Of a DNA stretch of 64,000 bases, positions 1-64,000 are shown in pieces. The position numbers and the translations under genes are program-made. Source of the DNA: an uncultured Bacteroidales bacterium. GTDB taxonomy: Bacteria > Bacteroidota > Bacteroidia > Bacteroidales > UBA3663. A model generated the notes under the pieces. The model was not told where the DNA came from. It searched no databases and saw nothing but the letters and a program-made list of their open reading frames with translations. Location of the stretch: positions 16,306 to 80,305 of the forward strand of contig CAMPAQ010000017.1 of assembly GCA_946631995.1 (NCBI GenBank), read 5' to 3'. Numbering within the stretch: the stretch's first letter is position 1; the number at the start of each line of letters is the position of its first letter.

Positions 1-478
1 TCGTCATATAATAATGTGTCAAGGCGATGGCAACGGCATCGGTAGCATCGTTCTTGGCATTCATATCGGCGTCGGTCAGGCGCAGAGTGTTGCGAACCAT
101 CATCGCGACCTGCTCTTTCGAGGCTGAGCCATTGCCCACAATCTGGATTTTCACCTTGGCGGGCGGATATTCAAAAATGGGAATGTCACGCTCAACAGCA
201 GCTGCCATAGCCACCCCCTGAGCGCGACAAAGCTTAATCATCGACGCCGGATTGATGCCCACGAAGGGCGACTCGATTGCCAGTTCGTCGGGATGATATT
301 GTTCGATGAGGCCCAATACCCGCTCATAGATGCGCTTGAGACGCAGATAGTGGCTCTCCATCTTCTGCAACTGCAGCACACCCATCACGACAAGCGTGGG
401 CTTGCGGTCGCACACCTGCAACACGCCATAGCCCATCACGTTCGTGCCCGGATCAATTCCCAGAATTATTTTCTCCAT
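1..478 (-). CDS. ruvC: Holliday junction resolvase RuvC (partial; C-terminal end lies beyond window start)
   Basis: Minus-strand translation from ATG (complement of 476-478) gives MEKIILGIDPGTNVMGYGVLQV...AIESPFVG...DATDAVAIALTHYY, the classic RuvC fold signature. Not in the ORF track because it is truncated by the window edge. Confidence 0.85.
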   Translation of the reverse strand, partial: MEKIILGIDPGTNVMGYGVLQVCDRKPTLVVMGVLQLQKMESHYLRLKRIYERVLGLIEQYHPDELAIESPFVGINPASMIKLCRAQGVAMAAAVERDIPIFEYPPAKVKIQIVGNGSASKEQVAMMVRNTLRLTDADMNAKNDATDAVAIALTHYYMT

Positions 479-1208
479 CGGGCGACAACTGGTCAAATGC
501 GGCCGACGACATTTCCACCTCGCGCAGGTAGTTCAGATGCTCCTGAATGAGCTGGCTGTTCTTCACGTAGTCGCTGAACGGCGCAATTATCTCTTCAAGC
601 TCGGCCGACGATTGTGCCTGAACCGACATCACATTGGCGCAATACACGCCCAACAGGTTATCATCGTTGGCATGATAGATGGAATCCACGTAGCGATTGA
701 CAACACCGCTGTATTTGCTGTAAACGACCATGATTTCGTTCTGGTCGAGCGTCTTGCCGCCATTCTGCTCCTGCAAGTTCTGCAACTCGTCATAAAGCTG
801 GTATCCGATGGTATCGACATAGCTCATCATGGCCACAATCTGGTCGTTAACGGCCGTGCCCTTCACCACCGTCGGCTCGCCGAGCACGGCTGTCAGCTCG
901 CCTGGTTCGACGACGAACATTCCCTGTCCATACTCGCCGATGATGTAGGCGAAATACGGTTCCTGGTCTTTGTCGATAACGCCGTTGAAGGTAAATTTTT
1001 CGTCGATGATTTGTGCCGAATCAATCGGGTTTCCCTTCAAGTCAGCCAGATAGACATAGCCGACAATCGGGCCGCGCGTGATTACGGAATCACCGACCTG
1101 AAAACTCTCGGGTACATCGAAACTACCCTCGATGGTGTAGGTCAACGGTTTTTCTGAACATGCGGCCAATGCCAATGCAGCAGCTGCTGCGGAGATGATT
1201 TTCTTCAT
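453..1208 (-). CDS. hypothetical lipoprotein (DUF4827-like)
   Basis: ORF 453..1313 trimmed to internal Met giving MKKIISAAAAALALAAC (signal peptide plus lipobox Cys). No recognisable catalytic motif. Overlaps ruvC start by ~26 nt. Confidence 0.6.
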   Translation of the reverse strand: MKKIISAAAAALALAACSEKPLTYTIEGSFDVPESFQVGDSVITRGPIVGYVYLADLKGNPIDSAQIIDEKFTFNGVIDKDQEPYFAYIIGEYGQGMFVVEPGELTAVLGEPTVVKGTAVNDQIVAMMSYVDTIGYQLYDELQNLQEQNGGKTLDQNEIMVVYSKYSGVVNRYVDSIYHANDDNLLGVYCANVMSVQAQSSAELEEIIAPFSDYVKNSQLIQEHLNYLREVEMSSAAFDQLSPDGENNSGN

Positions 1209-1828
1209 TGTATTTTCAATTTTTGTATTGCAGTGAAAAGTCGCTGGACGGGAAGTCCCATCACATTGAAATAACTGCCCTCCAGACGAGTGCAGCCGAC
1301 ATAGCCGATCCATTCCTGAATGCCGTATGCCCCGGCCTTGTCGAACGGCTTGTAAAAATCCACGTAGTAGGCGATTTGTTCGTCGGTAAGCGTGGCGAAA
1401 GTCACATCAGTGCGGCACACGAAGCTCGTCTCATCGACCACGCTCTTCAAACATACGCCCGTATAGACCTGATGCGTACGGCCACTCAGCTTGTGCAGCA
1501 TCCTCATGGCATCCTCACGGTCGCGAGGCTTGCCCATCTCCTCGCCATCGCACCACACAATGGTATCGGCCGTCACAAGCACCTCGCCCTTGGCCAACAC
1601 CAGATCATAGGCCGACATTTTCAGTCGCGCTATGTGCAACGGGATATCGCCGCCCTCCAGCCCGGCGGGATGCGTCTCGTCGATGTCCTTCAGCCGCACC
1701 ACCTCCATCGGGATGTCCAATCCGGCCAGAAGCTCTTTTCGACGCGGACTATTGGAGGCCAAAAGTAACTTGGTTATGCCCGACACGACTGCCGGCTTCG
1801 ACGACGTTTCTATAATGTCTGTACTCAT
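1205..1828 (-). CDS. maf: Maf-like nucleoside triphosphate pyrophosphatase (septum formation protein Maf)
   Basis: 207-aa ORF with LLLASNSPRRKELL and AGAYGIQE motifs typical of the Maf/YhdE family. Confidence 0.85.
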   Translation of the reverse strand: MSTDIIETSSKPAVVSGITKLLLASNSPRRKELLAGLDIPMEVVRLKDIDETHPAGLEGGDIPLHIARLKMSAYDLVLAKGEVLVTADTIVWCDGEEMGKPRDREDAMRMLHKLSGRTHQVYTGVCLKSVVDETSFVCRTDVTFATLTDEQIAYYVDFYKPFDKAGAYGIQEWIGYVGCTRLEGSYFNVMGLPVQRLFTAIQKLKIQ

Positions 1829-1858
1829 CGCTTCCTCATTTTTAAATATGCAGACACA

Positions 1859-2377
1859 TCACCATCCAAATGCGGTTTTGTCCGACATCCATTTGCCATG
1901 AGCCTTAAGCACCTGTTCAATGACATCGCGGCCAGCACCCCGTCCGCCGGGGCACGAACTCACGTAGCACGAAATTGCACGAATCTCCGGACACGCATCG
2001 CTCGGACAACACGGCAAACCTACCATCTGCATCACCTCATAGTCCGGAATGTCATCGCCCATATAGAGGATTTCGTCCCGCGTCAGCCCGGTCTTCTGCA
2101 TCAAATCGGCCAAATCGACCGTCTTTGTGTGCGAACCGAGGTAGATATGCTTCACTCCGAGGTATTCAAACCGTTTCTGCACGATGTCACTCTTGCCGCC
2201 GGAGATGATGCCGACCACAAGCCCCATCTTGACGGCCAACTGTATGGCATAGCCGTCCTTCACATTGAGCGTGCGCAAAGGCTGTCCTTCGCCGTCCATG
2301 GGAATAGTGTTGTCGCTCAACACCCCATCGACATCGAAGACCAGCCCTCGAATTTTTGTTAAATCGTAATTTATCAT
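1859..2377 (-). CDS. kdsC: 3-deoxy-D-manno-octulosonate 8-phosphate phosphatase, HAD superfamily
   Basis: 172 aa, HAD motif I ([12 protein letters not shown]), small KdsC-like size, YMGDD motif. Confidence 0.8.
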
Positions 2378-2462
2378 AAGAAAAATTTGTGCGCAAATTT
2401 ACACACATTTTGCAAAAGACGCAAATATTACCATGTAAATCATTTTCTTTTTAGACGTTATC

Positions 2463-2516
2463 GGTCGCTGCCATTCCTCGGCCGTGCAAGCACTTTCAAG
2501 GCGAATGGCAGCGACC
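2463..2516. other. long perfect inverted repeat (13-bp arms, 28-nt spacer) in the kdsC-ilvE spacer
   Basis: GGTCGCTGCCATT (2463-2475) ... AATGGCAGCGACC (2504-2516). The spacer contains the small palindrome GTGCAAGCAC. Confidence 0.6.
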
Positions 2517-2535
2517 TGACCCGTAAGAAAACGAA

Positions 2536-2568
2536 AAAAGCCTACCCTCGCGAGCAGGCTTTCACTAT
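2536..2568 (-). terminator. rho-independent terminator of ilvE
   Basis: On the minus strand: hairpin AAGCCT...CTCGCGAG...AGGCTT followed by TTTTTTCGTTTT. Confidence 0.55.
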
Positions 2569-2584
2569 GATGAAATACGAAAAC

Positions 2585-3607
2585 TTAATCGATGATGGTT
2601 ACCCAACCGTGCGTATCCTCAATGTCGCCATACTGGATGCCGCGCAAAGTCTCGTAGAACTTCGTGCAGACAGGGCCTGGCTGCGTCGATGGAAGGATAT
2701 TGTAAACCTTGTTCTCGTCCAAGTCGTCGATGCGGCAGATTGGCGAGATGACGGCTGCCGTGCCGCACATTGCTGCCTCGTCGAGGAATTCAAGTTCTTC
2801 AACAGGCATCGGACGGCACTCTACCTTATAGCCCAAATCCTTGGCAACCTGCTGGATTGACATGTTGGTGATCGACGGCAAAATCGATTCGGATGCCGGA
2901 GTGACGTAGCTGTTGCCCTTGATGCCGAAGAAGTTGGCAGGACCGCATTCGTCGATGAAACGCTTGCTGCGCGCATCGAGATAGATGACTGCGCTATAGC
3001 CCTTCTCGTGTGCCAAAACGCCGCTGGTCAACGATGCAGCATAGTTGCCGCCGACTTTTACGCGACCTGTACCCAACGGAGCGGCACGGTCGTAGCCACG
3101 CATGATGCAGCAAGGTGTTGCCTTGAAGCCGTCCTTGAAATATGGGCCTACTGGCATTACGAAAACGATGAACTCATACTCCTTTGCCGGATTGACGCCG
3201 ACCTGTGGACCTGTACCGAAGAGCACCGGGCGGATATACATCGAACAGCCAGTCTCGTAAGGTGGCACAAGATGCTCGTTGAGTTTTACAACCTTCTTGA
3301 TGGCCTGCTCGAACAAGCCGTCCGGAAGCGGCTGCATCAAAATGGTGCGGCAAGTGTCCTGCAAACGGGCTGCATTCTTGTCCATACGGAACACGCGGAT
3401 CTTTCCGTCCTTGCCACGGAAGGCCTTCAAGCCTTCAAAACCGGCCTGACCGTAGTGCAAAACGGTAGCGGCCATGTGCATCGTTACCTCTTCACTCTCG
3501 CAAACGCGAAGTTCACCCCATGCACCATCCTTGTAGGTGCAACGTACATTGTAAGGAGCCTTGCTATAGCCGAAGCCCAACTTGCTCCAATCAATCTGTT
3601 CTGCCAT
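2585..3607 (-). CDS. ilvE: branched-chain amino acid aminotransferase
   Basis: 340 aa; fold-type IV PLP aminotransferase pattern (YIRPVLFGTGP, GGNYAASL, CGTAAV). Confidence 0.85.
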   Translation of the reverse strand: MAEQIDWSKLGFGYSKAPYNVRCTYKDGAWGELRVCESEEVTMHMAATVLHYGQAGFEGLKAFRGKDGKIRVFRMDKNAARLQDTCRTILMQPLPDGLFEQAIKKVVKLNEHLVPPYETGCSMYIRPVLFGTGPQVGVNPAKEYEFIVFVMPVGPYFKDGFKATPCCIMRGYDRAAPLGTGRVKVGGNYAASLTSGVLAHEKGYSAVIYLDARSKRFIDECGPANFFGIKGNSYVTPASESILPSITNMSIQQVAKDLGYKVECRPMPVEELEFLDEAAMCGTAAVISPICRIDDLDENKVYNILPSTQPGPVCTKFYETLRGIQYGDIEDTHGWVTIID

Positions 3608-3932
3608 AATCTTATTACGTTATTATGTGTTGTTCAACTTTTCATCGGCCGACAGAAACAATCCATTCAAAATCGATGCGCACGGACCACCTCATCGACC
3701 GACAACTTTTCGGACTTGCATTCCATCGCCCTAAAAAAATCGACGGCAAATTTAACCAAATAATCCTTTGGTTGCTCAATTCTTCCACGTTTTTTCGCGA
3801 ATCTATCATTTTTGCCAATTTCTACACAAAAATCGCTCTGCCACGAACAAACACATAGACGAACGCTGCACTCATTTTTTTGCAAAATGTCCAGTTTCAA
3901 CAACTTTTTATTCCTTATTTTCTTAAAATGCA

Positions 3933-3940
3933 TATCTTTG
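3933..3940 (+). promoter_or_regulatory. Bacteroidetes sigma-A -7 box (TATCTTTG) upstream of structured element copy 1 / OmpA-family gene
   Basis: Exact match to the TAnnTTTG consensus, about 100 nt upstream of the element. Confidence 0.45.
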
Positions 3941-4018
3941 CAACCGATTTATTCATCAATCAAAACCAAATCGCCTATGAAGAAATAAAAAATTGTTGAA
4001 TTAAAAAACATATAATAA

Positions 4019-4195
4019 TATAGCATCCACTTGAATTTTGTCTCCTGAAAATTCGCCAAAATCTAACGGGACAACCTAAAAGTAAAAGCTCGGATGCTCA
4101 CGCTACGGCGTGGGCTTTTACTCGTATAGGTTGTTAGGTGTTTGGCGATACCTCAGGAGACAATGACGGATAAAATGCCCACGTTTTTGTATTTT
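4019..4195 (+). ncRNA. conserved structured RNA element, copy 1, in the 5' leader of the OmpA-family gene
   Basis: Nested stems: GTCTCCTGA (4040-4048) pairs with TCAGGAGAC (4153-4161); TTCGCCAAA pairs with TTTGGCGA; ACAACCTA pairs with TAGGTTGT; GTAAAAGC pairs with GCTTTTAC. The core GGATGCTCACGCT...GGCGTGGGC is identical in copy 2. Flanked by the conserved boxes ATAGCATCC (5') and CCACGTTTTT (3'). Confidence 0.5.
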
Positions 4196-4252
4196 CATCC
4201 GCCTTTAACCAGAAAAACAAATTACATCGCCAAACACTTAACAACCAAAACA

Positions 4253-5434
4253 ATGAAATTCAAAAACTTAATTCTGACAATGGCCGCGGTCATCACAAGC
4301 CTGAATGCAACGCTGGCCAATACGTCGAACAACGACAATGAAGAACTGCAAGCCTTCTCTTGGGCAGAACTGCAGGCAGGAGCGCAAATAACTCCGACAA
4401 ACGCAAGCAACGGCAAACTCTTCACTCCGGTATGCGCCATTTCCATCGGCCGATTCTTCTACCCTCAAATCGGAGGACGCATACACATCTCCGGACTAAA
4501 GGCCAAAGGCGGATTTGATCCTCTCGGCCAATATTACAAGTGGAACTTCCTGACATCGGACATTGACTTAATGGTCAACGTAACAGGCATCGTCAACGGC
4601 CGCAACGACAACATTCTGAACCTCATCGCCATCGCAGGCCTTGGCTTGACTGCATCATGGAACAACGACGAACTTCTCGAACTTGACAAGAATTACAAGA
4701 TACTTGGTAACAGCATGATGTGGAAAGACAACCACAAAGGGCGCAACCTTCGGCTCGGCATACGGCTCGAAACTGACCACACTCGGACATTCGGAGCTTC
4801 AGTAGAATTCACGGCCAACAACACCGACGACCGCTTCAACTCCAAATATGCGAATTCAAGCGACTGGATGCTGACCGGAATGTTGGGCGTGAGCTACCGC
4901 TTCGGCCGCAAATTCCGCAAGACAAACGGCGAAGCCACGGCCGACGGCACCGACCTCATCGAACGCATAGAACAAACGACACCCGAAGAACCGACCGCAT
5001 CAGTCGTCGAAGAAACGCCTTCGGCCGAAAAAGAGGTCGAAAAACAGCCAACGACGCGCACCATCGAACGGAGAATCAAAGTCACCTTGCACGAAGAGCA
5101 TTTCTATGCATACCGCGAGGTGGACAACGCAAGCGACGATGCTCAGATGCGCCGCATTGCCGACTTCCTGACCAAACACCCGGAAGCAACAATTTCTGTG
5201 ACTGGCTACGCCGACAAAGAGACAGGTACGGCTGCGGCCAATGCCCGATTCGCACGACAACGTGCCGAAATCTTCAAACGAAAACTGGTTGACGGATTCA
5301 ATGCAGACGGAAACCGCATCACAGTCGTTTCAAAGGGTGACACCGTCCAGCCATTTCCACAAAACGATCGCAACCGATGCGTAATCGTCGAAGGCAAGGC
5401 AGAGGAAACAATCATCGAAACCATCACAGAATAA
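4253..5434 (+). CDS. OmpA-family outer membrane protein (N-terminal beta-barrel region plus C-terminal OmpA-like peptidoglycan-binding domain)
   Basis: ORF 4142..5434 trimmed to MKFKNLILTMAAVITSLNATLA signal peptide. C-terminal ISVTGYADKETGTAAANARFARQRAEIFKRKLVDGF matches the OmpA_C-like domain. Confidence 0.75.
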   Translation: MKFKNLILTMAAVITSLNATLANTSNNDNEELQAFSWAELQAGAQITPTNASNGKLFTPVCAISIGRFFYPQIGGRIHISGLKAKGGFDPLGQYYKWNFLTSDIDLMVNVTGIVNGRNDNILNLIAIAGLGLTASWNNDELLELDKNYKILGNSMMWKDNHKGRNLRLGIRLETDHTRTFGASVEFTANNTDDRFNSKYANSSDWMLTGMLGVSYRFGRKFRKTNGEATADGTDLIERIEQTTPEEPTASVVEETPSAEKEVEKQPTTRTIERRIKVTLHEEHFYAYREVDNASDDAQMRRIADFLTKHPEATISVTGYADKETGTAAANARFARQRAEIFKRKLVDGFNADGNRITVVSKGDTVQPFPQNDRNRCVIVEGKAEETIIETITE

Positions 5435-5730
5435 AAAATCTTCTTTCCATAACGAGGAGAAATGTGTCCGACATTGAAACATATTCCTCCTTTTTCATTG
5501 GCTATAGACGACTTCTGAAAACCGCAAACAAGGACATCCGAAGCCAAAAAAGCACACTGGACAATAGACAAAAACGGTTGCAGAACAGCGCGAGGAGCAA
5601 AAAATAGCAGCAAAATTTTGCAGATTGGCAAAAATTGAATACCTTCGCGCCGCTTTTTAGTTTAAGCCAGTGCGATGGTGTATTGCCTTGCAAAAAGCAA
5701 TTAGAGTAACACAATTAACAAACTAAACAA

Positions 5731-6294
5731 ATGAAAGAGTATTCACTCGCTGGCACCAAGCGTGCCGAAAATGGCAAGAAGGCTGCCAAGCAGCTTCGCG
5801 CTCAGGGTCTCATTCCATGCAACCTCATCACCAAGGAGGGCGCACAGTCATTCACCGTCAAGGCTGCTGACATCCGCAACCTCATCTACACCTCACAGGT
5901 TTTCGCTGTGAAGCTGAACATCGAGGGCGCCGAGTGTCTGGCCATTGTCAAGGAGGCTCAGTTCGCTCCAGTCAACGAAGAGATCCTTCACCTGGATTTC
6001 CAGAAGTTCGAGGCCAATGAGGCTATCTCGGTTGCCATCCCAGTTAAGCTGGAGGGCTTCGCCGAGGGTGTCAAGGCCGGTGGTAAGCTGGTTAAGCAGG
6101 TTCGTAGCCTGACCGTCAAGGGTCGCTACACTGACATCCCAGAGCGTCTCATCGTCGATGTAACCTCAATCGAGTTGGGCAAGACTCTCAACGTCGCTTC
6201 TCTGAAGTATGACAACCTCGAGATCCTGACCGCTCCTTCGGTAATCGTCGCTGCTGTCAAGGCTACCCGCGCTTCTCGTCAGAACAACGCCTGA
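5731..6294 (+). CDS. rplY: 50S ribosomal protein L25 / general stress protein Ctc
   Basis: 187 aa MKEYSLAGTKRAENGKKAAKQLRAQGLIPCNL; L25/Ctc family, with the conserved rplY-pth-hslR gene order. Confidence 0.85.
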   Translation: MKEYSLAGTKRAENGKKAAKQLRAQGLIPCNLITKEGAQSFTVKAADIRNLIYTSQVFAVKLNIEGAECLAIVKEAQFAPVNEEILHLDFQKFEANEAISVAIPVKLEGFAEGVKAGGKLVKQVRSLTVKGRYTDIPERLIVDVTSIELGKTLNVASLKYDNLEILTAPSVIVAAVKATRASRQNNA

Positions 6295-6343
6295 TGCCTT
6301 TTCACATCGGCCAACACCCGATGAAAGCAAAAGAAAAAAAACG

Positions 6344-6376
6344 TCCCCTTCCCTCCAACGGGAGGGGGATTTTTCA
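6344..6376 (+). terminator. rho-independent terminator after rplY
   Basis: CCCTTCCCTCC-AACG-GGAGGGGG stem followed by ATTTTTC. Confidence 0.6.
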
Positions 6377-6408
6377 TTGCTAAAAATTGACAAAAAATAC
6401 TCACGACA

Positions 6409-7260
6409 ATGAAAAGAGAGTTCCGTCTCGCGGCATTGGCCGCAATGATTGCCATCACCGGCTGCACAACGGGCCAGAAGGAAGAGCCATTGGCCAACGA
6501 CCCGAACACAATCACATTGGCCGACAACCGAACAACCGTCACGTGGATCAAGGACAACCAGGGCGACAAACTCATGCCCCGCGAGCTCTTTCCCGAGGCT
6601 TCGGATTCGCTCGTGCAGGCGTTGGGTGTGGCCGATGGTGTGCCTGCCTCGATGAGTGCCTACCTGATGCATTGTGATGGCCAATGGGTACTGTTCGACA
6701 CAGGACTGGGGGCCGACAAGGGCGGACAGCTGCTGAACGCACTGCAGGCAGTAGGGCTGACGCCGGACAGCATCGGCTATATCTACCTCACGCACTTCCA
6801 CGGCGACCACATCGGCGGAATGATGCAGGACGGCCAAGCGCTCTTCACTCGCGCCGAGGTCTTTGCCTGCTGCCACGAATATATGGCATGGATGATGGAA
6901 ATGCCTCTGGAGAAGACGGAGCTGCAACGGAAAGTGATGGAGGCCTACCGCGACCGCACGCACCTGTTCGAGTGGGGCGACTCGCTTCCCAACGGGATAT
7001 TGGCCATAGATGCCCCCGGACATACGCCCGGCCACACGGTCTTCCGCAAGGAGAACCTGCTCATCGTGGGGGACCTGATGCACGGCTTTGACCTGCAGCT
7101 CAACCACCGCTATATCAGCTGCAACTATGACATGGACAAGGAGCAGGCCGCCCAGTCACGCAACCACATCATCAGCATCGCCCACAACGAGCATCTGACC
7201 ATCTGCGGTATGCACCTGCCGGCACCAGCATTCTTCGAAGTCAACCCGGAGACGAAATAG
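6409..7260 (+). CDS. MBL-fold metallo-hydrolase (lipoprotein)
   Basis: Signal peptide plus Cys (AMIAITGC), THFHGDHIGG zinc-binding motif, downstream DAPGHTPGH. Confidence 0.75.
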   Translation: MKREFRLAALAAMIAITGCTTGQKEEPLANDPNTITLADNRTTVTWIKDNQGDKLMPRELFPEASDSLVQALGVADGVPASMSAYLMHCDGQWVLFDTGLGADKGGQLLNALQAVGLTPDSIGYIYLTHFHGDHIGGMMQDGQALFTRAEVFACCHEYMAWMMEMPLEKTELQRKVMEAYRDRTHLFEWGDSLPNGILAIDAPGHTPGHTVFRKENLLIVGDLMHGFDLQLNHRYISCNYDMDKEQAAQSRNHIISIAHNEHLTICGMHLPAPAFFEVNPETK

Positions 7261-7294
7261 TTAAGAAATAAGAATTAAGAAATAAGAGTTTAGA

Positions 7295-7858
7295 ATGAAA
7301 TTTCTCATTGTCGGATTGGGAAACATCGGCCAAGAATATTGGGGCACACGCCACAATATCGGTTTCCGCGTAGTAAATGCTCTGGCCGATGCCCACGACG
7401 CCAAGTTTGAAGAAAACCGCTATGGCGCCACTTGCGAGTTCCGCGTCAAGAACCAGCAGCTGCTCCTGCTCAAACCGAACACCTACATGAACCTGTCGGG
7501 GTCGGCCGTGCGCTACTGGATGCAGGAGGAGAAGATCGACATCGACCATGTCCTGGTCATCTGCGACGACATCGCGCTGCCATTCGGCACTTTGCGTATG
7601 CGTGCCAAGGGTTCGGCCGGTGGCCATAACGGATTGAAGGACATTGCTGCCAAGTGCGGCGGCGAGGGATTTGCTCGTCTGCGTTTCGGCGTTGGTGGCG
7701 ACTTCCCCAAGGGCGCACAGTGCGACTGGGTTTTGGGACACTTTCCACAGGAAGAAGAGGACAAGATGCCCGAACGACTGGAAGTGACCACAAAGTTTAT
7801 CGAAGCCTTCTGTCTGGAGGGCTGTTCCAACGCAATGAACAAGTACAATGGCAAGTGA
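7295..7858 (+). CDS. pth: peptidyl-tRNA hydrolase
   Basis: [24 protein letters not shown] ... GHNGLKD canonical Pth motifs. Confidence 0.9.
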
Positions 7859-8324
7859 AGTTCGTATTGACAAGTGGCTGTGGGCCGTGCGCATCTTCAA
7901 GACGCGCTCGATTGCGGCCGATGCCATCAAGATGGGCCGTGTCACGATAGGCGGACAGAAAGTCAAGGCGTCGCGCAACGTGAAGATTGGCGAAGTCATC
8001 GACGTGAAGAAGCCGCCCATCACCTATTCCTTTAAAGTATTGGCATTGGCCGAAAACAGAATGGGTGCCAAGATGGTGCCCGGATTTATGGAAAATGTGA
8101 CCCGTCAGGAACAGCTCGACCTGCTACAGATGAGCCGTATCTCGGGTTTCATCGACCGTGCAAAAGGTTTGGGTCGCCCGACGAAGAAGGACCGCCGCGA
8201 CATGGACGACTTCACCACGCCGGAATATGTCGATGAATTCGACTTCTCGCTTGAAGATCTGGATGACCCGGATGTATGGGCCGAGGTGACGGAGGGACTC
8301 TCCAACAAAGATTCGGAACTTTAA
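7848..8324 (+). CDS. hslR: ribosome-associated heat-shock protein Hsp15 (S4 RNA-binding domain)
   Basis: [36 protein letters not shown]4 domain; overlaps pth by 11 nt. Confidence 0.8.
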
Positions 8325-8462
8325 ACAAAAAAAGAGGGTCGTCTCACGACGACCATCTTCACTAACCTTAAATCTTATACCATGAAAAACACGATGCAAA
8401 GGTAAAACCTTTAGTACATTAATGCAAGTGTTTATCGAAAAAAATTCATAATTTCGGTCAAA

Positions 8463-9950
8463 ATGAATAAGCAACCCTCTCAAAAAGAGCTAATTTGCCA
8501 TCTTAATCTACCAATTTTCAACATCATCAGCGAAGAAGCCGATGATTTAGGTCGAGAATGTTACGTGGTTGGCGGATTCGTCAGGGACATTTTTCTTGAA
8601 CGTCCGTCGAAAGACATTGACTGTGTGACAGTTGGCAGCGGCATCGAATTGGCCGAACACGTAGCAAAACGATTGGGGCGCGGCGCACATCTGAGCGTAT
8701 TCCGCAACTTCGGGACTGCGCAAGTGAAATTCAAAGGTACCGAAGTGGAATTCGTGGGAGCGCGCAAGGAGAGCTACAGCCACGACAGCCGCAAGCCCGT
8801 GGTCGAAGACGGCACGCTGGAGGATGACCAGAACCGTCGCGACCTGACTATCAACGACATGGCCATCTGTCTGAACAAGGCACGCTTCGGCGAGCTGGTC
8901 GATCCGTTTCATGGTATGGACGATTTGGAAGCCGGATTGATCCGCACGCCGCTCAATCCCGACATAACATTCAGCGACGACCCGTTGCGAATGCTTCGCG
9001 CCATTCGGTTCGCATGTCGCTTCAAATTCAAGATTGTACCTGAAACCTTCGAAGCTATCGCCCGCAACCGCGAACGAATCAAAATCATCTCCGGTGAACG
9101 CATCATCGACGAACTGAACAAAATCATGATGTGCGAACAGCCCTCGACGGGCTGGCTGCTGTTGCAACGATGCGGCCTGCTGCAGATCATTTTCCCCGAG
9201 CTACAAGCCCTCAGCGGCATCGAGACGCGCGAAGGCCGTGGCCACAAGGACAACTTCATGCACACGCTGACGGTGTTGGACAACGTCTGCCGTGCGCAAC
9301 AGGAAAGAAAGTCATCGACCAAGAATGAGCCATCGGACAAAAACGAAAAAACGCTCGACACGACGCTGTGGCTGCGTTGGGCGGCCATCATGCACGACCT
9401 GGGCAAGGCAAAGGCAAAAGCTTGGGACGATAAGATCGGCTGGACGTTCCACAACCACGACTATCTCGGCTCTCGTATGGTGCCCAGCATTTTCCGTCGC
9501 CTAAAATTGCCGATGGGCGCAGAAATGAAATTCGTTGAAAAACTGGTTGCCCTGCACATGCGGCCCATCAATCTGGCCGATGAAGGAATCACCGACTCGG
9601 CAATACGCCGTGTGCTTTTCGAGGCTGGCGACGACATTGACGACCTGATGACGCTGTGCGAGGCCGACATCACGTCGAAGATTCCGGAAAAGGTGCGCCG
9701 CTTCCTCGACAACTTCAAGGTTGTGCGTCAAAAAATGGTCGAAATCGAAGAAAAAGACCGCATCCGAAACTGGCAGCCACCAGTTGACGGACTGGAAATC
9801 ATGCAACGCTACAACCTCAGCCCTTGCCGCGAGGTCGGTCTGCTGAAAGATTCGCTGAAGGATGCAATCCTTGACGGAATCTGTGCCAACGATCGCGACG
9901 AAGCCATCGCATTTTTGGACAACAAGGCAAAAGAACTCGGAATCCTATGA
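8463..9950 (+). CDS. tRNA nucleotidyltransferase / poly(A) polymerase family protein with HD domain (CCA-adding-enzyme-like)
   Basis: GGFVRD...D.D nucleotidyltransferase head motif, RDLTIN, and a C-terminal HD region (HDLGK...H..H...D). Confidence 0.8.
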   Translation: MNKQPSQKELICHLNLPIFNIISEEADDLGRECYVVGGFVRDIFLERPSKDIDCVTVGSGIELAEHVAKRLGRGAHLSVFRNFGTAQVKFKGTEVEFVGARKESYSHDSRKPVVEDGTLEDDQNRRDLTINDMAICLNKARFGELVDPFHGMDDLEAGLIRTPLNPDITFSDDPLRMLRAIRFACRFKFKIVPETFEAIARNRERIKIISGERIIDELNKIMMCEQPSTGWLLLQRCGLLQIIFPELQALSGIETREGRGHKDNFMHTLTVLDNVCRAQQERKSSTKNEPSDKNEKTLDTTLWLRWAAIMHDLGKAKAKAWDDKIGWTFHNHDYLGSRMVPSIFRRLKLPMGAEMKFVEKLVALHMRPINLADEGITDSAIRRVLFEAGDDIDDLMTLCEADITSKIPEKVRRFLDNFKVVRQKMVEIEEKDRIRNWQPPVDGLEIMQRYNLSPCREVGLLKDSLKDAILDGICANDRDEAIAFLDNKAKELGIL

Positions 9951-10321
9951 GCCAGACATACGAATTAGGCAAAAAAGGAGAGCAACTTGCCGCCGAATTC
10001 CTTCGGAAGCAGGGATATCGCATCGAGGCCGAACGCTGGAAAATGCGGCATCTTGAACTTGACCTGATTGCCATCGACCCCACAAGCGGCGAAATCGTAT
10101 TCATTGAGGTAAAGACGAGAAAATCAGCCGCATACGGAACTCCGGAACAAGCCGTCGATTACAAGAAGATGATGAACATGGTCTATGCGGCCGATGCATA
10201 TATCAAAAAATTCCGCGTAGATCGCGACTGGAGGTTCGACATCATTTCAATTATCGACAACGGCCAACAAACGCCGCACATCGAACATTTCAAAGAGGCA
10301 TTTTATCCGCCTTTGGGATAA
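9947..10321 (+). CDS. YraN-family protein (UPF0102, restriction-endonuclease-like fold)
   Basis: 124 aa; ELDLIA...FIEVKTR motif of UPF0102; start overlaps upstream stop (ATGA). Confidence 0.8.
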   Translation: MSQTYELGKKGEQLAAEFLRKQGYRIEAERWKMRHLELDLIAIDPTSGEIVFIEVKTRKSAAYGTPEQAVDYKKMMNMVYAADAYIKKFRVDRDWRFDIISIIDNGQQTPHIEHFKEAFYPPLG

Positions 10322-10384
10322 ACCGTTCTTGACCGATGCCATCTGCCAAGCATTTTCAATTGTCAACCATCATATTGTTTAGCC

Positions 10385-10978
10385 ATGATTGAATATCTGA
10401 AAGGTGAACTCACCGAACTTGAACCGACACGCGCCATCATCGAATGTGGCGGTGTGGGCTATTGCTGCAACATCTCCGTCTATACCTACGACAAGCTGAA
10501 GAAAGGCGAAGTGCAGAAATTGTATATTGCGGAGAGTATTCGCGAAGATGCGCATGTGCTTTACGGATTCATCTCAAAGCAGGAACGCGCCTTGTACGAA
10601 CTGCTCATCAGCGTCTCCGGCGTAGGTCCCGGCACCGCACGTTGCATTCTGTCAAGCCTATCCCCCGACGAACTCGTTGCAATCGTCGCATCGGCCAACG
10701 ACCGCCAATTGCGCAACGTGAAAGGTCTCGGCCCAAAAACGGCGCAACGCATCATCGTCGATTTGAAAGACAAAGTCGGCAACCTCGGCATCGCCGCAGC
10801 GACCGCCAACGACAGCGCAATTGTGGCCAGCAACAAAAATGGTGACGAGGCTGTCCAGGCGCTGGTTGCCCTGGGATATCCATTGGCCAATGCCTCAAAG
10901 GCCGTCTCGCAGCTGCTCAGCCAAGACCCGACCATGTCGGTTCAATCGCTCATCAAACAAGGCCTGCACATGATGTAA
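10385..10978 (+). CDS. ruvA: Holliday junction DNA helicase subunit RuvA
   Basis: MIEYLKGEL...GVGY...LISVSGVGPGTA...VKGLGPKTAQRI helix-hairpin-helix motifs. Confidence 0.9.
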   Translation: MIEYLKGELTELEPTRAIIECGGVGYCCNISVYTYDKLKKGEVQKLYIAESIREDAHVLYGFISKQERALYELLISVSGVGPGTARCILSSLSPDELVAIVASANDRQLRNVKGLGPKTAQRIIVDLKDKVGNLGIAAATANDSAIVASNKNGDEAVQALVALGYPLANASKAVSQLLSQDPTMSVQSLIKQGLHMM

Positions 10979-11087
10979 TAGCGTGCAGCACCATAAAGCA
11001 ATAAAAAAGATGTTTAAAACGTAATTGCGTCCGTCAGCTGGTCGATTACCTGACGGCTCTTTAGGACGTTGGCCAATGCCCATCGGA

Positions 11088-11127
11088 CAAAAATATCCCT
11101 GCTCGACTTCCGTTGTCAAGCAGGGAT
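11088..11127 (-). terminator. terminator of the WG-repeat protein gene (minus strand)
   Basis: TCCCTGCT...AGCAGGGA stem; on the minus strand it is followed by TATTTTT. Confidence 0.5.
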
Positions 11128-11154
11128 TATTGTTACTTTCTGTGGCCAATGCGG

Positions 11155-12216
11155 TTATTCGTGCGACGATACAACTGTCCACTCGCCATTCTTTCTCACA
11201 GCGACACCTTCCTCTGTGTACTTTATATCCTCGTACTCACACGGAACCAAAAACTCGCCAAGCTCGTTCATAAGTCCCCACAGAGCGTTCATACAGACAA
11301 AGAAATAGGTGTGAGTGCCATCGGCGAATACCGGAGTAATGGCATCATAAAGGGGCTGAACAACCATCGAACCGTTCTGCGCAAAGAGGGCACATTTGTC
11401 GTCTTTATGGCCAATGGCGAAGTTCGTCAAGACCGTAGGAAGAATGTCGAAATTGTCCCATTCGTTTTTCACCGTTTGCGACCACGTTTCAACATTATCG
11501 CCCTTGGTTATCAGTCCCCAACGGTATTTCTTCCCCTTTTTGAGACCCACCGCAATTGGGGCATCTCTGGCGACACACTTCACCGAGTCAAATTTGAAGA
11601 ATTCCACAGCCTTCTTCACGGCATTAACGCTTCCAATTTTGCCCTTTTTCATGTCAAACACGCCCCATTTGTGCCCCAGCCAACGTTGGATACAGACGGC
11701 ACGGGAGTTAAACATTATCATACCTGTAAGCGTGGACGCATACGGTTCTTCAAACGCCCATTTCTTGGTATTGTCATCCCAAATGGAGTAATAACCATCA
11801 GTTCCTACTGCGACCACAAATCCGTCCGCTTCCCCTCCTGGCACGCCATACAATTTCTGCGCCGCCGCATTCATCTGCATCTGTCGCTCATATTTGCCGG
11901 GCAGACTCGACAGATAACTCGACAGCACCGATGTCATCAACGAACCTGTCAGTGACGAAACGGCCGCAGCTGCAGAACCGGATGTTGACGTTGTTTTGGA
12001 CGACGCTACACCCGGAGCAACAGATTTGCTGGCGTATGGACACCCTGCATTATGTACATACGGATTTTGGCTTTTACAATAAGCACAAACTGCCTTGCTG
12101 GCCGGTGGTACACTCGCAGAACCTGCCATGCTTTTTAATTGGCCATAAGCACTCTGAGCATATACACCGTTCAACGTGACAACCGACAGGGCGAAGAATA
12201 AGACAAGTTTTTTCAT
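11155..12216 (-). CDS. secreted hypothetical protein with WG-containing repeats
   Basis: Signal peptide MKKLVLFFALSVVTLNGVYAQ; recurring KWGVFD / RWGLITKG / LWGLMNELGEFLVPCEYEDI units. No catalytic motif seen. Confidence 0.6.
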   Translation of the reverse strand: MKKLVLFFALSVVTLNGVYAQSAYGQLKSMAGSASVPPASKAVCAYCKSQNPYVHNAGCPYASKSVAPGVASSKTTSTSGSAAAAVSSLTGSLMTSVLSSYLSSLPGKYERQMQMNAAAQKLYGVPGGEADGFVVAVGTDGYYSIWDDNTKKWAFEEPYASTLTGMIMFNSRAVCIQRWLGHKWGVFDMKKGKIGSVNAVKKAVEFFKFDSVKCVARDAPIAVGLKKGKKYRWGLITKGDNVETWSQTVKNEWDNFDILPTVLTNFAIGHKDDKCALFAQNGSMVVQPLYDAITPVFADGTHTYFFVCMNALWGLMNELGEFLVPCEYEDIKYTEEGVAVRKNGEWTVVSSHE

Positions 12217-12402
12217 GTTTTTTGGGTATTACGATATTGATGACCAATGCATTTTCAGACGGAATCGATGCGCATTTCATTTGCATAATTGTCGAAGGCA
12301 ATGGATATCCGGAAGATGAATTCAAAGGGGAGCGAAAAGTAGAAGGCGGCTTGCATTAAAAAACACACGTCCCCTTCTGACCTTTTCACTCCCCTTCAAA
12401 AC

Positions 12403-13908
12403 TTACAGCGTAACGCCGTTCTTGAAGATTGAAATCTCGTGGATTCCAGCCTTCTCGTTGTGCGTCTGCTCGCCAGATGCTACACTGAGCACCTTCGATA
12501 TAAAGGCTTCAAGAGTCTCGTCCATGCTCTTGTCTTCGACAAGCACACCGGCGTTGAAGTCAATCCAAGTAGGCTTACGCTGAGCCAGACCGCTGTTGGT
12601 GCTGACCTTCATAGTAGGTACAAATGTGCCGAACGGCGTACCGCGACCAGTCGTGAAGAGCACCATCTGACAGCCTGCTGCGGCCAATGCCGTTGCTGCC
12701 ACAAGGTCGTTGCCTGGAGCTGAGAGCAGGTTCAAGCCGTTGTTCTTCAGACGCTCGCCATATTCCATAACGCCGCAGACGACGCTCTTGCCCGACTTCT
12801 GTGTGCAGCCAAGAGCCTTCTCTTCGAGGGTCGAGATACCGCCTGCCTTGTTGCCTGGACTTGGATTCTCGCCGCAAGGTTCGCCGTGGCTCAGGAAGTA
12901 GTTTTTGAAGTTATTGATGAGTGAAATCGTCTCGTCGAGCAACTGCTTGTTGCCACAACGCTCCATCAAAATTGTCTCGGCACCGAACATCTCGGGAACC
13001 TCGGTCAAGATCGTTGTGCCACCCTGCGTCTCGCACAGGAAATCAGAGAAAGCGCCCAACAACGGGTTGCCCGTAATGCCCGAGAATCCATCCGAGCCAC
13101 CACACTTCAAACCGATGCGCAGTGCCGATGCAGGACATGTCTCGCGCTTGAAGGTCTGTGCGTGCTTGACAATCTCGGTCAAAAGTTTGACGCCATACTC
13201 AACCTCGTCGCCCTCGACCTCCTGGCATACCATGAACTTGACACGATCCTTGTCGTATTGGCCACAGAACTCCTCAAACACTTTCGGCTGGTTGTTCTCG
13301 CAACCAAGACCTACGACAAGGATACCGCCAGCATTCGGATGAAGCACCATATCGCGCAGCACCTTCTTCGTGTTCTCGTGGTCTTCGCTCAACTGCGAAC
13401 AGCCATAGTTGTGCGGGAAGTCGAAGATGCCATCGACCGTGCCCATTTTACCGGCAAATGCCTCACGGGTCTTCTCGACAATCTGCTTGATGATACCGTT
13501 TACGCAACCTACGGTCGGGATGACCCACACCTCGTTGCGGATGCCGACCTGTCCGTCAGGGCGCTTGAAGCCTTCAAAAGTGTACTGCTTGCCGCTTGGC
13601 TGCTGTTGTGTAAGGCCTTTCAATTTGATGTCGCTATAGTCAAGAGTACCCGAAAGGTTTGTCTTGATATCGTCATGATTCATAAAGCTGCCCTTCTTGA
13701 CAGCGTGACGGGCATGTCCGATGGGGAAACCATACTTGATGATGTTCTCACCCTCAGCAAAGTCCTTCAGCGCACATTTGTGTCCAGCTGGGACATCGGT
13801 CAAAAGAGTAACCTGCTCACCTTCAACGTTCAGTGTGGTGCCTTTGGCCAATGGCGCAATTGCCACGAACACGTTGTCGGCAGGATTGATTTTCAGAAAT
13901 TCTTTCAT
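12403..13908 (-). CDS. uxaA: altronate dehydratase
   Basis: 501 aa, SAF N-domain plus UxaA family C-region (GLGCENNQP, KCGGSDGFSG). Confidence 0.85.
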   Translation of the reverse strand: MKEFLKINPADNVFVAIAPLAKGTTLNVEGEQVTLLTDVPAGHKCALKDFAEGENIIKYGFPIGHARHAVKKGSFMNHDDIKTNLSGTLDYSDIKLKGLTQQQPSGKQYTFEGFKRPDGQVGIRNEVWVIPTVGCVNGIIKQIVEKTREAFAGKMGTVDGIFDFPHNYGCSQLSEDHENTKKVLRDMVLHPNAGGILVVGLGCENNQPKVFEEFCGQYDKDRVKFMVCQEVEGDEVEYGVKLLTEIVKHAQTFKRETCPASALRIGLKCGGSDGFSGITGNPLLGAFSDFLCETQGGTTILTEVPEMFGAETILMERCGNKQLLDETISLINNFKNYFLSHGEPCGENPSPGNKAGGISTLEEKALGCTQKSGKSVVCGVMEYGERLKNNGLNLLSAPGNDLVAATALAAAGCQMVLFTTGRGTPFGTFVPTMKVSTNSGLAQRKPTWIDFNAGVLVEDKSMDETLEAFISKVLSVASGEQTHNEKAGIHEISIFKNGVTL

Positions 13909-13920
13909 AAGCTATGGGAG

Positions 13921-13958
13921 AATAGTTGGTGAAAATTACCCCTCCCCGAGGATTAGAG
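13921..13958 (-). terminator. terminator of uxaB between uxaB and uxaA
   Basis: CCCCTCCCC-GAGGATTAGAG-GGGGAGGGG perfect 9-bp stem; on the minus strand it is followed by GTAATTTTC. Confidence 0.55.
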
Positions 13959-13998
13959 GGGGAGGGGCAAAATGTTTTCTTGATTAAAATATATCAGA

Positions 13999-15480
13999 TT
14001 ACAGGATGCCCTTGACAGTTTCGAGCATACCCTTCTGCTGAATCTGGTTCAGGAAATCGGTCACCATGTCGGTGAGACCAGGAATCTCGTTGAGGTTCTG
14101 CTTGCTCTCCTTCCAGATGACGTCGGTAGCACCAAGAACGCCCTCTGCAACCTTGCGGGTATCGTTGGTAGCCCAAAGTTGGGTCAAGCGATCCATAATC
14201 TCCTGTGCGTCGTTTGGCTGGATAGGTGCGCCGTCGGCACGTGTGCCACCCTTATAGTAGGTGATGATTGCAGCCAGACCGAGAACCAAGCCCTTTGGCA
14301 ACTCGCCCTTGCGCTCCAGATAAATCTTCAGACCTGGCAGGTCGCGTGTCTCGAACTTCGGGAACGAGTTAAGCATGATGCTGGTAACCTGATGATCGAC
14401 GTATGGGTTGTCGAAACGCTCGAGCACATCGGCACCGAACTTCTTCAGTTCCTCCATTGGCAGGTCGAGAGTCTGCATCAACTCGTCGAACTGAACCTTC
14501 TTGATGTACTTGCCGACAATTGGATGATGGCAAGCGTCGCGAACGATATTGATGCCGCTCAAATAAGCGACAGGCGACAATACAGTGTGAGGACCGTTGA
14601 GCAAGGTTACCTTACGTGCATGGTATGGCTTCTCGCTCTCTGCAATCAGCACGTGCAGACCGGCCTTGTCAGCAGGGAATTCCTTGCGGAGGGCGGCGAT
14701 TGACATGTTCGATGGCTTCTCGATTACCCAGAGGTGGAAAATCTCGGCCTGAACCATCAGGTTGTCGGCATAACCGGCACGCTTCTGCAACTTGGCGATG
14801 TCCTTACGTGGGAAACCTGGAACGATGCGGTCAACGAGAGTAGCGCAAACATAGTTGTACTTGAGGAACCAGTTCTTGAACTTCTCGTAATCCTTACCGA
14901 AGTCATCCTTCCAAAGTTCGATATACTGCTCGATGCACTCCTTGAGGTGATGGCCATTCAAGAAAATCAACTCACAAGGCATAAGGATGAGACCCTTCTT
15001 CGGATCACCGTTGAAAGTCTTGAAACGGCGATACAGCAACTGTGTGAGTTTGCCTGGATATGATGAAGCAGGAGCATCGGTGAACTTGCAACTTGGGTCG
15101 AATGTGATACCAGCCTCAGTAGTATTAGAGATGACAAAGCGAATCTCCGGCTGCTCAGCGAGAGCCATGAAAGCGGCATTCTGTGAGTAAGGATTGAGAG
15201 CGCGGCTAATGACATCAATACGATCCAACTGATCGACCGGCTTACCGTCCTGACGACCCTGCAGATTGACATGGTAGAGACAGTCCTGGCCGTTGAGCCA
15301 TTCTACCATACCTTTTTCGATTGGCTGAACAACGACAACGCTGGCATTGAAGTCAGTTTTCTTGTTCATGTTCCAGACAATCCAATCGATAAACGCACGC
15401 AAGAAATTGCCCTCACCGAACTGAATAATCTTCTCGGGGGCTACGCTTTTAGGAGCAGTTTGTTTGTTAAGAGCTTTCAT
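13999..15480 (-). CDS. uxaB: tagaturonate reductase (altronate oxidoreductase)
   Basis: 493 aa mannitol-dehydrogenase-family fold (IIQFGEGNFLRAF N-terminal Rossmann, ESEKPYH). Confidence 0.8.
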   Translation of the reverse strand: MKALNKQTAPKSVAPEKIIQFGEGNFLRAFIDWIVWNMNKKTDFNASVVVVQPIEKGMVEWLNGQDCLYHVNLQGRQDGKPVDQLDRIDVISRALNPYSQNAAFMALAEQPEIRFVISNTTEAGITFDPSCKFTDAPASSYPGKLTQLLYRRFKTFNGDPKKGLILMPCELIFLNGHHLKECIEQYIELWKDDFGKDYEKFKNWFLKYNYVCATLVDRIVPGFPRKDIAKLQKRAGYADNLMVQAEIFHLWVIEKPSNMSIAALRKEFPADKAGLHVLIAESEKPYHARKVTLLNGPHTVLSPVAYLSGINIVRDACHHPIVGKYIKKVQFDELMQTLDLPMEELKKFGADVLERFDNPYVDHQVTSIMLNSFPKFETRDLPGLKIYLERKGELPKGLVLGLAAIITYYKGGTRADGAPIQPNDAQEIMDRLTQLWATNDTRKVAEGVLGATDVIWKESKQNLNEIPGLTDMVTDFLNQIQQKGMLETVKGIL

Positions 15481-15678
15481 GAAAAAATAAACATTTATAA
15501 AATTAGGTTATGATTATGAAATGAGAAATAGACAAAAAAATATCCCGATTCAAGGGAAATTTCCGACGGCAAAGATACGAATTATATTTTCCTACCAAAA
15601 AAAAAACAAATTATTTTGTAGGGGATTAGAAAAAAATCGTATCTTCGCCGCATGGAAATCGTAAAAATAATACTCACT

Positions 15679-15713
15679 TTTGGCAATTTAATGTCAGCAT
15701 GAGTTTAGCTTTG
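15679..15713 (+). promoter_or_regulatory. candidate uxaC-operon promoter (-7 TAGCTTTG at 15706-15713)
   Basis: TAnnTTTG match about 50 nt upstream of the uxaC ATG, within a 280-bp AT-rich divergent region shared with uxaB. Confidence 0.45.
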
Positions 15714-15762
15714 ATTTTATATCCGAAAAATACAATAAACATTAAACCCAAAGTTAATTAGA

Positions 15763-17181
15763 ATGAAAGAATTTATGGACGAGAACTTCCTGCTGCAGTC
15801 CGAGACTGCACAGAAGTTGTATCATGAGCATGCTAAAAAGATGCCGATCATTGACTATCACTGCCATTTGATTCCAAGAATGGTCGCAGAAAACAAGCGA
15901 TTTGAATCGATTGCGCAAATCTGGTTGATGGGCGATCACTACAAGTGGCGTGCTATGCGCTCTAACGGCGTTGACGAGAAGTTTTGTACGGGTTCTGACA
16001 CAACAGACTGGGAAAAATTCGAGAAATGGGCGGAGACCGTGCCATACACATTCCGCAATCCATTGTATCATTGGACTCACCTCGAATTGAAGACAGCCTT
16101 CGGCATTGACAAGCGTCTGAATCCTCAGACCGCACGCGAAATCTACGACAAGTGCAACGACCTCATTGCTAACGACCCGAAGTTCTGCCCTCGCGGACTT
16201 ATGGAGTATTATAATGTGGAAACCGTATGTACGACGGATGACCCAGCCGACTCTCTCGAATATCACAAGGCTGTAGCCGCCGACCCATCGGCCAAGACTC
16301 AGATGTTGCCTACATGGCGTCCTGACGCAGGCATGAACATCGAGGCCGCCACCTGGAAGGCATACATCGAAAAGCTCTCAACCGTAAGTGGCGTGGAAAT
16401 CAAGAAATTTGCAGACCTTGTAAATGCATTGCAGAAGCGTCACGACTTCTTTGCTTCATTGGGCTGCCGTCTCTCCGACCATGGCATCGAGGAGTTCTAC
16501 GACGAGCCATACACCGTAGCCGAGATTGACGCTATTATGGACAAGGCATTGGCCGGCAAGGCCCTCACTGTCGAGGAGCAGCGCAAGTACAAGCATGCCT
16601 ACATGCACGAGCAGGGCATCATGGACTATAACGCAGGTTGGACACAGCAGTACCACTATGGCGCTATCCGCAACAACAACAGCAAGATGTTTGCCAAGTT
16701 GGGTGCTGACACCGGTTTCGACTCAATCGGCGAATTCACAACGGCCAAGGCAATGAGCCACTTCCTCGACGAACTCAATTCAGAAGGCAAGTTGGCCAAG
16801 ACTATCCTCTACAACCTCAACCCATGCGCAAACGAGGTTATTGCTACCATGTTGGGCAACTTCCAGGATGGCAGCGTAGCTGGCAAGATCCAGTTCGGTT
16901 CGGGCTGGTGGTTCCTTGACCAGAAGGATGGCATGGAGAAGCAGATGAATGCACTCTCTCTGCTCGGTCTGCTCTCTCGTTTTGTTGGTATGCTCACTGA
17001 CAGCCGTTCATTCCTCTCCTACCCTCGTCACGAGTACTTCCGCCGTACCCTTTGCAATTTGGTCGGACAGGACATCGAAGACGGCTTGATTCCTTACACT
17101 GGCTATGAGGCAGAACGCGTCAACCAGATGATTGAGGATATCTGCTACAACAACGCAAAGAGTTTCTTCAAATTCAAGTAA
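15763..17181 (+). CDS. uxaC: glucuronate isomerase
   Basis: MKEFMDENFLL...PIIDYHCHL; UxaC family, 472 aa. Confidence 0.9.
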   Translation: MKEFMDENFLLQSETAQKLYHEHAKKMPIIDYHCHLIPRMVAENKRFESIAQIWLMGDHYKWRAMRSNGVDEKFCTGSDTTDWEKFEKWAETVPYTFRNPLYHWTHLELKTAFGIDKRLNPQTAREIYDKCNDLIANDPKFCPRGLMEYYNVETVCTTDDPADSLEYHKAVAADPSAKTQMLPTWRPDAGMNIEAATWKAYIEKLSTVSGVEIKKFADLVNALQKRHDFFASLGCRLSDHGIEEFYDEPYTVAEIDAIMDKALAGKALTVEEQRKYKHAYMHEQGIMDYNAGWTQQYHYGAIRNNNSKMFAKLGADTGFDSIGEFTTAKAMSHFLDELNSEGKLAKTILYNLNPCANEVIATMLGNFQDGSVAGKIQFGSGWWFLDQKDGMEKQMNALSLLGLLSRFVGMLTDSRSFLSYPRHEYFRRTLCNLVGQDIEDGLIPYTGYEAERVNQMIEDICYNNAKSFFKFK

Positions 17182-17279
17182 ATAAAAATAATGAATGTGT
17201 GCGAGAGGCATTATAAGTTGCCCCTCGCGCGCAATCCTTTGTATAAAAGCAAAAACTTACTTTATTAACATAAATAATC

Positions 17280-18305
17280 ATGGGAAAAATTATTACCCTT
17301 GGCGAAATTATGCTTCGCCTTTCTCCTAACGGCAACGACCGTTTTGTTCAGACCGACGTTCTCCGCATCATTCCTGGTGGCGGTGAAGCAAATGTTGCTG
17401 TCAGCTGTGCCAACTATGGCCATGAGGCTTATTTGGTAACAAAGCTGCCAAAGCATGAAATCGGTCAGATTGCCGTAAATGCATTGCGTCGTTATGGTGT
17501 TAAGACCGACTATATCGCCCGCGGCGGCGATCGTATCGGTTTGTATTATTGCGAAACCGGCGCTTCAATGCGTCCTTCAAAGGTTATTTACGATCGTGCA
17601 CACTCATCTATCGCCGAGGCTGATCCAAAGGATTTCGACTTCGATGCAATCATGGAAGGCGCAGATTGGTTCCACTGGTCTGGCATCACTCCTGCCATTT
17701 CAGATAAGGCTGCAGAGCTCACCAAACTTGCTTGCGAGGCCGCAAAGCGTCATGGTGTAACTGTATCTGTTGACTTGAACTTCCGCAAGAAGCTTTGGAC
17801 CTCAGAGAAGGCAATCTCTATCATGCGTCCATTGATGAAGTATGTTGACGTATGTATCGGCAACGAGGAGGATGCAGAACTCTGTCTGGGCTTCAAGCCT
17901 GATGCAAACGTCGAAGGTGGCGAGACCAACGCTGCCGGCTACGAGGGTATCTTCAAGGCTATGGCCAAGGAGTTCGGCTTCAAGTATGTCGTATCTACTC
18001 TCCGCGAGTCATTCAGCGCCACACACAACGGCTGGAAGGCCCTCATCTACAACGGCAAGGAGTTCTATCAGTCAAAGCGTTATGAGATCAACCCAATCAT
18101 CGACCGCGTCGGTGGTGGTGACTCTTTCTCTGGTGGCTTGATTCACGGTATGCTCAAGTATCCTAACGATCAGGCATCTGCACTTGAGTTCGCGGTTGCA
18201 GCTTCTGCCCTCAAGCACACCATCAACGGCGACTTCAACCTCGTGTCAGAAGATGAAGTTCTGAGCCTTGCAGGTGGCAATGCCAACGGTCGTGTTCAGC
18301 GTTGA
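17280..18305 (+). CDS. kdgK: 2-dehydro-3-deoxygluconokinase (PfkB family)
   Basis: 341 aa ribokinase-like fold; GGGEANVAV and DRVGGGDSF motifs. Confidence 0.85.
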   Translation: MGKIITLGEIMLRLSPNGNDRFVQTDVLRIIPGGGEANVAVSCANYGHEAYLVTKLPKHEIGQIAVNALRRYGVKTDYIARGGDRIGLYYCETGASMRPSKVIYDRAHSSIAEADPKDFDFDAIMEGADWFHWSGITPAISDKAAELTKLACEAAKRHGVTVSVDLNFRKKLWTSEKAISIMRPLMKYVDVCIGNEEDAELCLGFKPDANVEGGETNAAGYEGIFKAMAKEFGFKYVVSTLRESFSATHNGWKALIYNGKEFYQSKRYEINPIIDRVGGGDSFSGGLIHGMLKYPNDQASALEFAVAASALKHTINGDFNLVSEDEVLSLAGGNANGRVQR

Positions 18306-18335
18306 TCAAATAGAAACCATTAAAAAGTAATAATC

Positions 18336-19004
18336 GTGGCAAAATTCGATAAATTTGAGGTGATGGCCAAGATCAAGGCCGCTCCTATGGTACCTGTCTT
18401 CTACAACAAAGACGTTGAGGTATGCAAGAATGTAATTAAGGCTTGTTACGACGGTGGTGTACGCGCTTTCGAGTTCACTAACCGTGGCGACTTCGCTCAC
18501 GAAGTATTTGGCGAACTCTCAAAGTGGGTTGCCAAGGAGTGCCCAGAATTGGCTATCGGTATCGGTTCAGTAGTAGATGCTCCTACAGCTGCTCTCTACA
18601 TCCAGTTGGGTGCAAACTTCGTTGTTGGTCCATTGTTCAACCCAGACGTTGCCGTTGTCTGCAACCGTCGTTGCGTCACCTATTGCCCAGGCTGTCTCAC
18701 ACCATCGGAGATTGGCAAGGCTCAGGAGGTAGGCTGCGACTTCACCAAGGTATTCCCAGGTGATGTTGTCGGTCCGAACCTTGTCAAGGGCTTGATGGCT
18801 CCAATGCCTTGGTCGAAGATCATGGTTACCGGCGGTGTTGCTCCAGAGGCAGAGAACCTCGAAAAGTGGTTCAAGGCTGGCGTCTATTGCGTAGGCATGG
18901 GCTCTAAGCTCTTCCCGAAGGAGACCGTAGCAGCTGGCGACTGGAAGGCTATCTCTGCCAAGTGCAAGGAGTGCTTCGACGCTATCGCATCGTTCAAGAA
19001 ATAA
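18336..19004 (+). CDS. eda: KDPG / 4-hydroxy-2-oxoglutarate aldolase
   Basis: 222 aa, Eda family (VPVFY, EFTNRG, KVFPG). Confidence 0.85.
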
Positions 19005-19015
19005 ATCCCGATTGT

Positions 19016-19060
19016 CTTTCCATAGGTTCAATCCAGAGCCTATGGAAAGATGTATTTTAA
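19016..19060 (+). terminator. hairpin between eda and exuT (terminator or attenuator-like)
   Basis: CTTTCCATAGG...CCTATGGAAAG 11-bp stem followed by ATGTATTTTA. Confidence 0.4.
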
Positions 19061-19078
19061 ATCTCTAATCTATACATA

Positions 19079-20530
19079 ATGTCAACACAACAAAAACTTA
19101 TGTCGAATTGGCGTTGGTGGCTGTGCTCTCTGCTCTTTGTTGCCACTACGGTCAATTATCTGGATCGTCAGGTGCTTTCGCTCACCTACGAGGAGTTCAT
19201 CAAGCCTGAATTTCATTGGACCGATGATCACTACGGTACAATCACTTCGTTTTTCTCCATCTTCTATGCAATTGCCTGCCTTTTTGCCGGCAAGTTTGTC
19301 GATTGGATGGGTACCAAGAAGGGTTATCTGATTGCTATCTTCGTGTGGTCGGCCGGTGCATGTCTGCACGCCCTCTGCGGTTGGGCTACCACCTTCTTTG
19401 TCGATGGTGTAGATAGTGTTGCCGCCCTGCGTGCCGTTGAGGCTGGTTCGAATGCAGCATTGGCCATCGCCACAGTCTCGGTTTATCTTTTCCTCCTCTG
19501 CCGTGGTATCCTTGCTCTCGGTGAGGCCGGAAACTTCCCCGCAGCCATCAAGGTTACGGCCGAGTATTTCCCGAAGAAGGATCGCGCATTCGCCACTTCA
19601 TTGTTCAATGCAGGTGCGTCAGTAGGCGCATTGGCCGCACCCCTCTGTATCCCTGTCTTGGCCAAGTCATTTGGCTGGGAGATGGCCTTCATCATCATCG
19701 GTGCATTGGGCTTCATCTGGATGTTCTTCTGGCAGTTCATGTATGACAGGCCAGAGGAGAGCAAGCACGTGAACGAAGGCGAGTTGGAGTATATCCATCA
19801 GGATGACGCAGCAGAGCAGGCATCGGCCAAAACGGCTACCAGCGAAGAGACTTCGATTCCAATGCTGAAGTGCTTCACCTACCGTCAGACCTGGTCGTTC
19901 ATTACTGGCAAGTTCTTTACCGATGGTGTTTGGTGGTTCTTCCTCTTCTGGGCTCCATCTTACTTCCAGAACCAGTTCGGCTATAAGGCATCATCTGGCA
20001 TGGGTCAGGCCCTGATTTTTACACTCTATGCCATTGTGACCGTGTTGTCAATCTTCGGTGGTTATCTGCCAAAATTATTTGTCGTCAAGAAGGGCATGGA
20101 GCCATATTCTGGCCGTATGCTTTCGATGTTGATCTTTACTTTCTTCCCGTTGTTTGCCCTATTTGCACAGCCATTGGGTGCGAGCAGCGCATGGTGGCCT
20201 GCAATCTTCATAGGCTTGGCAGGCGCAGGTCATCAGGCTTGGTCGGCCAACTTGTTCTCGACCGTCGGTGATATGTTCCCGAAATCGACCATCGCCACAA
20301 TCACCGGCATCGGTGCTATGGCAGGCGGTATCGGCTCGATGATTATTCAGAAGGCAGCCGGAGCTCTCTTCACTCATGCCGAGGAGGCTGGTTCAGCATT
20401 CACCTTCCTGGGCTTTGAAGGCAAGCCGGCAGGCTACTTCATCATGTTCTGCTTCTGCGGTGTGGCCTATATCACTGCATGGGTAATCATGAAGGCACTT
20501 GTTCCAAAGTACAAGAAAGTTGAAGCATAA
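19079..20530 (+). CDS. exuT: MFS hexuronate transporter
   Basis: 483 aa, 12-TM MFS; N-terminal WRWWLCSLLFVATTVNYLDRQVLS typical of ExuT/GudP; last gene of the hexuronate cluster. Confidence 0.8.
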   Translation: MSTQQKLMSNWRWWLCSLLFVATTVNYLDRQVLSLTYEEFIKPEFHWTDDHYGTITSFFSIFYAIACLFAGKFVDWMGTKKGYLIAIFVWSAGACLHALCGWATTFFVDGVDSVAALRAVEAGSNAALAIATVSVYLFLLCRGILALGEAGNFPAAIKVTAEYFPKKDRAFATSLFNAGASVGALAAPLCIPVLAKSFGWEMAFIIIGALGFIWMFFWQFMYDRPEESKHVNEGELEYIHQDDAAEQASAKTATSEETSIPMLKCFTYRQTWSFITGKFFTDGVWWFFLFWAPSYFQNQFGYKASSGMGQALIFTLYAIVTVLSIFGGYLPKLFVVKKGMEPYSGRMLSMLIFTFFPLFALFAQPLGASSAWWPAIFIGLAGAGHQAWSANLFSTVGDMFPKSTIATITGIGAMAGGIGSMIIQKAAGALFTHAEEAGSAFTFLGFEGKPAGYFIMFCFCGVAYITAWVIMKALVPKYKKVEA

Positions 20531-20692
20531 GCATTGACATCGAAATGAAAAAATGTCCGGATGGCTCACAATGAGCTGTCCGGATTTTTTATGGCATTGT
20601 CGGAGGCAGCTATGGCGGCTGAAAAAAACATCATCGCAATATAATCCATCTATTTATGCAATTTTTCCATTTCAATTGTAGAGGAAAATCGC

Positions 20693-20700
20693 TATCTTTG
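20693..20700 (+). promoter_or_regulatory. candidate -7 box TATCTTTG upstream of the GH2-GH35 gene
   Basis: Consensus match 60 nt upstream of the ATG at 20760. Confidence 0.4.
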
Positions 20701-20759
20701 CCAACTGAATTGGCATCGGCCATGAAAAATGGATTCATAAATGATTTTATACCTTACAT

Positions 20760-23700
20760 ATGAACGCATTATTCATTGCGCTGCTTTCCATCAATCTGAG
20801 TGGAACGTGGCAGTTTTCAATTGACCGCTCGGCCGAGGGTGTGCGTCCGCTGCACTACGACCAGACCATCGAGCTGCCGGGTTCGATGTTGACCAATGGC
20901 CTGGGCGATGACGTGACGGTCGATACCCGCTGGGTGGGCAGTCTGTACGACTCGTCGTACTTCTTTAACCCGAAGATGAAGCCTTACCGCGAGCCGGGCC
21001 GGATGAAGTTCCCCTTCTTCCTTACGCCCGAAAAGCATTACGTGGGCAACGCGTGGTACAGCCGCACCGTGCGCGTGCCGAAGAACTGGAAGGGACAGCG
21101 TGTGACGCTCTATCTGGAACGTCCGCACATCGAGACGACGCTCTATGTCAATGGTGACAGCATCGGCCACCAGATGTCGCTCAGCGTGCCGCACCAGTAT
21201 GACATCACGGACCACGTGAAATTCGGAAAGGAGAACACCATCGAACTGAAAATCTACAACGGCATCGAGAACGTCTGCGTCGGCCAAGATTCCCACAGTG
21301 TGACCGATCAGACGCAGGGCGACTGGAACGGCATCGTCGGCCAGATTGAGCTGCGCAACGAGCCTGTCATCTGGCGCAAGCGCGTCGAGCCGGACGTGGA
21401 CAATGCATTGGCCAAAATCTTCCTGAACGATACCGTCGTCGAGGTCAAGCTGGAGCAGCCGCTGCGCCTGTGGGACGAGTTCCACCCCGAACTCTACACC
21501 GTGACGGTCGATTATCGTGGCCAACAGGTTCCGGTCACTTTCGGTATGCGGAAGGTGGGCGTGCGCGGTCGCGACATCATGCTCAACGACAAGGTCCTGA
21601 AGGTGCGCGGCACGGTGGGCAACTGCTGTTTCCCCGAGACCGGCTATCCTCCGACAGACGTCGCCGCGTGGAAAGCCGTCTTCGCCAAGTGCAAGGAATA
21701 TGGCCTGAACACGATGCGATTCCACTCGTATTGTCCGCCCGAGGCTGCTTTCATTGCGGCCGATAGCCTTGGCTTCTATCTCCAGCCCGAAGGTCCGTCG
21801 TGGCCGAATCACGGCGTGCGTCTGGGCCAAGGACAAGCCATCGACAAATATCTGATGGAGGAGTGCAAGGCCATCATCGACCAATATGGCAGCCATCCGT
21901 CGTTCGTCATGCTTGCTGCGGGCAATGAGCCGGCCGGCCGATGGGTCGCCTGGTGCAACAAGTTCGTGCCCGAGATGCACCGCTATGACCCGACCCGCAT
22001 CTATGCCGATGCCTCGGTGGGCGGAGGTTGGGCATGGGCCGACAGCGCAGAATTCCACGTCAAGGGCGGTGCGCGCGGTCTCGATCCGTGGGACAAGGCA
22101 TTGCCGCAGTCGATGGACGATTTCGCCGATGGCATGGCCCTGCCGCGCAACTTCAAGCCGACGGCCGCCAAGCCCGTCAACACCGCGCCCATCGTGAGCC
22201 ATGAGACTGGCCAATGGTGCGCCTTCCCCGACCTGACAGAAATCGACCAATACACCGGCGCATACAAGGCACGCAACTTCGAGATTTTCAGCGATTTGTT
22301 GGCCGATGCCGGGATGTCGTCCATGAGCCGCAAGTTCCTGATGGCGAGCGGTAAGTTACAGACATTGGCCTACAAATACGACATCGAACGCAACCTGCGC
22401 ACGCCCGACTACGCGGGTTTCCTCCTGCTGGGCCTGAACGACTACAGCGGCCAGGGCACGGCGCTCGTCGGCCCGCTCAATGTGCATTGGCGCGAAAAGG
22501 GCTACTGCACGGCCGATGACTGGACCGAATTCTGCTCCGACGTCGTGCCATTGGCCAGATTCCCGAAATTCGTCTTTTCGGCCGATGACACCATCCGCAT
22601 CGGCACCATGCTCTACAATGCGGCCGATGAACGCAAGTCGGTCAACGACGAGCTGATGTACAGCTTTATGGCCGATGGACTTGAATTCCTGAACGGTATG
22701 GTCAAGACGGGCGACGACGTCATCTTCGTGCCCCGCGACAAGGACAAGGCGCAGAAGATCACCTTCATGCTGCGCACCGGCACGCACTCGAACCATTGGG
22801 ACTTCTGGGTCTATCCGGAGGTGTACGACGAGGCATCGGCCAACGACATCTACGTCTGCGACAGCCTCGACGAAAAGGCATTGGCCACACTCCAGAGCGG
22901 CGGCAAGGTCCTGCTCACGGCCGGCGGTAAGATACGTTATGGCAACGATGTGAAGCACCACTATCTGCCCGTCTTCTGGAACACCTCGTGGTTCAAGATG
23001 CGTCCGCCGCACACGACCGGCTCGTACATCGAGAACGACCATCCGATTTTCCGCGATTTTCCGACCGACGACTGGCAGAACCTCAACTGGTGGGAGCTTG
23101 TCAACCGCACGCAGGTGATGAACCTCGCGCACTTCCCGAAGGATTTCCAACCCATCGTGCAGCCCATCGACACGTGGCACATCTCGCGCAAGTTGGGTAT
23201 GCTGTTTGAGGCCAATGTCGCCGGCGGCCATCTCGTCATGACGACCATGGATTTGGCCAATGACCTTGACTCGCGCATCGTTGCCCGACAGCTGCGCCAC
23301 TCGATTCTGAACTACATGTCGAGCGACAGTTTCCGTCCGTCGGCCACCATCGACCCCGCCGTCATCACCGAGCTCTTCACGACCGAAGCTCCAGCCGTCA
23401 ACATGTTCACGCGCGACACGCCCGATGAGCTCAAGCCGCGCCTCGGTGCCGCCACGGTCTATGAACTCACGTTGCCCGCAGCGCCATCGGCCGACACCGC
23501 AAAATTCCATTTCGGCACCAACGTAGCGCCGTCGGGAAACACCTTGCAGGTCGATTCGCGCGGTTTCTTGGCCGATGGGAAGCCCGTCGTGCCTGTGATG
23601 GGCGAGATTCACTATGCCCGCGTGCCGCGTAGCGAGTGGAAGCGAGAACTCCAGAAGATGCGCGACGGCGGCGTGACCATCGTCTCGACCTACGTCTTCT

Positions 23701-25577
23701 GGCTGCATCATGAGCCAGTCGAGGGCCAATGGCGTTGGGACGACAACCGCGACCTGCGTGCCTTCATCGAGACCTGCCGTGAGGTCGGCCTGCCCGTCGT
23801 ACTGCGCGTCGGTCCGTTCTGCCACGGCGAAGCCCTGCAAGGTGGTTTCCCGACGTGGCTCGTCGAAAAGGCATCGGCCGACAGCAAGCAATACAAGCTG
23901 CGCAGCCTCGCGCCCGGCTTCATGGACGCTACGCGAAAATTATATGCCGAGATTTTCCGTCAGGTCGATGGCCTTCTGTTCAAGCAGGGCGGCCCCATCG
24001 TCGGAATGCAGATCGAGAACGAATGTCGCGGCCCATGGCCCTACTACAAGGCGCTGAAGCAGTTGGCCGTTGAAATCGGCTTCGACCTGCCGTTCTACAC
24101 CCGCACAGGCTGGCCCAAGCTGAACGGCCGCGAGGAGTTCGGCCAACTGCTGCCTCTCTATGGTGACTATGCCGACGGATTCTGGGAGCGTTCGATGAAG
24201 GATATGCCGGGCAGCTATCCCGACGCCTTCGTCTTCAAGCCAGGCCGCGTGTCGGAAAACATCGCCACCGAGACCTTCGCGAAATCCGAACTCGGCGCGG
24301 AAGGTGCATCGGCCACAAGCTACCCCTACCTCACCTGCGAGCTGGGCGGCGGCATGATGACGGCCTACCATCGTCGCGTGCGCATCTTCCCGAAGGATGC
24401 TTTGGCATTGGCCATCTGCAAGGTCGGTTCGGGCTCCAACCTGCCGGGCTACTACATGTACCACGGCGGCACCAATCCGGAGCCAGGCATGGCCGAAAAA
24501 CAGGCCAGCGCCGTGACGAACTACAACGACCTGCCGCAGATGAGCTACGACTTCCAGTGTCCCGTGGGCGAGGTCGGCCAAGTGAACGAATCGTACCATT
24601 GGACACGCCGTTTCCACCTCTTCCTGCACGATTTTGGGCCGATGCTACGCGACATGCCGGCCGTCTTCCCCGCCACCAACGACGAGAACGGACGCCGCGA
24701 CTCGACCCTGCGCTATGCCGTGCGCACCAACGGACGGAGCGGCTTCATCTTCGTCAACAACTACCGCCGTATGCAGCCGCTTTCGGCCAAGGAGGGCATC
24801 CAGTTCCGCTTCACATTGGCCGACAGCACCCAGCTCACCCTGCCCGCCATCGACATTGCGGCCGATGCCTGTTTCGTGCTCCCCTTCGGCTTGAAGTTGG
24901 CCAATGCCACCCTCGACTGGGCCACCGCTCAGCCCGTCTGCTGGTCGGCCGCGACGAAGACGCTCACCCTGGCCGAACTGCCCGGCATGGAGGCCGCCGT
25001 CAGCGTGGGCGGCATCACCAAGCTGCTCTCGGTTGACAAGCCATTGGCCATCGGCGGCATCACCATCCGCCTGCTCAGCGAGGCCCAGTCGCTTGCGGCC
25101 TATCTGGATAACGGCCAATGCACCATCGATCCCGACCGTTATGCGTTGGCCGAGACCGGTAAAACCATCGGCATCAAGCAGATACAGAAGGCTAAAGGCC
25201 TGCGTGAAGTGAAAAAAGGTTCGCAGAAGGTTGCCGAACAGCCATCGGACGATGACTACGCTCAGGCCGCCGTATGGCAGTTCTCGAAGCTCAAGGCATT
25301 GGCCGACAACGACATCGTGCAAATCAACTACGCGGGCGACGTGGCTCGTCTCTACGTGGACGGCCGCCTGGTGCAGGACAACCAGTGGAACGGCAACCCG
25401 ATGCTGGTGCACGCCTCGCAACTACGCGGAAAAAAAGTGCTGCTCAAGGTGCTCCCACTGGGCAAGGACTATCCGATTTACCTCCAGCCCGAACAGCGGG
25501 AGACATTGGCCAATGCGACTGACGAAGGCTTGTGTGAACTGAACGAAGTCAAGATTTTAACTCCAACTCAAAAATAA
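20760..25577 (+). CDS. two-catalytic-domain glycoside hydrolase: N-terminal GH2 (beta-galactosidase/glucuronidase-like) fused to C-terminal GH35 beta-galactosidase
   Basis: 1605 aa. The N-terminal half has the GH2 sugar-binding fold (RVTLYLERPHIETTLYVNGDSIGH) and a TIM barrel with AAGNEPAG (NEP acid/base). From about residue 880: GEIHYARVPRSEWKRELQKMRDGGVTIVSTYVFWLHHEP and GGPIVGMQIENE (GH35 signatures). There is no stop between the halves. Confidence 0.8.
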   Translation: MNALFIALLSINLSGTWQFSIDRSAEGVRPLHYDQTIELPGSMLTNGLGDDVTVDTRWVGSLYDSSYFFNPKMKPYREPGRMKFPFFLTPEKHYVGNAWYSRTVRVPKNWKGQRVTLYLERPHIETTLYVNGDSIGHQMSLSVPHQYDITDHVKFGKENTIELKIYNGIENVCVGQDSHSVTDQTQGDWNGIVGQIELRNEPVIWRKRVEPDVDNALAKIFLNDTVVEVKLEQPLRLWDEFHPELYTVTVDYRGQQVPVTFGMRKVGVRGRDIMLNDKVLKVRGTVGNCCFPETGYPPTDVAAWKAVFAKCKEYGLNTMRFHSYCPPEAAFIAADSLGFYLQPEGPSWPNHGVRLGQGQAIDKYLMEECKAIIDQYGSHPSFVMLAAGNEPAGRWVAWCNKFVPEMHRYDPTRIYADASVGGGWAWADSAEFHVKGGARGLDPWDKALPQSMDDFADGMALPRNFKPTAAKPVNTAPIVSHETGQWCAFPDLTEIDQYTGAYKARNFEIFSDLLADAGMSSMSRKFLMASGKLQTLAYKYDIERNLRTPDYAGFLLLGLNDYSGQGTALVGPLNVHWREKGYCTADDWTEFCSDVVPLARFPKFVFSADDTIRIGTMLYNAADERKSVNDELMYSFMADGLEFLNGMVKTGDDVIFVPRDKDKAQKITFMLRTGTHSNHWDFWVYPEVYDEASANDIYVCDSLDEKALATLQSGGKVLLTAGGKIRYGNDVKHHYLPVFWNTSWFKMRPPHTTGSYIENDHPIFRDFPTDDWQNLNWWELVNRTQVMNLAHFPKDFQPIVQPIDTWHISRKLGMLFEANVAGGHLVMTTMDLANDLDSRIVARQLRHSILNYMSSDSFRPSATIDPAVITELFTTEAPAVNMFTRDTPDELKPRLGAATVYELTLPAAPSADTAKFHFGTNVAPSGNTLQVDSRGFLADGKPVVPVMGEIHYARVPRSEWKRELQKMRDGGVTIVSTYVFWLHHEPVEGQWRWDDNRDLRAFIETCREVGLPVVLRVGPFCHGEALQGGFPTWLVEKASADSKQYKLRSLAPGFMDATRKLYAEIFRQVDGLLFKQGGPIVGMQIENECRGPWPYYKALKQLAVEIGFDLPFYTRTGWPKLNGREEFGQLLPLYGDYADGFWERSMKDMPGSYPDAFVFKPGRVSENIATETFAKSELGAEGASATSYPYLTCELGGGMMTAYHRRVRIFPKDALALAICKVGSGSNLPGYYMYHGGTNPEPGMAEKQASAVTNYNDLPQMSYDFQCPVGEVGQVNESYHWTRRFHLFLHDFGPMLRDMPAVFPATNDENGRRDSTLRYAVRTNGRSGFIFVNNYRRMQPLSAKEGIQFRFTLADSTQLTLPAIDIAADACFVLPFGLKLANATLDWATAQPVCWSAATKTLTLAELPGMEAAVSVGGITKLLSVDKPLAIGGITIRLLSEAQSLAAYLDNGQCTIDPDRYALAETGKTIGIKQIQKAKGLREVKKGSQKVAEQPSDDDYAQAAVWQFSKLKALADNDIVQINYAGDVARLYVDGRLVQDNQWNGNPMLVHASQLRGKKVLLKVLPLGKDYPIYLQPEQRETLANATDEGLCELNEVKILTPTQK

Positions 25578-25660
25578 AAATTCAGGGATTGGCGGATTTG
25601 GCAGAAACATCGACCATGAAAAATCCGGTCCGCCATTTCCTGGAACAATGAAAAACATTC

Positions 25661-27538
25661 ATGAAAAAATTACTCCACCTCCTTTCCTTATCCATCGCTC
25701 TGATTTGCCCTACCATCGCATCGGCACAGACATCGGCCACAACGACTCCGAGCAAAGAGGAATTGCTCAAACGCCTTGTGATTCAGAACCAGAAAATGCC
25801 GCAGGAACGCGTCCACATCGTGACCGACCGCAACCATTACCTGACTGGCGACACCATCTGGATGCGCGCATTCCTGGTCGATGGACTCTACAAGAAACCT
25901 GTCCACTACAGCCGATTCCTCTACGTCGAACTGCGCAACGAGGCCGACAGCCTCATCAGCCGCGTCAAGCTGCACGAACGACCCGAAAAGAACGACACCG
26001 TGATGCGCGGCTACTTGTCAACGGCACCCGAACTGCCCACGGGCATCTACACGATTGCGGCCTACACCCAATGGATGCTGAACAGCGGCGAAGAACTATT
26101 TTTCAAACGCAACGTGCAGTTGGTCAATGCCGACGACATCAGCAAAGACATATTCACCGAGCCGCTGGCAAACACGACGGGCTGCGATGCCTATCACCGC
26201 GTGGACAGCGCATCGCTCGCTAAGGCCGACGACGCCGTCATCGTGGTTCATCCGCTGGTGCAGACCGAAAAGAACATCTATGGCAGCCGCGAAAAGGTCA
26301 CGGTCAAAGTCCAGGCACCGCCATACAGCAGTCTGGCCATATCGGTGACCGACAATGCAGCAACCCAAATCGACCAACGAGCCATGATTCACTACAGCAT
26401 CCTGGGCCAGCCATATTGGCACAACATCGACTCAATCTATGCCGGAAAATTCCGCGAACCGACCATCTTGAACGAGATTTCGCAAGAGATTCGCGGAACA
26501 CTGCGTGGCACTCTGCGCCGACAGCCCAAGGCCAACACGATGATAACGCTCTTCTCCCCTTCTGCCAAGCTCTTCCGCATGACGCGCACCGACTCGCTGG
26601 GCAACTTCTGTTTCGAGAATTTCGACGCACCGGACACTTGTATGTTCAACCTGCGCTCGTTCTCCGACCGTGGCCGCGGCAAGGGTGAAATCATCATTGC
26701 GCCAAGCCCGTTGCCAGATGTCGTGCATCATCTGGAAGCGCCCATAAAGCCCGCTACGCGAACCATAACAAGCAGCAGCGACAGTGTTTTGGCCGACAAG
26801 ATGAAGCAACGCGTGCGTTTCAGCAGCGGCCAATGGGAAATCACGCTCGATGAAGTCGGCGTAGCGGCTCAAAAGAAACTGCGCGGCGAAGACGGCATCA
26901 GCAAATTTGCCGACCGCAAACTCGGCTACAAGGACATCCAGGAAATGAACGTAGCATCGCTCGAAGACCTTCTGATGCAGCTGCCAGGCGTATTCATCAC
27001 GACCGATACGGCCGGCAACCGCATCGCCAAATACCGCAACAAACCGTTGTACTTCTGGCTGAACGACGTCGAAGTCAGCCAATCAATCCGCGACGACGAG
27101 TCCGAATTTGAATACGTCAACAACTACTGCAACGTCAACTGCATTGAATACCTCGATTTGGTCGAAGTGACATACATCGGCTCATCGAACGCCAGAGACT
27201 TCAACTCATACGGAATACGAATCAAGGAAAATCCGACGCTGGCGAAAAGCTCGAACGACTTCAATTCCATCACTTTCAAGCCGTTGGGTCATCAGGTTCC
27301 ACGCGAATTCGGCCAAACCGACTATTCGACACAGGAAAAGCGTTTCGCCAACCCACCCGGCACCGACCAGCGCGCGACACTCTATTGGAATCCGGCACTT
27401 GAGATTGACAGCACAGGCGTCGCATCGTTCACTTTCTGGACCAACGACAACTACAAGACGCTCTACACAATCCGCGTAGAGGGCGTGTCGGAAAGCGGCA
27501 AGCTCATCGACGGCATCAAGCGCATCAAGATGCAATAA
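25661..27538 (+). CDS. secreted hypothetical protein (carboxypeptidase-regulatory / TonB-plug-like regions)
   Basis: Signal peptide MKKLLHLLSLSIALICPTIASAQ; MQLPGVFITTDTAGNRIAKYRNKPLYFWLNDVEV resembles a plug-type beta-sandwich. No catalytic motif. Confidence 0.6.
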   Translation: MKKLLHLLSLSIALICPTIASAQTSATTTPSKEELLKRLVIQNQKMPQERVHIVTDRNHYLTGDTIWMRAFLVDGLYKKPVHYSRFLYVELRNEADSLISRVKLHERPEKNDTVMRGYLSTAPELPTGIYTIAAYTQWMLNSGEELFFKRNVQLVNADDISKDIFTEPLANTTGCDAYHRVDSASLAKADDAVIVVHPLVQTEKNIYGSREKVTVKVQAPPYSSLAISVTDNAATQIDQRAMIHYSILGQPYWHNIDSIYAGKFREPTILNEISQEIRGTLRGTLRRQPKANTMITLFSPSAKLFRMTRTDSLGNFCFENFDAPDTCMFNLRSFSDRGRGKGEIIIAPSPLPDVVHHLEAPIKPATRTITSSSDSVLADKMKQRVRFSSGQWEITLDEVGVAAQKKLRGEDGISKFADRKLGYKDIQEMNVASLEDLLMQLPGVFITTDTAGNRIAKYRNKPLYFWLNDVEVSQSIRDDESEFEYVNNYCNVNCIEYLDLVEVTYIGSSNARDFNSYGIRIKENPTLAKSSNDFNSITFKPLGHQVPREFGQTDYSTQEKRFANPPGTDQRATLYWNPALEIDSTGVASFTFWTNDNYKTLYTIRVEGVSESGKLIDGIKRIKMQ

Positions 27539-27744
27539 AGGCAACAGGCAAGTTACATAAATCAAGAATTTGATAATCAGAAACTTCCTGAAAAAGTCCC
27601 AATAAAAATGGCGGCTTCATGTACAATGAGGCTGCCATTTGCCGTCTTGCGGCATTCAGGACATCGACAAACACGGCCGAACCACTGTCAGGAACCACCT
27701 CACGACATTGTTTTTTGAAATTGAAAGAATAAAAAGGGAATATT

Positions 27745-27777
27745 TTTGACCGACTATTCCGAAAAAAGCATACATTT
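27745..27777 (+). promoter_or_regulatory. Bacteroidetes sigma-A promoter (-33 TTTG, 21-nt spacer, -7 TACATTTG) upstream of structured element copy 2
   Basis: TTTG at 27745-27748, TACATTTG at 27770-27777; about 110 nt upstream of the element. Confidence 0.5.
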
Positions 27778-27867
27778 GCAGCCGCAAGATTTTCTGCACA
27801 ACCAATTAAAACCATAAACAAAAAAACAGACAAGAAAAGAAAGATATACTTCATACATATAGATGAC

Positions 27868-28045
27868 ATAGCATCCGCTTAAAACTTGCTTTCAGAAAAT
27901 TCGCCAAAATTTAAAAAGCAACTAAGAGTAAACAGTCTGGATGCTCACGCTGTTAGGCGTGGGCTTTTACTCGTATATAGTTGCATGGTGTTTGGCGATA
28001 CCTCTGAAAGCGTAGACGAATAAATTGTCCACGTTCTTTTTTTGT
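27868..28045 (+). ncRNA. conserved structured RNA element, copy 2, in the 5' leader of the secreted-protein gene at 28153
   Basis: Same architecture as copy 1. The outer stem is GCTTTCAGA (27888-27896) pairing with TCTGAAAGC (27993-28001). It differs from copy 1 at 4 positions and every change is compensated on the partner arm. The third stem also covaries (GCAACTA with TAGTTGC). Confidence 0.5.
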
Positions 28046-28152
28046 GCCTTTTTGACGACAATAACGACCTGTATCTTCTCATTACGACGCTGCCTCATCC
28101 GCAAGGACTGTGCAAGTCACACATATTATTAACTACTTAAAACCAAGAATTT

Positions 28153-29511
28153 ATGAAAAGACCATTGATTCTATTCACAGCATTGGCCATCACCGCGACG
28201 AGGCTCTTGGCCGATGTCCCGGCCGACTCCATCTGGCGCGAGATGCTCATCGGCTATGCAAGCCACAACACCCTGCTGTCGCAGAAATCGTGCGCAGAAG
28301 ACTTGACAGAGGCTATCAAGGGACTCCCGGAAATGTTCGGGCAGAAGGGAAAAAGCCCCTCACAGATTGCCTTCATCGGCCGACAACTTTCTAACCGCTA
28401 CTTCAGCGAAGTCTTCCCCAGCGACTACGCCCGCATCTATCTGGCCTCGGCGAAAGACAGCATCACGGAAAGCGAAGCGCGCGAGCTGTTGGACTATGTT
28501 GCGGCCAATGACTCATCCCTGAAAGTGCTGTTGCTGTGGACGGCTACCATGAACGAAGAGCAGACGGCCATCCGTATGGGCTATGTCAGGTTGCCGGCAT
28601 ACGTCAAACTGCAGCGCATCTGGAGACGTGACGACAAGTTCGACGCGCGAATTTTGACATATCAGCAAGGCTGGGCAATATATCACGGAGCGCGCCATGC
28701 GGCCGATGACTATGACCTGCTGCTGTGTGAAGTGCTCAAACTGCACGGCGGCGATATGACCAACAGCCAGAACATGAAACCAGTGCTCACACAATTTGGA
28801 GAACAACTAATAACGCAGACAGGCCAAGAGGTGTTCCCCGTCAACAATGCCAAAGAAAAGGCGAAGCAATGGGCCGACGAATACTGCGACAGCCTCTTCA
28901 TGAAAGACCTGGTACAAATGTTTTCTCCGCTCATGAGAGAAAACTTGAGCAAGGACGACCTTACAGCCGCAAGACAGGCATTGAACCGGCCACAAGTGCA
29001 ATTGGCCAACCAACACGTGAACGAGGCCGTACAAAAGGAATCGTTCCTGTCCGGAACCGCATCGCTCATCGTGGGTTCGCTTGGCAGTATGCTTGGGAGC
29101 ACTCCAGAGAACATCAAGGCCGTGAAGTGCCCCGAATCGTACAAAAAACTCTTCGACCAATATATGCAAACGAATGCTGGCAAACTGAACGAACTTCAAG
29201 GCTCTGTCGAGGCAGCCTTGCAAGAAAAAGGCATCGGCAATAATCCTGTAGCTCGTCAAATGATGAACGGCATGATTCAGTACATACAGAAAAACCTTCC
29301 TACGCTCATGCTGAACGCATATTACGGCACGGTGACCGAAGAAGACATGACCGCACTTATTGAGGTCGAGCAGGAACCAGCCGTGAAACGTCTGAGTGAG
29401 GCATCGGCCAAAACCATCAAGCCCATAGTTGCCAATGCCCAGGAACTTGGTAAGAAAATCTGCTACATCTACGCGGGCTACCTGATGTACTACAAAGCGG
29501 GAGAAAAGTAA
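28153..29511 (+). CDS. secreted hypothetical protein
   Basis: Signal peptide MKRPLILFTALAITATRLLADVPA; 452 aa, mostly helical composition. Preceded by copy 2 of the structured leader element. Confidence 0.6.
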   Translation: MKRPLILFTALAITATRLLADVPADSIWREMLIGYASHNTLLSQKSCAEDLTEAIKGLPEMFGQKGKSPSQIAFIGRQLSNRYFSEVFPSDYARIYLASAKDSITESEARELLDYVAANDSSLKVLLLWTATMNEEQTAIRMGYVRLPAYVKLQRIWRRDDKFDARILTYQQGWAIYHGARHAADDYDLLLCEVLKLHGGDMTNSQNMKPVLTQFGEQLITQTGQEVFPVNNAKEKAKQWADEYCDSLFMKDLVQMFSPLMRENLSKDDLTAARQALNRPQVQLANQHVNEAVQKESFLSGTASLIVGSLGSMLGSTPENIKAVKCPESYKKLFDQYMQTNAGKLNELQGSVEAALQEKGIGNNPVARQMMNGMIQYIQKNLPTLMLNAYYGTVTEEDMTALIEVEQEPAVKRLSEASAKTIKPIVANAQELGKKICYIYAGYLMYYKAGEK

Positions 29512-29552
29512 AACGGATTGGGCAAACCCAGACTCATTAATCGATTAGGGAC

Positions 29553-30311
29553 ATGAACACCAAACAACAGAAAATCAACCTATTGAAGTGGAAAAAGGCA
29601 TTGACCATCGCTTCCAGAGTCCTGCCAATCGTGGCACTGGCACTTATAATGTATTATCGTCTGTCAGGCGACAATGAAAAACTGCTGCCCGTAGTCATCA
29701 TTGCGCTGATACTTATACCCGTGTGGGGCATTTGCACTGTCATGCTGTACTTTGTGCAGAAAAAGACGCAAGTTGACATCATGCAGGTTCTGGAGCCGCG
29801 CGACGACCTGCGAGGTGTTGATATGACCAATCGCGTTGCGGAAGCCATCGGCCAAGACAAATGCAAGATCAAGAATTTTGTCATCGCCGACAATTCGGAA
29901 GATGCACAAAGGGTCATCAGATTGTATCGGGAAAACATGGAATCATTGGCAAGCAATGAACAAATCATGGCCGTAATCAATCGCAAAACGGCTCTGCAAT
30001 GGAATTGGGGCTGGTCGGGACTATGCTTCACCGACAAGCACCTGTATCTGCACCTGTTGAAGAACAATGCCTTTGTCGGCCTAACCTTCAGTTCCCACGA
30101 ATTGAAACTGCCGCTGAACGCTATCAAGAGCATTTATATCGGAGATTCAGTCGAATACAAAGGCTATCTGGGGAGCGAAGTCCACATCAACGGTATTGAG
30201 GTCGGCCTGTTGCGCATGGGCTACGGTTTCGGCAATTCCGAAGATGAACACCTCAAGCAATTGCTCAATGAGCTGTTCAAGGAGATTTTCCGAAAGCAAG
30301 AAACAACTTAA
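29553..30311 (+). CDS. hypothetical membrane protein (two N-terminal TM helices plus bacterial PH-like soluble domain)
   Basis: TM segments VLPIVALALIMYY and LLPVVIIALILIPVWGICTVMLYF; C-terminal soluble domain. Confidence 0.55.
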   Translation: MNTKQQKINLLKWKKALTIASRVLPIVALALIMYYRLSGDNEKLLPVVIIALILIPVWGICTVMLYFVQKKTQVDIMQVLEPRDDLRGVDMTNRVAEAIGQDKCKIKNFVIADNSEDAQRVIRLYRENMESLASNEQIMAVINRKTALQWNWGWSGLCFTDKHLYLHLLKNNAFVGLTFSSHELKLPLNAIKSIYIGDSVEYKGYLGSEVHINGIEVGLLRMGYGFGNSEDEHLKQLLNELFKEIFRKQETT

Positions 30312-30347
30312 TAATATATTTATCAACCATTAAAAACAAAAAAAATT

Positions 30348-30824
30348 ATGGGACTCATTACAAACTATTTCCGAAACTACGTGAATTTTTCAGGTCGCAC
30401 GTCACGCAGCGACTATTGGCTCACGTCATTCTACCTGTTCCTGATTGCGTTGCCCATCTGCATATTCTTCGGTGTGGGCTGTTATTTGGGAATGAAGGCA
30501 ATCGAAAATGCATCTTCGACCGAGGACTATACCGCATTTTTCGCCCATCCGATTACCGTTGCCGGCATATTAATCATGACGCTATTCGTGCTGGCTACCT
30601 TCCTTCCGACCATGTCGATGATGGTGCGCCGTCTGCGCGATGCAGGACAATCGCCTTGGTGGGCTGCGGTCTCCTATGGCATTACGTTGCTGAAAGGATT
30701 CCTACCTTTCGGCAAGCCCATCAACTTCATCGTAACGGTCTACATCCTGATTCTTCTGTGCAAGCCAAGCGTAAAAGACTTTGATTCCAACCACACAACC
30801 GATTCAGAAACCACTACAAAATAA
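30348..30824 (+). CDS. DUF805 (YhaH-like) inner membrane protein
   Basis: FSGRTSRSDYWLTSFYLFLI is the DUF805 signature; multi-TM, 158 aa. Confidence 0.75.
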   Translation: MGLITNYFRNYVNFSGRTSRSDYWLTSFYLFLIALPICIFFGVGCYLGMKAIENASSTEDYTAFFAHPITVAGILIMTLFVLATFLPTMSMMVRRLRDAGQSPWWAAVSYGITLLKGFLPFGKPINFIVTVYILILLCKPSVKDFDSNHTTDSETTTK

Positions 30825-30836
30825 TTACACACAACT

Positions 30837-33836
30837 ATGAAAAAGATTTCTTTGATTTTGCTTGCAGTCCTCTCACTGACGGCGTGCAAGAGGGATTCGT
30901 CCGTAGTCTATCTGAACGGCGACGACGACGACATCATCATCCGTGTAGATGACGGCATGAAGGTCAACCTGACGGTCAACTGGAGCGATCTCGCCACCGC
31001 TCCGGACGGCATGACGGTCTATCTCTACCCGACGGGCAACGACACCGTGGACAGCACCGTCCGCTCGTGGCACTTCGACAACGTGCAGTCGGCTTCGGTC
31101 ACGGTACCCGAACAGGACTATTCCGTCATCTGTTTCAACCAGTCGGAGAACGAGCTTGCCGGCTACGTGTTCGATTTCCGCGACTACGCGACCGCAACGG
31201 TGACGGCCAAGGACCTGTCGAACCTTGCGCCATTGGCCATAGCCTCGATGAGCTCGCTGCAATCGACCCGAGCCCTGAACCTGATGGGCGTGCTCAAGCC
31301 GGTGAATGTGGTCAAGACGATGTCGCTCAAGATCCACGTAGCGGGCTTCAACGAGCGCGTCGAAGTGAAGGGTACGCTGTCCAACATGCCCGCCGGCGTG
31401 ACCATGTGCGACCGCAAGCCGCTGCCCAAGCCCGTTGACCTGACACTGCCGACGAAGGACTGGACGGTCAAGGCGACATCCGACGACGAGATCGACCTGG
31501 ACATCACGTTCAATTCCTTCGGCATATTCATGGACGATGAGACCCGCGCGGCAGGCAGCGGTGACGACGACTTTGTGGCCGAAACCAGAGTCGCGCTCGA
31601 CGACAGCGACCTGCGCAACATCCTGCACCTCGAAATCACAGCCGAGGACGGCACCGTCACGAAGCTCGACTACGATGTCACCCAGGAGCTCATCCGTCAA
31701 TATCGCATAGCGATCGAGAGCGAGGCGACAAGCTCCAACTCCACACCGCAGTTTGACAACCAGTTTTTCTTCTCGTACCATGCGGCCGACACCACAGCGA
31801 CCCTGGTCAGCGGCGTGGCCATGGGCAAGGTGGAGATTCCGGAGTACGTCCAGCATGACGGCCTGTCGTACAAGGTGACGGAAATCGGGGCACAGGCTTT
31901 TCGTGGCTGCACATATATGACATCCGTTTCCATCCCCGAAAGCGTGACCCGAATACGAAGTTATGCATTTGCGGAATGCGCCGGCCTATCGTCCCTCTCA
32001 TTGCCACAGTCGCTTAGGTTCATCGGAGTAAGAGCCTTTGACCAATGCCGAACTCTGACCGAAGTCACAATTCCGGAGCAGGTGGACAGTTTAGGAGGCT
32101 ATGCATTCGGTAATTGCCAGATGCTTACGAAAGTCAATTACAACGCGCGGCATTGCAATTATGATTATGATGAAAGTGCATTCACACATATTAGTGAGGG
32201 TGACACAGGTCTGGGCGTCACGACATTGAACATCGGAAATCAGGTTGAACATATCCCTGCTTGGGTATTCTCGGAGCTCAGTAACCTGAAGACCATGACA
32301 ATCCCGAATTCAGTGACAAGCATCGGCAGTAGTGCGTTCTCTCGTTGCACTGGCCTGACAAGCGTCACGATTCCGAGCAGCGTGACCAGCATCGGCAGCA
32401 GTGCGTTCTCTCGTTGCACTGGGCTGACAAGCATCACGATTCCGAGCAGCGTGACGAGCATCGGCGACGGTGCGTTCTATGATGTCGCGAATGTTGTTTA
32501 CAACGGCTCAGCAGAGGGCGCGCCGTGGGGAGCATTCATCATAAACGGTATCGTTGAAGATGGTATTGTCTTTGACGCTGAAAAAACGCAACTTATAAAG
32601 TATTGCGGAAATGGTGGTGATGTCACTATCCCTGCGACGGTTACAAGCATCGGCGAAAGTGCGTTCTCTCGTTGCACTGGCCTGACAAGCGTCACGATTC
32701 CGAGCAGCGTGACAAGCATCGGCGACGATGCGTTCGATGGCTGCACTGGCCTGACAAGCGTCACGATTCCAAGCAGCGTGACGAGCATCGGCGACTATGC
32801 GTTCTCGGGCTGCACTGGCCTGACGAGCGTCACGATTCCGAGCAGCGTGACGAGCATCGGCGACTATGCGTTCCAGTATTGCTCTGGCCTGACAAGCGTC
32901 ACGATTCCGAGCAGCGTGACGAGCATCGGCAGAAGTGCGTTCAATGACTGCACTGGACTGACAAGCGTCACGATTCCGAGCAGCGTGACAAGCATCGACA
33001 ACTATGCGTTCTATGGCTGCACTGGCCTGACGAGCGTCACGATTCCGAGCAGCGTGACGAGCATCGGCTACAATGCGTTCTATGATGTCGCGAATGTTGT
33101 TTACAACGGCTCAGCAGATGGCGCGCCGTGGGGAGCAAACAAAATCATATCTGGAGTCGTTGATGGTGATTTTATCCTTGCTGACGAAGAAAAGACCAAA
33201 CTTACAAAGTACATCGGCAAAGGTGGAAATGTCACTATCCCTGCGACGGTGACAAGCATCGGCGACAATGCGTTCCGAGGCTGCACTGGGCTGACAAGCG
33301 TCACGATTCCGAGCAGCGTGACAAGCATCGGCAGAAGTGCGTTCAATGACTGCACTGGACTGACAAGCGTCACGATTCCGAGCAGCGTGACAAGCATCGG
33401 CGACTTTGCGTTCGACGGCTGCACTGGCTTAACAAGCGTCACGATTCCGGACGGCGTGACCAGCATCGGCAACTTTGCGTTCTCAGGCTGCACTGGCCTG
33501 ACAAGCGTCACGATTCCGGACGGCGTGACAAGCATCGGCAAATGTGCGTTCTATGGCTGCACTGGCCTGACAAGCGTCACGATTCCGGACGGCGTGACAA
33601 GCATCGGCGACGGTGCATTCTATGGCTGCACTGGCCTGACAAGCGTCACGATTCCGAGCAGCGTGACAAGCATCGGCTACCGGGCGTTCTATGGCTGCAC
33701 TGGCCTGACAAGCGTCACGATTCCGAGCAGCGTGACCAGCATCGACGACGATGCATTCTATGGGATTGACATCATTTACTACAATGGAAGTGCATCCGGT
33801 GAACCGTGGGGAGCAAACAAAATAGTTAGGCAGTAA
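30837..33836 (+). CDS. BspA-type leucine-rich-repeat (LRR_5) cell-surface lipoprotein
   Basis: Lipoprotein signal MKKISLILLAVLSLTAC. About 300-aa N-terminal domain, then more than 25 units of CTGLTSVTIPSSVTSIG(D/S/R)xAF (23 aa = 69 bp). The C-terminal cap YYNGSASGEPWGANKIVRQ has two internal near-copies. Confidence 0.85.
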   Translation: MKKISLILLAVLSLTACKRDSSVVYLNGDDDDIIIRVDDGMKVNLTVNWSDLATAPDGMTVYLYPTGNDTVDSTVRSWHFDNVQSASVTVPEQDYSVICFNQSENELAGYVFDFRDYATATVTAKDLSNLAPLAIASMSSLQSTRALNLMGVLKPVNVVKTMSLKIHVAGFNERVEVKGTLSNMPAGVTMCDRKPLPKPVDLTLPTKDWTVKATSDDEIDLDITFNSFGIFMDDETRAAGSGDDDFVAETRVALDDSDLRNILHLEITAEDGTVTKLDYDVTQELIRQYRIAIESEATSSNSTPQFDNQFFFSYHAADTTATLVSGVAMGKVEIPEYVQHDGLSYKVTEIGAQAFRGCTYMTSVSIPESVTRIRSYAFAECAGLSSLSLPQSLRFIGVRAFDQCRTLTEVTIPEQVDSLGGYAFGNCQMLTKVNYNARHCNYDYDESAFTHISEGDTGLGVTTLNIGNQVEHIPAWVFSELSNLKTMTIPNSVTSIGSSAFSRCTGLTSVTIPSSVTSIGSSAFSRCTGLTSITIPSSVTSIGDGAFYDVANVVYNGSAEGAPWGAFIINGIVEDGIVFDAEKTQLIKYCGNGGDVTIPATVTSIGESAFSRCTGLTSVTIPSSVTSIGDDAFDGCTGLTSVTIPSSVTSIGDYAFSGCTGLTSVTIPSSVTSIGDYAFQYCSGLTSVTIPSSVTSIGRSAFNDCTGLTSVTIPSSVTSIDNYAFYGCTGLTSVTIPSSVTSIGYNAFYDVANVVYNGSADGAPWGANKIISGVVDGDFILADEEKTKLTKYIGKGGNVTIPATVTSIGDNAFRGCTGLTSVTIPSSVTSIGRSAFNDCTGLTSVTIPSSVTSIGDFAFDGCTGLTSVTIPDGVTSIGNFAFSGCTGLTSVTIPDGVTSIGKCAFYGCTGLTSVTIPDGVTSIGDGAFYGCTGLTSVTIPSSVTSIGYRAFYGCTGLTSVTIPSSVTSIDDDAFYGIDIIYYNGSASGEPWGANKIVRQ
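32300..33770 (+). repeat. near-identical 69-bp tandem repeats (LRR_5 units) with higher-order ~600-bp duplication, inside the BspA-like CDS
   Basis: CTGACAAGCGTCACGATTCCGAGCAGCGTGAC(A/G)AGCATCGGC recurs at least 15 times at 69-bp spacing. TTCTATGATGTCGCGAATGTTGTTTACAACGGCTCAGCAGA(G/T)GGCGCGCCGTGGGGAGCA occurs at ~32476 and ~33078. Confidence 0.9.
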
Positions 33837-33920
33837 AAAAAACTATCGGCCAAAGGAGAAATGACCTTTATGTAAATCCGTTAAGAGTTGGGGGCAAATT
33901 CCCTTTGGCCATTATTGTTG
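33819..33920 (+). repeat. ~100-bp direct repeat, copy A (overlaps the last 4 codons of the BspA-like gene)
   Basis: ATAGTTAGGCAGTAAAAAAAACTATCGGCCAAAGGAG...CCGTTAAGAGTTGGGGGCAAATTCCCTTTGGCCATTA. It contains two hairpins (ATAGTT with AACTAT; GGCCAAAGG with CCTTTGGCC). Confidence 0.8.
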
Positions 33921-33939
33921 AAAAAAAAATATACCCAAA

Positions 33940-34539
33940 ATGGAAGAAATGAAGATTTACCGCAAGCGCGGGATGGCAGTGTTCTCAATCATCTTTTTTT
34001 TGGTCGCAGCCTGTGCCTTGGGCTATTGCATAACCCTCCTCTCCCCGATGATCAGCTCCGAAGATGATCTCTTGATATCGGCCATACTGACGTTCAACGA
34101 GGTGTTGATATGCCTGATTATTGTGTTTATGCTATTGTATGCAATATCCCTATGCATGAAGGTGTTTTCAGACAAGCCCTATATCGTCGTGGGGAAAGAT
34201 TCCGTGACGGAATTCCCTTCATTTGGCGATGAGCAGGTCTTTGCATACCAGGACATTGAGTCCGTCCGGCACAGATTCGTAAAATACAGATATAGAGGCA
34301 GAGCTGGTGCCTATGGAGTCTGGATGATACACATCGTCGAGAAGGAAAATGCCGAAGCAAGACGTGTCCGCGAAGCCTCCGGGCTGACACACTGGCGTCT
34401 GCGTTACCAAAAATTCATGTACGGAGAGCACTTCTTCCTCGAAAGTGAGAACATGACCATGAAGGGAGCCGACATTGCCAAGACAATCAACGAGCGTATT
34501 GCCGCCCACAACGAGCGGCATCGGCCAACAATCGAATAA
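33940..34539 (+). CDS. hypothetical membrane protein (2 TM plus PH-like soluble domain)
   Basis: 199 aa; TM helices AVFSIIFFLVAACALGYCITLL and LICLIIVFMLLYAISL. Flanked by ~100-bp direct repeats. Confidence 0.55.
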   Translation: MEEMKIYRKRGMAVFSIIFFLVAACALGYCITLLSPMISSEDDLLISAILTFNEVLICLIIVFMLLYAISLCMKVFSDKPYIVVGKDSVTEFPSFGDEQVFAYQDIESVRHRFVKYRYRGRAGAYGVWMIHIVEKENAEARRVREASGLTHWRLRYQKFMYGEHFFLESENMTMKGADIAKTINERIAAHNERHRPTIE

Positions 34540-34545
34540 AAAAAT

Positions 34546-34648
34546 CTTTATAGTTAGGCAGTAAAAAAAACTATCGGCCAAGGGGAAAATGCCCTTTTTG
34601 GAAATCCGTTAAGAGTTGGAGGCAAATCCCCTTTGGCCATTACTATTC
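34546..34648 (+). repeat. ~100-bp direct repeat, copy B (downstream of gene 33940..34539, upstream of the TonB_C gene)
   Basis: Roughly 85% identical to copy A and includes the ATAGTTAGGCAGTAA string that forms the stop region of the BspA-like gene. The stem arms change in a compensatory way (GGCCAAGGGG with CCCCTTTGGCC). Confidence 0.8.
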
Positions 34649-34684
34649 TTGTGCTACAAGACTGAAAAACGAAAAAATGAAAAT

Positions 34685-35167
34685 ATGAAAAGGAACAATT
34701 GTCTTTTTGCCATCCTGCTATTGTGTTTATGTGCAATGCCATTGGCTGCTCAAAACGAACCAGCAAGTCAGGAAACGGTGACGACAAATACTCCTCCCAC
34801 CTATCCTGGTGGCGAGCAAGCCTACAAAAAGTTTGTCCAAAAGAATCTGAAATACCCCGACTATTGCAGACAGTTCGAGGCAGAAGGAGTCTGCACAATG
34901 GCATTCATCGTGAATGCAGATGGTACCATCGGTGAAATAGAAGCGAAGAATTGCAAGGTTACACATATAAACTACGCAAAACTCGAGAAATACACGGCTG
35001 AAGAACGAAAGAACATCAAGAAAGAATGTTCTCGACAAATGGCGAAAGAGGGGTTACGCATCATCCGCAAGATGAAGAATTGGAATCCCGCCCGATTGAA
35101 CGGAAAAGCTATTCCATCGACTGTAACACAAGATTTGGATTTCAAAATCGATTATGTTGACGATTGA
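34685..35167 (+). CDS. secreted TonB C-terminal-domain (energy-transducer TonB_C) protein
   Basis: ORF 34616..35167 trimmed to MKRNNCLFAILLLCLCAMPLAAQ. PPTYPGGEQAYKKFVQKNLKYP ... GVCTMAFIVNADGTIGEIEA matches the TonB_C fold. Confidence 0.65.
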   Translation: MKRNNCLFAILLLCLCAMPLAAQNEPASQETVTTNTPPTYPGGEQAYKKFVQKNLKYPDYCRQFEAEGVCTMAFIVNADGTIGEIEAKNCKVTHINYAKLEKYTAEERKNIKKECSRQMAKEGLRIIRKMKNWNPARLNGKAIPSTVTQDLDFKIDYVDD

Positions 35168-35219
35168 CGAACAACACACAAAAATCCGACAACGAGCGAT
35201 AAGGTTTGCTCGAAGGGGC

Positions 35220-36071
35220 TTATTCTTCTCCCTTCACCGCCTCGCAAATCCTGACAGCCTCAACAGCCTCGCGCACATCGTGTACGCGCAGGATGTGTGC
35301 GCCCGCCTCGACGGCCAATGTGTTGAGCACGGTCGTGCCATTGAGCGCGTGGTCCGGGTCATTACCCAAGAGTTTGAAGATCATGCTCTTGCGGCTGATG
35401 CCGACCAGCATCGGGTAGGCAGGGAAATCGGCGATGAGCTGCGGCAGGCGGCGTATCCAGAGGTAATTGTCGGCCAACGTCTTGGAAAAGCCGTAGCCCG
35501 GGTCGAGGATGACCGTGCCGCGCGTGCTACGCGGATTTTGGGCAAAGGCATCGGACAAGGCGGCCAGCCGCTCGCGGAAAAAGTCATCGACCTGCGCGCT
35601 GTCGGCCGTCAGGATGTAGGGGGCGCCGGTGCGTGCCACGACGTCGAACATGGACGCGTCGCGCGTGCCCGAATAGACATCGTTTATAATGTCGGCCCAA
35701 AGTCGGGTGACGGCGGCCTCGGCCACCTCCGCGCGGTAGGTATCGACCGAAACCGGAACATCGGCCGACGCAACCACCTCGCGCACGATGGGCAGACCCC
35801 ACTCAAGGCGGCGCAGCTCCTCGGCGGCCGACGGCGGGGTGTAGCCGGGACGGGTGCTGCACGCGCCGACGTCAATCATCTGAGCACCGTCGGCCAGCAT
35901 CCGGCCAACGCGCCTCCGCAGGGAATCGGCATCGGACGAAACCGGAAAATCGGTGTTCAGCGAGCGGGAACCTGCGAAAAAGGAATCTGGAGTGAGGTTG
36001 ACTATGCCCATCACAATGGGGCGTTCATAATGGAGCTTGCGGCCATCGCGCAAAATGATATCGAAAAACAT
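35220..36071 (-). CDS. folP: dihydropteroate synthase
   Basis: ORF 35220..36428 trimmed to MFFDIILRDGRKL. IVMGIVNLTPDSFF, MIDVGACSTRPG, ILDPGYGFSKT and GISRKS are DHPS motifs. A TATTTTTG -7 box on the minus strand sits about 21 nt upstream of this ATG and supports the shorter start. Confidence 0.8.
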   Translation of the reverse strand: MFFDIILRDGRKLHYERPIVMGIVNLTPDSFFAGSRSLNTDFPVSSDADSLRRRVGRMLADGAQMIDVGACSTRPGYTPPSAAEELRRLEWGLPIVREVVASADVPVSVDTYRAEVAEAAVTRLWADIINDVYSGTRDASMFDVVARTGAPYILTADSAQVDDFFRERLAALSDAFAQNPRSTRGTVILDPGYGFSKTLADNYLWIRRLPQLIADFPAYPMLVGISRKSMIFKLLGNDPDHALNGTTVLNTLAVEAGAHILRVHDVREAVEAVRICEAVKGEE

Positions 36072-36101
36072 AGATTTGCTACTTTTTGTTTGCAAAAATA
36101 C

Positions 36102-36109
36102 ATCGTATT
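36102..36109 (-). promoter_or_regulatory. candidate folP promoter -7 box (TATTTTTG on minus strand)
   Basis: Reverse complement of CAAAAATA at 36102-36109; 21 nt upstream of the chosen folP start. Confidence 0.4.
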
Positions 36110-36260
36110 TCATTTTCTTGCAAAGTATCCGTCGCGATTTCGTTTCAAAAGGAAAACAAAAGTCAGAAATCTGGTTATCTTTACAGCGTAGTAAGCAAAT
36201 GACAACATTCTGCGCCTCAAATCGCACAAAACAAGACACAACTTTAATACTTATACAACT

Positions 36261-36824
36261 ATGATTGAAACTTTCAAATCCTTTGAATTTATGCAGCAGG
36301 TCTATTGGGTAATGGCCCTCGTTGCAAGTGTAGTTTTCGTGATTCAGGGCATCGCGACATTTATCGGTTTCGATGCCGATGCAGAGCCTGTCGATGGCGA
36401 CACGGACTTCGACGACGACGGTTTCCACCTCGTGTCGTTCAAGACCATCGTATGCTTCATCCTGGGCTTCGGATGGACCGGCGCACTGCTCTGGAACTCG
36501 TTTGAAAACCGCGTAGTGCTTGGCCTGATTGCCACCGTGGTCGGCGTCGTCTTCATGTCACTCATCGCCTATCTGCTCTACCTCATCCTGAAGCTGGACA
36601 AGGACAACACCTTCAAGGTGCAGAGCATCGTCGGCACAAATGCAGACGTCTATCTCGCCATCCCTGCGCAGAAGGCCGAGACGGGCAAGATCATGGTGTC
36701 GTACGAAGGTTCGATGCACGAGCTTGAGGCTGTCACGGCCGATGAGGAGCGCATCCCGACCGGTGCAAAAGTGAAGATCGTCGGCATCGAGGCCGGAGAG
36801 GTCGTCGTCGTGACAAAAATCTGA
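36261..36824 (+). CDS. NfeD/YqiJ-like membrane protein (partner of flotillin)
   Basis: N-terminal TM helices, acidic linker, C-terminal OB-fold-like beta region; lies immediately upstream of an SPFH/flotillin gene. Confidence 0.7.
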   Translation: MIETFKSFEFMQQVYWVMALVASVVFVIQGIATFIGFDADAEPVDGDTDFDDDGFHLVSFKTIVCFILGFGWTGALLWNSFENRVVLGLIATVVGVVFMSLIAYLLYLILKLDKDNTFKVQSIVGTNADVYLAIPAQKAETGKIMVSYEGSMHELEAVTADEERIPTGAKVKIVGIEAGEVVVVTKI

Positions 36825-36871
36825 GTACAGATACACCTTTAAATACTTAATCTCTAACACAAAAAAAAATT

Positions 36872-38374
36872 ATGGAAACATTTCTTATTCCAGTCATTCT
36901 GATTGTGGTGGCCATGATTCTGGCATCCGCCCTCCTGAAGCGGTACCGCCGCTGCCCATCGGACAAAATCCTCGTCGTCTATGGCTCGACCGGCAAAGGC
37001 TCGGCCAAATGCGTACACGGCGGCGGCGTCTTCGTATGGCCTGTCATCCAGGACTATGCCTACCTCAACCTGACCCCCATCAGCATCGAGGCCAACCTGA
37101 CCAACGCCCTGTCGCGCCAGAATATCCGCGTCGATGTGCCATGCCGGTTCACCGTCGGCATCTCGACCGAGAGCGATTCGATGAACAATGCCGCCGAACG
37201 CCTGCTCGGACTGTCGGCCAACGACATCCAGGACATGGCGCGAGACATCCTCTTCGGCCAGCTGCGTCTGGTCATTGCCTCAATGTCGATCGAGGAGCTG
37301 AACCAGGACCGCGACGTCTTCCAGGAGAACATCAAGAAGAACGTCGAAATCGAATTGAAGAAAATCGGCCTCAAGCTCATCAACGTCAACATCACCGACA
37401 TCAAGGACGAATCGGGCTACATCGAGGCCCTCGGACAGGAGGCTGCGGCCAAGGCCATCAACGACGCCAAAGTCAAGGTAGCCGAAAAGGAGAACGACGC
37501 CAAAGTCAAGGTGGCCGAGCAGGAAATGGCCGGCGAATCGGGCAAGGCGAAGTTCCAGATGGAGACCCGTAAGGCTGTTGCTGCGGCCAATGCAGAAGCC
37601 GTGAAGGGCGAAAACAACGCCAAGGTCGAAATTGCCAACTCCGAGGCCGACCTGCGCGAACGTGAAGCCGAGGCCCAGCGCCGCGCCACCGCAGCCGAGA
37701 AGATTGCCGCCGCAAAGGCTCTCGAAGAGTCATATTCTGCCGAGCAGAAAGCCGAGCTGGCGCGTGCCGAGCGCGAACGTTCGACGCAACAGGCCAACAT
37801 CATCGTCAAACAGGAAATCGAGAAACAGCGTATCGTCGTCGAGGCCGAAGCCGAGGCCGAACAGAAGCGCGTCACCGCCAAGGGTGAAGCCGACTACGTG
37901 GCTTTCCGAGCCAAAGGTGAAGCCGAAGCCGTCCGCATCAAGGCCGAAGGTGAAGGTGCCGCCGCTGCCGCAAAAGCCAAGGGTGAAGCCGAGGCCATCT
38001 ACGCCAAGATGGAGGCCGAAGCACGCGGCTTGAACGAGGTGCTCACCAAGCAGGCTGCCGGCTACGACAAGATGATTCAGGCTGCCGGAGGCGATGCCAC
38101 AAAGGCATACACGCTGCTCCTGCTCGAGAAGTTGCCGGAACTCGTCAAGACGCAGGTCGAAGCCATCAAGGGCATCAACATCGACAAGGTCACTGTCTGG
38201 GATGGCGGTCAAGGAGCCGACGGCAAGGGCTCGACCGCAAGTTTCGTGTCGAACCTCTACAAGGCCGTTCCACCACTTCAGGATCTGTTCGACCAAGTCG
38301 GCATGAAGTTGCCTGAATACTTGGGTAAGGAAAAGGCATCGGCCAATGCTCCAGAAGCCGAAACTGAAAAGTAA
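36872..38374 (+). CDS. flotillin / SPFH (band-7) family protein (YqiK-like)
   Basis: N-terminal TM, SPFH domain, long Ala/Glu-rich coiled-coil (EAEAEAEQKRVTAKGEAD). Confidence 0.85.
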   Translation: METFLIPVILIVVAMILASALLKRYRRCPSDKILVVYGSTGKGSAKCVHGGGVFVWPVIQDYAYLNLTPISIEANLTNALSRQNIRVDVPCRFTVGISTESDSMNNAAERLLGLSANDIQDMARDILFGQLRLVIASMSIEELNQDRDVFQENIKKNVEIELKKIGLKLINVNITDIKDESGYIEALGQEAAAKAINDAKVKVAEKENDAKVKVAEQEMAGESGKAKFQMETRKAVAAANAEAVKGENNAKVEIANSEADLREREAEAQRRATAAEKIAAAKALEESYSAEQKAELARAERERSTQQANIIVKQEIEKQRIVVEAEAEAEQKRVTAKGEADYVAFRAKGEAEAVRIKAEGEGAAAAAKAKGEAEAIYAKMEAEARGLNEVLTKQAAGYDKMIQAAGGDATKAYTLLLLEKLPELVKTQVEAIKGINIDKVTVWDGGQGADGKGSTASFVSNLYKAVPPLQDLFDQVGMKLPEYLGKEKASANAPEAETEK

Positions 38375-38557
38375 ATCACCAATTGAGGACATCTCAGGAA
38401 AAAGAAGGAGTAAAAGGGACAATCTGAAAGTCTCTTTTACTCCGCTTTTATAAAGGAAATTTCTAAAAATCAAGAATTTGAGATTCGTTTCATCTCTATT
38501 TTTTGAACGTTCCTAACCTGAAAACCTCATAACCTTACAACCTCAAAACCTCACAAT

Positions 38558-39445
38558 ATGCTCGAATATCTCTGCACATCGCGCGCAAACGGCGTAACCA
38601 AGAACGGCTCACCCTATTGCAACCTGAAGTGTGCCAACCTCGACGAAGTGGTCAACGTAGCTGTATGGGATTGTGCACCCGATGCCGGTCCTGTGCCAGG
38701 CCAAGTTGTCCGATTCCACACCATCCAAGACCGCGACGGCAAAAAATCGGCCAACGTCCGCGACATGACAACGGGGCCGGAAGTGACCGAAGGCCATCCA
38801 TACTATCGCCTCATGCCACACCCTATCAAGCGCGAAGACTGGAATGCGTCAATCCGCCAACTCATCACGTTCTGCACCAATCCGCGACTGATAAAAATCA
38901 TCGAGGAATTCGGGTCGAAACTGTATGATCCATACTCGAAATATCCTGCTGCATCGGGCATGCACCACGCCTTTCAGGGCGGCCTGCTGAACCACACCTA
39001 CCAGATGCTGCATATGCTCGAAGGACTTATCCCAGTGCTGCCCTACCCCATCAAGGCCGAGCGTTGCGTGCTGGCAATCATGTTCCACGACTACGGCAAA
39101 CTGAAGGAATACAACCGCGACGGCAGCACACAGGAGGACATGTACCTGCTCGGACACATCTACATTTCGGCCCACACATTGCAAAACGTGCTCGAAAAGG
39201 AATTTGAAGAGGTGCCTGGCGATGCGAAATCCATCAAGCCCGAAAACGCCGAAGAAATCAAACGCATCATCCATTGTGTGTTGGCCCACCACGGCGAACG
39301 GGAATATGGTTCGCCCGTCGTTCCCTGTATGCAAGAGGCCGTCATCGTGACCTATCTGGACAACCTGTCGGCCAAGGCTGAAAACATCAACGAAACGGGC
39401 AACATGGAACAGTCATATTGCCTCGGCACCCACATCGTAAAGTGA
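38558..39445 (+). CDS. HD-domain phosphohydrolase (YhaM-like OB-fold plus HD architecture)
   Basis: HD motif MFHDYGK...H...D preceded by an OB-like N-terminal region; 295 aa. Confidence 0.55.
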   Translation: MLEYLCTSRANGVTKNGSPYCNLKCANLDEVVNVAVWDCAPDAGPVPGQVVRFHTIQDRDGKKSANVRDMTTGPEVTEGHPYYRLMPHPIKREDWNASIRQLITFCTNPRLIKIIEEFGSKLYDPYSKYPAASGMHHAFQGGLLNHTYQMLHMLEGLIPVLPYPIKAERCVLAIMFHDYGKLKEYNRDGSTQEDMYLLGHIYISAHTLQNVLEKEFEEVPGDAKSIKPENAEEIKRIIHCVLAHHGEREYGSPVVPCMQEAVIVTYLDNLSAKAENINETGNMEQSYCLGTHIVK

Positions 39446-39457
39446 CCCGCATCGGCC

Positions 39458-39503
39458 AAAAACGAAAAAACTCCGAACAGAATTGCCTGTCCGGAGTTTT
39501 TTA
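39458..39503. terminator. bidirectional terminator between the HD-domain gene (+) and glmS (-)
   Basis: A-run, CTCCGAACAG...CTGTCCGGAG stem (1 mismatch), TTTTTT. Confidence 0.6.
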
Positions 39504-39522
39504 TGTCCGATTTTGACCGATG

Positions 39523-41409
39523 TCACTCAACCGTCACTGACTTCGCCAGATTGCGCGGCTGATCGACGTTCAAGCCACGGGCGACAGCCACATGGTATGA
39601 CAGAATCTGCAACGGAATGACCGAGACGAGCGGCGACAGGCACGAAATCGTCTCAGGCACCTCGATGTAGTTCTGCACCATCTTCTTGACCGTTTCATCG
39701 TCCTTGTGGATGATGGCCAGAATATTGCCGTGACGGCTGATTACCTCCTGCAAATTGCTGATAACCTTCTGATAGCGAGCATGATGGTTCGTCAGGAAGA
39801 CGACAGGCATATTCTCGTCGATCAAGGCAATCGGACCGTGTTTCATCTCGGCGGCCGGATAGCCCTCTGCGTGAATGTAGGAGATTTCCTTCAACTTCAG
39901 CGCACCTTCGAGCGCAACCGGATAGTTGTAGCCTCGACCCAAATAGAGGAAGTTGCGGCAATTGACATACTGCTGGGCGATTTCCTTGATCTTGTCGTTC
40001 TGCTTGAGCACGACCTCGATTTTCTCCGGAATCTTTACCAGCTCGGCCAAAACATCCTGATATTCCTGTTGATCGACAGTTCCCTTCATCATGCCCAAAG
40101 CCAGCGAGAACAGCGTCAGCACCGTGACCTGACCCGTGAAAGCCTTGGTCGATGCCACACCGATTTCCGGGCCGACGTGGATGTAGGTGCCGGTGTCGGT
40201 GTTGCGCGCGATGCTCGATCCGACGGCGTTGACGATGCCATAGACGAACGCTCCCTTCTCCTTGGCCAACTGGATTGCGGCCAACGTATCGGCCGTCTCA
40301 CCGCTCTGGCTGATGGCAATCACGACATCGTCCTTATCGACCACAGGGTCAGAATAGCGGAACTCCGACGCATAGGCCACCTCGACCGGAATGCGGCAGA
40401 AGTGCTCAATCAGCTGCTTGCCGATGAGCCCCGCATGCCACGACGTGCCGCAACTTACGATGACGATGCGACGTGCACGCAACAGTTCGCGGCGATGGTT
40501 GCTCACAGCCGACAGCACAACATCGAGCGACACCTCATGCGCCTGACCTGTCACCGACGAATAGATATTGTTGACGATGCGGCCGCGCATACAGTCGCGT
40601 AGCACCTGCGGCTGGTCGAAAATCTCCTTGAGCATGAAGTGCGGATAGCCGCCCTTGTCGAGCATCGAAAGGTCAACATCGACCTCCTTCACCTCGGCCG
40701 TAGCCTCCTCACCTTGCAGCGTGAAGACATGCAAGTCCTTGCCACGCTCGATGACGGCCACCTCGTCGTCGTTCAGATAAACGATCTGCTTCGTGTATTC
40801 AGCGATTGGGCTTGCGTCCGATGCGAGGAAAAATTCCTTGTTCTCTTCTCCGATGCCGATGGCCAACGGCGATGCCTTGCGAGCTGCAACCAGACGCGTC
40901 GGGTTCTTCTTGTCAATCACGGCGATGGCGTATGCACCGATGGCCAACTTCAAGGCATAGCGCACAGCCACCTCCAACGAGCAGTTGCGCAGTTTCTGCT
41001 GGAATTCAATCAACTGCACGAGCACCTCCGTATCGGTCTGGCTCTTGAAGACGTAGCCGCGCTTCTCCAACTGAGTCCGCAAAGTCACGTAGTTCTCGAT
41101 GATTCCGTTGTGAACCAACGTAATGTCGCCACTCATCGACACATGCGGATGCGCATTGGTCGTGCTTGGTGCGCCGTGCGTTGCCCAACGTGTATGTGCG
41201 ATACCTAATTCGCCCGAAACGTCCTTGCCGTCGGCAGCAGCCTCGAGGTCGGCGACCTTTCCTTTCGCCTTGTAAATCTCCAGATTGCCCCCGTCGGTCA
41301 CCAAAGCACAGCCAGCGCTGTCGTAACCGCGATATTCCAAACGATGAAGTCCCTTAATCAGAATCGGATAAGCCTTGCGATAGCCGATATAACCTACTAT
41401 TCCACACAT
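39523..41409 (-). CDS. glmS: glutamine--fructose-6-phosphate aminotransferase
   Basis: MCGIVGYIG N-terminal nucleophile; two SIS domains; 628 aa ending ...VE. Confidence 0.92.
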   Translation of the reverse strand: MCGIVGYIGYRKAYPILIKGLHRLEYRGYDSAGCALVTDGGNLEIYKAKGKVADLEAAADGKDVSGELGIAHTRWATHGAPSTTNAHPHVSMSGDITLVHNGIIENYVTLRTQLEKRGYVFKSQTDTEVLVQLIEFQQKLRNCSLEVAVRYALKLAIGAYAIAVIDKKNPTRLVAARKASPLAIGIGEENKEFFLASDASPIAEYTKQIVYLNDDEVAVIERGKDLHVFTLQGEEATAEVKEVDVDLSMLDKGGYPHFMLKEIFDQPQVLRDCMRGRIVNNIYSSVTGQAHEVSLDVVLSAVSNHRRELLRARRIVIVSCGTSWHAGLIGKQLIEHFCRIPVEVAYASEFRYSDPVVDKDDVVIAISQSGETADTLAAIQLAKEKGAFVYGIVNAVGSSIARNTDTGTYIHVGPEIGVASTKAFTGQVTVLTLFSLALGMMKGTVDQQEYQDVLAELVKIPEKIEVVLKQNDKIKEIAQQYVNCRNFLYLGRGYNYPVALEGALKLKEISYIHAEGYPAAEMKHGPIALIDENMPVVFLTNHHARYQKVISNLQEVISRHGNILAIIHKDDETVKKMVQNYIEVPETISCLSPLVSVIPLQILSYHVAVARGLNVDQPRNLAKSVTVE

Positions 41410-41433
41410 AGATTTTGTAGTTAATAAATTGTT

Positions 41434-42948
41434 TTACTGTAGTTTTTTCAAAAATTGTTCAAGCACCTGTTCGTCCACATCGCCCAACTCGAATTCCTTG
41501 CGGGCATCGAGCGCGACGAACGAGTACCATTCCTTTTTGGCTTCGGCATCGAACTCGACAGGTGCATCATTGCGCAAAAAAATGTCGCGTAGCGCATCGT
41601 TCAACCCGGCCAATGAAGCGATTTTGCCCGATTTGACAGCCTCGACCAATGCCTTTTCGTCGGCCAACGGAAGCAACATTCCGCCAAGGTCGCTCCAAGG
41701 CTCTGTCGGCGCAGGATTGCCGGCCAGACGCAATGCCAAGTCGTAAATCTTGATGCCAGTCATCAACGAATGACGGCGGATGCGGCAACCATGATAGCGG
41801 TAAGTCTCCGTGTCGGGATGGCCGTTCAGAAGTGCCTCCAAGTCCTCCTTGCCCTGTCGGATGGCCTGCAACGTGTATGGCGACAACCACTGGTGGCTGA
41901 TGAGCGACGGACGGTCGTCAAGCGGCCGCTTGTCGCGCTTCGGCCACTTCTCCACATCGCGGAACAGGCCGACGGTAAGCATCGCACGCGCCGGAATCAG
42001 CATTGTCTCATCGCCCGAAGCAATAAGGTAGCTGAACGGCATACGCCGCGTGTCGGGATGCGTCTGAATCTTGCCCATGCACATCGAGAACGGGCCGATT
42101 TGTGCCGGCAGGAGCAGGTGTCCGCCCGATGCCGTCTTGCTGCCACGCTGCAACGTGCCGTAGTGCAACGGTCCCATCTTGTAGGCGTGGTTGGAGAAGT
42201 TGGTTGCCGAGCCTGCATTGTAAAACGACACCTCAACTCCGATGATCAGCGAACCCTTGTGATGGCTTGCCGAGAATGGACCGCAGAAGGCTGCGCAGGC
42301 TTCGCCGTTGGCCACAAAAGTGTTGGCAAAAAACAGACTGTGTTCGGCCATGAAACCATTGGTCACGGTGCTCGACTCAGTCACGTAGCAACCCTCCAGA
42401 ATGACGTTTTCGCCGATGTGGCAGTAGTTGCCGACGTGCGTGTTGACCAGCTTTCCGGCACCGCTGATGCAGGTGTTGTGGCCGATGGTGACCATCCGTG
42501 CATCGTAGCCCTCGACCTGTCGGAAAAGGGCACGTAGCCGCTCGGTGAAGGTCTCGTCGCTCGCGTAGCGAATCTGCATTGCGGCCAACTGCGACGTCAA
42601 CTGCGGACTGAGCAGCACATTGCCGTCGCCTGCCTCGTTAAGCACTGGGATAACCAAGTCTTCGCCGTCGGCCACAGTGCAGGCAATCAAAGTGGTGTCT
42701 TCAACAAGGCTGTCGTTGCCGATTCTGACGTTGCTCAACGTCACATTGCGCAGGCCGCAGGGACGCTTGAAGCCATCGACGACCTCAATCTGTCCGGCAT
42801 TGCTGCCCAACTCGATTCGGCCACAAAAATTGACGCCTCGCACGCGGCGGGCGTCGAACGGGTCGGTCACCTGTATCTGCTGCCAATCGTCGGCGAAACA
42901 GCCATTGGCCGAGAGAATTTCAATTTCCTGGGAAGTCAGTGTTCGCAT
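41434..42948 (-). CDS. DUF4954-family protein (hexapeptide/left-handed beta-helix-like) co-transcribed with glmS
   Basis: 504 aa with no assignable catalytic motif. Same strand as glmS with 24-nt spacing; this family is commonly glmS-adjacent in Bacteroidales (from memory). Confidence 0.6.
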   Translation of the reverse strand: MRTLTSQEIEILSANGCFADDWQQIQVTDPFDARRVRGVNFCGRIELGSNAGQIEVVDGFKRPCGLRNVTLSNVRIGNDSLVEDTTLIACTVADGEDLVIPVLNEAGDGNVLLSPQLTSQLAAMQIRYASDETFTERLRALFRQVEGYDARMVTIGHNTCISGAGKLVNTHVGNYCHIGENVILEGCYVTESSTVTNGFMAEHSLFFANTFVANGEACAAFCGPFSASHHKGSLIIGVEVSFYNAGSATNFSNHAYKMGPLHYGTLQRGSKTASGGHLLLPAQIGPFSMCMGKIQTHPDTRRMPFSYLIASGDETMLIPARAMLTVGLFRDVEKWPKRDKRPLDDRPSLISHQWLSPYTLQAIRQGKEDLEALLNGHPDTETYRYHGCRIRRHSLMTGIKIYDLALRLAGNPAPTEPWSDLGGMLLPLADEKALVEAVKSGKIASLAGLNDALRDIFLRNDAPVEFDAEAKKEWYSFVALDARKEFELGDVDEQVLEQFLKKLQ

Positions 42949-43004
42949 ATTTCTTTTTTGGGATTTACATTTTCACGCGCAAATTTGCTCCATTTTCGCG
43001 AATA

Positions 43005-43048
43005 AATAAAAAAAATGCTCATTTATTTTAAAACGAGCATTCTTTTTT
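43005..43048. terminator. bidirectional terminator downstream of the VanZ-family gene
   Basis: AAAAAAAATGCTC...GAGCATTCTTTTTT. Confidence 0.55.
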
Positions 43049-43051
43049 CCA

Positions 43052-43432
43052 TCAAATCACTGTTTTCTTTCGCAAAATGACGAACAGAAGCCATACAATC
43101 ACGACGCCGAGCGTGTTTGCCGCCATGTCCCACCAGTCGCCGTGCCGGCACGTCGTCGCATAGGACTGGAGCAGCTCGATGATGCCGCTCATGACGATGG
43201 GCAGCACGAACGCGCCGACAAAACAGTGTTTCATGTCAATCGGACGCGCCTTCCGCTGACGCAGCCGTTCGACCCAAATCACCAGACACAGGAAAGCGTA
43301 GAATGCTGTATGCACAAGCTTGTCGATTCCTGGCACGTCGTCAACAGGCGTCTCGGGAATCGGTGTCAGACAAATATAAAAAATGATCAAGACGAGGGTC
43401 CAAGTCAGCGGATATTTGGTGAAATAACGCAT
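43052..43432 (-). CDS. VanZ-family membrane protein
   Basis: ORF 43052..43492 trimmed to MRYFTKYPLTW. 3-4 TM helices and a VanZ-like size. Start chosen so that a TATATTCG -7-like box lies upstream. Confidence 0.6.
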   Translation of the reverse strand: MRYFTKYPLTWTLVLIIFYICLTPIPETPVDDVPGIDKLVHTAFYAFLCLVIWVERLRQRKARPIDMKHCFVGAFVLPIVMSGIIELLQSYATTCRHGDWWDMAANTLGVVIVWLLFVILRKKTVI

Positions 43433-43523
43433 ACGTATCGATTTTGCGCGGCGAATATAGTTCATTTCCGACGAATGTGCAAAAAAGCCCATTCCTTTTT
43501 TTCGACCGACGAATTTTATTCAC

Positions 43524-43531
43524 TATCTTTG
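43524..43531 (+). promoter_or_regulatory. candidate speA promoter -7 box TATCTTTG (gives a ~180-nt 5' UTR)
   Basis: Consensus match at 43524-43531; speA ATG at 43717. Confidence 0.45.
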
Positions 43532-43716
43532 CCGCCGCAAAACGGGATTATTGAGCCTTTTTTGCCGTCTCCGCTAAGGGTTGCGGGGCCGATTGTTGAA
43601 TGAAGATGAGGTTTGTGGCCGATGAAGCTGCGCCCGAATGAAGTCCGGAGGTGGGCAACAGCAAGCGCCGTGGAACTGCAGAAACCGAGTTTTCGATAAT
43701 ATCTTAAAATTCAAAA

Positions 43717-45615
43717 ATGAAGAAATGGCATATTGAGGACTCTGCCGAGCTCTACAATATTCATGGATGGGGCGTGAACTACTTCGACATCAACGAGAAA
43801 GGTCACGTAGTGGTCACCCCGAAGAAAGATGGTGTGCAGATTGACCTGCGCGAAGTGGTGGACGAACTGGCATTGAGAGACATCTCGGCGCCGGTCCTTT
43901 TGCGTTTTCCAGACATCCTGGACAACCGCATCGAGCGGATGAGCCAATGTTTCAAGAAGGCATCGGAGGAATATGGATTCAAGGGAGAATGCCTTGCCGT
44001 CTATCCCATCAAGGTGAACCAGATGCAGCCCGTCGTGAACGAAATGGTGAGCCACGGACGCAAGTTCAACCTCGGCCTTGAAGCCGGTTCGAAGCCGGAA
44101 CTGCACGCCGTGATTGCTGCCTGCACCGACTACGACACCATCATCATCTGCAACGGCTACAAGGACGAAGACTACATCGAACTCGCACTGCTCGCCCAAA
44201 AGATGGGCAAACGCATCTACATCGTTGCCGAAAAACTCAACGAGCTCGAACTGACCTACAAGATTGCCAAGCGACTCAACGTCAAGCCCAACATCGGCAT
44301 CCGCATCAAGCTGGCATCGACCGGCAGCGGCAAGTGGGAAGAGTCGGGCGGCGACGCTTCGAAGTTCGGCCTCACATCGTCGGAACTGCTCGAGGCGCTT
44401 GAATATATGGAGACGCACGACATGAAAGACTGCCTCAAGCTGATCCACTTCCACATCGGCAGCCAGGTGACCAACATCCGCCACGTCAAGACCGCCATCC
44501 GCGAGGCTTCACAATTCTATGTCCAATTGCACAAGATGGGCTTTGCCGTGTCATACGTCGATGCGGGCGGCGGTCTGGGCGTTGACTACGACGGAACCCG
44601 TTCGGCCTCGAACTGCAGCAGCGTCAACTACTCGATTCAGGAGTACGTGAACGACATCATGTACCAGCTCATGGAGGCGGCCGACAAGAACGGTCTGCCG
44701 CACCCGAACATCATCACCGAGAGCGGACGAAGCCTGTCGGCCCACCACACGATGCTCATCATGGAGGTGCTCGAGACCGCTACGTTGCCCGAGATGCCGG
44801 AGGAATGGGTCGTCGGCCCGAACGACCACGAACTGGTCAAGGAACTTTACGAAATCTGGGACAATCTGACTCAGCGCAGCGCCCTTGAAAGCTGGCACGA
44901 CGCACAGCAGATCCGCGACGAGGTGCTCCAGCTGTTCAGCCACGGCATTATCGACCTCAAGACGCGCGCCCAGATTGAGAAACTCTATTGGAGCGTGACG
45001 CGCGAAATCAACAACCTGGTGCAGAACATGAAGCGTGTGCCCGACGAGCTGCATTCGGTCAACAAGCTCTTGGCCGACAAATACTACTGCAACTTCTCGC
45101 TCTTCCAGAGCCTGCCGGACATGTGGAGCATCGACCAGATTTTCCCCATCATGCCGATTCAGCGCCTCGACGAACGTCCCGACCGCAAAGCCACACTTCA
45201 GGACATCACCTGCGACTCGGACGGCAAGGTCGTGAGCTACGTGGCCGAAAACCAAATCTGCAACGCAATGCCTATCCACTCGCTCAAAAAAGGCGAGAAA
45301 TACTATCTCGGCGTGTTCCTGACCGGCGCATATCAGGAGATTTTGGGCGACCTGCACAACCTCTTCGGCGACACCAACGCTGTCCACATCTCGGTCGACG
45401 GCGACAGCTATCACATCGACCAGACCATCGACGGTGAGACTGTGCAGGATGTGCTCCGCTGGGTGGAATACGACACCAAAAAGATGGTCCGCACGCTCGA
45501 AACCTGGGTCACCAAAAATGTCAAGTCCGGCAGAATCTCGCTCGACGAGGGCAAGGAATTCCTCACCAACTACCGCAACGGCCTCTACGGATATACGTAT
45601 CTGGAGCGGGAATAA
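43717..45615 (+). CDS. speA: biosynthetic arginine decarboxylase
   Basis: 632 aa; fold-III PLP decarboxylase (YPIKVN, HFHIGSQ, GGGLGVDYDG). Confidence 0.9.
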   Translation: MKKWHIEDSAELYNIHGWGVNYFDINEKGHVVVTPKKDGVQIDLREVVDELALRDISAPVLLRFPDILDNRIERMSQCFKKASEEYGFKGECLAVYPIKVNQMQPVVNEMVSHGRKFNLGLEAGSKPELHAVIAACTDYDTIIICNGYKDEDYIELALLAQKMGKRIYIVAEKLNELELTYKIAKRLNVKPNIGIRIKLASTGSGKWEESGGDASKFGLTSSELLEALEYMETHDMKDCLKLIHFHIGSQVTNIRHVKTAIREASQFYVQLHKMGFAVSYVDAGGGLGVDYDGTRSASNCSSVNYSIQEYVNDIMYQLMEAADKNGLPHPNIITESGRSLSAHHTMLIMEVLETATLPEMPEEWVVGPNDHELVKELYEIWDNLTQRSALESWHDAQQIRDEVLQLFSHGIIDLKTRAQIEKLYWSVTREINNLVQNMKRVPDELHSVNKLLADKYYCNFSLFQSLPDMWSIDQIFPIMPIQRLDERPDRKATLQDITCDSDGKVVSYVAENQICNAMPIHSLKKGEKYYLGVFLTGAYQEILGDLHNLFGDTNAVHISVDGDSYHIDQTIDGETVQDVLRWVEYDTKKMVRTLETWVTKNVKSGRISLDEGKEFLTNYRNGLYGYTYLERE

Positions 45616-45637
45616 AGAACGCTTTAATAATCAGAAA

Positions 45638-46318
45638 ATGAAAAAGGTCATTCTTTCTCTGTTTCTGCTTTGGCCGATGATTGCCATTGGCCAGAACACA
45701 GTTGATTCTACTACTTTCAAGAGCGGTTTTTCCAAGTTCCTGATAATAGAGAACGGCATGTTCAACGTCAGGTCTGTCTTCTTTTCCAAGTCGACGAACA
45801 ACACGAGCCAGGAAGTCTTCACATCGGTCAAAATCAATCTCGGTGAAGAGAAAAACGACTATCAATATTGTTTTTCCTCTTCACAAATCGGTGAAGGAAA
45901 ATTGTTGTCTCAGACTTCAACGAAAGTCAGCCTTGACTACGATGAATTGGTCAAGATAAACGGCGCAATCGAGGAACTAATGTCTGAATTCCAAGCGGAC
46001 CTTATCGAATGCAAGCAGATGCAATCTGATGGAAGGACAACGGCTCGGCGAACACGACCTCAAACTCCAGCCGATTCCGTCGAAAACACATTGTATCTTG
46101 AAAATGAGTTCGTTTCTGACAACGGATTCACCATCGGATATATCATCACCAGTTCCGATTACACATGGTTCTACCACTTCAAACGCAAAGAGTCGAATCG
46201 GGCATACCTTTATTCGATGGACAGCAATTCCTATATAAAAGAAATCGAACCATTGGCCAACGACTTCAAAAAGGCACAAAAACGCATAGAACAACTCAAA
46301 ATAAAATACGGCAAATAA
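45638..46318 (+). CDS. secreted hypothetical protein (noticeably lower GC than flanking genes)
   Basis: ORF 45434..46318 trimmed to MKKVILSLFLLWPMIAIGQ signal peptide. AT-rich codon usage compared with speA and the dehydrogenase gene. Confidence 0.55.
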   Translation: MKKVILSLFLLWPMIAIGQNTVDSTTFKSGFSKFLIIENGMFNVRSVFFSKSTNNTSQEVFTSVKINLGEEKNDYQYCFSSSQIGEGKLLSQTSTKVSLDYDELVKINGAIEELMSEFQADLIECKQMQSDGRTTARRTRPQTPADSVENTLYLENEFVSDNGFTIGYIITSSDYTWFYHFKRKESNRAYLYSMDSNSYIKEIEPLANDFKKAQKRIEQLKIKYGK

Positions 46319-46337
46319 AACTAAATCAACAGAATAA

Positions 46338-47591
46338 ATGGCAAGAATCTTACTCATCGGTTGCGGCGGCGTAGGCACCGTAGCAGCCCACAAGTTGGCC
46401 CAGAACGCCGACATCTTCACCGACATCTGCATCGCAAGCCGCACCAAATCGAAGTGCGACGCAACGGCCGATGCCATCCGCAAACGTCTCTACACCAAGA
46501 ACGGCAAGAGCGCCAACATCACCACAGCCAGCGTCGATGCTGACGACGTTCCGGCATTGGTCAAGTTGATGAAGGAGTTCAAGCCCGACCTGTGCATGAA
46601 CCTCGCCCTGCCCTATCAGGACCTCACCATCATGGATGCCTGTCTGGAGGCCGGCGTGAACTACCTCGACACCGCCAACTACGAGCCGAAAGATGAGGCT
46701 CACTTCGAATACAGCTGGCAGTGGGCCTACCGCGAGCGTTTCGAGAAGGCCGGCCTCTGCGCCATCCTCGGCTGCGGTTTCGACCCAGGTGTGACGAGCG
46801 TCTTCACGGCATACGCTGCCAAGCATCACTTCAAGGAGGTCCAGTACCTCGACATCGTCGATTGCAATGCAGGCAACCACCACAAGGCATTTGCCACCAA
46901 CTTCAACCCCGAAATCAACATCCGCGAGATTACGCAGAAGGGTCTCTACTACGAGAATGGCAAATACATCGAGACCGAGCCTATGGAGATTCACAAGCCT
47001 CTCACCTATCCAGGCATCGGCCCCAAAGAGAGCTACCTGCTGCACCACGAGGAGATTGAGTCGCTGGTCATCAACTATCCGACCATCAAGCGCGCCCGCT
47101 TCTGGATGACCTTCGGCCAACAGTATCTGAACTACCTCGACGTGATTCAGAACATCGGCATGGCTCGCATCGACGAAATCGAATACAAGGCTCCGAAGGC
47201 CGACGGCACAGGCGAGACCGTTGTCAAGATTGTACCGTTGCAGTTCCTCAAGGCCGTGTTGCCCAATCCGAAAGACCTCGGCGAGAACTACGAGGGCCAG
47301 ACCTCAATCGGCTGCCGTATCCGTGGCATCGGCAACGACGGCAAGGAGCACACCTACTACGTCTATAACAACTGCTCTCACCGCGATGCCTACCTCGAGA
47401 CCGGTATGCAGGGCGTAAGCTACACGACGGGCGTTCCGGCCATGATTGGCGCGATGATGTTCGTCACAGGCAAGTGGAACAAGGCCGGCGTCCACAACGT
47501 CGAGGAGTTCGACCCAGATCCATTCATGGAGCAGCTCAACACGCAGGGTCTGCCGTGGCACGAGATTCACGACGGCGACCTGGAGCTGTAA
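46338..47591 (+). CDS. carboxynorspermidine/carboxyspermidine dehydrogenase (saccharopine dehydrogenase family)
   Basis: MARILLIGCGGVGTVAAHKL Rossmann N-terminus; 417 aa; linked to speA. Confidence 0.8.
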   Translation: MARILLIGCGGVGTVAAHKLAQNADIFTDICIASRTKSKCDATADAIRKRLYTKNGKSANITTASVDADDVPALVKLMKEFKPDLCMNLALPYQDLTIMDACLEAGVNYLDTANYEPKDEAHFEYSWQWAYRERFEKAGLCAILGCGFDPGVTSVFTAYAAKHHFKEVQYLDIVDCNAGNHHKAFATNFNPEINIREITQKGLYYENGKYIETEPMEIHKPLTYPGIGPKESYLLHHEEIESLVINYPTIKRARFWMTFGQQYLNYLDVIQNIGMARIDEIEYKAPKADGTGETVVKIVPLQFLKAVLPNPKDLGENYEGQTSIGCRIRGIGNDGKEHTYYVYNNCSHRDAYLETGMQGVSYTTGVPAMIGAMMFVTGKWNKAGVHNVEEFDPDPFMEQLNTQGLPWHEIHDGDLEL

Positions 47592-47604
47592 ACATCAGGC
47601 ATAA

Positions 47605-47657
47605 CACAAAAAAGCAGGAGGCAAACACGACATTATGCGTTTGCCTCCTGTTGTATT
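47605..47657 (+). terminator. terminator after the carboxynorspermidine dehydrogenase gene
   Basis: AGGAGGCAAAC-ACGACATTATGC-GTTTGCCTCCT 11-bp stem followed by GTTGTATT. Confidence 0.6.
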
Positions 47658-47675
47658 AATAAGCAGAAAACAACA

Positions 47676-47714
47676 CAAAAAAAGGGATGCGCCACTCAGC
47701 GTATCCCCCTTTTA
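47676..47714. terminator. second hairpin with A-run and T-run in the same spacer (bidirectional)
   Basis: AAAAAAAGGGATGCG-CCACTCAG-CGTATCCCCCTTTT. Confidence 0.45.
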
Positions 47715-47802
47715 TATCCCTATCAATTAACTGTCTTAAAAACGATGCAAAGATAGGGTCTGACTTTTAATCGACCAAAAACAATCGACAAACAGCACGT
47801 TT

Positions 47803-49407
47803 TTACCGACGAACGACCAACGTGCCGCGTCCGGCAGAGCCTTTTCCGACTGGAATGCCATTCAACAGATACGCCGTCTTGGCCGGAGCGACAGAGTCGT
47901 TTTTCAGCTCTTCGATGTCCGATGCCTCATTCTCCTGTTCCGGGTCGGCCTGCTGCGAGTCGCGTAGCCGCTCATATTCGACGGCAGCCAGAATGAACGC
48001 GCCCAGCACCTTGCCTTCGGTGTACTTCGTTACGCGGGTCACATCGCTGCCCAACAGATAGTATGCGGCCGAGCCGTCGCGGTTAGAAGCACCACCCAGA
48101 CCAGCCGATGCGCAGCTGTTGACCAACGTGTAAGTGCTGTCTTCCTTCATCTTAACGAATTGGTTGACAAAGCCTTCATAGCCTTTCTCGGCAGTTTCCA
48201 GATAATCATCGGCCGAAAGGAAGCCCAGACGGATAGCCTTCAGATACGATGCGACGAAGATGGCCGTCGCCGAGCTTTCGAGGTAGTTGCGTGTCGGTTC
48301 GTACGATTTGCCAGCATAGCTGTCGGCCACGAATGTGCTGTCGTATTTCAACAACTGATACCAACAGCCGCTTGCCGCATCCTGACGCGCCTTCAGACCG
48401 TCGGCCACCTTCTCCAGATACTGAATCAAGCGCGTGCGGCAATCAACGCTGTAGCCCGACAGGCTGCTCTGTGTCGGTTCATACACGATGTCGGTCGGCA
48501 TGAGGTCGATGATGTCAACCAACGCCAAGAAATACCATCCGGCGGCACGACCCCAATATTCTGCCGAACGGCACGTCTCCGGATTGGCCCAGCAAGAGGC
48601 TGCATCGCCAGTCGGATCGGCCGAAAAGGCGTGCCACAACAGCTGCGAATCTTCGTCCCAAAGATAGTGCCATGTGATGTCAAACTGCCGCGTAATGATG
48701 CGCCAATCGTCGTCGCCGATGTGATAGCCGTAACGCTGCAACTGCGCCAGCAAGGCAGGTCCCATATATTGGCCGTCGCACCACATCTGGTTCGGATAGC
48801 TACTCTTGTGCCACCAGCCGCCCACTGCTATCTGACTCATGGCCAACGTGATAGCGTAGTTATTGTTGGCATCGCGCAGACCCTTTGCGGCATTCTGCAT
48901 TGCCTTTTCTGCATTGCTGTGGGTCGAGGCATCGGCTATCGAGGCAAACGCGCCGCCCTCGCCTGTAAGTTCGTAGAGCGTGCAATACATCTTTGAGGCG
49001 TTGAGGTTGTCGAGGCTGCCGCCTGTGGTCGGAACCGAGCCGACAAATTTGTTCGCATAGTCTTCGACAGTATAGAACCACGAACGCGCGAAGGTCGAAT
49101 CCTGATAATATTCTGCGCCTTCAATGAGTGCTTTGGCAACAAGTCCGGGCACATAGTCGAACTTCAAATTCGACCCGCCGGCATTGCTCTTCAATTTGTT
49201 TCCGTCGGCATCGAACGTGGTGAAACCCATCTTTTTCGTGTTGGCATAGAAATCGTTGATACGACTGTCTATCAACAACTTGGAATAACGCTTCGAACTG
49301 TCGAACGTCACATCGGTGTAGGTTTCTGCCCGACAGGCCATGAGGCTGAATCCGAGTGTTACGGCGAATAGAGAGCTGTTGAAAATGTGAATTCCTGAAT
49401 TCTTCAT
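47803..49407 (-). CDS. unsaturated uronyl hydrolase (GH88/GH105 family)
   Basis: Lipoprotein-like N-terminus (LGFSLMAC). The (alpha/alpha)6 fold is inferred from repeated W/Y-rich helices (WCDGQYMG, WHYLWDED, YWGRAAGWYF). Confidence 0.6.
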   Translation of the reverse strand: MKNSGIHIFNSSLFAVTLGFSLMACRAETYTDVTFDSSKRYSKLLIDSRINDFYANTKKMGFTTFDADGNKLKSNAGGSNLKFDYVPGLVAKALIEGAEYYQDSTFARSWFYTVEDYANKFVGSVPTTGGSLDNLNASKMYCTLYELTGEGGAFASIADASTHSNAEKAMQNAAKGLRDANNNYAITLAMSQIAVGGWWHKSSYPNQMWCDGQYMGPALLAQLQRYGYHIGDDDWRIITRQFDITWHYLWDEDSQLLWHAFSADPTGDAASCWANPETCRSAEYWGRAAGWYFLALVDIIDLMPTDIVYEPTQSSLSGYSVDCRTRLIQYLEKVADGLKARQDAASGCWYQLLKYDSTFVADSYAGKSYEPTRNYLESSATAIFVASYLKAIRLGFLSADDYLETAEKGYEGFVNQFVKMKEDSTYTLVNSCASAGLGGASNRDGSAAYYLLGSDVTRVTKYTEGKVLGAFILAAVEYERLRDSQQADPEQENEASDIEELKNDSVAPAKTAYLLNGIPVGKGSAGRGTLVVRR

Positions 49408-49424
49408 AATTTTTGTTTATAAGG

Positions 49425-50084
49425 TTAGTGTTCAATTATTTCAATGATTTTTTGCGGACTATCGGCGAAATGCGTCGCTCCATGTTCGAGCAGGAAATCG
49501 CGGTCACGGAAGCCCCAAAGCACCGAGATGCAGGGCAGTCCGGCATTGCGTGCCGTGGCCAGATCGACATCCGAATCGCCGACATAGACCGCCTCGTCGC
49601 GGCTGGCCGACAAAGCTTCGAGCGCAGCAAAGACCATGTCAGGCGCTGGTTTGCGGGCAACTTCCGGCCGTTCGCCGATGGCAACATCCATAGTGTCGCG
49701 GAAATATTCGGCATAAAGTTCATCGACGCCAGACTGTAGCTTATTGCTGACAACGGCCATACGGTAGCCGCGCCGCTTCAATTCGACCAGCGTGGCGGCA
49801 ATGCCGTCGTAGAGGCGTGTGTTGTCCTTGCAATGATCCACGTAGTATGCCTTGAACTCGGCGAAAACGGCCTCGAACTGCGGATTTCTGTCGCCATCGG
49901 GCACGGACAGAACCATAAGCCTGCGCACTCCGTTGCCGACATATTGACGGACTTGGTCGATGGTCAACGTGGGCATTCCGAACTGCCCGAGGGCATGATT
50001 GACGGCTGCGGCAAGATCCTGCAAAGTGTCAAGCAGCGTGCCATCCAGATCCCAAATTATAGTGTTGATTTTCCGATTATTCAT
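49425..50084 (-). CDS. HAD-family hydrolase (phosphoglycolate-phosphatase-like)
   Basis: IIWDLDGTLLDT motif I, VVSNK motif II, YVGDSDVD motif IV. Confidence 0.8.
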   Translation of the reverse strand: MNNRKINTIIWDLDGTLLDTLQDLAAAVNHALGQFGMPTLTIDQVRQYVGNGVRRLMVLSVPDGDRNPQFEAVFAEFKAYYVDHCKDNTRLYDGIAATLVELKRRGYRMAVVSNKLQSGVDELYAEYFRDTMDVAIGERPEVARKPAPDMVFAALEALSASRDEAVYVGDSDVDLATARNAGLPCISVLWGFRDRDFLLEHGATHFADSPQKIIEIIEH

Positions 50085-50376
50085 TCTTTATTGTTGCGAT
50101 GTCGCATTGGACGGAAAAAAATCGCGTAGCAAACAGACACATACCGTTATTCACAAAATGAAATTACATCCAATGTTTTTGTTTTTTTCTGAGGCACAAA
50201 TATCGTCTGTTTTGGGTGCTTGTGCAAATATTTGGGTTACTTTCGATAACCTTGGCGCGGATTTCAACGGCATCGGACAAAAAATGACCCGACAAAAAGC
50301 GCTTTTCCGCCGGTGCTACGCGAATTTCACATCGGCAAAAGCCGCAAGGACTGTTGTCGCATTACGAATAATTCGC

Positions 50377-50384
50377 TACATTTG
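50377..50384 (+). promoter_or_regulatory. candidate azlCD promoter -7 box TACATTTG
   Basis: Consensus match 34-55 nt upstream of the candidate azlC starts. Confidence 0.4.
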
Positions 50385-50438
50385 CGTCCCCGAAAAAAAA
50401 CATCGCACAGGAAGGCGATGGCATCGGACAGGAAAACA

Positions 50439-51197
50439 ATGGAGACAAACTCAAAAAATCGCATAACAAGACGCCTGCAGAAGGGGTCGCCGCTGCTCAA
50501 GGGAATGCGCGACGCCATCCCGATCGGAATGGGCTACTACGCCGTTTCATTCTCGTTGGGCATCATTGCCGGCGCGTTGGACATACCCGCGCTGATGGGC
50601 TTCACGAGCAGCCTGTTCACGCGCGCATCGGCCGGCGAATATGGTGCCTACACGCTGATTGCGGCCCACGCAACATGCCTCGAAGTGATTGGCATGGGCA
50701 TCGTCACCAACCTCCGCTACTTGCTGATGAGCACCGCCTTGACGCAGAAATTTGAACGTCGCACGCCGCTCTGGAAGCGCATGCTCGCTGGCTGCTGCAT
50801 GACCGACGAGGTGTTCGGCATCTCAATCGCCTATCCGGGCCGTATGCCTGCGTCGTATCCCATCGGAGCAACCATGCTGTCGGGCACAATGTGGGCAGCG
50901 GGAACGGCAAGCGGCATCCTGGCCGGCGACATCCTGCCCGCGCACGTTGTCTCGGCCCTCAGCGTCGCCCTCTACGGCATGTTCATCGCCATCATCATTC
51001 CGCCGGCACGCAAAAACCGCGTAGTTGCCGTCACCGTGGCGGCAAGCTTCGCCCTTAGCGGACTGTGCAGCGTTGCGCCGTGGGTGAGCCAATTGAGCGG
51101 CGGCATGCGCACCATACTGCTCACCGTCGTGATTGCAGCCGTTGCGGCTTTCATCAAACCCATCGAACAAGACCCAGAAACAGATGAACAACTCTGA
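50439..51197 (+). CDS. azlC: AzlC-family branched-chain amino acid exporter
   Basis: ORF 50313..51197. The start is ambiguous (ATG at 50418 or 50439). A TACATTTG -7 box at 50377-50384 excludes the longer ORF-track start. Multi-TM AzlC pattern (GMRDAIPIGMGYYAVSFSLG). Confidence 0.7.
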   Translation: METNSKNRITRRLQKGSPLLKGMRDAIPIGMGYYAVSFSLGIIAGALDIPALMGFTSSLFTRASAGEYGAYTLIAAHATCLEVIGMGIVTNLRYLLMSTALTQKFERRTPLWKRMLAGCCMTDEVFGISIAYPGRMPASYPIGATMLSGTMWAAGTASGILAGDILPAHVVSALSVALYGMFIAIIIPPARKNRVVAVTVAASFALSGLCSVAPWVSQLSGGMRTILLTVVIAAVAAFIKPIEQDPETDEQL

Positions 51198-51498
51198 ACT
51201 CGCTCTATATCTGGCGCTTACAGCCATCACTGCCAATTTGGTGAGGATTTTGCCGATGTGGCTCATCAGGGGCCGCATCCGCAACGTCTTCGTGCGCAGT
51301 TTCCTCTATTATGTTCCGTACGTCACATTGGCCGTAATGACCTTCCCTGCCATCGTGCAGGCCACACAGGAAGCTTGGGTCGGACTGGCGACTCTGGTGT
51401 TGGGCATCGCAGCTGCGTGGCGCGGATGGAACCTTTTTGCTGTGGCAACGCTGTGCTGCGTCACGGTGTTCGTACTTGAATTTATTTGCCGAATTTAG
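51184..51498 (+). CDS. azlD: AzlD-family branched-chain amino acid transport protein
   Basis: ORF 51133..51498 trimmed to MNNSELALYLALTAITAN. About 100 aa with 3 TM; overlaps azlC stop. Confidence 0.7.
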   Translation: MNNSELALYLALTAITANLVRILPMWLIRGRIRNVFVRSFLYYVPYVTLAVMTFPAIVQATQEAWVGLATLVLGIAAAWRGWNLFAVATLCCVTVFVLEFICRI

Positions 51499-51555
51499 GA
51501 TTTGGCGACCTTAGACCTGGTGCTCAACCGTCGAACATACGAACAGATACAATAA

Positions 51556-51602
51556 CCCCTCGCATCCAAAGGTATCAACGGATGCGAGGGGAAAATGTTT
51601 TT
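51556..51602. terminator. bidirectional terminator between azlD (+) and the YD-repeat lipoprotein gene (-)
   Basis: CCCCTCGCATCC-AAAGGTATCAAC-GGATGCGAGGGG perfect 12-bp stem followed by AAAATGTTTTT. Confidence 0.7.
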
Positions 51603-51626
51603 CTTGCGTTATGATGTGATACTAGA

Positions 51627-52706
51627 TTAATCTTCTTCCATGCTTGTCTTATGCTTGTCGTCCAAGTTGATTTCCGGCTTCACGTTGTAGGTCGGAGCTG
51701 CCTGTGCGACATTCGGCTTGTCGGCCGGAGCACCTTGAGCGTGTACTTCGTTGTAGAACTTCGTGCCCTTGTTGGTGTTCTTGACAGTCGTCTGCTTGGT
51801 GATCTGGCCTGCGGCATCGTACTCGCGGGTGACGCTGCTGACCTCATACCAATCGGATGCACCGTTGTTCCACTTCTGCTCGAAGATGAGGGTCAACTGA
51901 CCTGCGGCATTGTACTCGTAAGTGAAACGACGTGACTTGATTTCGTCGCGCTTCTTGTTGGCCTTGTGACGATAGACGAGTGCAGTCTTGACACGACCAT
52001 CGGCATCGTAGTTATATTCCGTCTTGCTGTCGTGCTTCAGCTTACCCAGCTTGAGGTCGTAGGTGAAATAGTCGAGCTGCTTGATTTTGTTGCTGCCGTC
52101 TTCATATACCCAACTATACATACAACCCTGCTTGCGCTCCTTGCCGTCGCCTGTAAAGTCGGCGCGGCCGGTCAAACGGCCCTGTGCATCGTAGCTGTAG
52201 GTCCACTCATATTCGGTTGCCCAGCCCTTTGGCATGGCTTTCTGCTCCTTGATGCTGGTGACATCACCATTCTCGTTGTATTCGTAAACGTAGCGCATCG
52301 ATGGGGCTACACGCTTCAAGCCTTCGCTATAGGTTTCGATGACTTCTTCCTGCAACAGGCCTTTCTCATTGTAGGTGAAGAGATCGCGGCCATCGACTGT
52401 GCCGTCTGGACGGAACGACTTGCCGAACGATGGCTTGCCGTTGGCGTAGATGATGTAGTCGGTCTGAACCTTCTTCTTGTCGGCCTTATCGACCGTGAAC
52501 TTGTCAACGGATACGACCTTGCCGTCCTGACCGTAATTAAACACCTCCGAGCCTGTTGCCTCGCCATTGGTGTCGAAAGCAACGATGTCCGACCATGCGG
52601 TTGCCTCTTCAACTGGTTCAACCGGCTCATTCTTGGCCTCGCCTCCGCAGCTGCTGACAGCCACAAGAGTTGCGCACATAGCGCTCAACGTAATGATTTT
52701 TTTCAT
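51627..52706 (-). CDS. YD-repeat lipoprotein (hypothetical)
   Basis: MKKIITLSAMCATLVAVSSC lipobox; repeated YxYDxxGRL-type units (YEYNENGDVTS, YSYDAQGRLTG, YNYDADGRVKT, YEYNAAGQLT, REYDAAGQITK). Confidence 0.65.
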   Translation of the reverse strand: MKKIITLSAMCATLVAVSSCGGEAKNEPVEPVEEATAWSDIVAFDTNGEATGSEVFNYGQDGKVVSVDKFTVDKADKKKVQTDYIIYANGKPSFGKSFRPDGTVDGRDLFTYNEKGLLQEEVIETYSEGLKRVAPSMRYVYEYNENGDVTSIKEQKAMPKGWATEYEWTYSYDAQGRLTGRADFTGDGKERKQGCMYSWVYEDGSNKIKQLDYFTYDLKLGKLKHDSKTEYNYDADGRVKTALVYRHKANKKRDEIKSRRFTYEYNAAGQLTLIFEQKWNNGASDWYEVSSVTREYDAAGQITKQTTVKNTNKGTKFYNEVHAQGAPADKPNVAQAAPTYNVKPEINLDDKHKTSMEED

Positions 52707-52854
52707 TTCTAAAGTTTTTACGTTATTCTGTGTATTCTGTTTTCAATGGTTAAGTTTAGCCGACGGCGAAGGTAGGCATTTTTGACCAATTGCCACATTT
52801 TTCGTCTTAAAAATACGCAAAAACGGTCATAAAATGCCTCCCCGCCGCAGTTTA

Positions 52855-53469
52855 TCATTCAAAATACTCGATTTTGACTACAATCTTGCGCACAGTTTCC
52901 GGTTTGCGTGCGATGCCACAGCATTCGTGGATGTCGCTCGGGAAGAAGAGGTAGAACTGCTTCGGATCGCTGTCGAGCAGAATGTACTGGTCGGATGTCG
53001 GAGCGTCCTTGAAGCGGAAATTCTGCACGTCCTTCTTCTCGCTGTAAGCATTCTTGGCGACGAGGGCCGAGGTGTCGCGCGTCACGGCCATACGTTCAGA
53101 ACCGCGAACTACCCACTGCAGGTCGATGTGCTTGTGATGCTGCTCCCACTGCGTGTTTTCCGGAGTGCGAAGTGCCAGATCCTGGCAATGTGCCGTGGCA
53201 TGGCTCCATGTCATCACGTCCTTGGCAGGCTCCATCTTGATCGGATTGATGGTTAGCAGCCACTGGAAGATGCTGTCGTACATTGCGGCATTCTTCTGAT
53301 ACTGCTGGTAGAAGGTCTCGACGTCCATCTCCTGATACGGCTTTACCGTCCAGCCCTGGCGCCATCGGGCCTGCTTGTACCACTGTAATGCCTCTGGAGA
53401 AGGCTTCTGCTGGGCGAAACCAGCAACTGCAAATGCTCCACAAAGGAGCAACAAACATAACTTTTTCAT
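52855..53469 (-). CDS. secreted YhcH/YjgK/YiaL-family (DUF386, cupin-like) protein
   Basis: Signal peptide MKKLCLLLLCGAFAVAGFAQ. The C-terminal region (QYILLDSDPKQFYLFFPSDIHE) resembles the YhcH beta-sandwich. Assignment is from memory of the family and is moderate. Confidence 0.55.
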   Translation of the reverse strand: MKKLCLLLLCGAFAVAGFAQQKPSPEALQWYKQARWRQGWTVKPYQEMDVETFYQQYQKNAAMYDSIFQWLLTINPIKMEPAKDVMTWSHATAHCQDLALRTPENTQWEQHHKHIDLQWVVRGSERMAVTRDTSALVAKNAYSEKKDVQNFRFKDAPTSDQYILLDSDPKQFYLFFPSDIHECCGIARKPETVRKIVVKIEYFE

Positions 53470-53529
53470 ATCACTAAATTTTTAAATGTGAAAAAATAAT
53501 TTTTATTTTGTTCCTCGCCGAAATTGGTC

Positions 53530-53537
53530 TATATTTG
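53530..53537 (+). promoter_or_regulatory. candidate ACT-domain gene promoter -7 box TATATTTG
   Basis: Consensus match 24 nt upstream of the ATG at 53561. Confidence 0.4.
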
Positions 53538-53560
53538 CGGCGTTTTAAACATTTCAACCT

Positions 53561-53968
53561 ATGATTATCAACCAACTCACCATCCACATTGAAGACCGTT
53601 GCGGCGCATCATGGCAGGTTTTCCAGACTTTGGCCGACAAGGGAATCAACATCCTTTCATACAGCATCAACGACGAGCCTGAATACGGAGTGTTGCGCCT
53701 CATTGTCGATAATGTGAAACGCGCCGAAGAGGCCTTGAAGCAGCAGGCTGTCCATCTGGAACTTACTCCTGTCTATTCCCTCAACGTACCCAACGAGCCG
53801 GGTTCGATGAGCCGTGTGCTGCAAGAGTTGGCCGAAAACCACATTTCCCTCGATTTTCTCTACGCTTTCCAATACCGTGGCATCTCGCAGGCCATCCTGC
53901 ACTCACCGAATATGGAAAAACTGACCAAATGCCTGACCGACTACGAACGGGCAAAGGTCTTGGGCTGA
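53561..53968 (+). CDS. ACT-domain protein
   Basis: 135 aa, two short ACT-like beta-alpha-beta-beta-alpha-beta units (INILSYSINDEPEYGVLRLIV). Confidence 0.6.
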   Translation: MIINQLTIHIEDRCGASWQVFQTLADKGINILSYSINDEPEYGVLRLIVDNVKRAEEALKQQAVHLELTPVYSLNVPNEPGSMSRVLQELAENHISLDFLYAFQYRGISQAILHSPNMEKLTKCLTDYERAKVLG

Positions 53969-53978
53969 AGGCCGATTC

Positions 53979-54548
53979 TCACTTCCTCATACTAAATTCG
54001 CAACCGCAATACAACTGGTTGTAAAAGCCATTTTCCTTCAGCAGCTCATTGCGACGTTGCTGAAGGCCGCCTTTGCGCCAATTGCGGTCGTCAAATCGGA
54101 CAAGTTGCTCCGCATTGCCGCCTTGATTGACCTGTTCGGCAGCCCAAGCTCCTGCGGCATTGATTTGGTCAAGATTCTTCCAACGGCTCGATGCCAAAGT
54201 GGTGGTGAATTCGCCGATGCCAAGTTCCGCGGCCTTTTGTGCCGCGCGCAACAGACGAATGCGGAAACATTGCAGACAACGCGCGCCGCGTTCCGGCTCA
54301 TCTTCCAGCCCCTTCACGCCACGCAGCCAAGCCTCATGGTCGTAATCGTCTTCTATGATCTCGATGCCCAACTTTTCCGCGTAGCGAGTGATTTCATTCT
54401 TGCGAATCTGATATTCCTCGGCCGGAAAAATGTTCGGATTGCAATAAAAAATCACAGGCTGGACACCGTTGGCCGACATCCATTCAAGAATGGCGCTGGA
54501 ACAAGGTGCACAGCAACAATGCAGCAAAACTCTTTTCTTCTGACACAT
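53979..54548 (-). CDS. queH: epoxyqueuosine reductase QueH (DUF208)
   Basis: ORF 53979..54638 trimmed to MCQKKRVLLHCCCAPCSS. Cys cluster CCCAPC...C...C plus C-terminal CGCEFS, typical of QueH. Confidence 0.8.
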   Translation of the reverse strand: MCQKKRVLLHCCCAPCSSAILEWMSANGVQPVIFYCNPNIFPAEEYQIRKNEITRYAEKLGIEIIEDDYDHEAWLRGVKGLEDEPERGARCLQCFRIRLLRAAQKAAELGIGEFTTTLASSRWKNLDQINAAGAWAAEQVNQGGNAEQLVRFDDRNWRKGGLQQRRNELLKENGFYNQLYCGCEFSMRK

Positions 54549-54564
54549 AAACGACAGAAAATTT

Positions 54565-55668
54565 ATGAATAACATCAAACGAATCGTCCTGACAGGCGGC
54601 CCTTGCGCTGGCAAGACAACAGCGCTGGTACGCATCAATTCGCATTTTTCGGCTCTTGGCTACAAGGTCTTCATGATGCCCGAGGTGCCGACGATGATCA
54701 CGCAGGCCGGCTGGAACTATCTGACCGACAACCACGACTTCTACTACGAAGGCGAAAAAGTGATTCTCGAGACGCAGCTCGAACTGGAAGACAAAGTGAT
54801 GCGCATGGCGCAGACCTGCAAAGAACCGTGTGTCGTGGTGTGCGACCGTGGCGCAATGGACATTTCGGCCTACATTTCGCCCGAGATGTGGAACGAACTG
54901 ACCCGTTCGTGTGGCACATCGACCGAAGAACTCCGCACAGGTGGCCGATATGACGCGGTGCTTCACTTGGTTAGTGCGGCCGACGGCGCCGAAAAATTCT
55001 ATACGACGGCCAACAATGCCCAACGCTATGAAAAGGCCGACGAAGCTGGCCTGCGCATCGCCCGCGAACTCGACAAGAAGGTGATTCAGGCCTGGACCGG
55101 GCATCCACACCTGCGCGTCATCAACAACGGCGAAGACTTTGAACGCAAGATGAACCGCGTGCTACGCGAAATTTCGGCCGTGCTCGAATTGCCGTTGGCC
55201 ATCGAAGAGGAGCGCAAATACCGTGTCAAGGTGACCGGCCAACTGCCCGACTGCACCGAAAGCGAAATCACGCAAACATACCTCACGGCCGAGCCAGATT
55301 GCGAAATCCGCCTACGTCGCCGCAGCGCGAACGGCTACGTGACCAACATCCACACTACGCGCAAACGCCTCTCTCCCACCGAAGAGCTTGTCACCGAACG
55401 ACAGGTGTCGAACGCGCTCTACGAATCGCTGCTCCAGCAGGCCGACCCTTATCGCCGCACCATCCACAAGAGCCGCCGCAGCTTCATCTATCAAGGCCAA
55501 TTCTTCGAACTGGACAGCTACGCGGCTGAATTGGACGGGCTTGTAATCCTCGAGACGAAAGGAATCGGCAAACACGAAGAGATGAAACTTCCGCCATTCC
55601 TCGAAATTGTGGACGACATCACCGGCAACACCGCCTTCCTGAACTACAATCTGGCTTTGCGGCGATGA
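54565..55668 (+). CDS. P-loop NTPase (AAA_28-like) fused to a CYTH (triphosphate tunnel) domain
   Basis: Walker A GGPCAGKTT at the N-terminus. The C-terminal EEERKYRV...EIRLRRR...ETKGIGKHEE resembles the CYTH ExE...K...R...E pattern. Confidence 0.65.
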   Translation: MNNIKRIVLTGGPCAGKTTALVRINSHFSALGYKVFMMPEVPTMITQAGWNYLTDNHDFYYEGEKVILETQLELEDKVMRMAQTCKEPCVVVCDRGAMDISAYISPEMWNELTRSCGTSTEELRTGGRYDAVLHLVSAADGAEKFYTTANNAQRYEKADEAGLRIARELDKKVIQAWTGHPHLRVINNGEDFERKMNRVLREISAVLELPLAIEEERKYRVKVTGQLPDCTESEITQTYLTAEPDCEIRLRRRSANGYVTNIHTTRKRLSPTEELVTERQVSNALYESLLQQADPYRRTIHKSRRSFIYQGQFFELDSYAAELDGLVILETKGIGKHEEMKLPPFLEIVDDITGNTAFLNYNLALRR

Positions 55669-55685
55669 ATTGACATTGTCAGGCA

Positions 55686-55720
55686 ATCAGCAAGTTTTCC
55701 GACTTGCTGATTTTATTTTG
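55686..55720 (+). terminator. terminator after the AAA_28-CYTH gene (hairpin abuts the response-regulator stop codon)
   Basis: ATCAGCAAG-TTTTCCGA-CTTGCTGAT followed by TTTATTTTG. Confidence 0.6.
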
Positions 55721-56441
55721 TCTCAACCTCGATATTGCCGCAGACGAGCTTGTAGCCGCGTCCGTGGATGTTGATGATTTCGAGCGTCGGGTCGCTCTTC
55801 AGATGCTTGCGGAGCTTGGTGATATAGACATCCATTGAACGCGCATTGAAGTAGTTGTCGTCGGCCCAGATGGTCTTGAGGGCGAAATTGCGTTCCAGAA
55901 TGTCGTTGGCGTGCGAGCAGAGCAGACGGAGCAGGTCATTCTCTTTGGTGGTGAGCTTGATGACCTCATCGCCACGCGACAATTGCTGCGTCTTTACATC
56001 GAACACAAAACTGCCGAAACGATAGACACTGACGTCCTTGCCGTTATTGCCCTTCACGCGACGCAGAATGGCCTCGATGCGCAACAGGAGCTCCTCCATC
56101 GAAAATGGCTTGGTGATGTAGTCGTCACCGCCAATCTTGAAGCCTTCGAGCACGTCCTCCTTCAGACTTTTGGCTGTGAGGAAAATGATCGGAATGTCCT
56201 GATTGATGCTGCGAATGTCCGATGCGAGAGTGAAACCGTCCTTCTTCGGCATCATGACGTCGAGGATACAGAAATCGTAGCGTCCCTTCAGGAATGCCTT
56301 GTAGCCGGCCTCGCCGTCGCCATACAGATCGCACGAAAAACCCTTTGCCTGCACGTACTCACGCAGCAGCATTCCGAGATTCTCATCGTCTTCGCACAAG
56401 AGGATGTTCAATTTCACATTGTTGTTGACTGGAAGTGCCAT
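55713..56441 (-). CDS. OmpR-family two-component response regulator
   Basis: Receiver domain (LLCEDDENL, DFCILDVMMP, FLTAK) plus winged-helix C-terminal domain. Confidence 0.88.
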   Translation of the reverse strand: MALPVNNNVKLNILLCEDDENLGMLLREYVQAKGFSCDLYGDGEAGYKAFLKGRYDFCILDVMMPKKDGFTLASDIRSINQDIPIIFLTAKSLKEDVLEGFKIGGDDYITKPFSMEELLLRIEAILRRVKGNNGKDVSVYRFGSFVFDVKTQQLSRGDEVIKLTTKENDLLRLLCSHANDILERNFALKTIWADDNYFNARSMDVYITKLRKHLKSDPTLEIINIHGRGYKLVCGNIEVETK

Positions 56442-56499
56442 AAAAAAATTGATTTTTAAGGTTATTATTGTTTATTTTCCGTATTTATCCGACTGAAAA

Positions 56500-58083
56500 T
56501 CAGCTCATCAACGGCACGCGGATGATGAACGTCGTGCCTTGTCCGAACTCCGACTCGGCCTTGATCTGACCGCCGTGGTCGTGAACGATTTTCCAGACGT
56601 AGGCCAATCCGAGGCCAAAGCCCTTCACGTTGTGCAGATTGCCGGTCGGCACGCGGTAGAACTTCTCGAAGATGCGTTTTAGATTCTCCTTTTCGATGCC
56701 TATTCCATTGTCCGCTACGCGAATTTCCAGGCTCTTTTCATCCGGATTGGATGTCGTGACCTTGAGGTGCAGCGGCACATCTTCGCGAGCGTACTTGTAG
56801 GCATTGTCCAACAGGTTGAAAATCACGTTGGTGAAGTGCATTTCATCCACGTAGCAGACATCGTCTTCGGCATTAAGTTCGGCTTCGATGTGGCCTCCTG
56901 CCCTTTCGACCTTGATGGTGAAGGTGTTGACCACGCTGTCGATCAATGCGTTGATGCAAAGTTCCTTCTGCTTCAAGTTGGTTCGCTGCTTCTCGAACAT
57001 CGACATCTGCAGCACCTTTTCGACCAGGAAACGCAGACGTTTCGTTTCGTCGTCGATGACACCCGTCAGGCGCTTTACCCTGTCGGACGAAATGCTGATT
57101 GTCGGATCGTTCAACATCTGGGCGGCCAACGAAATGCTCGAGATCGGCGTCTTGAACTCATGCGTCATGTTGTTCACGAAGTCGTTCTTCATCTCGCTCA
57201 GCTTCTTGCTGCGGAAAACAACAACGATGACAAAGATAAAGAGAAAAAGAACTACCGCAGTGAAAAAAAACGACGGAAGCATAAAATTAAGGCTCGAACT
57301 GAGCAAAAATCGCTGCGAACTGGGAAAATAGACCTCAACATAGTTGTAGCGGTCCTGCATTCCGGGGGCATCGGTGCCCTGGCTGTCGAACAGAATCTGC
57401 ATGAAGCTGCCGGCCTTTTCAGCGACTGAAGCCTTGTATCCCGGCGACTGGTAGGCATTGCGGCCATCCTTATCGACCACGCAAAATTCGAATGGCAGGT
57501 CGTAGCCGTCGTGGCTCAAATTGTCGGCAATCATCTTCTTGAGCTGTTCGATGTCGATGCGCTCCATGATCGGACGGTCGTTGTTCTTGACCATGAGGCG
57601 GAAGAAAACGTCGTCGAACACATCCCTCTTGTGCATATACTGCCGGAACAGCATATCCTGACGCGTCTTCTGACGGCTCTGGATATTGTTCTTGCCACGC
57701 GGGCCGACAGTGAAATGCGTCATTGTGTCGATGCCATTGTATTCAAAGGTCTGCACCGACCCGTCGGGATTCGTGAGCGTGACTTTGCTGTGCGTGCGGC
57801 TCCATGTTTTGGAATGTGCGCGCGGCATGACATCCTCGTCGTCGTGGAACATCTGTTCGAGCACGGCGCGCGTCTCGTCGTCGAAATTTGCGTCAAGATA
57901 AGCGCGCGTCTCCTGTCTCTCCAACTGTCGGCTGACCATTGTGAGCGCACGGTTCACGGCATGATTGAACTGCTCCCGCCGGCTCGCAAGAATCTCATCC
58001 AAATAAGAGAACTGGATGGCAATCAAGCCGACAAGTGCGATGAAAAGGGCAATTGATATGTACCAAATGGTGGATTTTCGCAT
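56500..58083 (-). CDS. two-component sensor histidine kinase
   Basis: Two TM segments, H-box NMTHEFKTPISSI, N/G boxes (DNGIGI, GFGLGL). Confidence 0.88.
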   Translation of the reverse strand: MRKSTIWYISIALFIALVGLIAIQFSYLDEILASRREQFNHAVNRALTMVSRQLERQETRAYLDANFDDETRAVLEQMFHDDEDVMPRAHSKTWSRTHSKVTLTNPDGSVQTFEYNGIDTMTHFTVGPRGKNNIQSRQKTRQDMLFRQYMHKRDVFDDVFFRLMVKNNDRPIMERIDIEQLKKMIADNLSHDGYDLPFEFCVVDKDGRNAYQSPGYKASVAEKAGSFMQILFDSQGTDAPGMQDRYNYVEVYFPSSQRFLLSSSLNFMLPSFFFTAVVLFLFIFVIVVVFRSKKLSEMKNDFVNNMTHEFKTPISSISLAAQMLNDPTISISSDRVKRLTGVIDDETKRLRFLVEKVLQMSMFEKQRTNLKQKELCINALIDSVVNTFTIKVERAGGHIEAELNAEDDVCYVDEMHFTNVIFNLLDNAYKYAREDVPLHLKVTTSNPDEKSLEIRVADNGIGIEKENLKRIFEKFYRVPTGNLHNVKGFGLGLAYVWKIVHDHGGQIKAESEFGQGTTFIIRVPLMS

Positions 58084-58287
58084 AATGCTTACGGACTAAC
58101 CGCGTTTTTAACTTTCGGCTGCAAGTTTAACTTAAATAATTAACACTTGAAAGAAAAAAGTCGAAAAAAAGATTGGCTTTATACTTAATTAACAGCCGAC
58201 GTTTCGTTTGGCAATAAAATGTGAAAAGATTTTGGATTTCAAAGTTTTTATTTGGAGTTTTTCCGAAAGCTCAGTACCTTTGCCGCC

Positions 58288-60330
58288 ATGAAATCGAACC
58301 TTCGAACACTCATTATATATATAGCATTAACAATTGCAGGCGCGCTCTCGACCAACTTGAACGCGCAGCAGAAGCCCGAAGGGAATTCCCCACAAAAAGA
58401 TGACCGACAGGCCGCCGACACCGTCAAAGAAGATCCATGCATACCTCTGCAAGACGGCCGACGCTGCTGGACAATGAACGCGCTGACGGGTCTGACCTCG
58501 CCGGCTCGTCCCGACACGTCGTTCCTCAACCTGGGCAACCGGCAGAGCATGGAGAGCAAGGCATTGGCCCTCGTCCACACAGGCAACCTCTACAGCCCGC
58601 ACCTCGTGCAAGCTTACTTCGACCGACACATCGGCCACGACTTCATCTTCGCCAATGCCTACAACCTGTTCCGCATCGACCCGTCGCAACAGCTATACTA
58701 CAACAGCAAGCTGCCATGCACCGTGTTGAGCTACTCGAAGGAGGGCGGCGGACTTCAGACCAACGACCATCTGAAAATCAACTTCTTCGGCAATTTCAAC
58801 CGGCAAGTCGGCATCGGCACAAGCCTCGACTATGTGTATGCCCGCGGTGAATATGCCGAAAGCGCGACAAAGCCGCTCAAATGGAACAGCTACGCCTACT
58901 ACGAGGGTGACCAATACAAGTGCTACGCGAATTTTGCGCTCAGCAAGCTGGCCAATCAGGAAAACGGCGGCATCGCCGACCGAGGCTACGTGCTTTATCC
59001 GGACAACTACGCGGACAATTTCACCGACCCTAAGAACATGCCGACAAATCTGGTCGAGACTTGGAACGACACCGACCAGCGCCAGTTCCACTTCCAGCAC
59101 AGCTTCGACCTCGGCACATGGGAGGAGCGTTCGGAGCCGGGCGACACCGCCGTCTGGGACGAATTTGTGCCAGTCGCAACCATATTCCACAACATCGACT
59201 TCGAGCATCTGCACCACAATTTCCGCATGGACAATGGAGCTGACGCATCGGCCGACGGAATGTATGCCAACAACTTCTACGACTCCAGCCTGACGCACGA
59301 CTCGACATCCTACCGCAACTTCTCGACCTACGCCGGAATCCGTCTGAACGAAGGCTTCAGCCGCTTTTCGCAGTTCTCGCTCGGCGCATTCATCGGCTAT
59401 GAGCGGCAACACTACACCATGCTGCAAGACACTCTCGAGCTGAGCTACATCGGCCGCAACCACTATTCCAACAACGTCTGGGCCGGCGGTCAGCTGAGCC
59501 GGCATCTGTCGTCGCTCTTTACGGTCGATGCAACTGCGCGCACTGCCATTTCTGGCGACAAAGTAGGCGATATCGACATTGCAGGCAAGGTGCAGATGGT
59601 CATTCCGTTCGGTACGGCCGATGCGGAGAGTGGCACGCGGTCGGACAGCATTATCATCGAGGCCGATGCTGCATTGCGCAACAGCCGCGTCTCCTACCTG
59701 ATGGATCACTACTTCAGCAACCACTTCCGCTGGAGCAACGATTTCGACCGCGAACAACAAGTCCGCATTGAAGGCCGCCTCTCCTATCCGCGCACACGGT
59801 CAAGCGTACGCGTCGGCATCGAACACATCAACAATTTCCACTATTTCGGTGCCGATGGTCTGCCACACCAATTCGACAAACAAATGGACGTCTTCGCTCT
59901 GGAGATGCGTCAAGGACTTTGGGCCGGCAAGTGGCTCCAGTGGGACAATGCCGTGCTCATACAGACATCGACCGACGACGAGGTGCTTGCCTTGCCCAAC
60001 GTCAGCGTCGAGAGCGACCTTTCGTTCCATTTTCGCATTGCACGGACGCTGTCGGTTCAGGCCGGAGTTGCCGCATACTACAACACGGCATACTATGCGC
60101 CTAATTATCAGCCCGCTACGCAGCAATTCTGCACACAACACTCCATCAAGTGCGGCAACTATCCGCTACTGAACGGCTACGTGAATTGCAACTTGAAGCG
60201 CATCAAATTCTTCCTCACCGTACACAACATGCTGGAAGATGCCGTGACCAACGACATGTTCCTCATGCCCTACTATCCGCACCAGAGCCGCCGCATCGAA
60301 TATGGCATGATTCTGGATTTGCAGAATTGA
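58288..60330 (+). CDS. putative outer-membrane porin (Porin_10-like hypothetical OMP)
   Basis: ORF 58252..60330 trimmed to MKSNLRTLIIYIALTIAGALSTNLNAQQ. 680 aa, alternating-hydrophobic beta-strand pattern, C-terminal aromatic. Divergent from the kinase/regulator operon. Confidence 0.55.
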   Translation: MKSNLRTLIIYIALTIAGALSTNLNAQQKPEGNSPQKDDRQAADTVKEDPCIPLQDGRRCWTMNALTGLTSPARPDTSFLNLGNRQSMESKALALVHTGNLYSPHLVQAYFDRHIGHDFIFANAYNLFRIDPSQQLYYNSKLPCTVLSYSKEGGGLQTNDHLKINFFGNFNRQVGIGTSLDYVYARGEYAESATKPLKWNSYAYYEGDQYKCYANFALSKLANQENGGIADRGYVLYPDNYADNFTDPKNMPTNLVETWNDTDQRQFHFQHSFDLGTWEERSEPGDTAVWDEFVPVATIFHNIDFEHLHHNFRMDNGADASADGMYANNFYDSSLTHDSTSYRNFSTYAGIRLNEGFSRFSQFSLGAFIGYERQHYTMLQDTLELSYIGRNHYSNNVWAGGQLSRHLSSLFTVDATARTAISGDKVGDIDIAGKVQMVIPFGTADAESGTRSDSIIIEADAALRNSRVSYLMDHYFSNHFRWSNDFDREQQVRIEGRLSYPRTRSSVRVGIEHINNFHYFGADGLPHQFDKQMDVFALEMRQGLWAGKWLQWDNAVLIQTSTDDEVLALPNVSVESDLSFHFRIARTLSVQAGVAAYYNTAYYAPNYQPATQQFCTQHSIKCGNYPLLNGYVNCNLKRIKFFLTVHNMLEDAVTNDMFLMPYYPHQSRRIEYGMILDLQN

Positions 60331-60383
60331 ACAACGCCAACAGAACAAATCCCTGCGGCACAAAAATCCGCGTAGTGAGACAC

Positions 60384-60420
60384 AAAAAAAGGAACGCACC
60401 GATGTACGTTCCTTCTTTTT
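60384..60420. terminator. bidirectional terminator between the porin-like gene (+) and the alcohol dehydrogenase gene (-)
   Basis: AAAAAAAGGAACG-CACCGATGTA-CGTTCCTTCTTTTT. Confidence 0.65.
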
Positions 60421-60438
60421 GTGTTCTTATCTGCGATA

Positions 60439-61593
60439 TTACAGCACCTTCTTGTAGAGGGCGACGATGTCGGCACGAGTGACCTTGCGCGGGTTGCCCG
60501 GAGTGCAGACGTCGGCAATTGCCTGATCTGCCAAAGCGTCGATGTCCTTCTCGAAGATTCCGATTTCTGACAAATGCTGTGGAATGCCGACCTCGACTGC
60601 CAACTGACGGACAGCATCGCAAGCAGCCTGAGCAGCCTCAATCTTGGTCATGCCCTCCTTGTAGGCACCCATTGCCTTGGCGATTTCGACATACTTGTCG
60701 CGGCAAACCGGAGCGTTGAACTCCATGATGGTTGGCAACAACAAAGCGTTGGCCACACCGTGAGGAATGTTGTGCAACGATCCCATCGGATGTGCCATGC
60801 CATGAACGACACCCAGACCCACATTCGAGAATGCCATACCGGCAACATACTGAGCCAAAGCCATTCCTTCGCGGCCAACTGGATTAGATGGATCGAACAC
60901 AGCCAAGCGCAAGTATTTGTTGATGAGGCGGATGGCCTCGATTTCAAACATATCTGACAGCTCCCAAGCGGCCTTTGTGATATAGCCTTCGATGGCGTGT
61001 GTCAAAGCATCGAGACCCGTTGCTGCGGTTGTTCCCTTTGGCAGAGAATACATCAGCTCGGCGTCGATGATTGCGCAATAAGGGATGTCGTTCGGATCAA
61101 CACAGACCATCTTCTTGTGCTTCTCCTCGTCGATGATGACGTAGTTGATAGTCGTCTCGGCTGCGGTGCCCGCGGTGGTCGGGAAACAGATGATCGGCAC
61201 AGTCTTCTTCTTGGTTGGAGCAACGCCCTCCAGGCTTACGACGTCCGAAAATTCAGGGTTGTTGGTCACAATGCCGATGCCCTTGGCCGTGTCAATGCTC
61301 GAACCGCCACCGATTGCAACGAGGAAGTCTGCGCCGCTCTTGGCCAACGCAGCCACGCCGTTCTTCACATTGGTTACTGTCGGGTTTGGCACAACTTCGC
61401 TATAGATTTCGTATGGAATGCCAGCCTCGTCCATCACGTCGGTGACCATCTTGCACACGCCGAACTTGACCAGATCCTTGTCGGTCACGACGAGAGCCTT
61501 CTTGTAGCCCAAGCGGTTAACAACTCCAGGCAACTCCTTACGGCTACCTGCTCCGAAATAACTCAGTTCGTTAAGAATAAAACGATTGACCAT
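60439..61593 (-). CDS. iron-containing alcohol dehydrogenase (lactaldehyde / 1,2-propanediol oxidoreductase-like)
   Basis: 384 aa, GGGSSIDTAKG glycine motif and His-cluster metal site (HAMEGY, HGVANA). Confidence 0.85.
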   Translation of the reverse strand: MVNRFILNELSYFGAGSRKELPGVVNRLGYKKALVVTDKDLVKFGVCKMVTDVMDEAGIPYEIYSEVVPNPTVTNVKNGVAALAKSGADFLVAIGGGSSIDTAKGIGIVTNNPEFSDVVSLEGVAPTKKKTVPIICFPTTAGTAAETTINYVIIDEEKHKKMVCVDPNDIPYCAIIDAELMYSLPKGTTAATGLDALTHAIEGYITKAAWELSDMFEIEAIRLINKYLRLAVFDPSNPVGREGMALAQYVAGMAFSNVGLGVVHGMAHPMGSLHNIPHGVANALLLPTIMEFNAPVCRDKYVEIAKAMGAYKEGMTKIEAAQAACDAVRQLAVEVGIPQHLSEIGIFEKDIDALADQAIADVCTPGNPRKVTRADIVALYKKVL

Positions 61594-61604
61594 GATTGTG
61601 TTAT

Positions 61605-61626
61605 GGTTAAAAGGTTAAAAGGTTAA
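61605..61626. repeat. tandem octamer (GGTTAAAA) x 2.75 just upstream of the alcohol dehydrogenase start codon
   Basis: GGTTAAAAGGTTAAAAGGTTAA lies 12 nt upstream of the minus-strand ATG at 61593. Confidence 0.7.
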
Positions 61627-61862
61627 TAATTATGTTGATACTAAAACATATCGGCAAAGACTTATGGTTATTTTCGCGACAAATCCGTCATGCTTCAAAA
61701 AACCGCTGGCAAAGATATAGAAAAAACGTATGCCCGCAAATCTTTTCCGAGAAAAAATTCTTGCCTTTATTTCGGCCGATAAAATTTGCTCCCAGTCCAA
61801 TTATCACGACAAAGAAATCAAGAAGCATCTACGCATGAGCGATAAATTTTAGTATCTTTGCC

Positions 61863-61870
61863 AACCGAAA
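61863..61870 (+). promoter_or_regulatory. candidate yqiA-like gene promoter -7 box TATCTTTG
   Basis: Consensus match 20 nt upstream of the ATG at 61890. Confidence 0.4.
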
Positions 61871-61889
61871 ATCAACAACAAAGCATACA

Positions 61890-62480
61890 ATGAAGAAAAT
61901 CATCTACTTTCACGGCTTCTCGTCAGCCGGGTCAACCGGCACAGCCACCAATCTGCGAAACTATCTGTATGACAAGGATGTACGCGTGCTTAGTCCCGAC
62001 ATTCCAGTCAGTCCTGCCGAGGCAGTCACCTTCTTGAAAGACTTCGTTGCCGCCGAACAGCCAGACCTCATCATCGGCACAAGTATGGGCGGCTTTTATG
62101 CAGAAATGCAGCATGGCTATAAGCGCATTCTGGTCAACCCATCGTTCCACATGGCCAAACTGCTAACCTTCAGAGGACTTGGAAACGTCGAGTTCCAGAA
62201 CAAACGTGCCGACGGCGCTACGCACTTTAAGGTGGACAAACAGATGATTGAAGAGTTCCGTACCGCAGAGAAACTCTCCTTTCAAGGCATAACAGCCGAA
62301 GACCGCGACCTTGTCTATGGTCTGTTTGGGAAAAATGACAAGACAGTCAATACCCAGGGGGATTTCACCAAGCACTACGGCAAAGAGCATTTTGTCATCT
62401 TCGATGGAGAACATCGTCTGAACGACAAGATTGTCAAATCTACCGTCGTTCCACTGATACACCAGCTTCTGGAACTGTAA
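61890..62480 (+). CDS. YqiA-like esterase (UPF0227, alpha/beta hydrolase)
   Basis: MKKIIYFHGFSS ... GTSMGG nucleophile elbow. Confidence 0.75.
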   Translation: MKKIIYFHGFSSAGSTGTATNLRNYLYDKDVRVLSPDIPVSPAEAVTFLKDFVAAEQPDLIIGTSMGGFYAEMQHGYKRILVNPSFHMAKLLTFRGLGNVEFQNKRADGATHFKVDKQMIEEFRTAEKLSFQGITAEDRDLVYGLFGKNDKTVNTQGDFTKHYGKEHFVIFDGEHRLNDKIVKSTVVPLIHQLLEL

Positions 62481-62508
62481 CCGAAGCTGCAATCGTAGAA
62501 ATATGGAA

Positions 62509-62540
62509 GGGACACGTTACGAAAACGTATCCCTTATTTT
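62509..62540 (+). terminator. terminator after the yqiA-like gene
   Basis: GGGACACG-TTACGAAAA-CGTATCCC followed by TTATTTT. Confidence 0.5.
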
Positions 62541-62692
62541 AATGTCCGCTACTTTGCGACCAAAATTGTACTTTCTATTATTGCTGGCCTATTAGACTAA
62601 AATCTCACACAATAACAAAAAAAGGCTGATTCCTCGCAGGAGTCAGCCCTATGGTTTATTAATCGGGAATAAGTCTACATCCCATATTTTTT

Positions 62693-63259
62693 CTAAACAG
62701 TTGGCAATAATATTTCTCTTACCTCCATCAGAATGAAACCAAGTCGGTTCTCTCCTTTCCAGAAATGAGGAATGTTAATATCTGCCTCATCTTCACCTTT
62801 ACCTACGCCCCAGATCTTATCGTATGGACTTGCCTCGACTAAGGTTGAGTTGCCCGTAGATAGCAGAAAATCTTTCAGTTTCTTGTTTTGACTAAACTTG
62901 TGTAGATTACCATTATAGACGACCTCAATACTTTTTTCATTCCAGACTTCAGCGTCAAAATTGGGAACCAATCGCCCTAGTTTCTTAATGACTGAAGGAT
63001 CTGAAGATTCAAGAATTTTTGACCTAATCGCTTCGTCACCAAAAATCCTGGCCTTCTCTGCCATCATATACTGTTCGGCACAATTATATGTGATGCCGTC
63101 AACGACAAATGTCGATGAATACCACTGGCTAAGACATGCTTTTGTGATTTTACCTTTTTTTTCTTCATGTTTCCAAAAATAGACAAAATCGTCATAGAAG
63201 AATGAATCAACGGCAAGCATTAGTCCGCTACGAGTATATTTCAAGTCCTCCATCCTCAT
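62693..63259 (-). CDS. NADAR-domain protein (YbiA/DUF1768 family)
   Basis: ITYNCAEQYMMAEKARIFGD and WGVGKGED motifs of the NADAR fold. Lies in an AT-rich islet. Confidence 0.7.
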   Translation of the reverse strand: MRMEDLKYTRSGLMLAVDSFFYDDFVYFWKHEEKKGKITKACLSQWYSSTFVVDGITYNCAEQYMMAEKARIFGDEAIRSKILESSDPSVIKKLGRLVPNFDAEVWNEKSIEVVYNGNLHKFSQNKKLKDFLLSTGNSTLVEASPYDKIWGVGKGEDEADINIPHFWKGENRLGFILMEVREILLPTV

Positions 63260-63353
63260 ATGCTTCAGTTTATATATTGATTGATGTTAATGTTTCCAAC
63301 TTCACTTTAAATATTCGGGTCAAAGGAGCAGTTTTTCCTCCCCACGATAGAAT

Positions 63354-63683
63354 TTACATATACTTAACACGTTTTTTCCCATACTCAAAAATCAAATGAA
63401 CGTCATAAGGCATCCACTTCTCCAGCATAGCCTCGGCGAACATGACAAACCCTTTATTCTCGATAGGCACATCGGGGTCGGTCATATAGTTCTTTTTATC
63501 TGGATTGTTTTTAACATAGTTGCGGGCTTGGACCTCCCATTCACTGCTATCAAAATCTTTTAGATATTGAAACTCCAACTCCCAAAAAAGAGCGTCAGTC
63601 CAACCGTGTTCAAATGGGTTTTCGCTTTCGCCCTTATAATAAAGGCAGAACTCACGAAATTTATTATTACGAAAAAAATCCAT
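63354..63683 (-). CDS. hypothetical protein
   Basis: 109-aa ORF with low GC and no recognisable motif; immediately upstream of the NADAR gene on the same strand. Confidence 0.4.
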   Translation of the reverse strand: MDFFRNNKFREFCLYYKGESENPFEHGWTDALFWELEFQYLKDFDSSEWEVQARNYVKNNPDKKNYMTDPDVPIENKGFVMFAEAMLEKWMPYDVHLIFEYGKKRVKYM

Positions 63684-63882
63684 GATGTTAAAGGTTTGGG
63701 ATTATAGATCTGTGTATATTGACTTGTTTTCAACCTGTAGGCCGTGAACAATTGGCACAAATATACTTATTACGACAATCATTCACAAAAAAAGAGAAAT
63801 TATTTTAAAAATCGGGGTATAATTCCATTATTTTACAAAACTTACCACAAAAATAGAAATAAACCATAGTGTCTGTTCATAC

Positions 63883-63916
63883 AAAAAAAGAGGAGTCCTC
63901 TAAGTGAGAACTCCTC
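63883..63916 (-). terminator. terminator at the 3' end of the rRNA operon (downstream of 5S)
   Basis: On the minus strand: GAGGAGTTCTC-ACTTA-GAGGACTCCTC followed by TTTTTTTG. Confidence 0.7.
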
Positions 63917-63918
63917 TC

Positions 63919-64000
63919 GTAAGGTGGCCGCTTCCTACTCTCCCACGTTGGCAGTACCATCGGCGTTGCAAGGTTTAACTTCTCTGTTCGGAATGGTAAG
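63919..64000 (-). rRNA. rrf: 5S ribosomal RNA, 3' portion (gene continues beyond window end)
   Basis: Reverse complement reads ...CCATTCCGAACAGAGAAGTTAAACCTTGCAACGCCGATGGTACTGCCAACGTGGGAGAGTAGGAAGCGGCCACCTT, matching the conserved 5S helix IV/V region. Followed on the minus strand by a hairpin and a T-run. Confidence 0.85.

Follow-up and report, generated by a model that had tools for sequence, protein, structure and literature searches.

A family of putative attenuator-type leader RNAs upstream of exported-protein genes in Bacteroidales

The window, that is the whole stretch of 64,000 nucleotides analysed, from a metagenome scaffold of an uncultured Bacteroidales bacterium, carries two loci on the + strand, copies A and B, sharing one layout, in which a TAnnTTTG −7 box is followed by an A-rich leader, a structured element, a CCACG box with a T-run and the ATG of an open reading frame (ORF). 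The copy B ORF (28153-29511, +) encodes a 452-aa protein with a signal-peptide-like N-terminus and no Pfam match, and opens a compact run of four ORFs on the + strand, the last of which (30837-33836, +) encodes a BspA-type LRR/DUF5119 protein. The copy A ORF (4253-5434, +) encodes a 393-aa protein of the OmpA family (PF00691, E 1.9e-9), whose N-terminus is signal-peptide-like as well. The statement of a first-pass annotation that both genes encode exported proteins thus held, insofar as both N-termini look like signal peptides.

The −7 boxes were read directly from the sequence, namely TACATTTG at 27771-27778 in copy B and TATCTTTG at 3933-3940 in copy A, both on the + strand and embedded in a common extended context, AAAAnGCATAnnTTTGCAnCCG. 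Copy B also has a −33 TTTG at 27745-27748 (+), 22 nt upstream of its −7 box, as in a Bacteroidetes-type promoter. The first-pass annotation had reported −7 boxes upstream of both elements, which held; its copy A coordinates were exact, those of the copy B box were one base off, and the TTTG at 27745 was confirmed. The window contains 40 TAnnTTTG motifs versus 23.8 expected, and no further one was found on the + strand from either −7 box to its start codon. A sigma-70 promoter scan was tried and set aside as uninformative for Bacteroidetes.

An A-rich stretch of ∼85-95 nt separates the −7 box from the conserved structured element of ∼170 nt. The gap between the end of the −7 box and the conserved helix strand met first, GCATCC (27871 in copy B, 4023 in copy A), is 92 and 82 nt, respectively. 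Helix P1 has its 3′-end at 28012 and 4162, which leaves 140 and 90 nt before the ATG (28153 in B, 4253 in A), with 57-109 nt lying between the T-run end and the start codon across both loci. Assuming a start site ∼7 nt past the −7 box, 5′ UTRs of ∼368 nt (B) and ∼306 nt (A) are inferred, the start sites themselves being unmeasured. These values agree with the earlier estimates for box-to-element distance, element-to-ATG distance and a UTR of ∼300-370 nt. Such a length is unusual because 5′ UTRs of S. copri average 69-76 nt (bioRxiv 10.1101/2024.04.05.588293), so the claim of an unusually long UTR held as well; the accompanying remark that mRNAs of this phylum are often leaderless was overstated, with only ∼35 leaderless transcripts per S. 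copri strain listed in the same preprint.

Copies A and B are homologous over ∼200 nt of the + strand (B, 27871-28043; A, 4023-4195) and score E 1.5e-50 (B) and 9e-41 (A) against an nhmmer profile of the family described below. No third copy was found in the window by nhmmer, the one extra match being a reverse-strand self-match of the hairpin. Compared with shuffled sequence, the folds reached z-scores of −3.8 (copy B) and −6.7 (copy A), and both form one long five-helix stack. In copy B this nested stack spans 27887-28012 (+), as supported by the fold, alignment folding and covariation, and consists of P1 (27887-27896/28003-28012), P2 (27901-27908/27991-27998), P3 (27918-27923/27979-27984), P4 (27926-27932/27966-27972) and the P5 hairpin (27943-27964), all on the + strand. 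The copy A element (4023-4162, +), identified by its fold, by nhmmer and by compensatory differences from B, comprises P1 (4039-4048/4153-4162), P2 (4053-4060/4141-4148), P3 (4071-4076/4129-4134), P4 (4080-4088/4115-4122) and P5 (4096-4115), likewise on the + strand; the compensatory differences between the two copies fall in P1 and P3.

DNA-pattern scans of genomes and metagenomes recovered at least 238 further stretches. Scan 1, with an exact pattern against one genome per species, yielded at least 118 stretches, from Prevotellaceae, Bacteroidaceae, Muribaculaceae, Paludibacteraceae, Porphyromonadaceae, Alistipes, Coprobacter and Salinivirgaceae; scan 2, run on metagenomes and anchored elsewhere in the element, yielded at least 120, mainly from rumen and human gut. 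Paraprevotella clara YIT 11840 and Xylanibacter caecicola are two cultivable carriers. Several assemblies hold two or more leader copies, which are sometimes arranged in tandem units 2.5-3.5 kb apart. The motifs TACTCGTATA and GGTGTTTGGCG, considered as an invariant core, turned out to be a pattern-selection artefact of scan 1, as both vary in the independently anchored scan 2. In the unbiased consensus, GUCC.CG is at least 97% conserved. Sequence blocks after the T-run (GUCU, GGACU) are found in ∼70% of members and are missing from ∼30%, both window copies included.

To our searches the family is new. At gathering thresholds, the 4227 covariance models of Rfam 15 found only FopS (8324-8392) in the entire window, and permissive Rfam 15 scans of both copies plus three typical members returned chance-level matches only (RsmY at 15 bits versus 57 needed; snoRNAs). 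No description of the leader was met in the searchable literature, with core sequences included as queries, nor in Weinberg 2010, Weinberg 2017, Fremin & Bhatt 2021 (of its 408 supplement files, the first 200 were searchable) or the S. copri preprint with its supplements. GenBank phages and PLSDB plasmids gave no leader match and the IMG/VR viral contigs only one true copy, on which grounds a mobile or phage origin was rejected. Inferred from sequence alone, the elements are best viewed as a new family of leader RNAs of the attenuator type, set before exported-protein genes of Bacteroidales and absent from Rfam 15.

RNAalifold analysis of 113 members recovered the five-helix stack, with compensatory changes in 14 of 29 pairs. 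For pair counts, 208 unique full-length members were pooled and freshly aligned. Canonical pairing amounted to 93.4% in P1, 96.0% in P2, 89.2% in P3, 96.6% in P4 and 98.8% in P5, and double-sided changes were found in 9 of 9, 5 of 8, 5 of 5, 1 of 9 and 2 of 9 pairs, respectively; all helices beat slid-partner controls, which reached 11-68% canonical pairing in the same members. These covariation counts ignore the phylogeny and relatedness of the members. The cleanest test is provided by P2, because the scan 2 sample was not selected on this helix: the 3′ strand UUUGGCGA met the matching 5′ strand UCGCCAAA in 51 sequences, UUUGCCGA met UCGGCAAA in 10 of 10, UUUGCAGA met UCUGCAAA in 2 of 2, and (A/U)UCCCCAA met UUGGGGAA in 12 of 14. 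The pairs are canonical in 95.5% of cases on the gene strand versus 86.9% on the reverse, with G-U pairs making up 9.9%; since canonical pairing is higher on the gene strand, with G-U included, the structure is a property of the + strand RNA.

The most invariant nucleotides sit in paired P4/P5 and not in loops, a distribution that suits recognition by a protein, or alternative pairing, no less than it suits a small-molecule pocket. Past the T-run, GGACU × AGUCC pairing was compensated in 4 of 14 variants versus 2.3% by chance. Two other long-range pairings were dismissed: that of AGACA on the 5′ side with UGUCU after the T-run was unsupported (2 of 27 variants compensated versus 5.4% by chance), and that of the terminator 5′ arm GUAGAC with a downstream GUCUAC was rejected, as judged by eye, on uncompensated G-to-A variants.

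Besides the stack, the 5′ half can form an alternative hairpin built from three pairings, a/g, b/f and an inner c/e′. Strand a, upstream of P1, reads GCGUUAGC in the family, GCAUCCGC in copy B (27871-27878, +) and GCAUCC in copy A (4023-4028, +); its partner g lies in the P4/P5 loop, as GGAUGC at 27939-27944 (+) in copy B, where the last two bases double as the base of P5, and at 4092-4097 (+) in copy A. The a/g helix is 95.9% canonical, and two adjacent pairs switch together, from U-A to C-G (80 and 56 sequences) and from A-U to C-G (123 and 54 sequences). Support for b/f (UUCUUG × CAAGAG) is weaker than for a/g. The c/e′ pairing joins the P1 5′ strand to the segment immediately upstream of P3, in copy B within 27886-27921 (+), where UUGCUUU (27886-27892, the P1 5′ strand) faces AAAGCAA (27915-27921). 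Across the family, c pairs with its own e′ at −5.5 kcal/mol versus −3.6 kcal/mol in cross-pairings (z = −13), the same own/cross comparison giving −11.9 versus −3.6 kcal/mol for the P1 strands. For nascent transcripts, ViennaRNA predicted the 5′ hairpin when the 3′ half was absent and the P1-P5 stack once it was present. As b/f overlaps P1 by two bases and P4 by four, the two folds compete. It remains possible either that a/g coexists with P1-P5 as a pseudoknot or that it exists only in the alternative 5′ hairpin.

The CCACG box begins 16 nt past P1 in both copies. Box and T-run were read directly as CCACGTTCTTTTTTT at 28029-28043 (+) in copy B and as CCACGTTTTTGTATTTT, with an interrupted T-run, at 4179-4195 (+) in copy A, and the proposal of an invariant CCACGTTTTT failed as written, just CCACGTT being common to both. 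In copy B a terminator-like hairpin, AGCGU.GACGA-AUAAA-UUGUC.ACGUU (28009-28035, +; −8.6 kcal/mol), is followed by CUUUUUUU, and at 28009-28012 its 5′ arm and the last bases of the P1 3′ strand are the same nucleotides; in copy A the hairpin preceding the T-run is degenerate, with a local fold of merely −3.6 to −5.8 kcal/mol. Most members have a typical hairpin of the form (A)AACGU.GAC-loop-GUC.ACGUU(U), with a mean of −7.9 kcal/mol versus −4.6 for shuffles, and a U-rich tail (at least 7 U in the 9 nt past the box) follows in 102 of 110 members. Among the 208 members, the hairpin is 83% canonical, or ∼91% when a conserved A.C position (201 of 208) is omitted, and 7 of its 11 pairs show double-sided change; the pair neighbouring this mismatch contributes 35 uncompensated A.C, and both arms change together in three members.

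The hairpin draws its 5′ arm from P1, using the final four bases of the P1 3′ strand together with a CG that is likewise part of P1, an overlap of ∼6 nt. Moreover, the P1 5′ base, the last base of the P1 3′ strand and the base after CCACG covary three ways (U/A/U in 46 sequences, C/G/U in 27 and C/G/C in 26), and a P1 3′ A followed by C after the box occurs once only. Given the shared nucleotides and this three-way covariation, P1 and the T-run hairpin compete for the same bases. The layout is that of a terminator/antiterminator switch, in which the 5′ hairpin would be a third state able to withhold the P1 5′ strand, termination itself being inferred. P1 (−11 to −16 kcal/mol) is stabler than the terminator hairpin (∼−8 kcal/mol) and is retained in the equilibrium fold of the full leader; with P1 thermodynamically favoured, transcripts would terminate only if the 5′ hairpin were kinetically trapped or a factor intervened. 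The box GUCCACG also resembles the P5 5′ arm and might pair with the invariant P5 3′ arm, a possibility that covariation cannot test. The suggestion that the T-run box could act as a conditional attenuator is supported family-wide, entirely by computational evidence, the hairpin being weak, present in copy B and degenerate in copy A.

Both promoter and gene keep their places across the family. An exact TAnnTTTG was found in the equivalent zone of 129 of 205 members versus 6 of 174 in a control zone of the same size, with a modal position of 130-150 nt upstream of the P5 arm; the values for the window copies, 161 and 172 nt, lie at the long end. In 65 of these 129 promoters, a TTTG precedes the −7 box by 15-30 nt. 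A same-strand ORF follows in 182 of 197 members, most commonly starting 120-140 nt past P4. A signal-peptide-like N-terminus was detected in 82% of the 182 downstream ORFs versus 26% of other ORFs in the same loci, in support of the envelope link that the first-pass annotation had drawn. A Pfam census of 92 downstream proteins counted 14 BspA-type LRR, 6 dockerin-like, 5 OMP beta-barrel, 3 BACON and 1 OmpA; small lipoproteins are also found downstream, the majority without a Pfam match. The downstream genes have export in common and no shared pathway, so no ligand suggests itself.

Computation establishes the family, its strand and its helices, the fact that these helices exclude one another, the place of the promoter and the link to the genes. 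Beyond these, our main reading, which we hold by a narrow margin (probability ∼0.55) and in which the transcription start, termination at the T-run and the regulated choice are all inferred, is that the leader is a cis-acting attenuator or RNA switch responding to an unknown signal and serving exported-protein genes. The module would consist of a Bacteroidetes promoter and a structured 5′ leader of ∼250-370 nt co-transcribed with the gene, repeated before many unrelated exported- or surface-protein genes in Bacteroidales. While only the 5′ half of the transcript exists, it would fold into the hairpin (a/g, b/f and c/e′) that sequesters the P1 5′ strand, and once the 3′ half is made, the P1-P5 stack could form instead. 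Formation of P1 would block the T-run hairpin, letting the polymerase read through into the gene; were the 5′ hairpin to persist without P1, the hairpin and T-run would serve as an intrinsic terminator. Some signal, be it a small molecule, a protein or folding kinetics, would set the balance and thereby jointly control a set of surface-protein genes. Against a termination switch stand the weak hairpin (∼−8 kcal/mol) with its conserved mismatch and the lack of a convincing hairpin in copy A. The observation made in the first pass is confirmed, and its interpretation is supported as far as sequence analysis reaches, start, termination and regulation being inferred.

The most serious rival, which is possible, is a constitutive structured leader, with P1-P5 always formed as an mRNA stabiliser or for fixed high expression of abundant surface proteins, after the manner of the E. 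coli ompA 5′ UTR, and the T-run not part of any regulated terminator. It is favoured by P1-P5 being the equilibrium fold, by P1 being stabler than the terminator hairpin, by the weakness and mismatch tolerance of that hairpin, with none good in copy A, and by the absence of a pathway common to the downstream genes. However, it leaves unexplained the three-way covariation that maintains the competing hairpin, the near-universal U-rich tail and the alternative 5′ hairpin, which covaries and ties up the P1 5′ strand, and ∼250 nt of such conserved sequence would be needless for a simple stabiliser. An independent sRNA family of ∼215-260 nt, stopping mostly at the T-run, acting in trans (alone or in addition to cis) and leaving the gene to incidental readthrough, is unlikely. 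In its favour, the module has a promoter of its own and a hairpin with a U-run, is found several times per genome and is very strongly conserved in sequence; to this can be added the precedent of paralogous sRNA families in Bacteroides, such as FopS, which has one copy in the window. Yet a same-strand ORF lies at a tightly fixed distance in 182 of 197 copies; no TAnnTTTG occurs between element and ATG in the window, so the genes would have no promoter of their own; the conserved covarying sequence beyond the T-run (AGUCC...GGACU) implies a function for readthrough transcripts; and the terminator is weak beside that of FopS.

Still less probable, indeed very unlikely, is a protein-controlled leader acting post-transcriptionally on translation, processing or decay, in which P4/P5 and CGUAGACGAAG...GUCCACG would bind an RNA-binding protein or RNase and the U-run would offer a single-stranded platform. 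The near invariance of the paired P4/P5 nucleotides and the mimicry of the P5 5′ arm by the box speak for it, and the lack of Shine-Dalgarno-based initiation in Bacteroidetes (bioRxiv 10.1101/2024.04.05.588293) makes leader control plausible; on the other side, the structured part ends ∼60-110 nt upstream of the start codon, no conserved pairing to the start region was found, and the sharing of nucleotides between P1 and a U-tailed hairpin is the hallmark of termination control. That the element is not an RNA but a DNA-level repeat, for instance a MITE or recombination site, can be all but ruled out. It is multi-copy, sometimes tandem and has inverted repeats inside, but G-U pairs make the structure strand-specific (95.5% versus 86.9% canonical), its orientation and its distance to promoter and ORF are fixed, helix sequences vary with pairing kept, terminal repeats and target duplications are absent, and the phage and plasmid collections had no match, with one true copy in IMG/VR.

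The attenuator reading can be set beside known leaders. Riboswitches and protein-dependent attenuators (purine, TPP, PyrR-type) are alike in their gene-strand 5′ UTR position and in a covarying multi-helix domain closed by P1, in a P1 3′ strand that overlaps the 5′ arm of a U-tailed hairpin, and in an upstream alternative hairpin blocking P1 as well as several copies per genome. Unlike them, the Bacteroidales leader has no Rfam 15 match and its ligand or factor is unknown, its genes share export rather than a metabolic pathway, and its terminator is weak with a conserved mismatch and its regulation undemonstrated. T-box leaders resemble it in size (∼200-250 nt), in many paralogous copies forming a regulon and in the choice between terminator and antiterminator; T-boxes are not known to occur in Bacteroidetes. 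A T-box identity does not hold, the downstream genes encoding exported proteins, not aminoacyl-tRNA synthetases or amino-acid functions, and cmscan giving no T-box match. The c-di-GMP-I and -II riboswitches, often present many times per genome, likewise act in 5′ UTRs on heterogeneous sets of genes for surface, adhesion and secreted proteins, whereas the leader had no cmscan match to them, has another architecture and shows nothing pointing to a cyclic dinucleotide. The Bacteroidales RNAs of Rfam (FopS, Bacteroidales-1, Bacteroides-1 and Bacteroid-trp) share with it the taxa, a Bacteroidetes-type promoter and paralogous copies, yet none matches it even at E ≤ 10, the FopS model finding its own copy elsewhere in the window.

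A bolder version of the attenuator reading, which is possible but clearly less likely than not, is a new class of RNA switch (a riboswitch for some small molecule or second messenger, or the target of a dedicated RNA-binding regulator) working as a three-state attenuator, its ligand or regulator being hypothetical. If true, a large variable set of surface, adhesin-like and secreted genes would be coordinately switched on or off in Bacteroidales of gut and rumen, Prevotella and Bacteroides among them. This order is dominant in the human gut and in the rumen, where adhesion, nutrient capture, phage sensitivity and immune recognition depend on its surface proteins. The control known for the surface genes is mostly exerted on the DNA itself, by invertible promoters, or by sigma/anti-sigma factors and hybrid two-component systems. 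If true, one RNA leader common to dozens of unrelated exported-protein genes would add a layer of regulation, would delimit a ‘surfaceome’ regulon readable straight from sequence, and would offer a concrete RNA for testing ligands or protein partners. It is also of practical use as an annotation marker; the leader being at present invisible to Rfam-based pipelines, these intergenic regions of 300-400 nt are left blank.

As to OmpA itself, orthologous genes were checked for the leader and the outcome was patchy. The leader is found upstream of the gene on a contig encoding an identical OmpA protein and of an ortholog with 76% identity, and is absent at five OmpA homologs of at most 46% identity, which have short UTRs. 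An OmpA-specific leader was rejected on this absence and on the single OmpA-family protein among the 92 downstream proteins. The stabilising 5′ UTR of E. coli ompA is alike as a structured 5′ UTR before an OmpA-family outer-membrane protein gene; it differs in its length of ∼130 nt, its two simple stem-loops, its single gene and its lack of terminator competition, and is not homologous, while the Bacteroidales leader is missing from most OmpA homologs. The nearest named relatives of the OmpA protein in the window come from Prevotella.

Downstream of leader copy B lies a plus-strand cluster of four ORFs (window 28153-33836) separated by intergenic gaps of only 41, 36 and 12 nt; the last ORF encodes a 999-aa BspA-type LRR/DUF5119 protein and carries 69-nt periodic repeats (32177-33826). 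Because the four ORFs are closely packed and end with the BspA-type LRR gene, the leader may govern a surface-protein operon, with copy B control extending beyond the first gene to the whole unit. Immediately 3′ of the BspA-LRR gene, a 98-nt direct repeat pair with 90% identity (33822-33919 and 34550-34647) was found on both sides of the ORF at 33940-34539, each copy containing the inverted repeat GGCCAAAGG...CCTTTGGCC. Further downstream, 33-nt periodic repeats of at least five units (37843-38021) were located within the ORF at 36872-38374.

Paired leaders on the same strand were identified at three other loci, i.e. L026 (1857-2094 and 5391-5622), L082 (5309-5080 and 2794-2573) and L106 (2743-2517 and 6212-6014), with a spacing of 2.5-3.5 kb, so that leader-gene units are found in tandem. 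Two truncated family copies (L066:1448-1692 and L108:6949-7193) are cut after GGCGAUAAC, past which unrelated sequence with the hairpin AAGCCCACUUUGUUAUGAAAGUGGGU follows; they resemble disrupted or recombined leaders. In the viral contigs of IMG/VR just one true member of the family turned up, L247:10908-11133 (UViG_3300045988_173203, E 4e-54), which might come from the flank of a prophage or from a piece of host DNA that was binned wrongly.

Within the element, the apical P5 hairpin is lengthened by P4 A-tract/U-tract pairing (27943-27972), and P5 together with the following UUUUAC could be a pause site. This GC-rich hairpin plus UUUUAC (27943-27972) also looked terminator-like in a simple scan. 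The invariant P5 3′ arm, CGUGGGC, is complementary both to the GUCCACG box and to the P5 5′ arm, GCUCACG; a family-wide similarity between the box (28027-28033), which precedes the T-run, and this 5′ arm (P5, 27943-27964) was observed as well. In the terminator-like hairpin, an A.C mismatch between the box and its partner is conserved in 201 of the 208 family members.

By eye and without a count, GCCTATG was seen immediately 3′ of the -7 box in many members (e.g. the loci L006, L013, L028 and L029), its ATG opening a reading frame that a stop codon closes within 1-4 codons (ATG TAG, ATG TAA or ATG ACA TAA); neither window copy A nor B showed, by eye, this GCCTATG with an early stop after the -7 box.

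The only Rfam match across the window was the Bacteroidetes sRNA family FopS (RF04319; 8324-8392, minus strand, 70.1 bits, E 3e-8), and this copy has a strong, GC-rich terminator. A plus-strand Lactamase_B-fold ORF (about 6409-7260) was listed in the precomputed Pfam list of the identical contig L119, in which it also weakly matched the anti-Pycsar Apyc1 family.

What the first reader, a model, noticed from the sequence alone, without database searches (positions are those of the whole stretch)
33819..34648. Small membrane-protein gene bracketed by ~100-bp direct repeats that include the stop region of the upstream gene
The sequence ATAGTTAGGCAGTAA(A)8CTATCGGCCAA(A/G)GG...CCGTTAAGAGTTGG(G/A)GGCAAAT(T)CCCTTTGGCCATTA appears at 33819-33920 and again at 34546-34648, precisely flanking the 199-aa ORF at 33940-34539. 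Copy A overlaps the last codons (IVRQ*) of the BspA-like gene. Copy B carries the same IVRQ-stop string although no such gene precedes it. So either the intervening gene was inserted by a duplicative event that copied 100 bp of target sequence, or a second BspA-like paralog once ended there and was deleted. Each repeat folds into two hairpins whose arms change in a compensatory way between copies (GGCCAAAGG with CCTTTGGCC versus GGCCAAGGGG with CCCCTTTGGCC). This suggests a functional terminator or regulatory RNA structure, not a neutral scar.
Basis: seen in the sequence. Interest (0 to 1): 0.55.

Follow-up and report, generated by a model that had tools for sequence, protein, structure and literature searches.

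The report
Conserved hairpin repeat bracketing an orphan gene
A real ~98-bp direct repeat brackets a small orphan membrane-protein gene in an uncultured Bacteroidales genome, but it is a terminator-like hairpin that follows surface-protein genes, and its second copy is the leftover end of a lost BspA-like gene, so it is a modest, mostly ordinary finding.

Summary
The repeat is real: window 33822-33919 and 34550-34647, 98 nt, 90% identical. It brackets a genuine 199-aa gene (dN/dS 0.25), an ORFan with two TM helices. The core is one 63-nt imperfect hairpin with a U-rich tail.

Across six variants, no pair changes on both sides, and both window copies are weakened versions of a near-perfect consensus. 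The "first hairpin" is only -0.8 kcal/mol.

Related contigs rule out a duplicative insertion. Relatives carry the gene with only the upstream copy, followed by a 259-aa gene. Conspecific strains with an Mfa-like gene instead of BspA upstream still carry the IVRQ-stop tail at copy B. The junction at copy B sits on an ATA microhomology.

The hairpin always starts 7-11 nt after a stop codon. It travels with the upstream gene block and is far more conserved than synonymous sites. No recombinase lies within 64 kb, no Rfam family matches, and I found no dispersed copies.

Best reading: a lineage-specific intercistronic terminator or attenuator hairpin in a strain-variable surface-protein operon. Interest is low to moderate.

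The parts
27741..27778 (+). Two exact Bacteroidetes-type -7 boxes (TAnnTTTG at 27741 and 27771), each with a TTTG 22-23 nt upstream. Candidate promoter for the whole co-directional block 28153-35167.
   Evidence: these are the only exact boxes on the + strand of 27.5-35.3 kb. The consensus is taken from PMC7366714. Inferred, not shown.
30837..33836 (+). BspA-like leucine-rich-repeat surface lipoprotein gene (999 aa; DUF5119 + LRR_5) ending ...PWGANKIVRQ*.
   Evidence: LRR_5 E = 6.6e-179. One search shows the three module ends.
33822..33847 (+). Tail A: the last four BspA codons, the stop codon and an A8 run (ATAGTTAGGCAGTAAAAAAAACTATC). Identical to tail B.
33848..33919 (+). Unit A: 63-nt hairpin (33848-33910) plus the ATTATTGTT tail. 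A weakened copy with 5 private substitutions (-23.1 kcal/mol).
33940..34539 (+). 199-aa ORFan membrane-protein gene: two TM helices plus a conserved soluble C-terminal domain.
   Evidence: dN/dS 0.25 against the 87% relative; hydropathy. (only its own cluster in 1.84e9 representatives).
34540..34552 (+). Spacer that belongs to the 199-aa gene module (shared with relatives L002 and L006), ending in the ATA microhomology at the deletion/recombination joint (34550-34552).
34553..34575 (+). Tail B: remnant of a BspA-like 3' end (GTTAGGCAGTAA + A-run), with no gene attached.
   Evidence: also present in strains L037/L039, which lack BspA at copy A.
34576..34647 (+). Unit B: 63-nt hairpin (34576-34638) plus the ATTACTATT tail (-27.6 kcal/mol).
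34685..35167 (+). TonB_C-domain protein gene (160 aa with signal peptide), the last gene of the block. It is convergent with folP (35220-36071, minus strand).

Best explanation
What it is: the repeated unit is a lineage-specific, selectively constrained hairpin of about 75 nt (17 pairs, 25-nt loop, AUUAUUGUU tail). It sits immediately after the stop codon of surface-protein genes (BspA-like or Mfa-like) inside a strain-variable, co-directional gene block of an uncultured Bacteroidales species.

How it most likely works (inferred): it acts on the + strand transcript as an intercistronic intrinsic terminator or attenuator, or as a 3'-end-stabilising stem-loop. This would set the expression of the large upstream surface-protein gene apart from the small membrane-protein genes that follow.

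How the direct repeat arose (largely shown):
- Copy A is the hairpin that came with the present BspA gene.
- Copy B is the hairpin of another BspA-like gene. Its body, together with the 259-aa gene that follows the 199-aa gene in relatives, was lost in a deletion joined at a 3-nt ATA microhomology.
- That deletion left the last codons (VRQ-stop), the A-run and the hairpin in front of the TonB_C gene.

It is not a target-site duplication.
For: Position: the hairpin begins 7-11 nt after a stop codon in all five contexts. These are BspA in window A, the BspA remnant in B, the Mfa-like gene in L006 and L037, and a 16-codon remnant ending ...YSVRAATMS* in L002.

Linkage to the upstream gene: between strain types, homology starts exactly at the unit's left edge (L037:9109 = window 33845). 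Unit A is 12% diverged, against 2.3% for the 199-aa gene, about 2% for tail plus unit B and 0.4% for TonB_C.

Origin of copy B: the tail is present in L037/L039, which lack BspA at A. In relatives L002 and L006 the 199-aa gene is followed by ...TCTTTATA|CATGG and a 259-aa gene, whereas the window reads ...TCTTTATA|GTTAGGCAGTAA. BspA reads ...AAAATA|GTTAGGCAGTAA.

Constraint: 1-5 differences in the 63-nt hairpin, against 13-14 expected from dS = 0.25-0.27 (P from 5e-6 to 4e-3).

Structure: the consensus folds at -36.5 kcal/mol with z = -4.5. The terminator scan flags both copies. Other gene 3' ends in this window carry 10-16-bp hairpins of -25 to -33 kcal/mol, often with weak U tracts.

Operon context: six co-directional genes with spacers of 41/36/12/103/145 nt. 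Exact -7 boxes occur only upstream of the first gene.

Exclusions: no recombinase in 64 kb. No Rfam family matches. No further copies were found.
Against: - There is no transcript data, so termination or attenuation is inferred only.
- The U tract (AUUAUUGUU) is weak, and the 25-nt loop is large for an intrinsic terminator. Its 3' two-thirds (AAATCCGTTAAGAGTT) are invariant in all six variants, which hints at a sequence-specific role that a plain terminator does not need.
- The unit is kept in near-consensus form after loss of the upstream gene (L002, copy B). It therefore serves more than that gene.
- There is no covariation, so RNA-level against DNA-level function, and the strand, are unresolved.
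- The ancestral arrangement 199-259-...-BspA-unit-TonB_C was not found in any contig.
- The search for other proteins ending ...GANKIVRQ* found none.
- The alternative that the tail is not BspA-native cannot be excluded. It would need two joints at the same ATA.
Confidence: 0.5

Rival explanations
1. Promoter, 5' leader or small regulatory RNA for the downstream gene. The unit would carry a degenerate Bacteroidetes promoter in its 3' arm and tail (GTTG-N21-TATTGTTG), or a structured leader or sRNA whose conserved loop is the functional part. It would drive or regulate whichever small membrane-protein gene follows.
For: - The unit precedes three different genes: the 199-aa gene, the 159-aa gene in L002, and TonB_C.
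- It is retained in near-perfect form where the upstream gene has been lost (L002, copy B).
- No exact -7 box lies between the unit and the downstream start codons.
- The tail contains near-matches to TAnnTTTG: TATTGTTG and TATTCTTG.
- The loop segment AAATCCGTTAAGAGTT is invariant.
Against: - The near -7 box is not conserved (TATTGTAA in L037A) and is shifted in copy B.
- Between strain types, the unit's divergence tracks the upstream block and not the downstream gene.
- No Rfam match and no covariation.
- The distance to the start codon varies (29, 46 and 52 nt).
Confidence: 0.17
2. Recombination module or cassette boundary. The hairpin would be the site of a trans-encoded site-specific recombinase (integron attC-like or rAID-1-like), or a structure-prone hotspot, at which gene blocks are swapped.
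For: - Breakpoints fall exactly at the unit's edges in several genomes. On the left: BspA tail, Mfa tail, L002 remnant. On the right: 199-aa, 159-aa, TonB_C.
- The unit is the best-conserved piece of a mosaic locus.
- The genes are co-directional, small and ORFan.
- GTTAGGC at the A/B joint matches the integron core GTTRRRY (own knowledge of the consensus).
Against: - None of about 45 ORFs scanned across the 64 kb is a recombinase, integrase or transposase.
- The unit is absent from most junctions: DUF805-BspA, 199-259 and 159-199.
- There are no RYYYAAC/GTTRRRY cores at the base of the stem. GTTAGGC lies about 16 nt outside the hairpin and has no partner.
- Breakpoints at gene ends are expected anyway, because selection keeps genes intact.
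Confidence: 0.1
3. Small mobile palindromic element (MITE- or REP-like) that inserted independently after several genes.
For: - A discrete palindromic module of about 70 nt, at least 88% identical (9 of about 75 nt for the most divergent pair) and mostly over 94% identical, lies in different flanking contexts.
- Assemblies break at it (L041-L043).
Against: - There are only two copies in 64 kb, both at one locus, and none in the 9 kb of alternative sequence in L037.
- The 17-mer gave only chance hits in 185,579 species genomes and in viral contigs.
- There is no consistent target-site duplication.
- Copy B carries 21-24 nt of adjacent BspA coding sequence, which an element insertion would not bring along.
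Confidence: 0.08
4. Duplicative insertion of the 199-aa gene that copied about 100 bp of target sequence.
For: Direct repeats closely flank the ORF.
Against: - The copies are 10% diverged and have different histories. The tail is present at B but absent at A in L037/L039.
- Relatives have the gene with no downstream copy.
- No known transposition mechanism makes 98-bp target duplications (own knowledge).
- There is no transposase.
Confidence: 0.03

Closest known systems
Rho-independent (intrinsic) terminators and intercistronic stem-loops in operons, such as REP/BIME-type mRNA stabilisers in enterobacteria
   Same: It is a stable hairpin placed a few nucleotides after a stop codon, followed by a U-rich stretch and lying between co-directional genes. 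Its energy and stem length are similar to other gene-end hairpins in this same window.
   Different: The apical loop is unusually large (25 nt) and its 3' part is invariant. The U tract is weak. The whole 75 nt is conserved at sequence level across contexts and lineages, well beyond what a generic terminator needs. It is not dispersed genome-wide like REP. Activity is untested.
Integron attC sites and gene cassettes
   Same: Imperfect palindromes of about 60-100 nt lie between small, co-directional, often ORFan genes, and module boundaries fall at the repeat.
   Different: No integrase is present in 64 kb. There are no R''/R' core sites at the stem base. The repeat is missing from most junctions. 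It is conserved in sequence, whereas attC sites are conserved only in structure.
rAID-1 recombinase-associated gene arrays of Bacteroidales (bioRxiv 10.1101/471110)
   Same: The host order is Bacteroidales, and arrays of small co-directional genes carry repetitive intergenic sequence.
   Different: rAID-1 is defined by a XerD-family recombinase at the head of the array, repeats between essentially all ORFs, and immunity-gene homologs. None of these is found here.
FopS and other Bacteroides intergenic sRNAs (Rfam RF04319)
   Same: These are short structured intergenic RNAs with paralogous copies in Bacteroidota. A genuine FopS copy lies at 8324-8392 in this window.
   Different: The unit does not score against FopS or any other Rfam model, and it has no recognisable promoter of its own.

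Membership tests
Integron attC site / gene cassette | IntI-type tyrosine recombinase adjacent to the array | tested here: not met
   Pfam scans of about 45 ORFs across the 64 kb found no recombinase or integrase.
Integron attC site / gene cassette | Complementary core sites RYYYAAC ... GTTRRRY forming the base of the hairpin | tested here: not met
   The stem base is ATcGGCC...GGCCAT. The only GTTRRRY match (GTTAGGC) lies about 16 nt 5' of the hairpin and has no RYYYAAC partner.
Integron attC site / gene cassette | One site at the 3' end of every cassette | tested here: not met
   There is no unit at the DUF805-BspA (12 nt), 199-259 (15 nt) or 159-199 (280 nt) junctions.
rAID-1 array | XerD-family recombinase heading the array, with repeats between all ORFs | tested here: not met
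   Definition. No recombinase was found. The unit occupies only 2 of 5 junctions in the window block.
rAID-1 array | Genes homologous to toxin-immunity genes | tested here: inconclusive
   The 199-, 252-, 452-, 159- and 259-aa proteins have no Pfam family above the curated cut-off; the 199-aa protein gives only a sub-threshold WLS-like_TM hit. The 199-aa protein is an ORFan. No immunity-specific library was searched.
REP / BIME / MITE dispersed palindromic repeat | Many copies dispersed at unrelated loci in the genome | tested here: inconclusive
   Only the two local copies occur in 64 kb plus 9 kb. There were no true hits in 185,579 species genomes or in viral contigs. However, the rest of this genome could not be searched, and the collections evidently lack this lineage (against L039).
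REP / BIME / MITE dispersed palindromic repeat | Target-site duplication flanking each insertion (MITE) | tested here: not met
   The flanks differ among copies and show no consistent duplication.
Intrinsic terminator | Stable stem-loop directly downstream of a stop codon | tested here: met
   The hairpin lies 7-11 nt after a stop codon in five contexts. Energies are -23 to -36.5 kcal/mol, and the consensus z-score is -4.5.
Intrinsic terminator | U tract immediately 3' of the stem | tested here: inconclusive
   The tail is AUUAUUGUU or AUUACUAUU (6 U of 9). The simple scan flags it through an alternative inner stem. Other gene-end hairpins in this window also have weak U tracts.
Intrinsic terminator | Transcript 3' ends at the site | not testable with these tools
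   No transcriptome data are available.
Known RNA families (Rfam 15, including FopS) | Score at or above the gathering threshold | tested here: not met
   The best hit is MIR169_2 at 24.6 bits against a threshold of 50, a generic long-hairpin match. The only true hit in the window is FopS at 8324-8392.
Transposition-type target-site duplication | Near-identical short duplications created at insertion, with an empty site in relatives | tested here: not met
   The copies are 10% diverged. The tail is present at only one copy in L037/L039. Relatives have the gene without the second copy.

The most novel reading that the evidence does not exclude
The 75-nt hairpin is a portable junction module. 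It would be a sequence-specific site for a recombinase or structure-specific nuclease encoded elsewhere in the genome, at which Bacteroidales strains exchange whole surface-protein gene blocks (BspA-like against Mfa-like) and shuffle small orphan membrane-protein genes. That would amount to a recombinase-unlinked cassette system distinct from integrons and rAID-1.
Probability: 0.08. Interest if true: 0.65.

Novelty: new member of a known kind. Interest (0 to 1): 0.27.

Why it matters
If the main reading is right, this is a tidy example of how a strain-variable surface-protein locus in a gut or rumen Bacteroidales species is rebuilt. Gene blocks are swapped and deleted at gene ends, and a constrained intercistronic hairpin survives each event. 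It gives a concrete candidate terminator/attenuator to test in a phylum whose transcription signals are poorly catalogued. It would matter more only if the hairpin proved to be a recombination site or a new regulatory RNA. The invariant loop and the breakpoints at both edges keep that possibility open, but at low probability.

Tried and rejected
- Rfam, at gathering and at permissive thresholds: no family for the unit.
- Collection scans for the unit: 6 viral and 24 genome hits, all chance 17-mer matches in unrelated phyla. Two metagenome scans gave 0 hits. Those negatives are weak, because JGI contig L039 carries matching copies.
- Search for other BspA-like proteins ending ...GANKIVRQ*: only short LRR fragments with other C-termini. 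Dead end.
- Apparent similarity between the unit and the 81 nt upstream of the 81%-identical TonB_C ortholog (L044): not above shuffles. Rejected.
- A minus-strand mini-ORF through the unit (MAKGDLPPTLNGF...): copy A has a premature stop and the substitutions are mostly non-synonymous (by inspection). Rejected.
- Strand bias of wobble-preserving transitions in the stem: 2 favour the + strand and 3 favour the - strand (derived). No signal.
- AlphaFold2 on the 199-aa protein: pLDDT 50, so no fold search was run.
- Remote homologs of the 199-aa protein: none in 1.84e9 representatives.
- Exact look-ups of DUF805 and BspA: only window-type contigs.
- Covariance model with filters off: no divergent copies.


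Full report
**1. Observation**

The direct repeat exists. Window 33822-33919 and 34550-34647 are 98 nt long and 90% identical without gaps. A 26-nt stretch of the unit occurs exactly twice in the 64-kb window, where shuffles give none. A profile search and a covariance model run with filters off find no further copy.

- The repeat brackets the 199-aa ORF at 33940-34539.
- Copy A contains the last four codons and the stop of a 999-aa BspA-type LRR lipoprotein gene at 30837-33836 (LRR_5 E = 6.6e-179, DUF5119).
- Copy B has the same ATAGTTAGGCAGTAA string with no such gene in front of it.

**2. Anatomy**

The conserved core is about 75 nt, ATCGGCCAAAGGGGAAATGCCC-(25-nt loop)-GGGCAAATCCCCTTTGGCC-ATTATTGTT. 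It is a single hairpin of 17 pairs with an A.A/A.A internal loop.

No Rfam family matches. The best score is a generic long-hairpin match to a plant miRNA model, far below threshold. The one true RNA hit in the window is a FopS sRNA at 8324-8392. Together with the Mfa-like, BspA and DUF5119 genes, it places the organism in Bacteroidales.

**3. Relatives**

The 199-aa protein is an ORFan. It has two related clusters (95% and 87% identity) among 5.8e9 proteins, and only its own cluster among 1.84e9 representatives. It is nonetheless a real gene: dN/dS is 0.25 at dS = 0.25 against the 87% relative, and it has two TM helices plus a conserved soluble domain.

Contigs encoding it or its neighbours gave six distinct unit variants in five contexts:

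| Contigs | Arrangement |
|---|---|
| Window type (window, L001/L040/L046, L038/L045/L049) | DUF805 - BspA - tail+unitA - 199 - tail+unitB - TonB_C - folP |
| Alternative strain type of the same species (L037, L039) | 1963-aa - 517-aa - Mfa_like_1 (...SIRAVIVPN*) - unitA' - 199 - IVRQ-tail+unitB - TonB_C - folP |
| L006 | Mfa-like - unit - 199 - 259-aa gene |
| L002-L004 | DUF805 - 16-codon remnant (...YSVRAATMS*) - unit - 159-aa gene - 199 - 259-aa gene |

**4. Test of the 'compensatory' claim**

I counted the 17-pair structure on the six variants:

- 94% of cells pair.
- No pair changes on both sides.
- Two pairs vary by a one-sided G.U wobble.
- Four pairs simply lose pairing in some copies.

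The L002 copy is a near-perfect palindrome (-36.5 kcal/mol, z = -4.5). The window's copies are weakened versions of it: A folds at -23.1 and B at -27.6 kcal/mol, with z about -2.0 and -2.4. The claim is not supported.

**5. Origin of the repeat**

A duplicative insertion is excluded for three reasons:

- Relatives have the gene with no downstream copy.
- In L037 and L039 only copy B has the IVRQ tail.
- The copies differ by 10%, while the gene between them differs by 2.3% between strains.

The junction at copy B can be read directly. After the 199-aa stop, L006 and L002 read ...AAAAAATCTTTATA|CATGG, the start of the 259-aa gene. The window reads ...AAAAAATCTTTATA|GTTAGGCAGTAA, and the BspA 3' end reads ...GCAAACAAAATA|GTTAGGCAGTAA.

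One deletion joined at the ATA microhomology explains copy B. It would have removed the 259-aa gene and the body of a second BspA-like gene.

The alternative, that the tail is not native to BspA, needs two independent joints at the same ATA and is less parsimonious. It cannot be excluded. The homology between the BspA internal and terminal modules ends at exactly this point. There is also a faint resemblance among the BspA, Mfa and L002 tails, which I saw by eye and could not show to be significant.

**6. What the unit is attached to**

Between the two strain types, homology with the window begins exactly at the unit's left edge (L037:9109 = window 33845). Nothing in the 9.1 kb upstream of that point in L037 matches the window at DNA or protein level.

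Divergence between the window and L037:

| Segment | Divergence |
|---|---|
| Unit A | 12% |
| 199-aa gene | 2.3% |
| Tail + unit B | about 2% |
| TonB_C | 0.4% |

The unit therefore travels with the upstream surface-protein block. In every context the hairpin starts 7-11 nt after a stop codon, either of an intact gene or of a remnant.

**7. Constraint**

With dS of 0.25-0.27 between the L002 lineage and the others, about 13-14 differences are expected in 63 neutral positions. The observed number is 1-5 (P from 5e-6 to 4e-3). The unit is either under purifying selection or has spread recently. Either way it is not a decaying scar. This assumes the unit shares the history of the neighbouring gene.

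**8. Function**

These points are shown:

- The position after stop codons.
- The stable hairpin and the U-rich tail AUUAUUGUU.
- Similarity in energy and stem length to other gene-end hairpins in this genome (10-16 bp, -25 to -33 kcal/mol, often with weak U tracts).
- Six co-directional genes with spacers of 41/36/12/103/145 nt.
- The only exact Bacteroidetes -7 boxes (TAnnTTTG; consensus from PMC7366714) lie upstream of the first gene, at 27741 and 27771.

From these I infer that the units are intercistronic terminator/attenuator or 3'-end-stabilising hairpins. They would separate expression of the large surface-protein gene from that of the small membrane-protein genes behind it.

Several points count against a plain terminator:

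- The 25-nt loop is large, and its 3' part is invariant.
- The U tract is weak.
- The unit is retained after loss of the upstream gene.

I therefore keep three rivals: a promoter, leader or sRNA role (0.17), a recombination module (0.10) and a small mobile palindrome (0.08).

**9. Comparison with known systems**

- Integron attC: there is no integrase among about 45 ORFs scanned across 64 kb. There are no core sites at the stem base, and the unit is missing from most junctions.
- rAID-1 arrays (10.1101/471110): no XerD recombinase, and repeats are not present at all junctions.
- REP or MITE: only the two local copies. The 17-mer gave only chance hits in 185,579 species genomes and in viral contigs. 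There is no target-site duplication. The rest of this genome could not be searched, and the metagenome collection evidently lacks this lineage (against L039).

**10. Verdict**

What remains is a lineage-specific, constrained, terminator-like intercistronic hairpin in a strain-variable surface-protein operon. One copy is orphaned by a microhomology-joined deletion. That makes it a new member of a known kind, of low to moderate interest.

Noticed in passing
window 8324-8392 (-): A FopS-family sRNA (Rfam RF04319, 70.1 bits against a gathering score of 56) preceded by a TAnnTTTG-type box (TACCTTTG). It marks the genome as Bacteroidota.
   Followed up: partly
window 30837-33836 (+): The BspA-like gene is built from 69-nt (23-aa LRR) tandem units, 81-89% identical. 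It has three module ends (...YNGSAxGxPWGA at 32523, 33126 and 33804), as if three BspA units had been fused. The MAG copy (L001 5516-5644) has a 129-N scaffold gap inside these repeats and therefore no BspA gene call.
   Followed up: partly
L037 1-9108 and L039 1-9108, against window 20760-33844: Two strain types of the same species differ completely upstream of unit A. One has a giant 1963-aa CHB_HEX_C protein, a 517-aa Flg_new protein and a 530-aa Mfa_like_1 protein. The other has GH2/35, MG2, 452-aa, 252-aa, DUF805 and BspA. The left end of this replacement was not found.
   Followed up: partly
L041 1-96, L042 1-59, L043 2-92: Three independent metagenome contigs begin inside or next to unit B. 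Assemblers evidently break at this repeat or at the strain-variable boundary.
   Followed up: no
window 29553-30311, 30348-30824, 33940-34539; L002 3977-4456 and 5352-6131: A cluster of small, mostly family-less membrane proteins (252 aa, DUF805 158 aa, 199 aa, and in relatives 159 aa and 259 aa). Each has TM helices followed by a beta-rich soluble domain. The 199-aa protein has no homolog outside its own cluster in 1.84e9 representatives.
   Followed up: partly
Metagenome-contig collection against L039: Two pattern scans of the JGI metagenome collection returned nothing, although JGI contig 3300036472|Ga0393253_00023 (L039) carries copies that match both patterns. Zero hits in that collection are not evidence of absence for this lineage.
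   Followed up: yes
window 27741-27778 (+): Two exact TAnnTTTG boxes with TTTG 22-23 nt upstream lie in the 615-nt gap before the 452-aa gene. They are the only ones on the + strand of 27.5-35.3 kb, which suggests a single promoter region for the six-gene block.
   Followed up: no
window 51627-52706 (-) and 20760-25577 (+): An RHS-repeat/DUF3836 protein, and a 1605-aa protein that fuses GH2 and GH35 domains. Both are unrelated to the finding.
   Followed up: no
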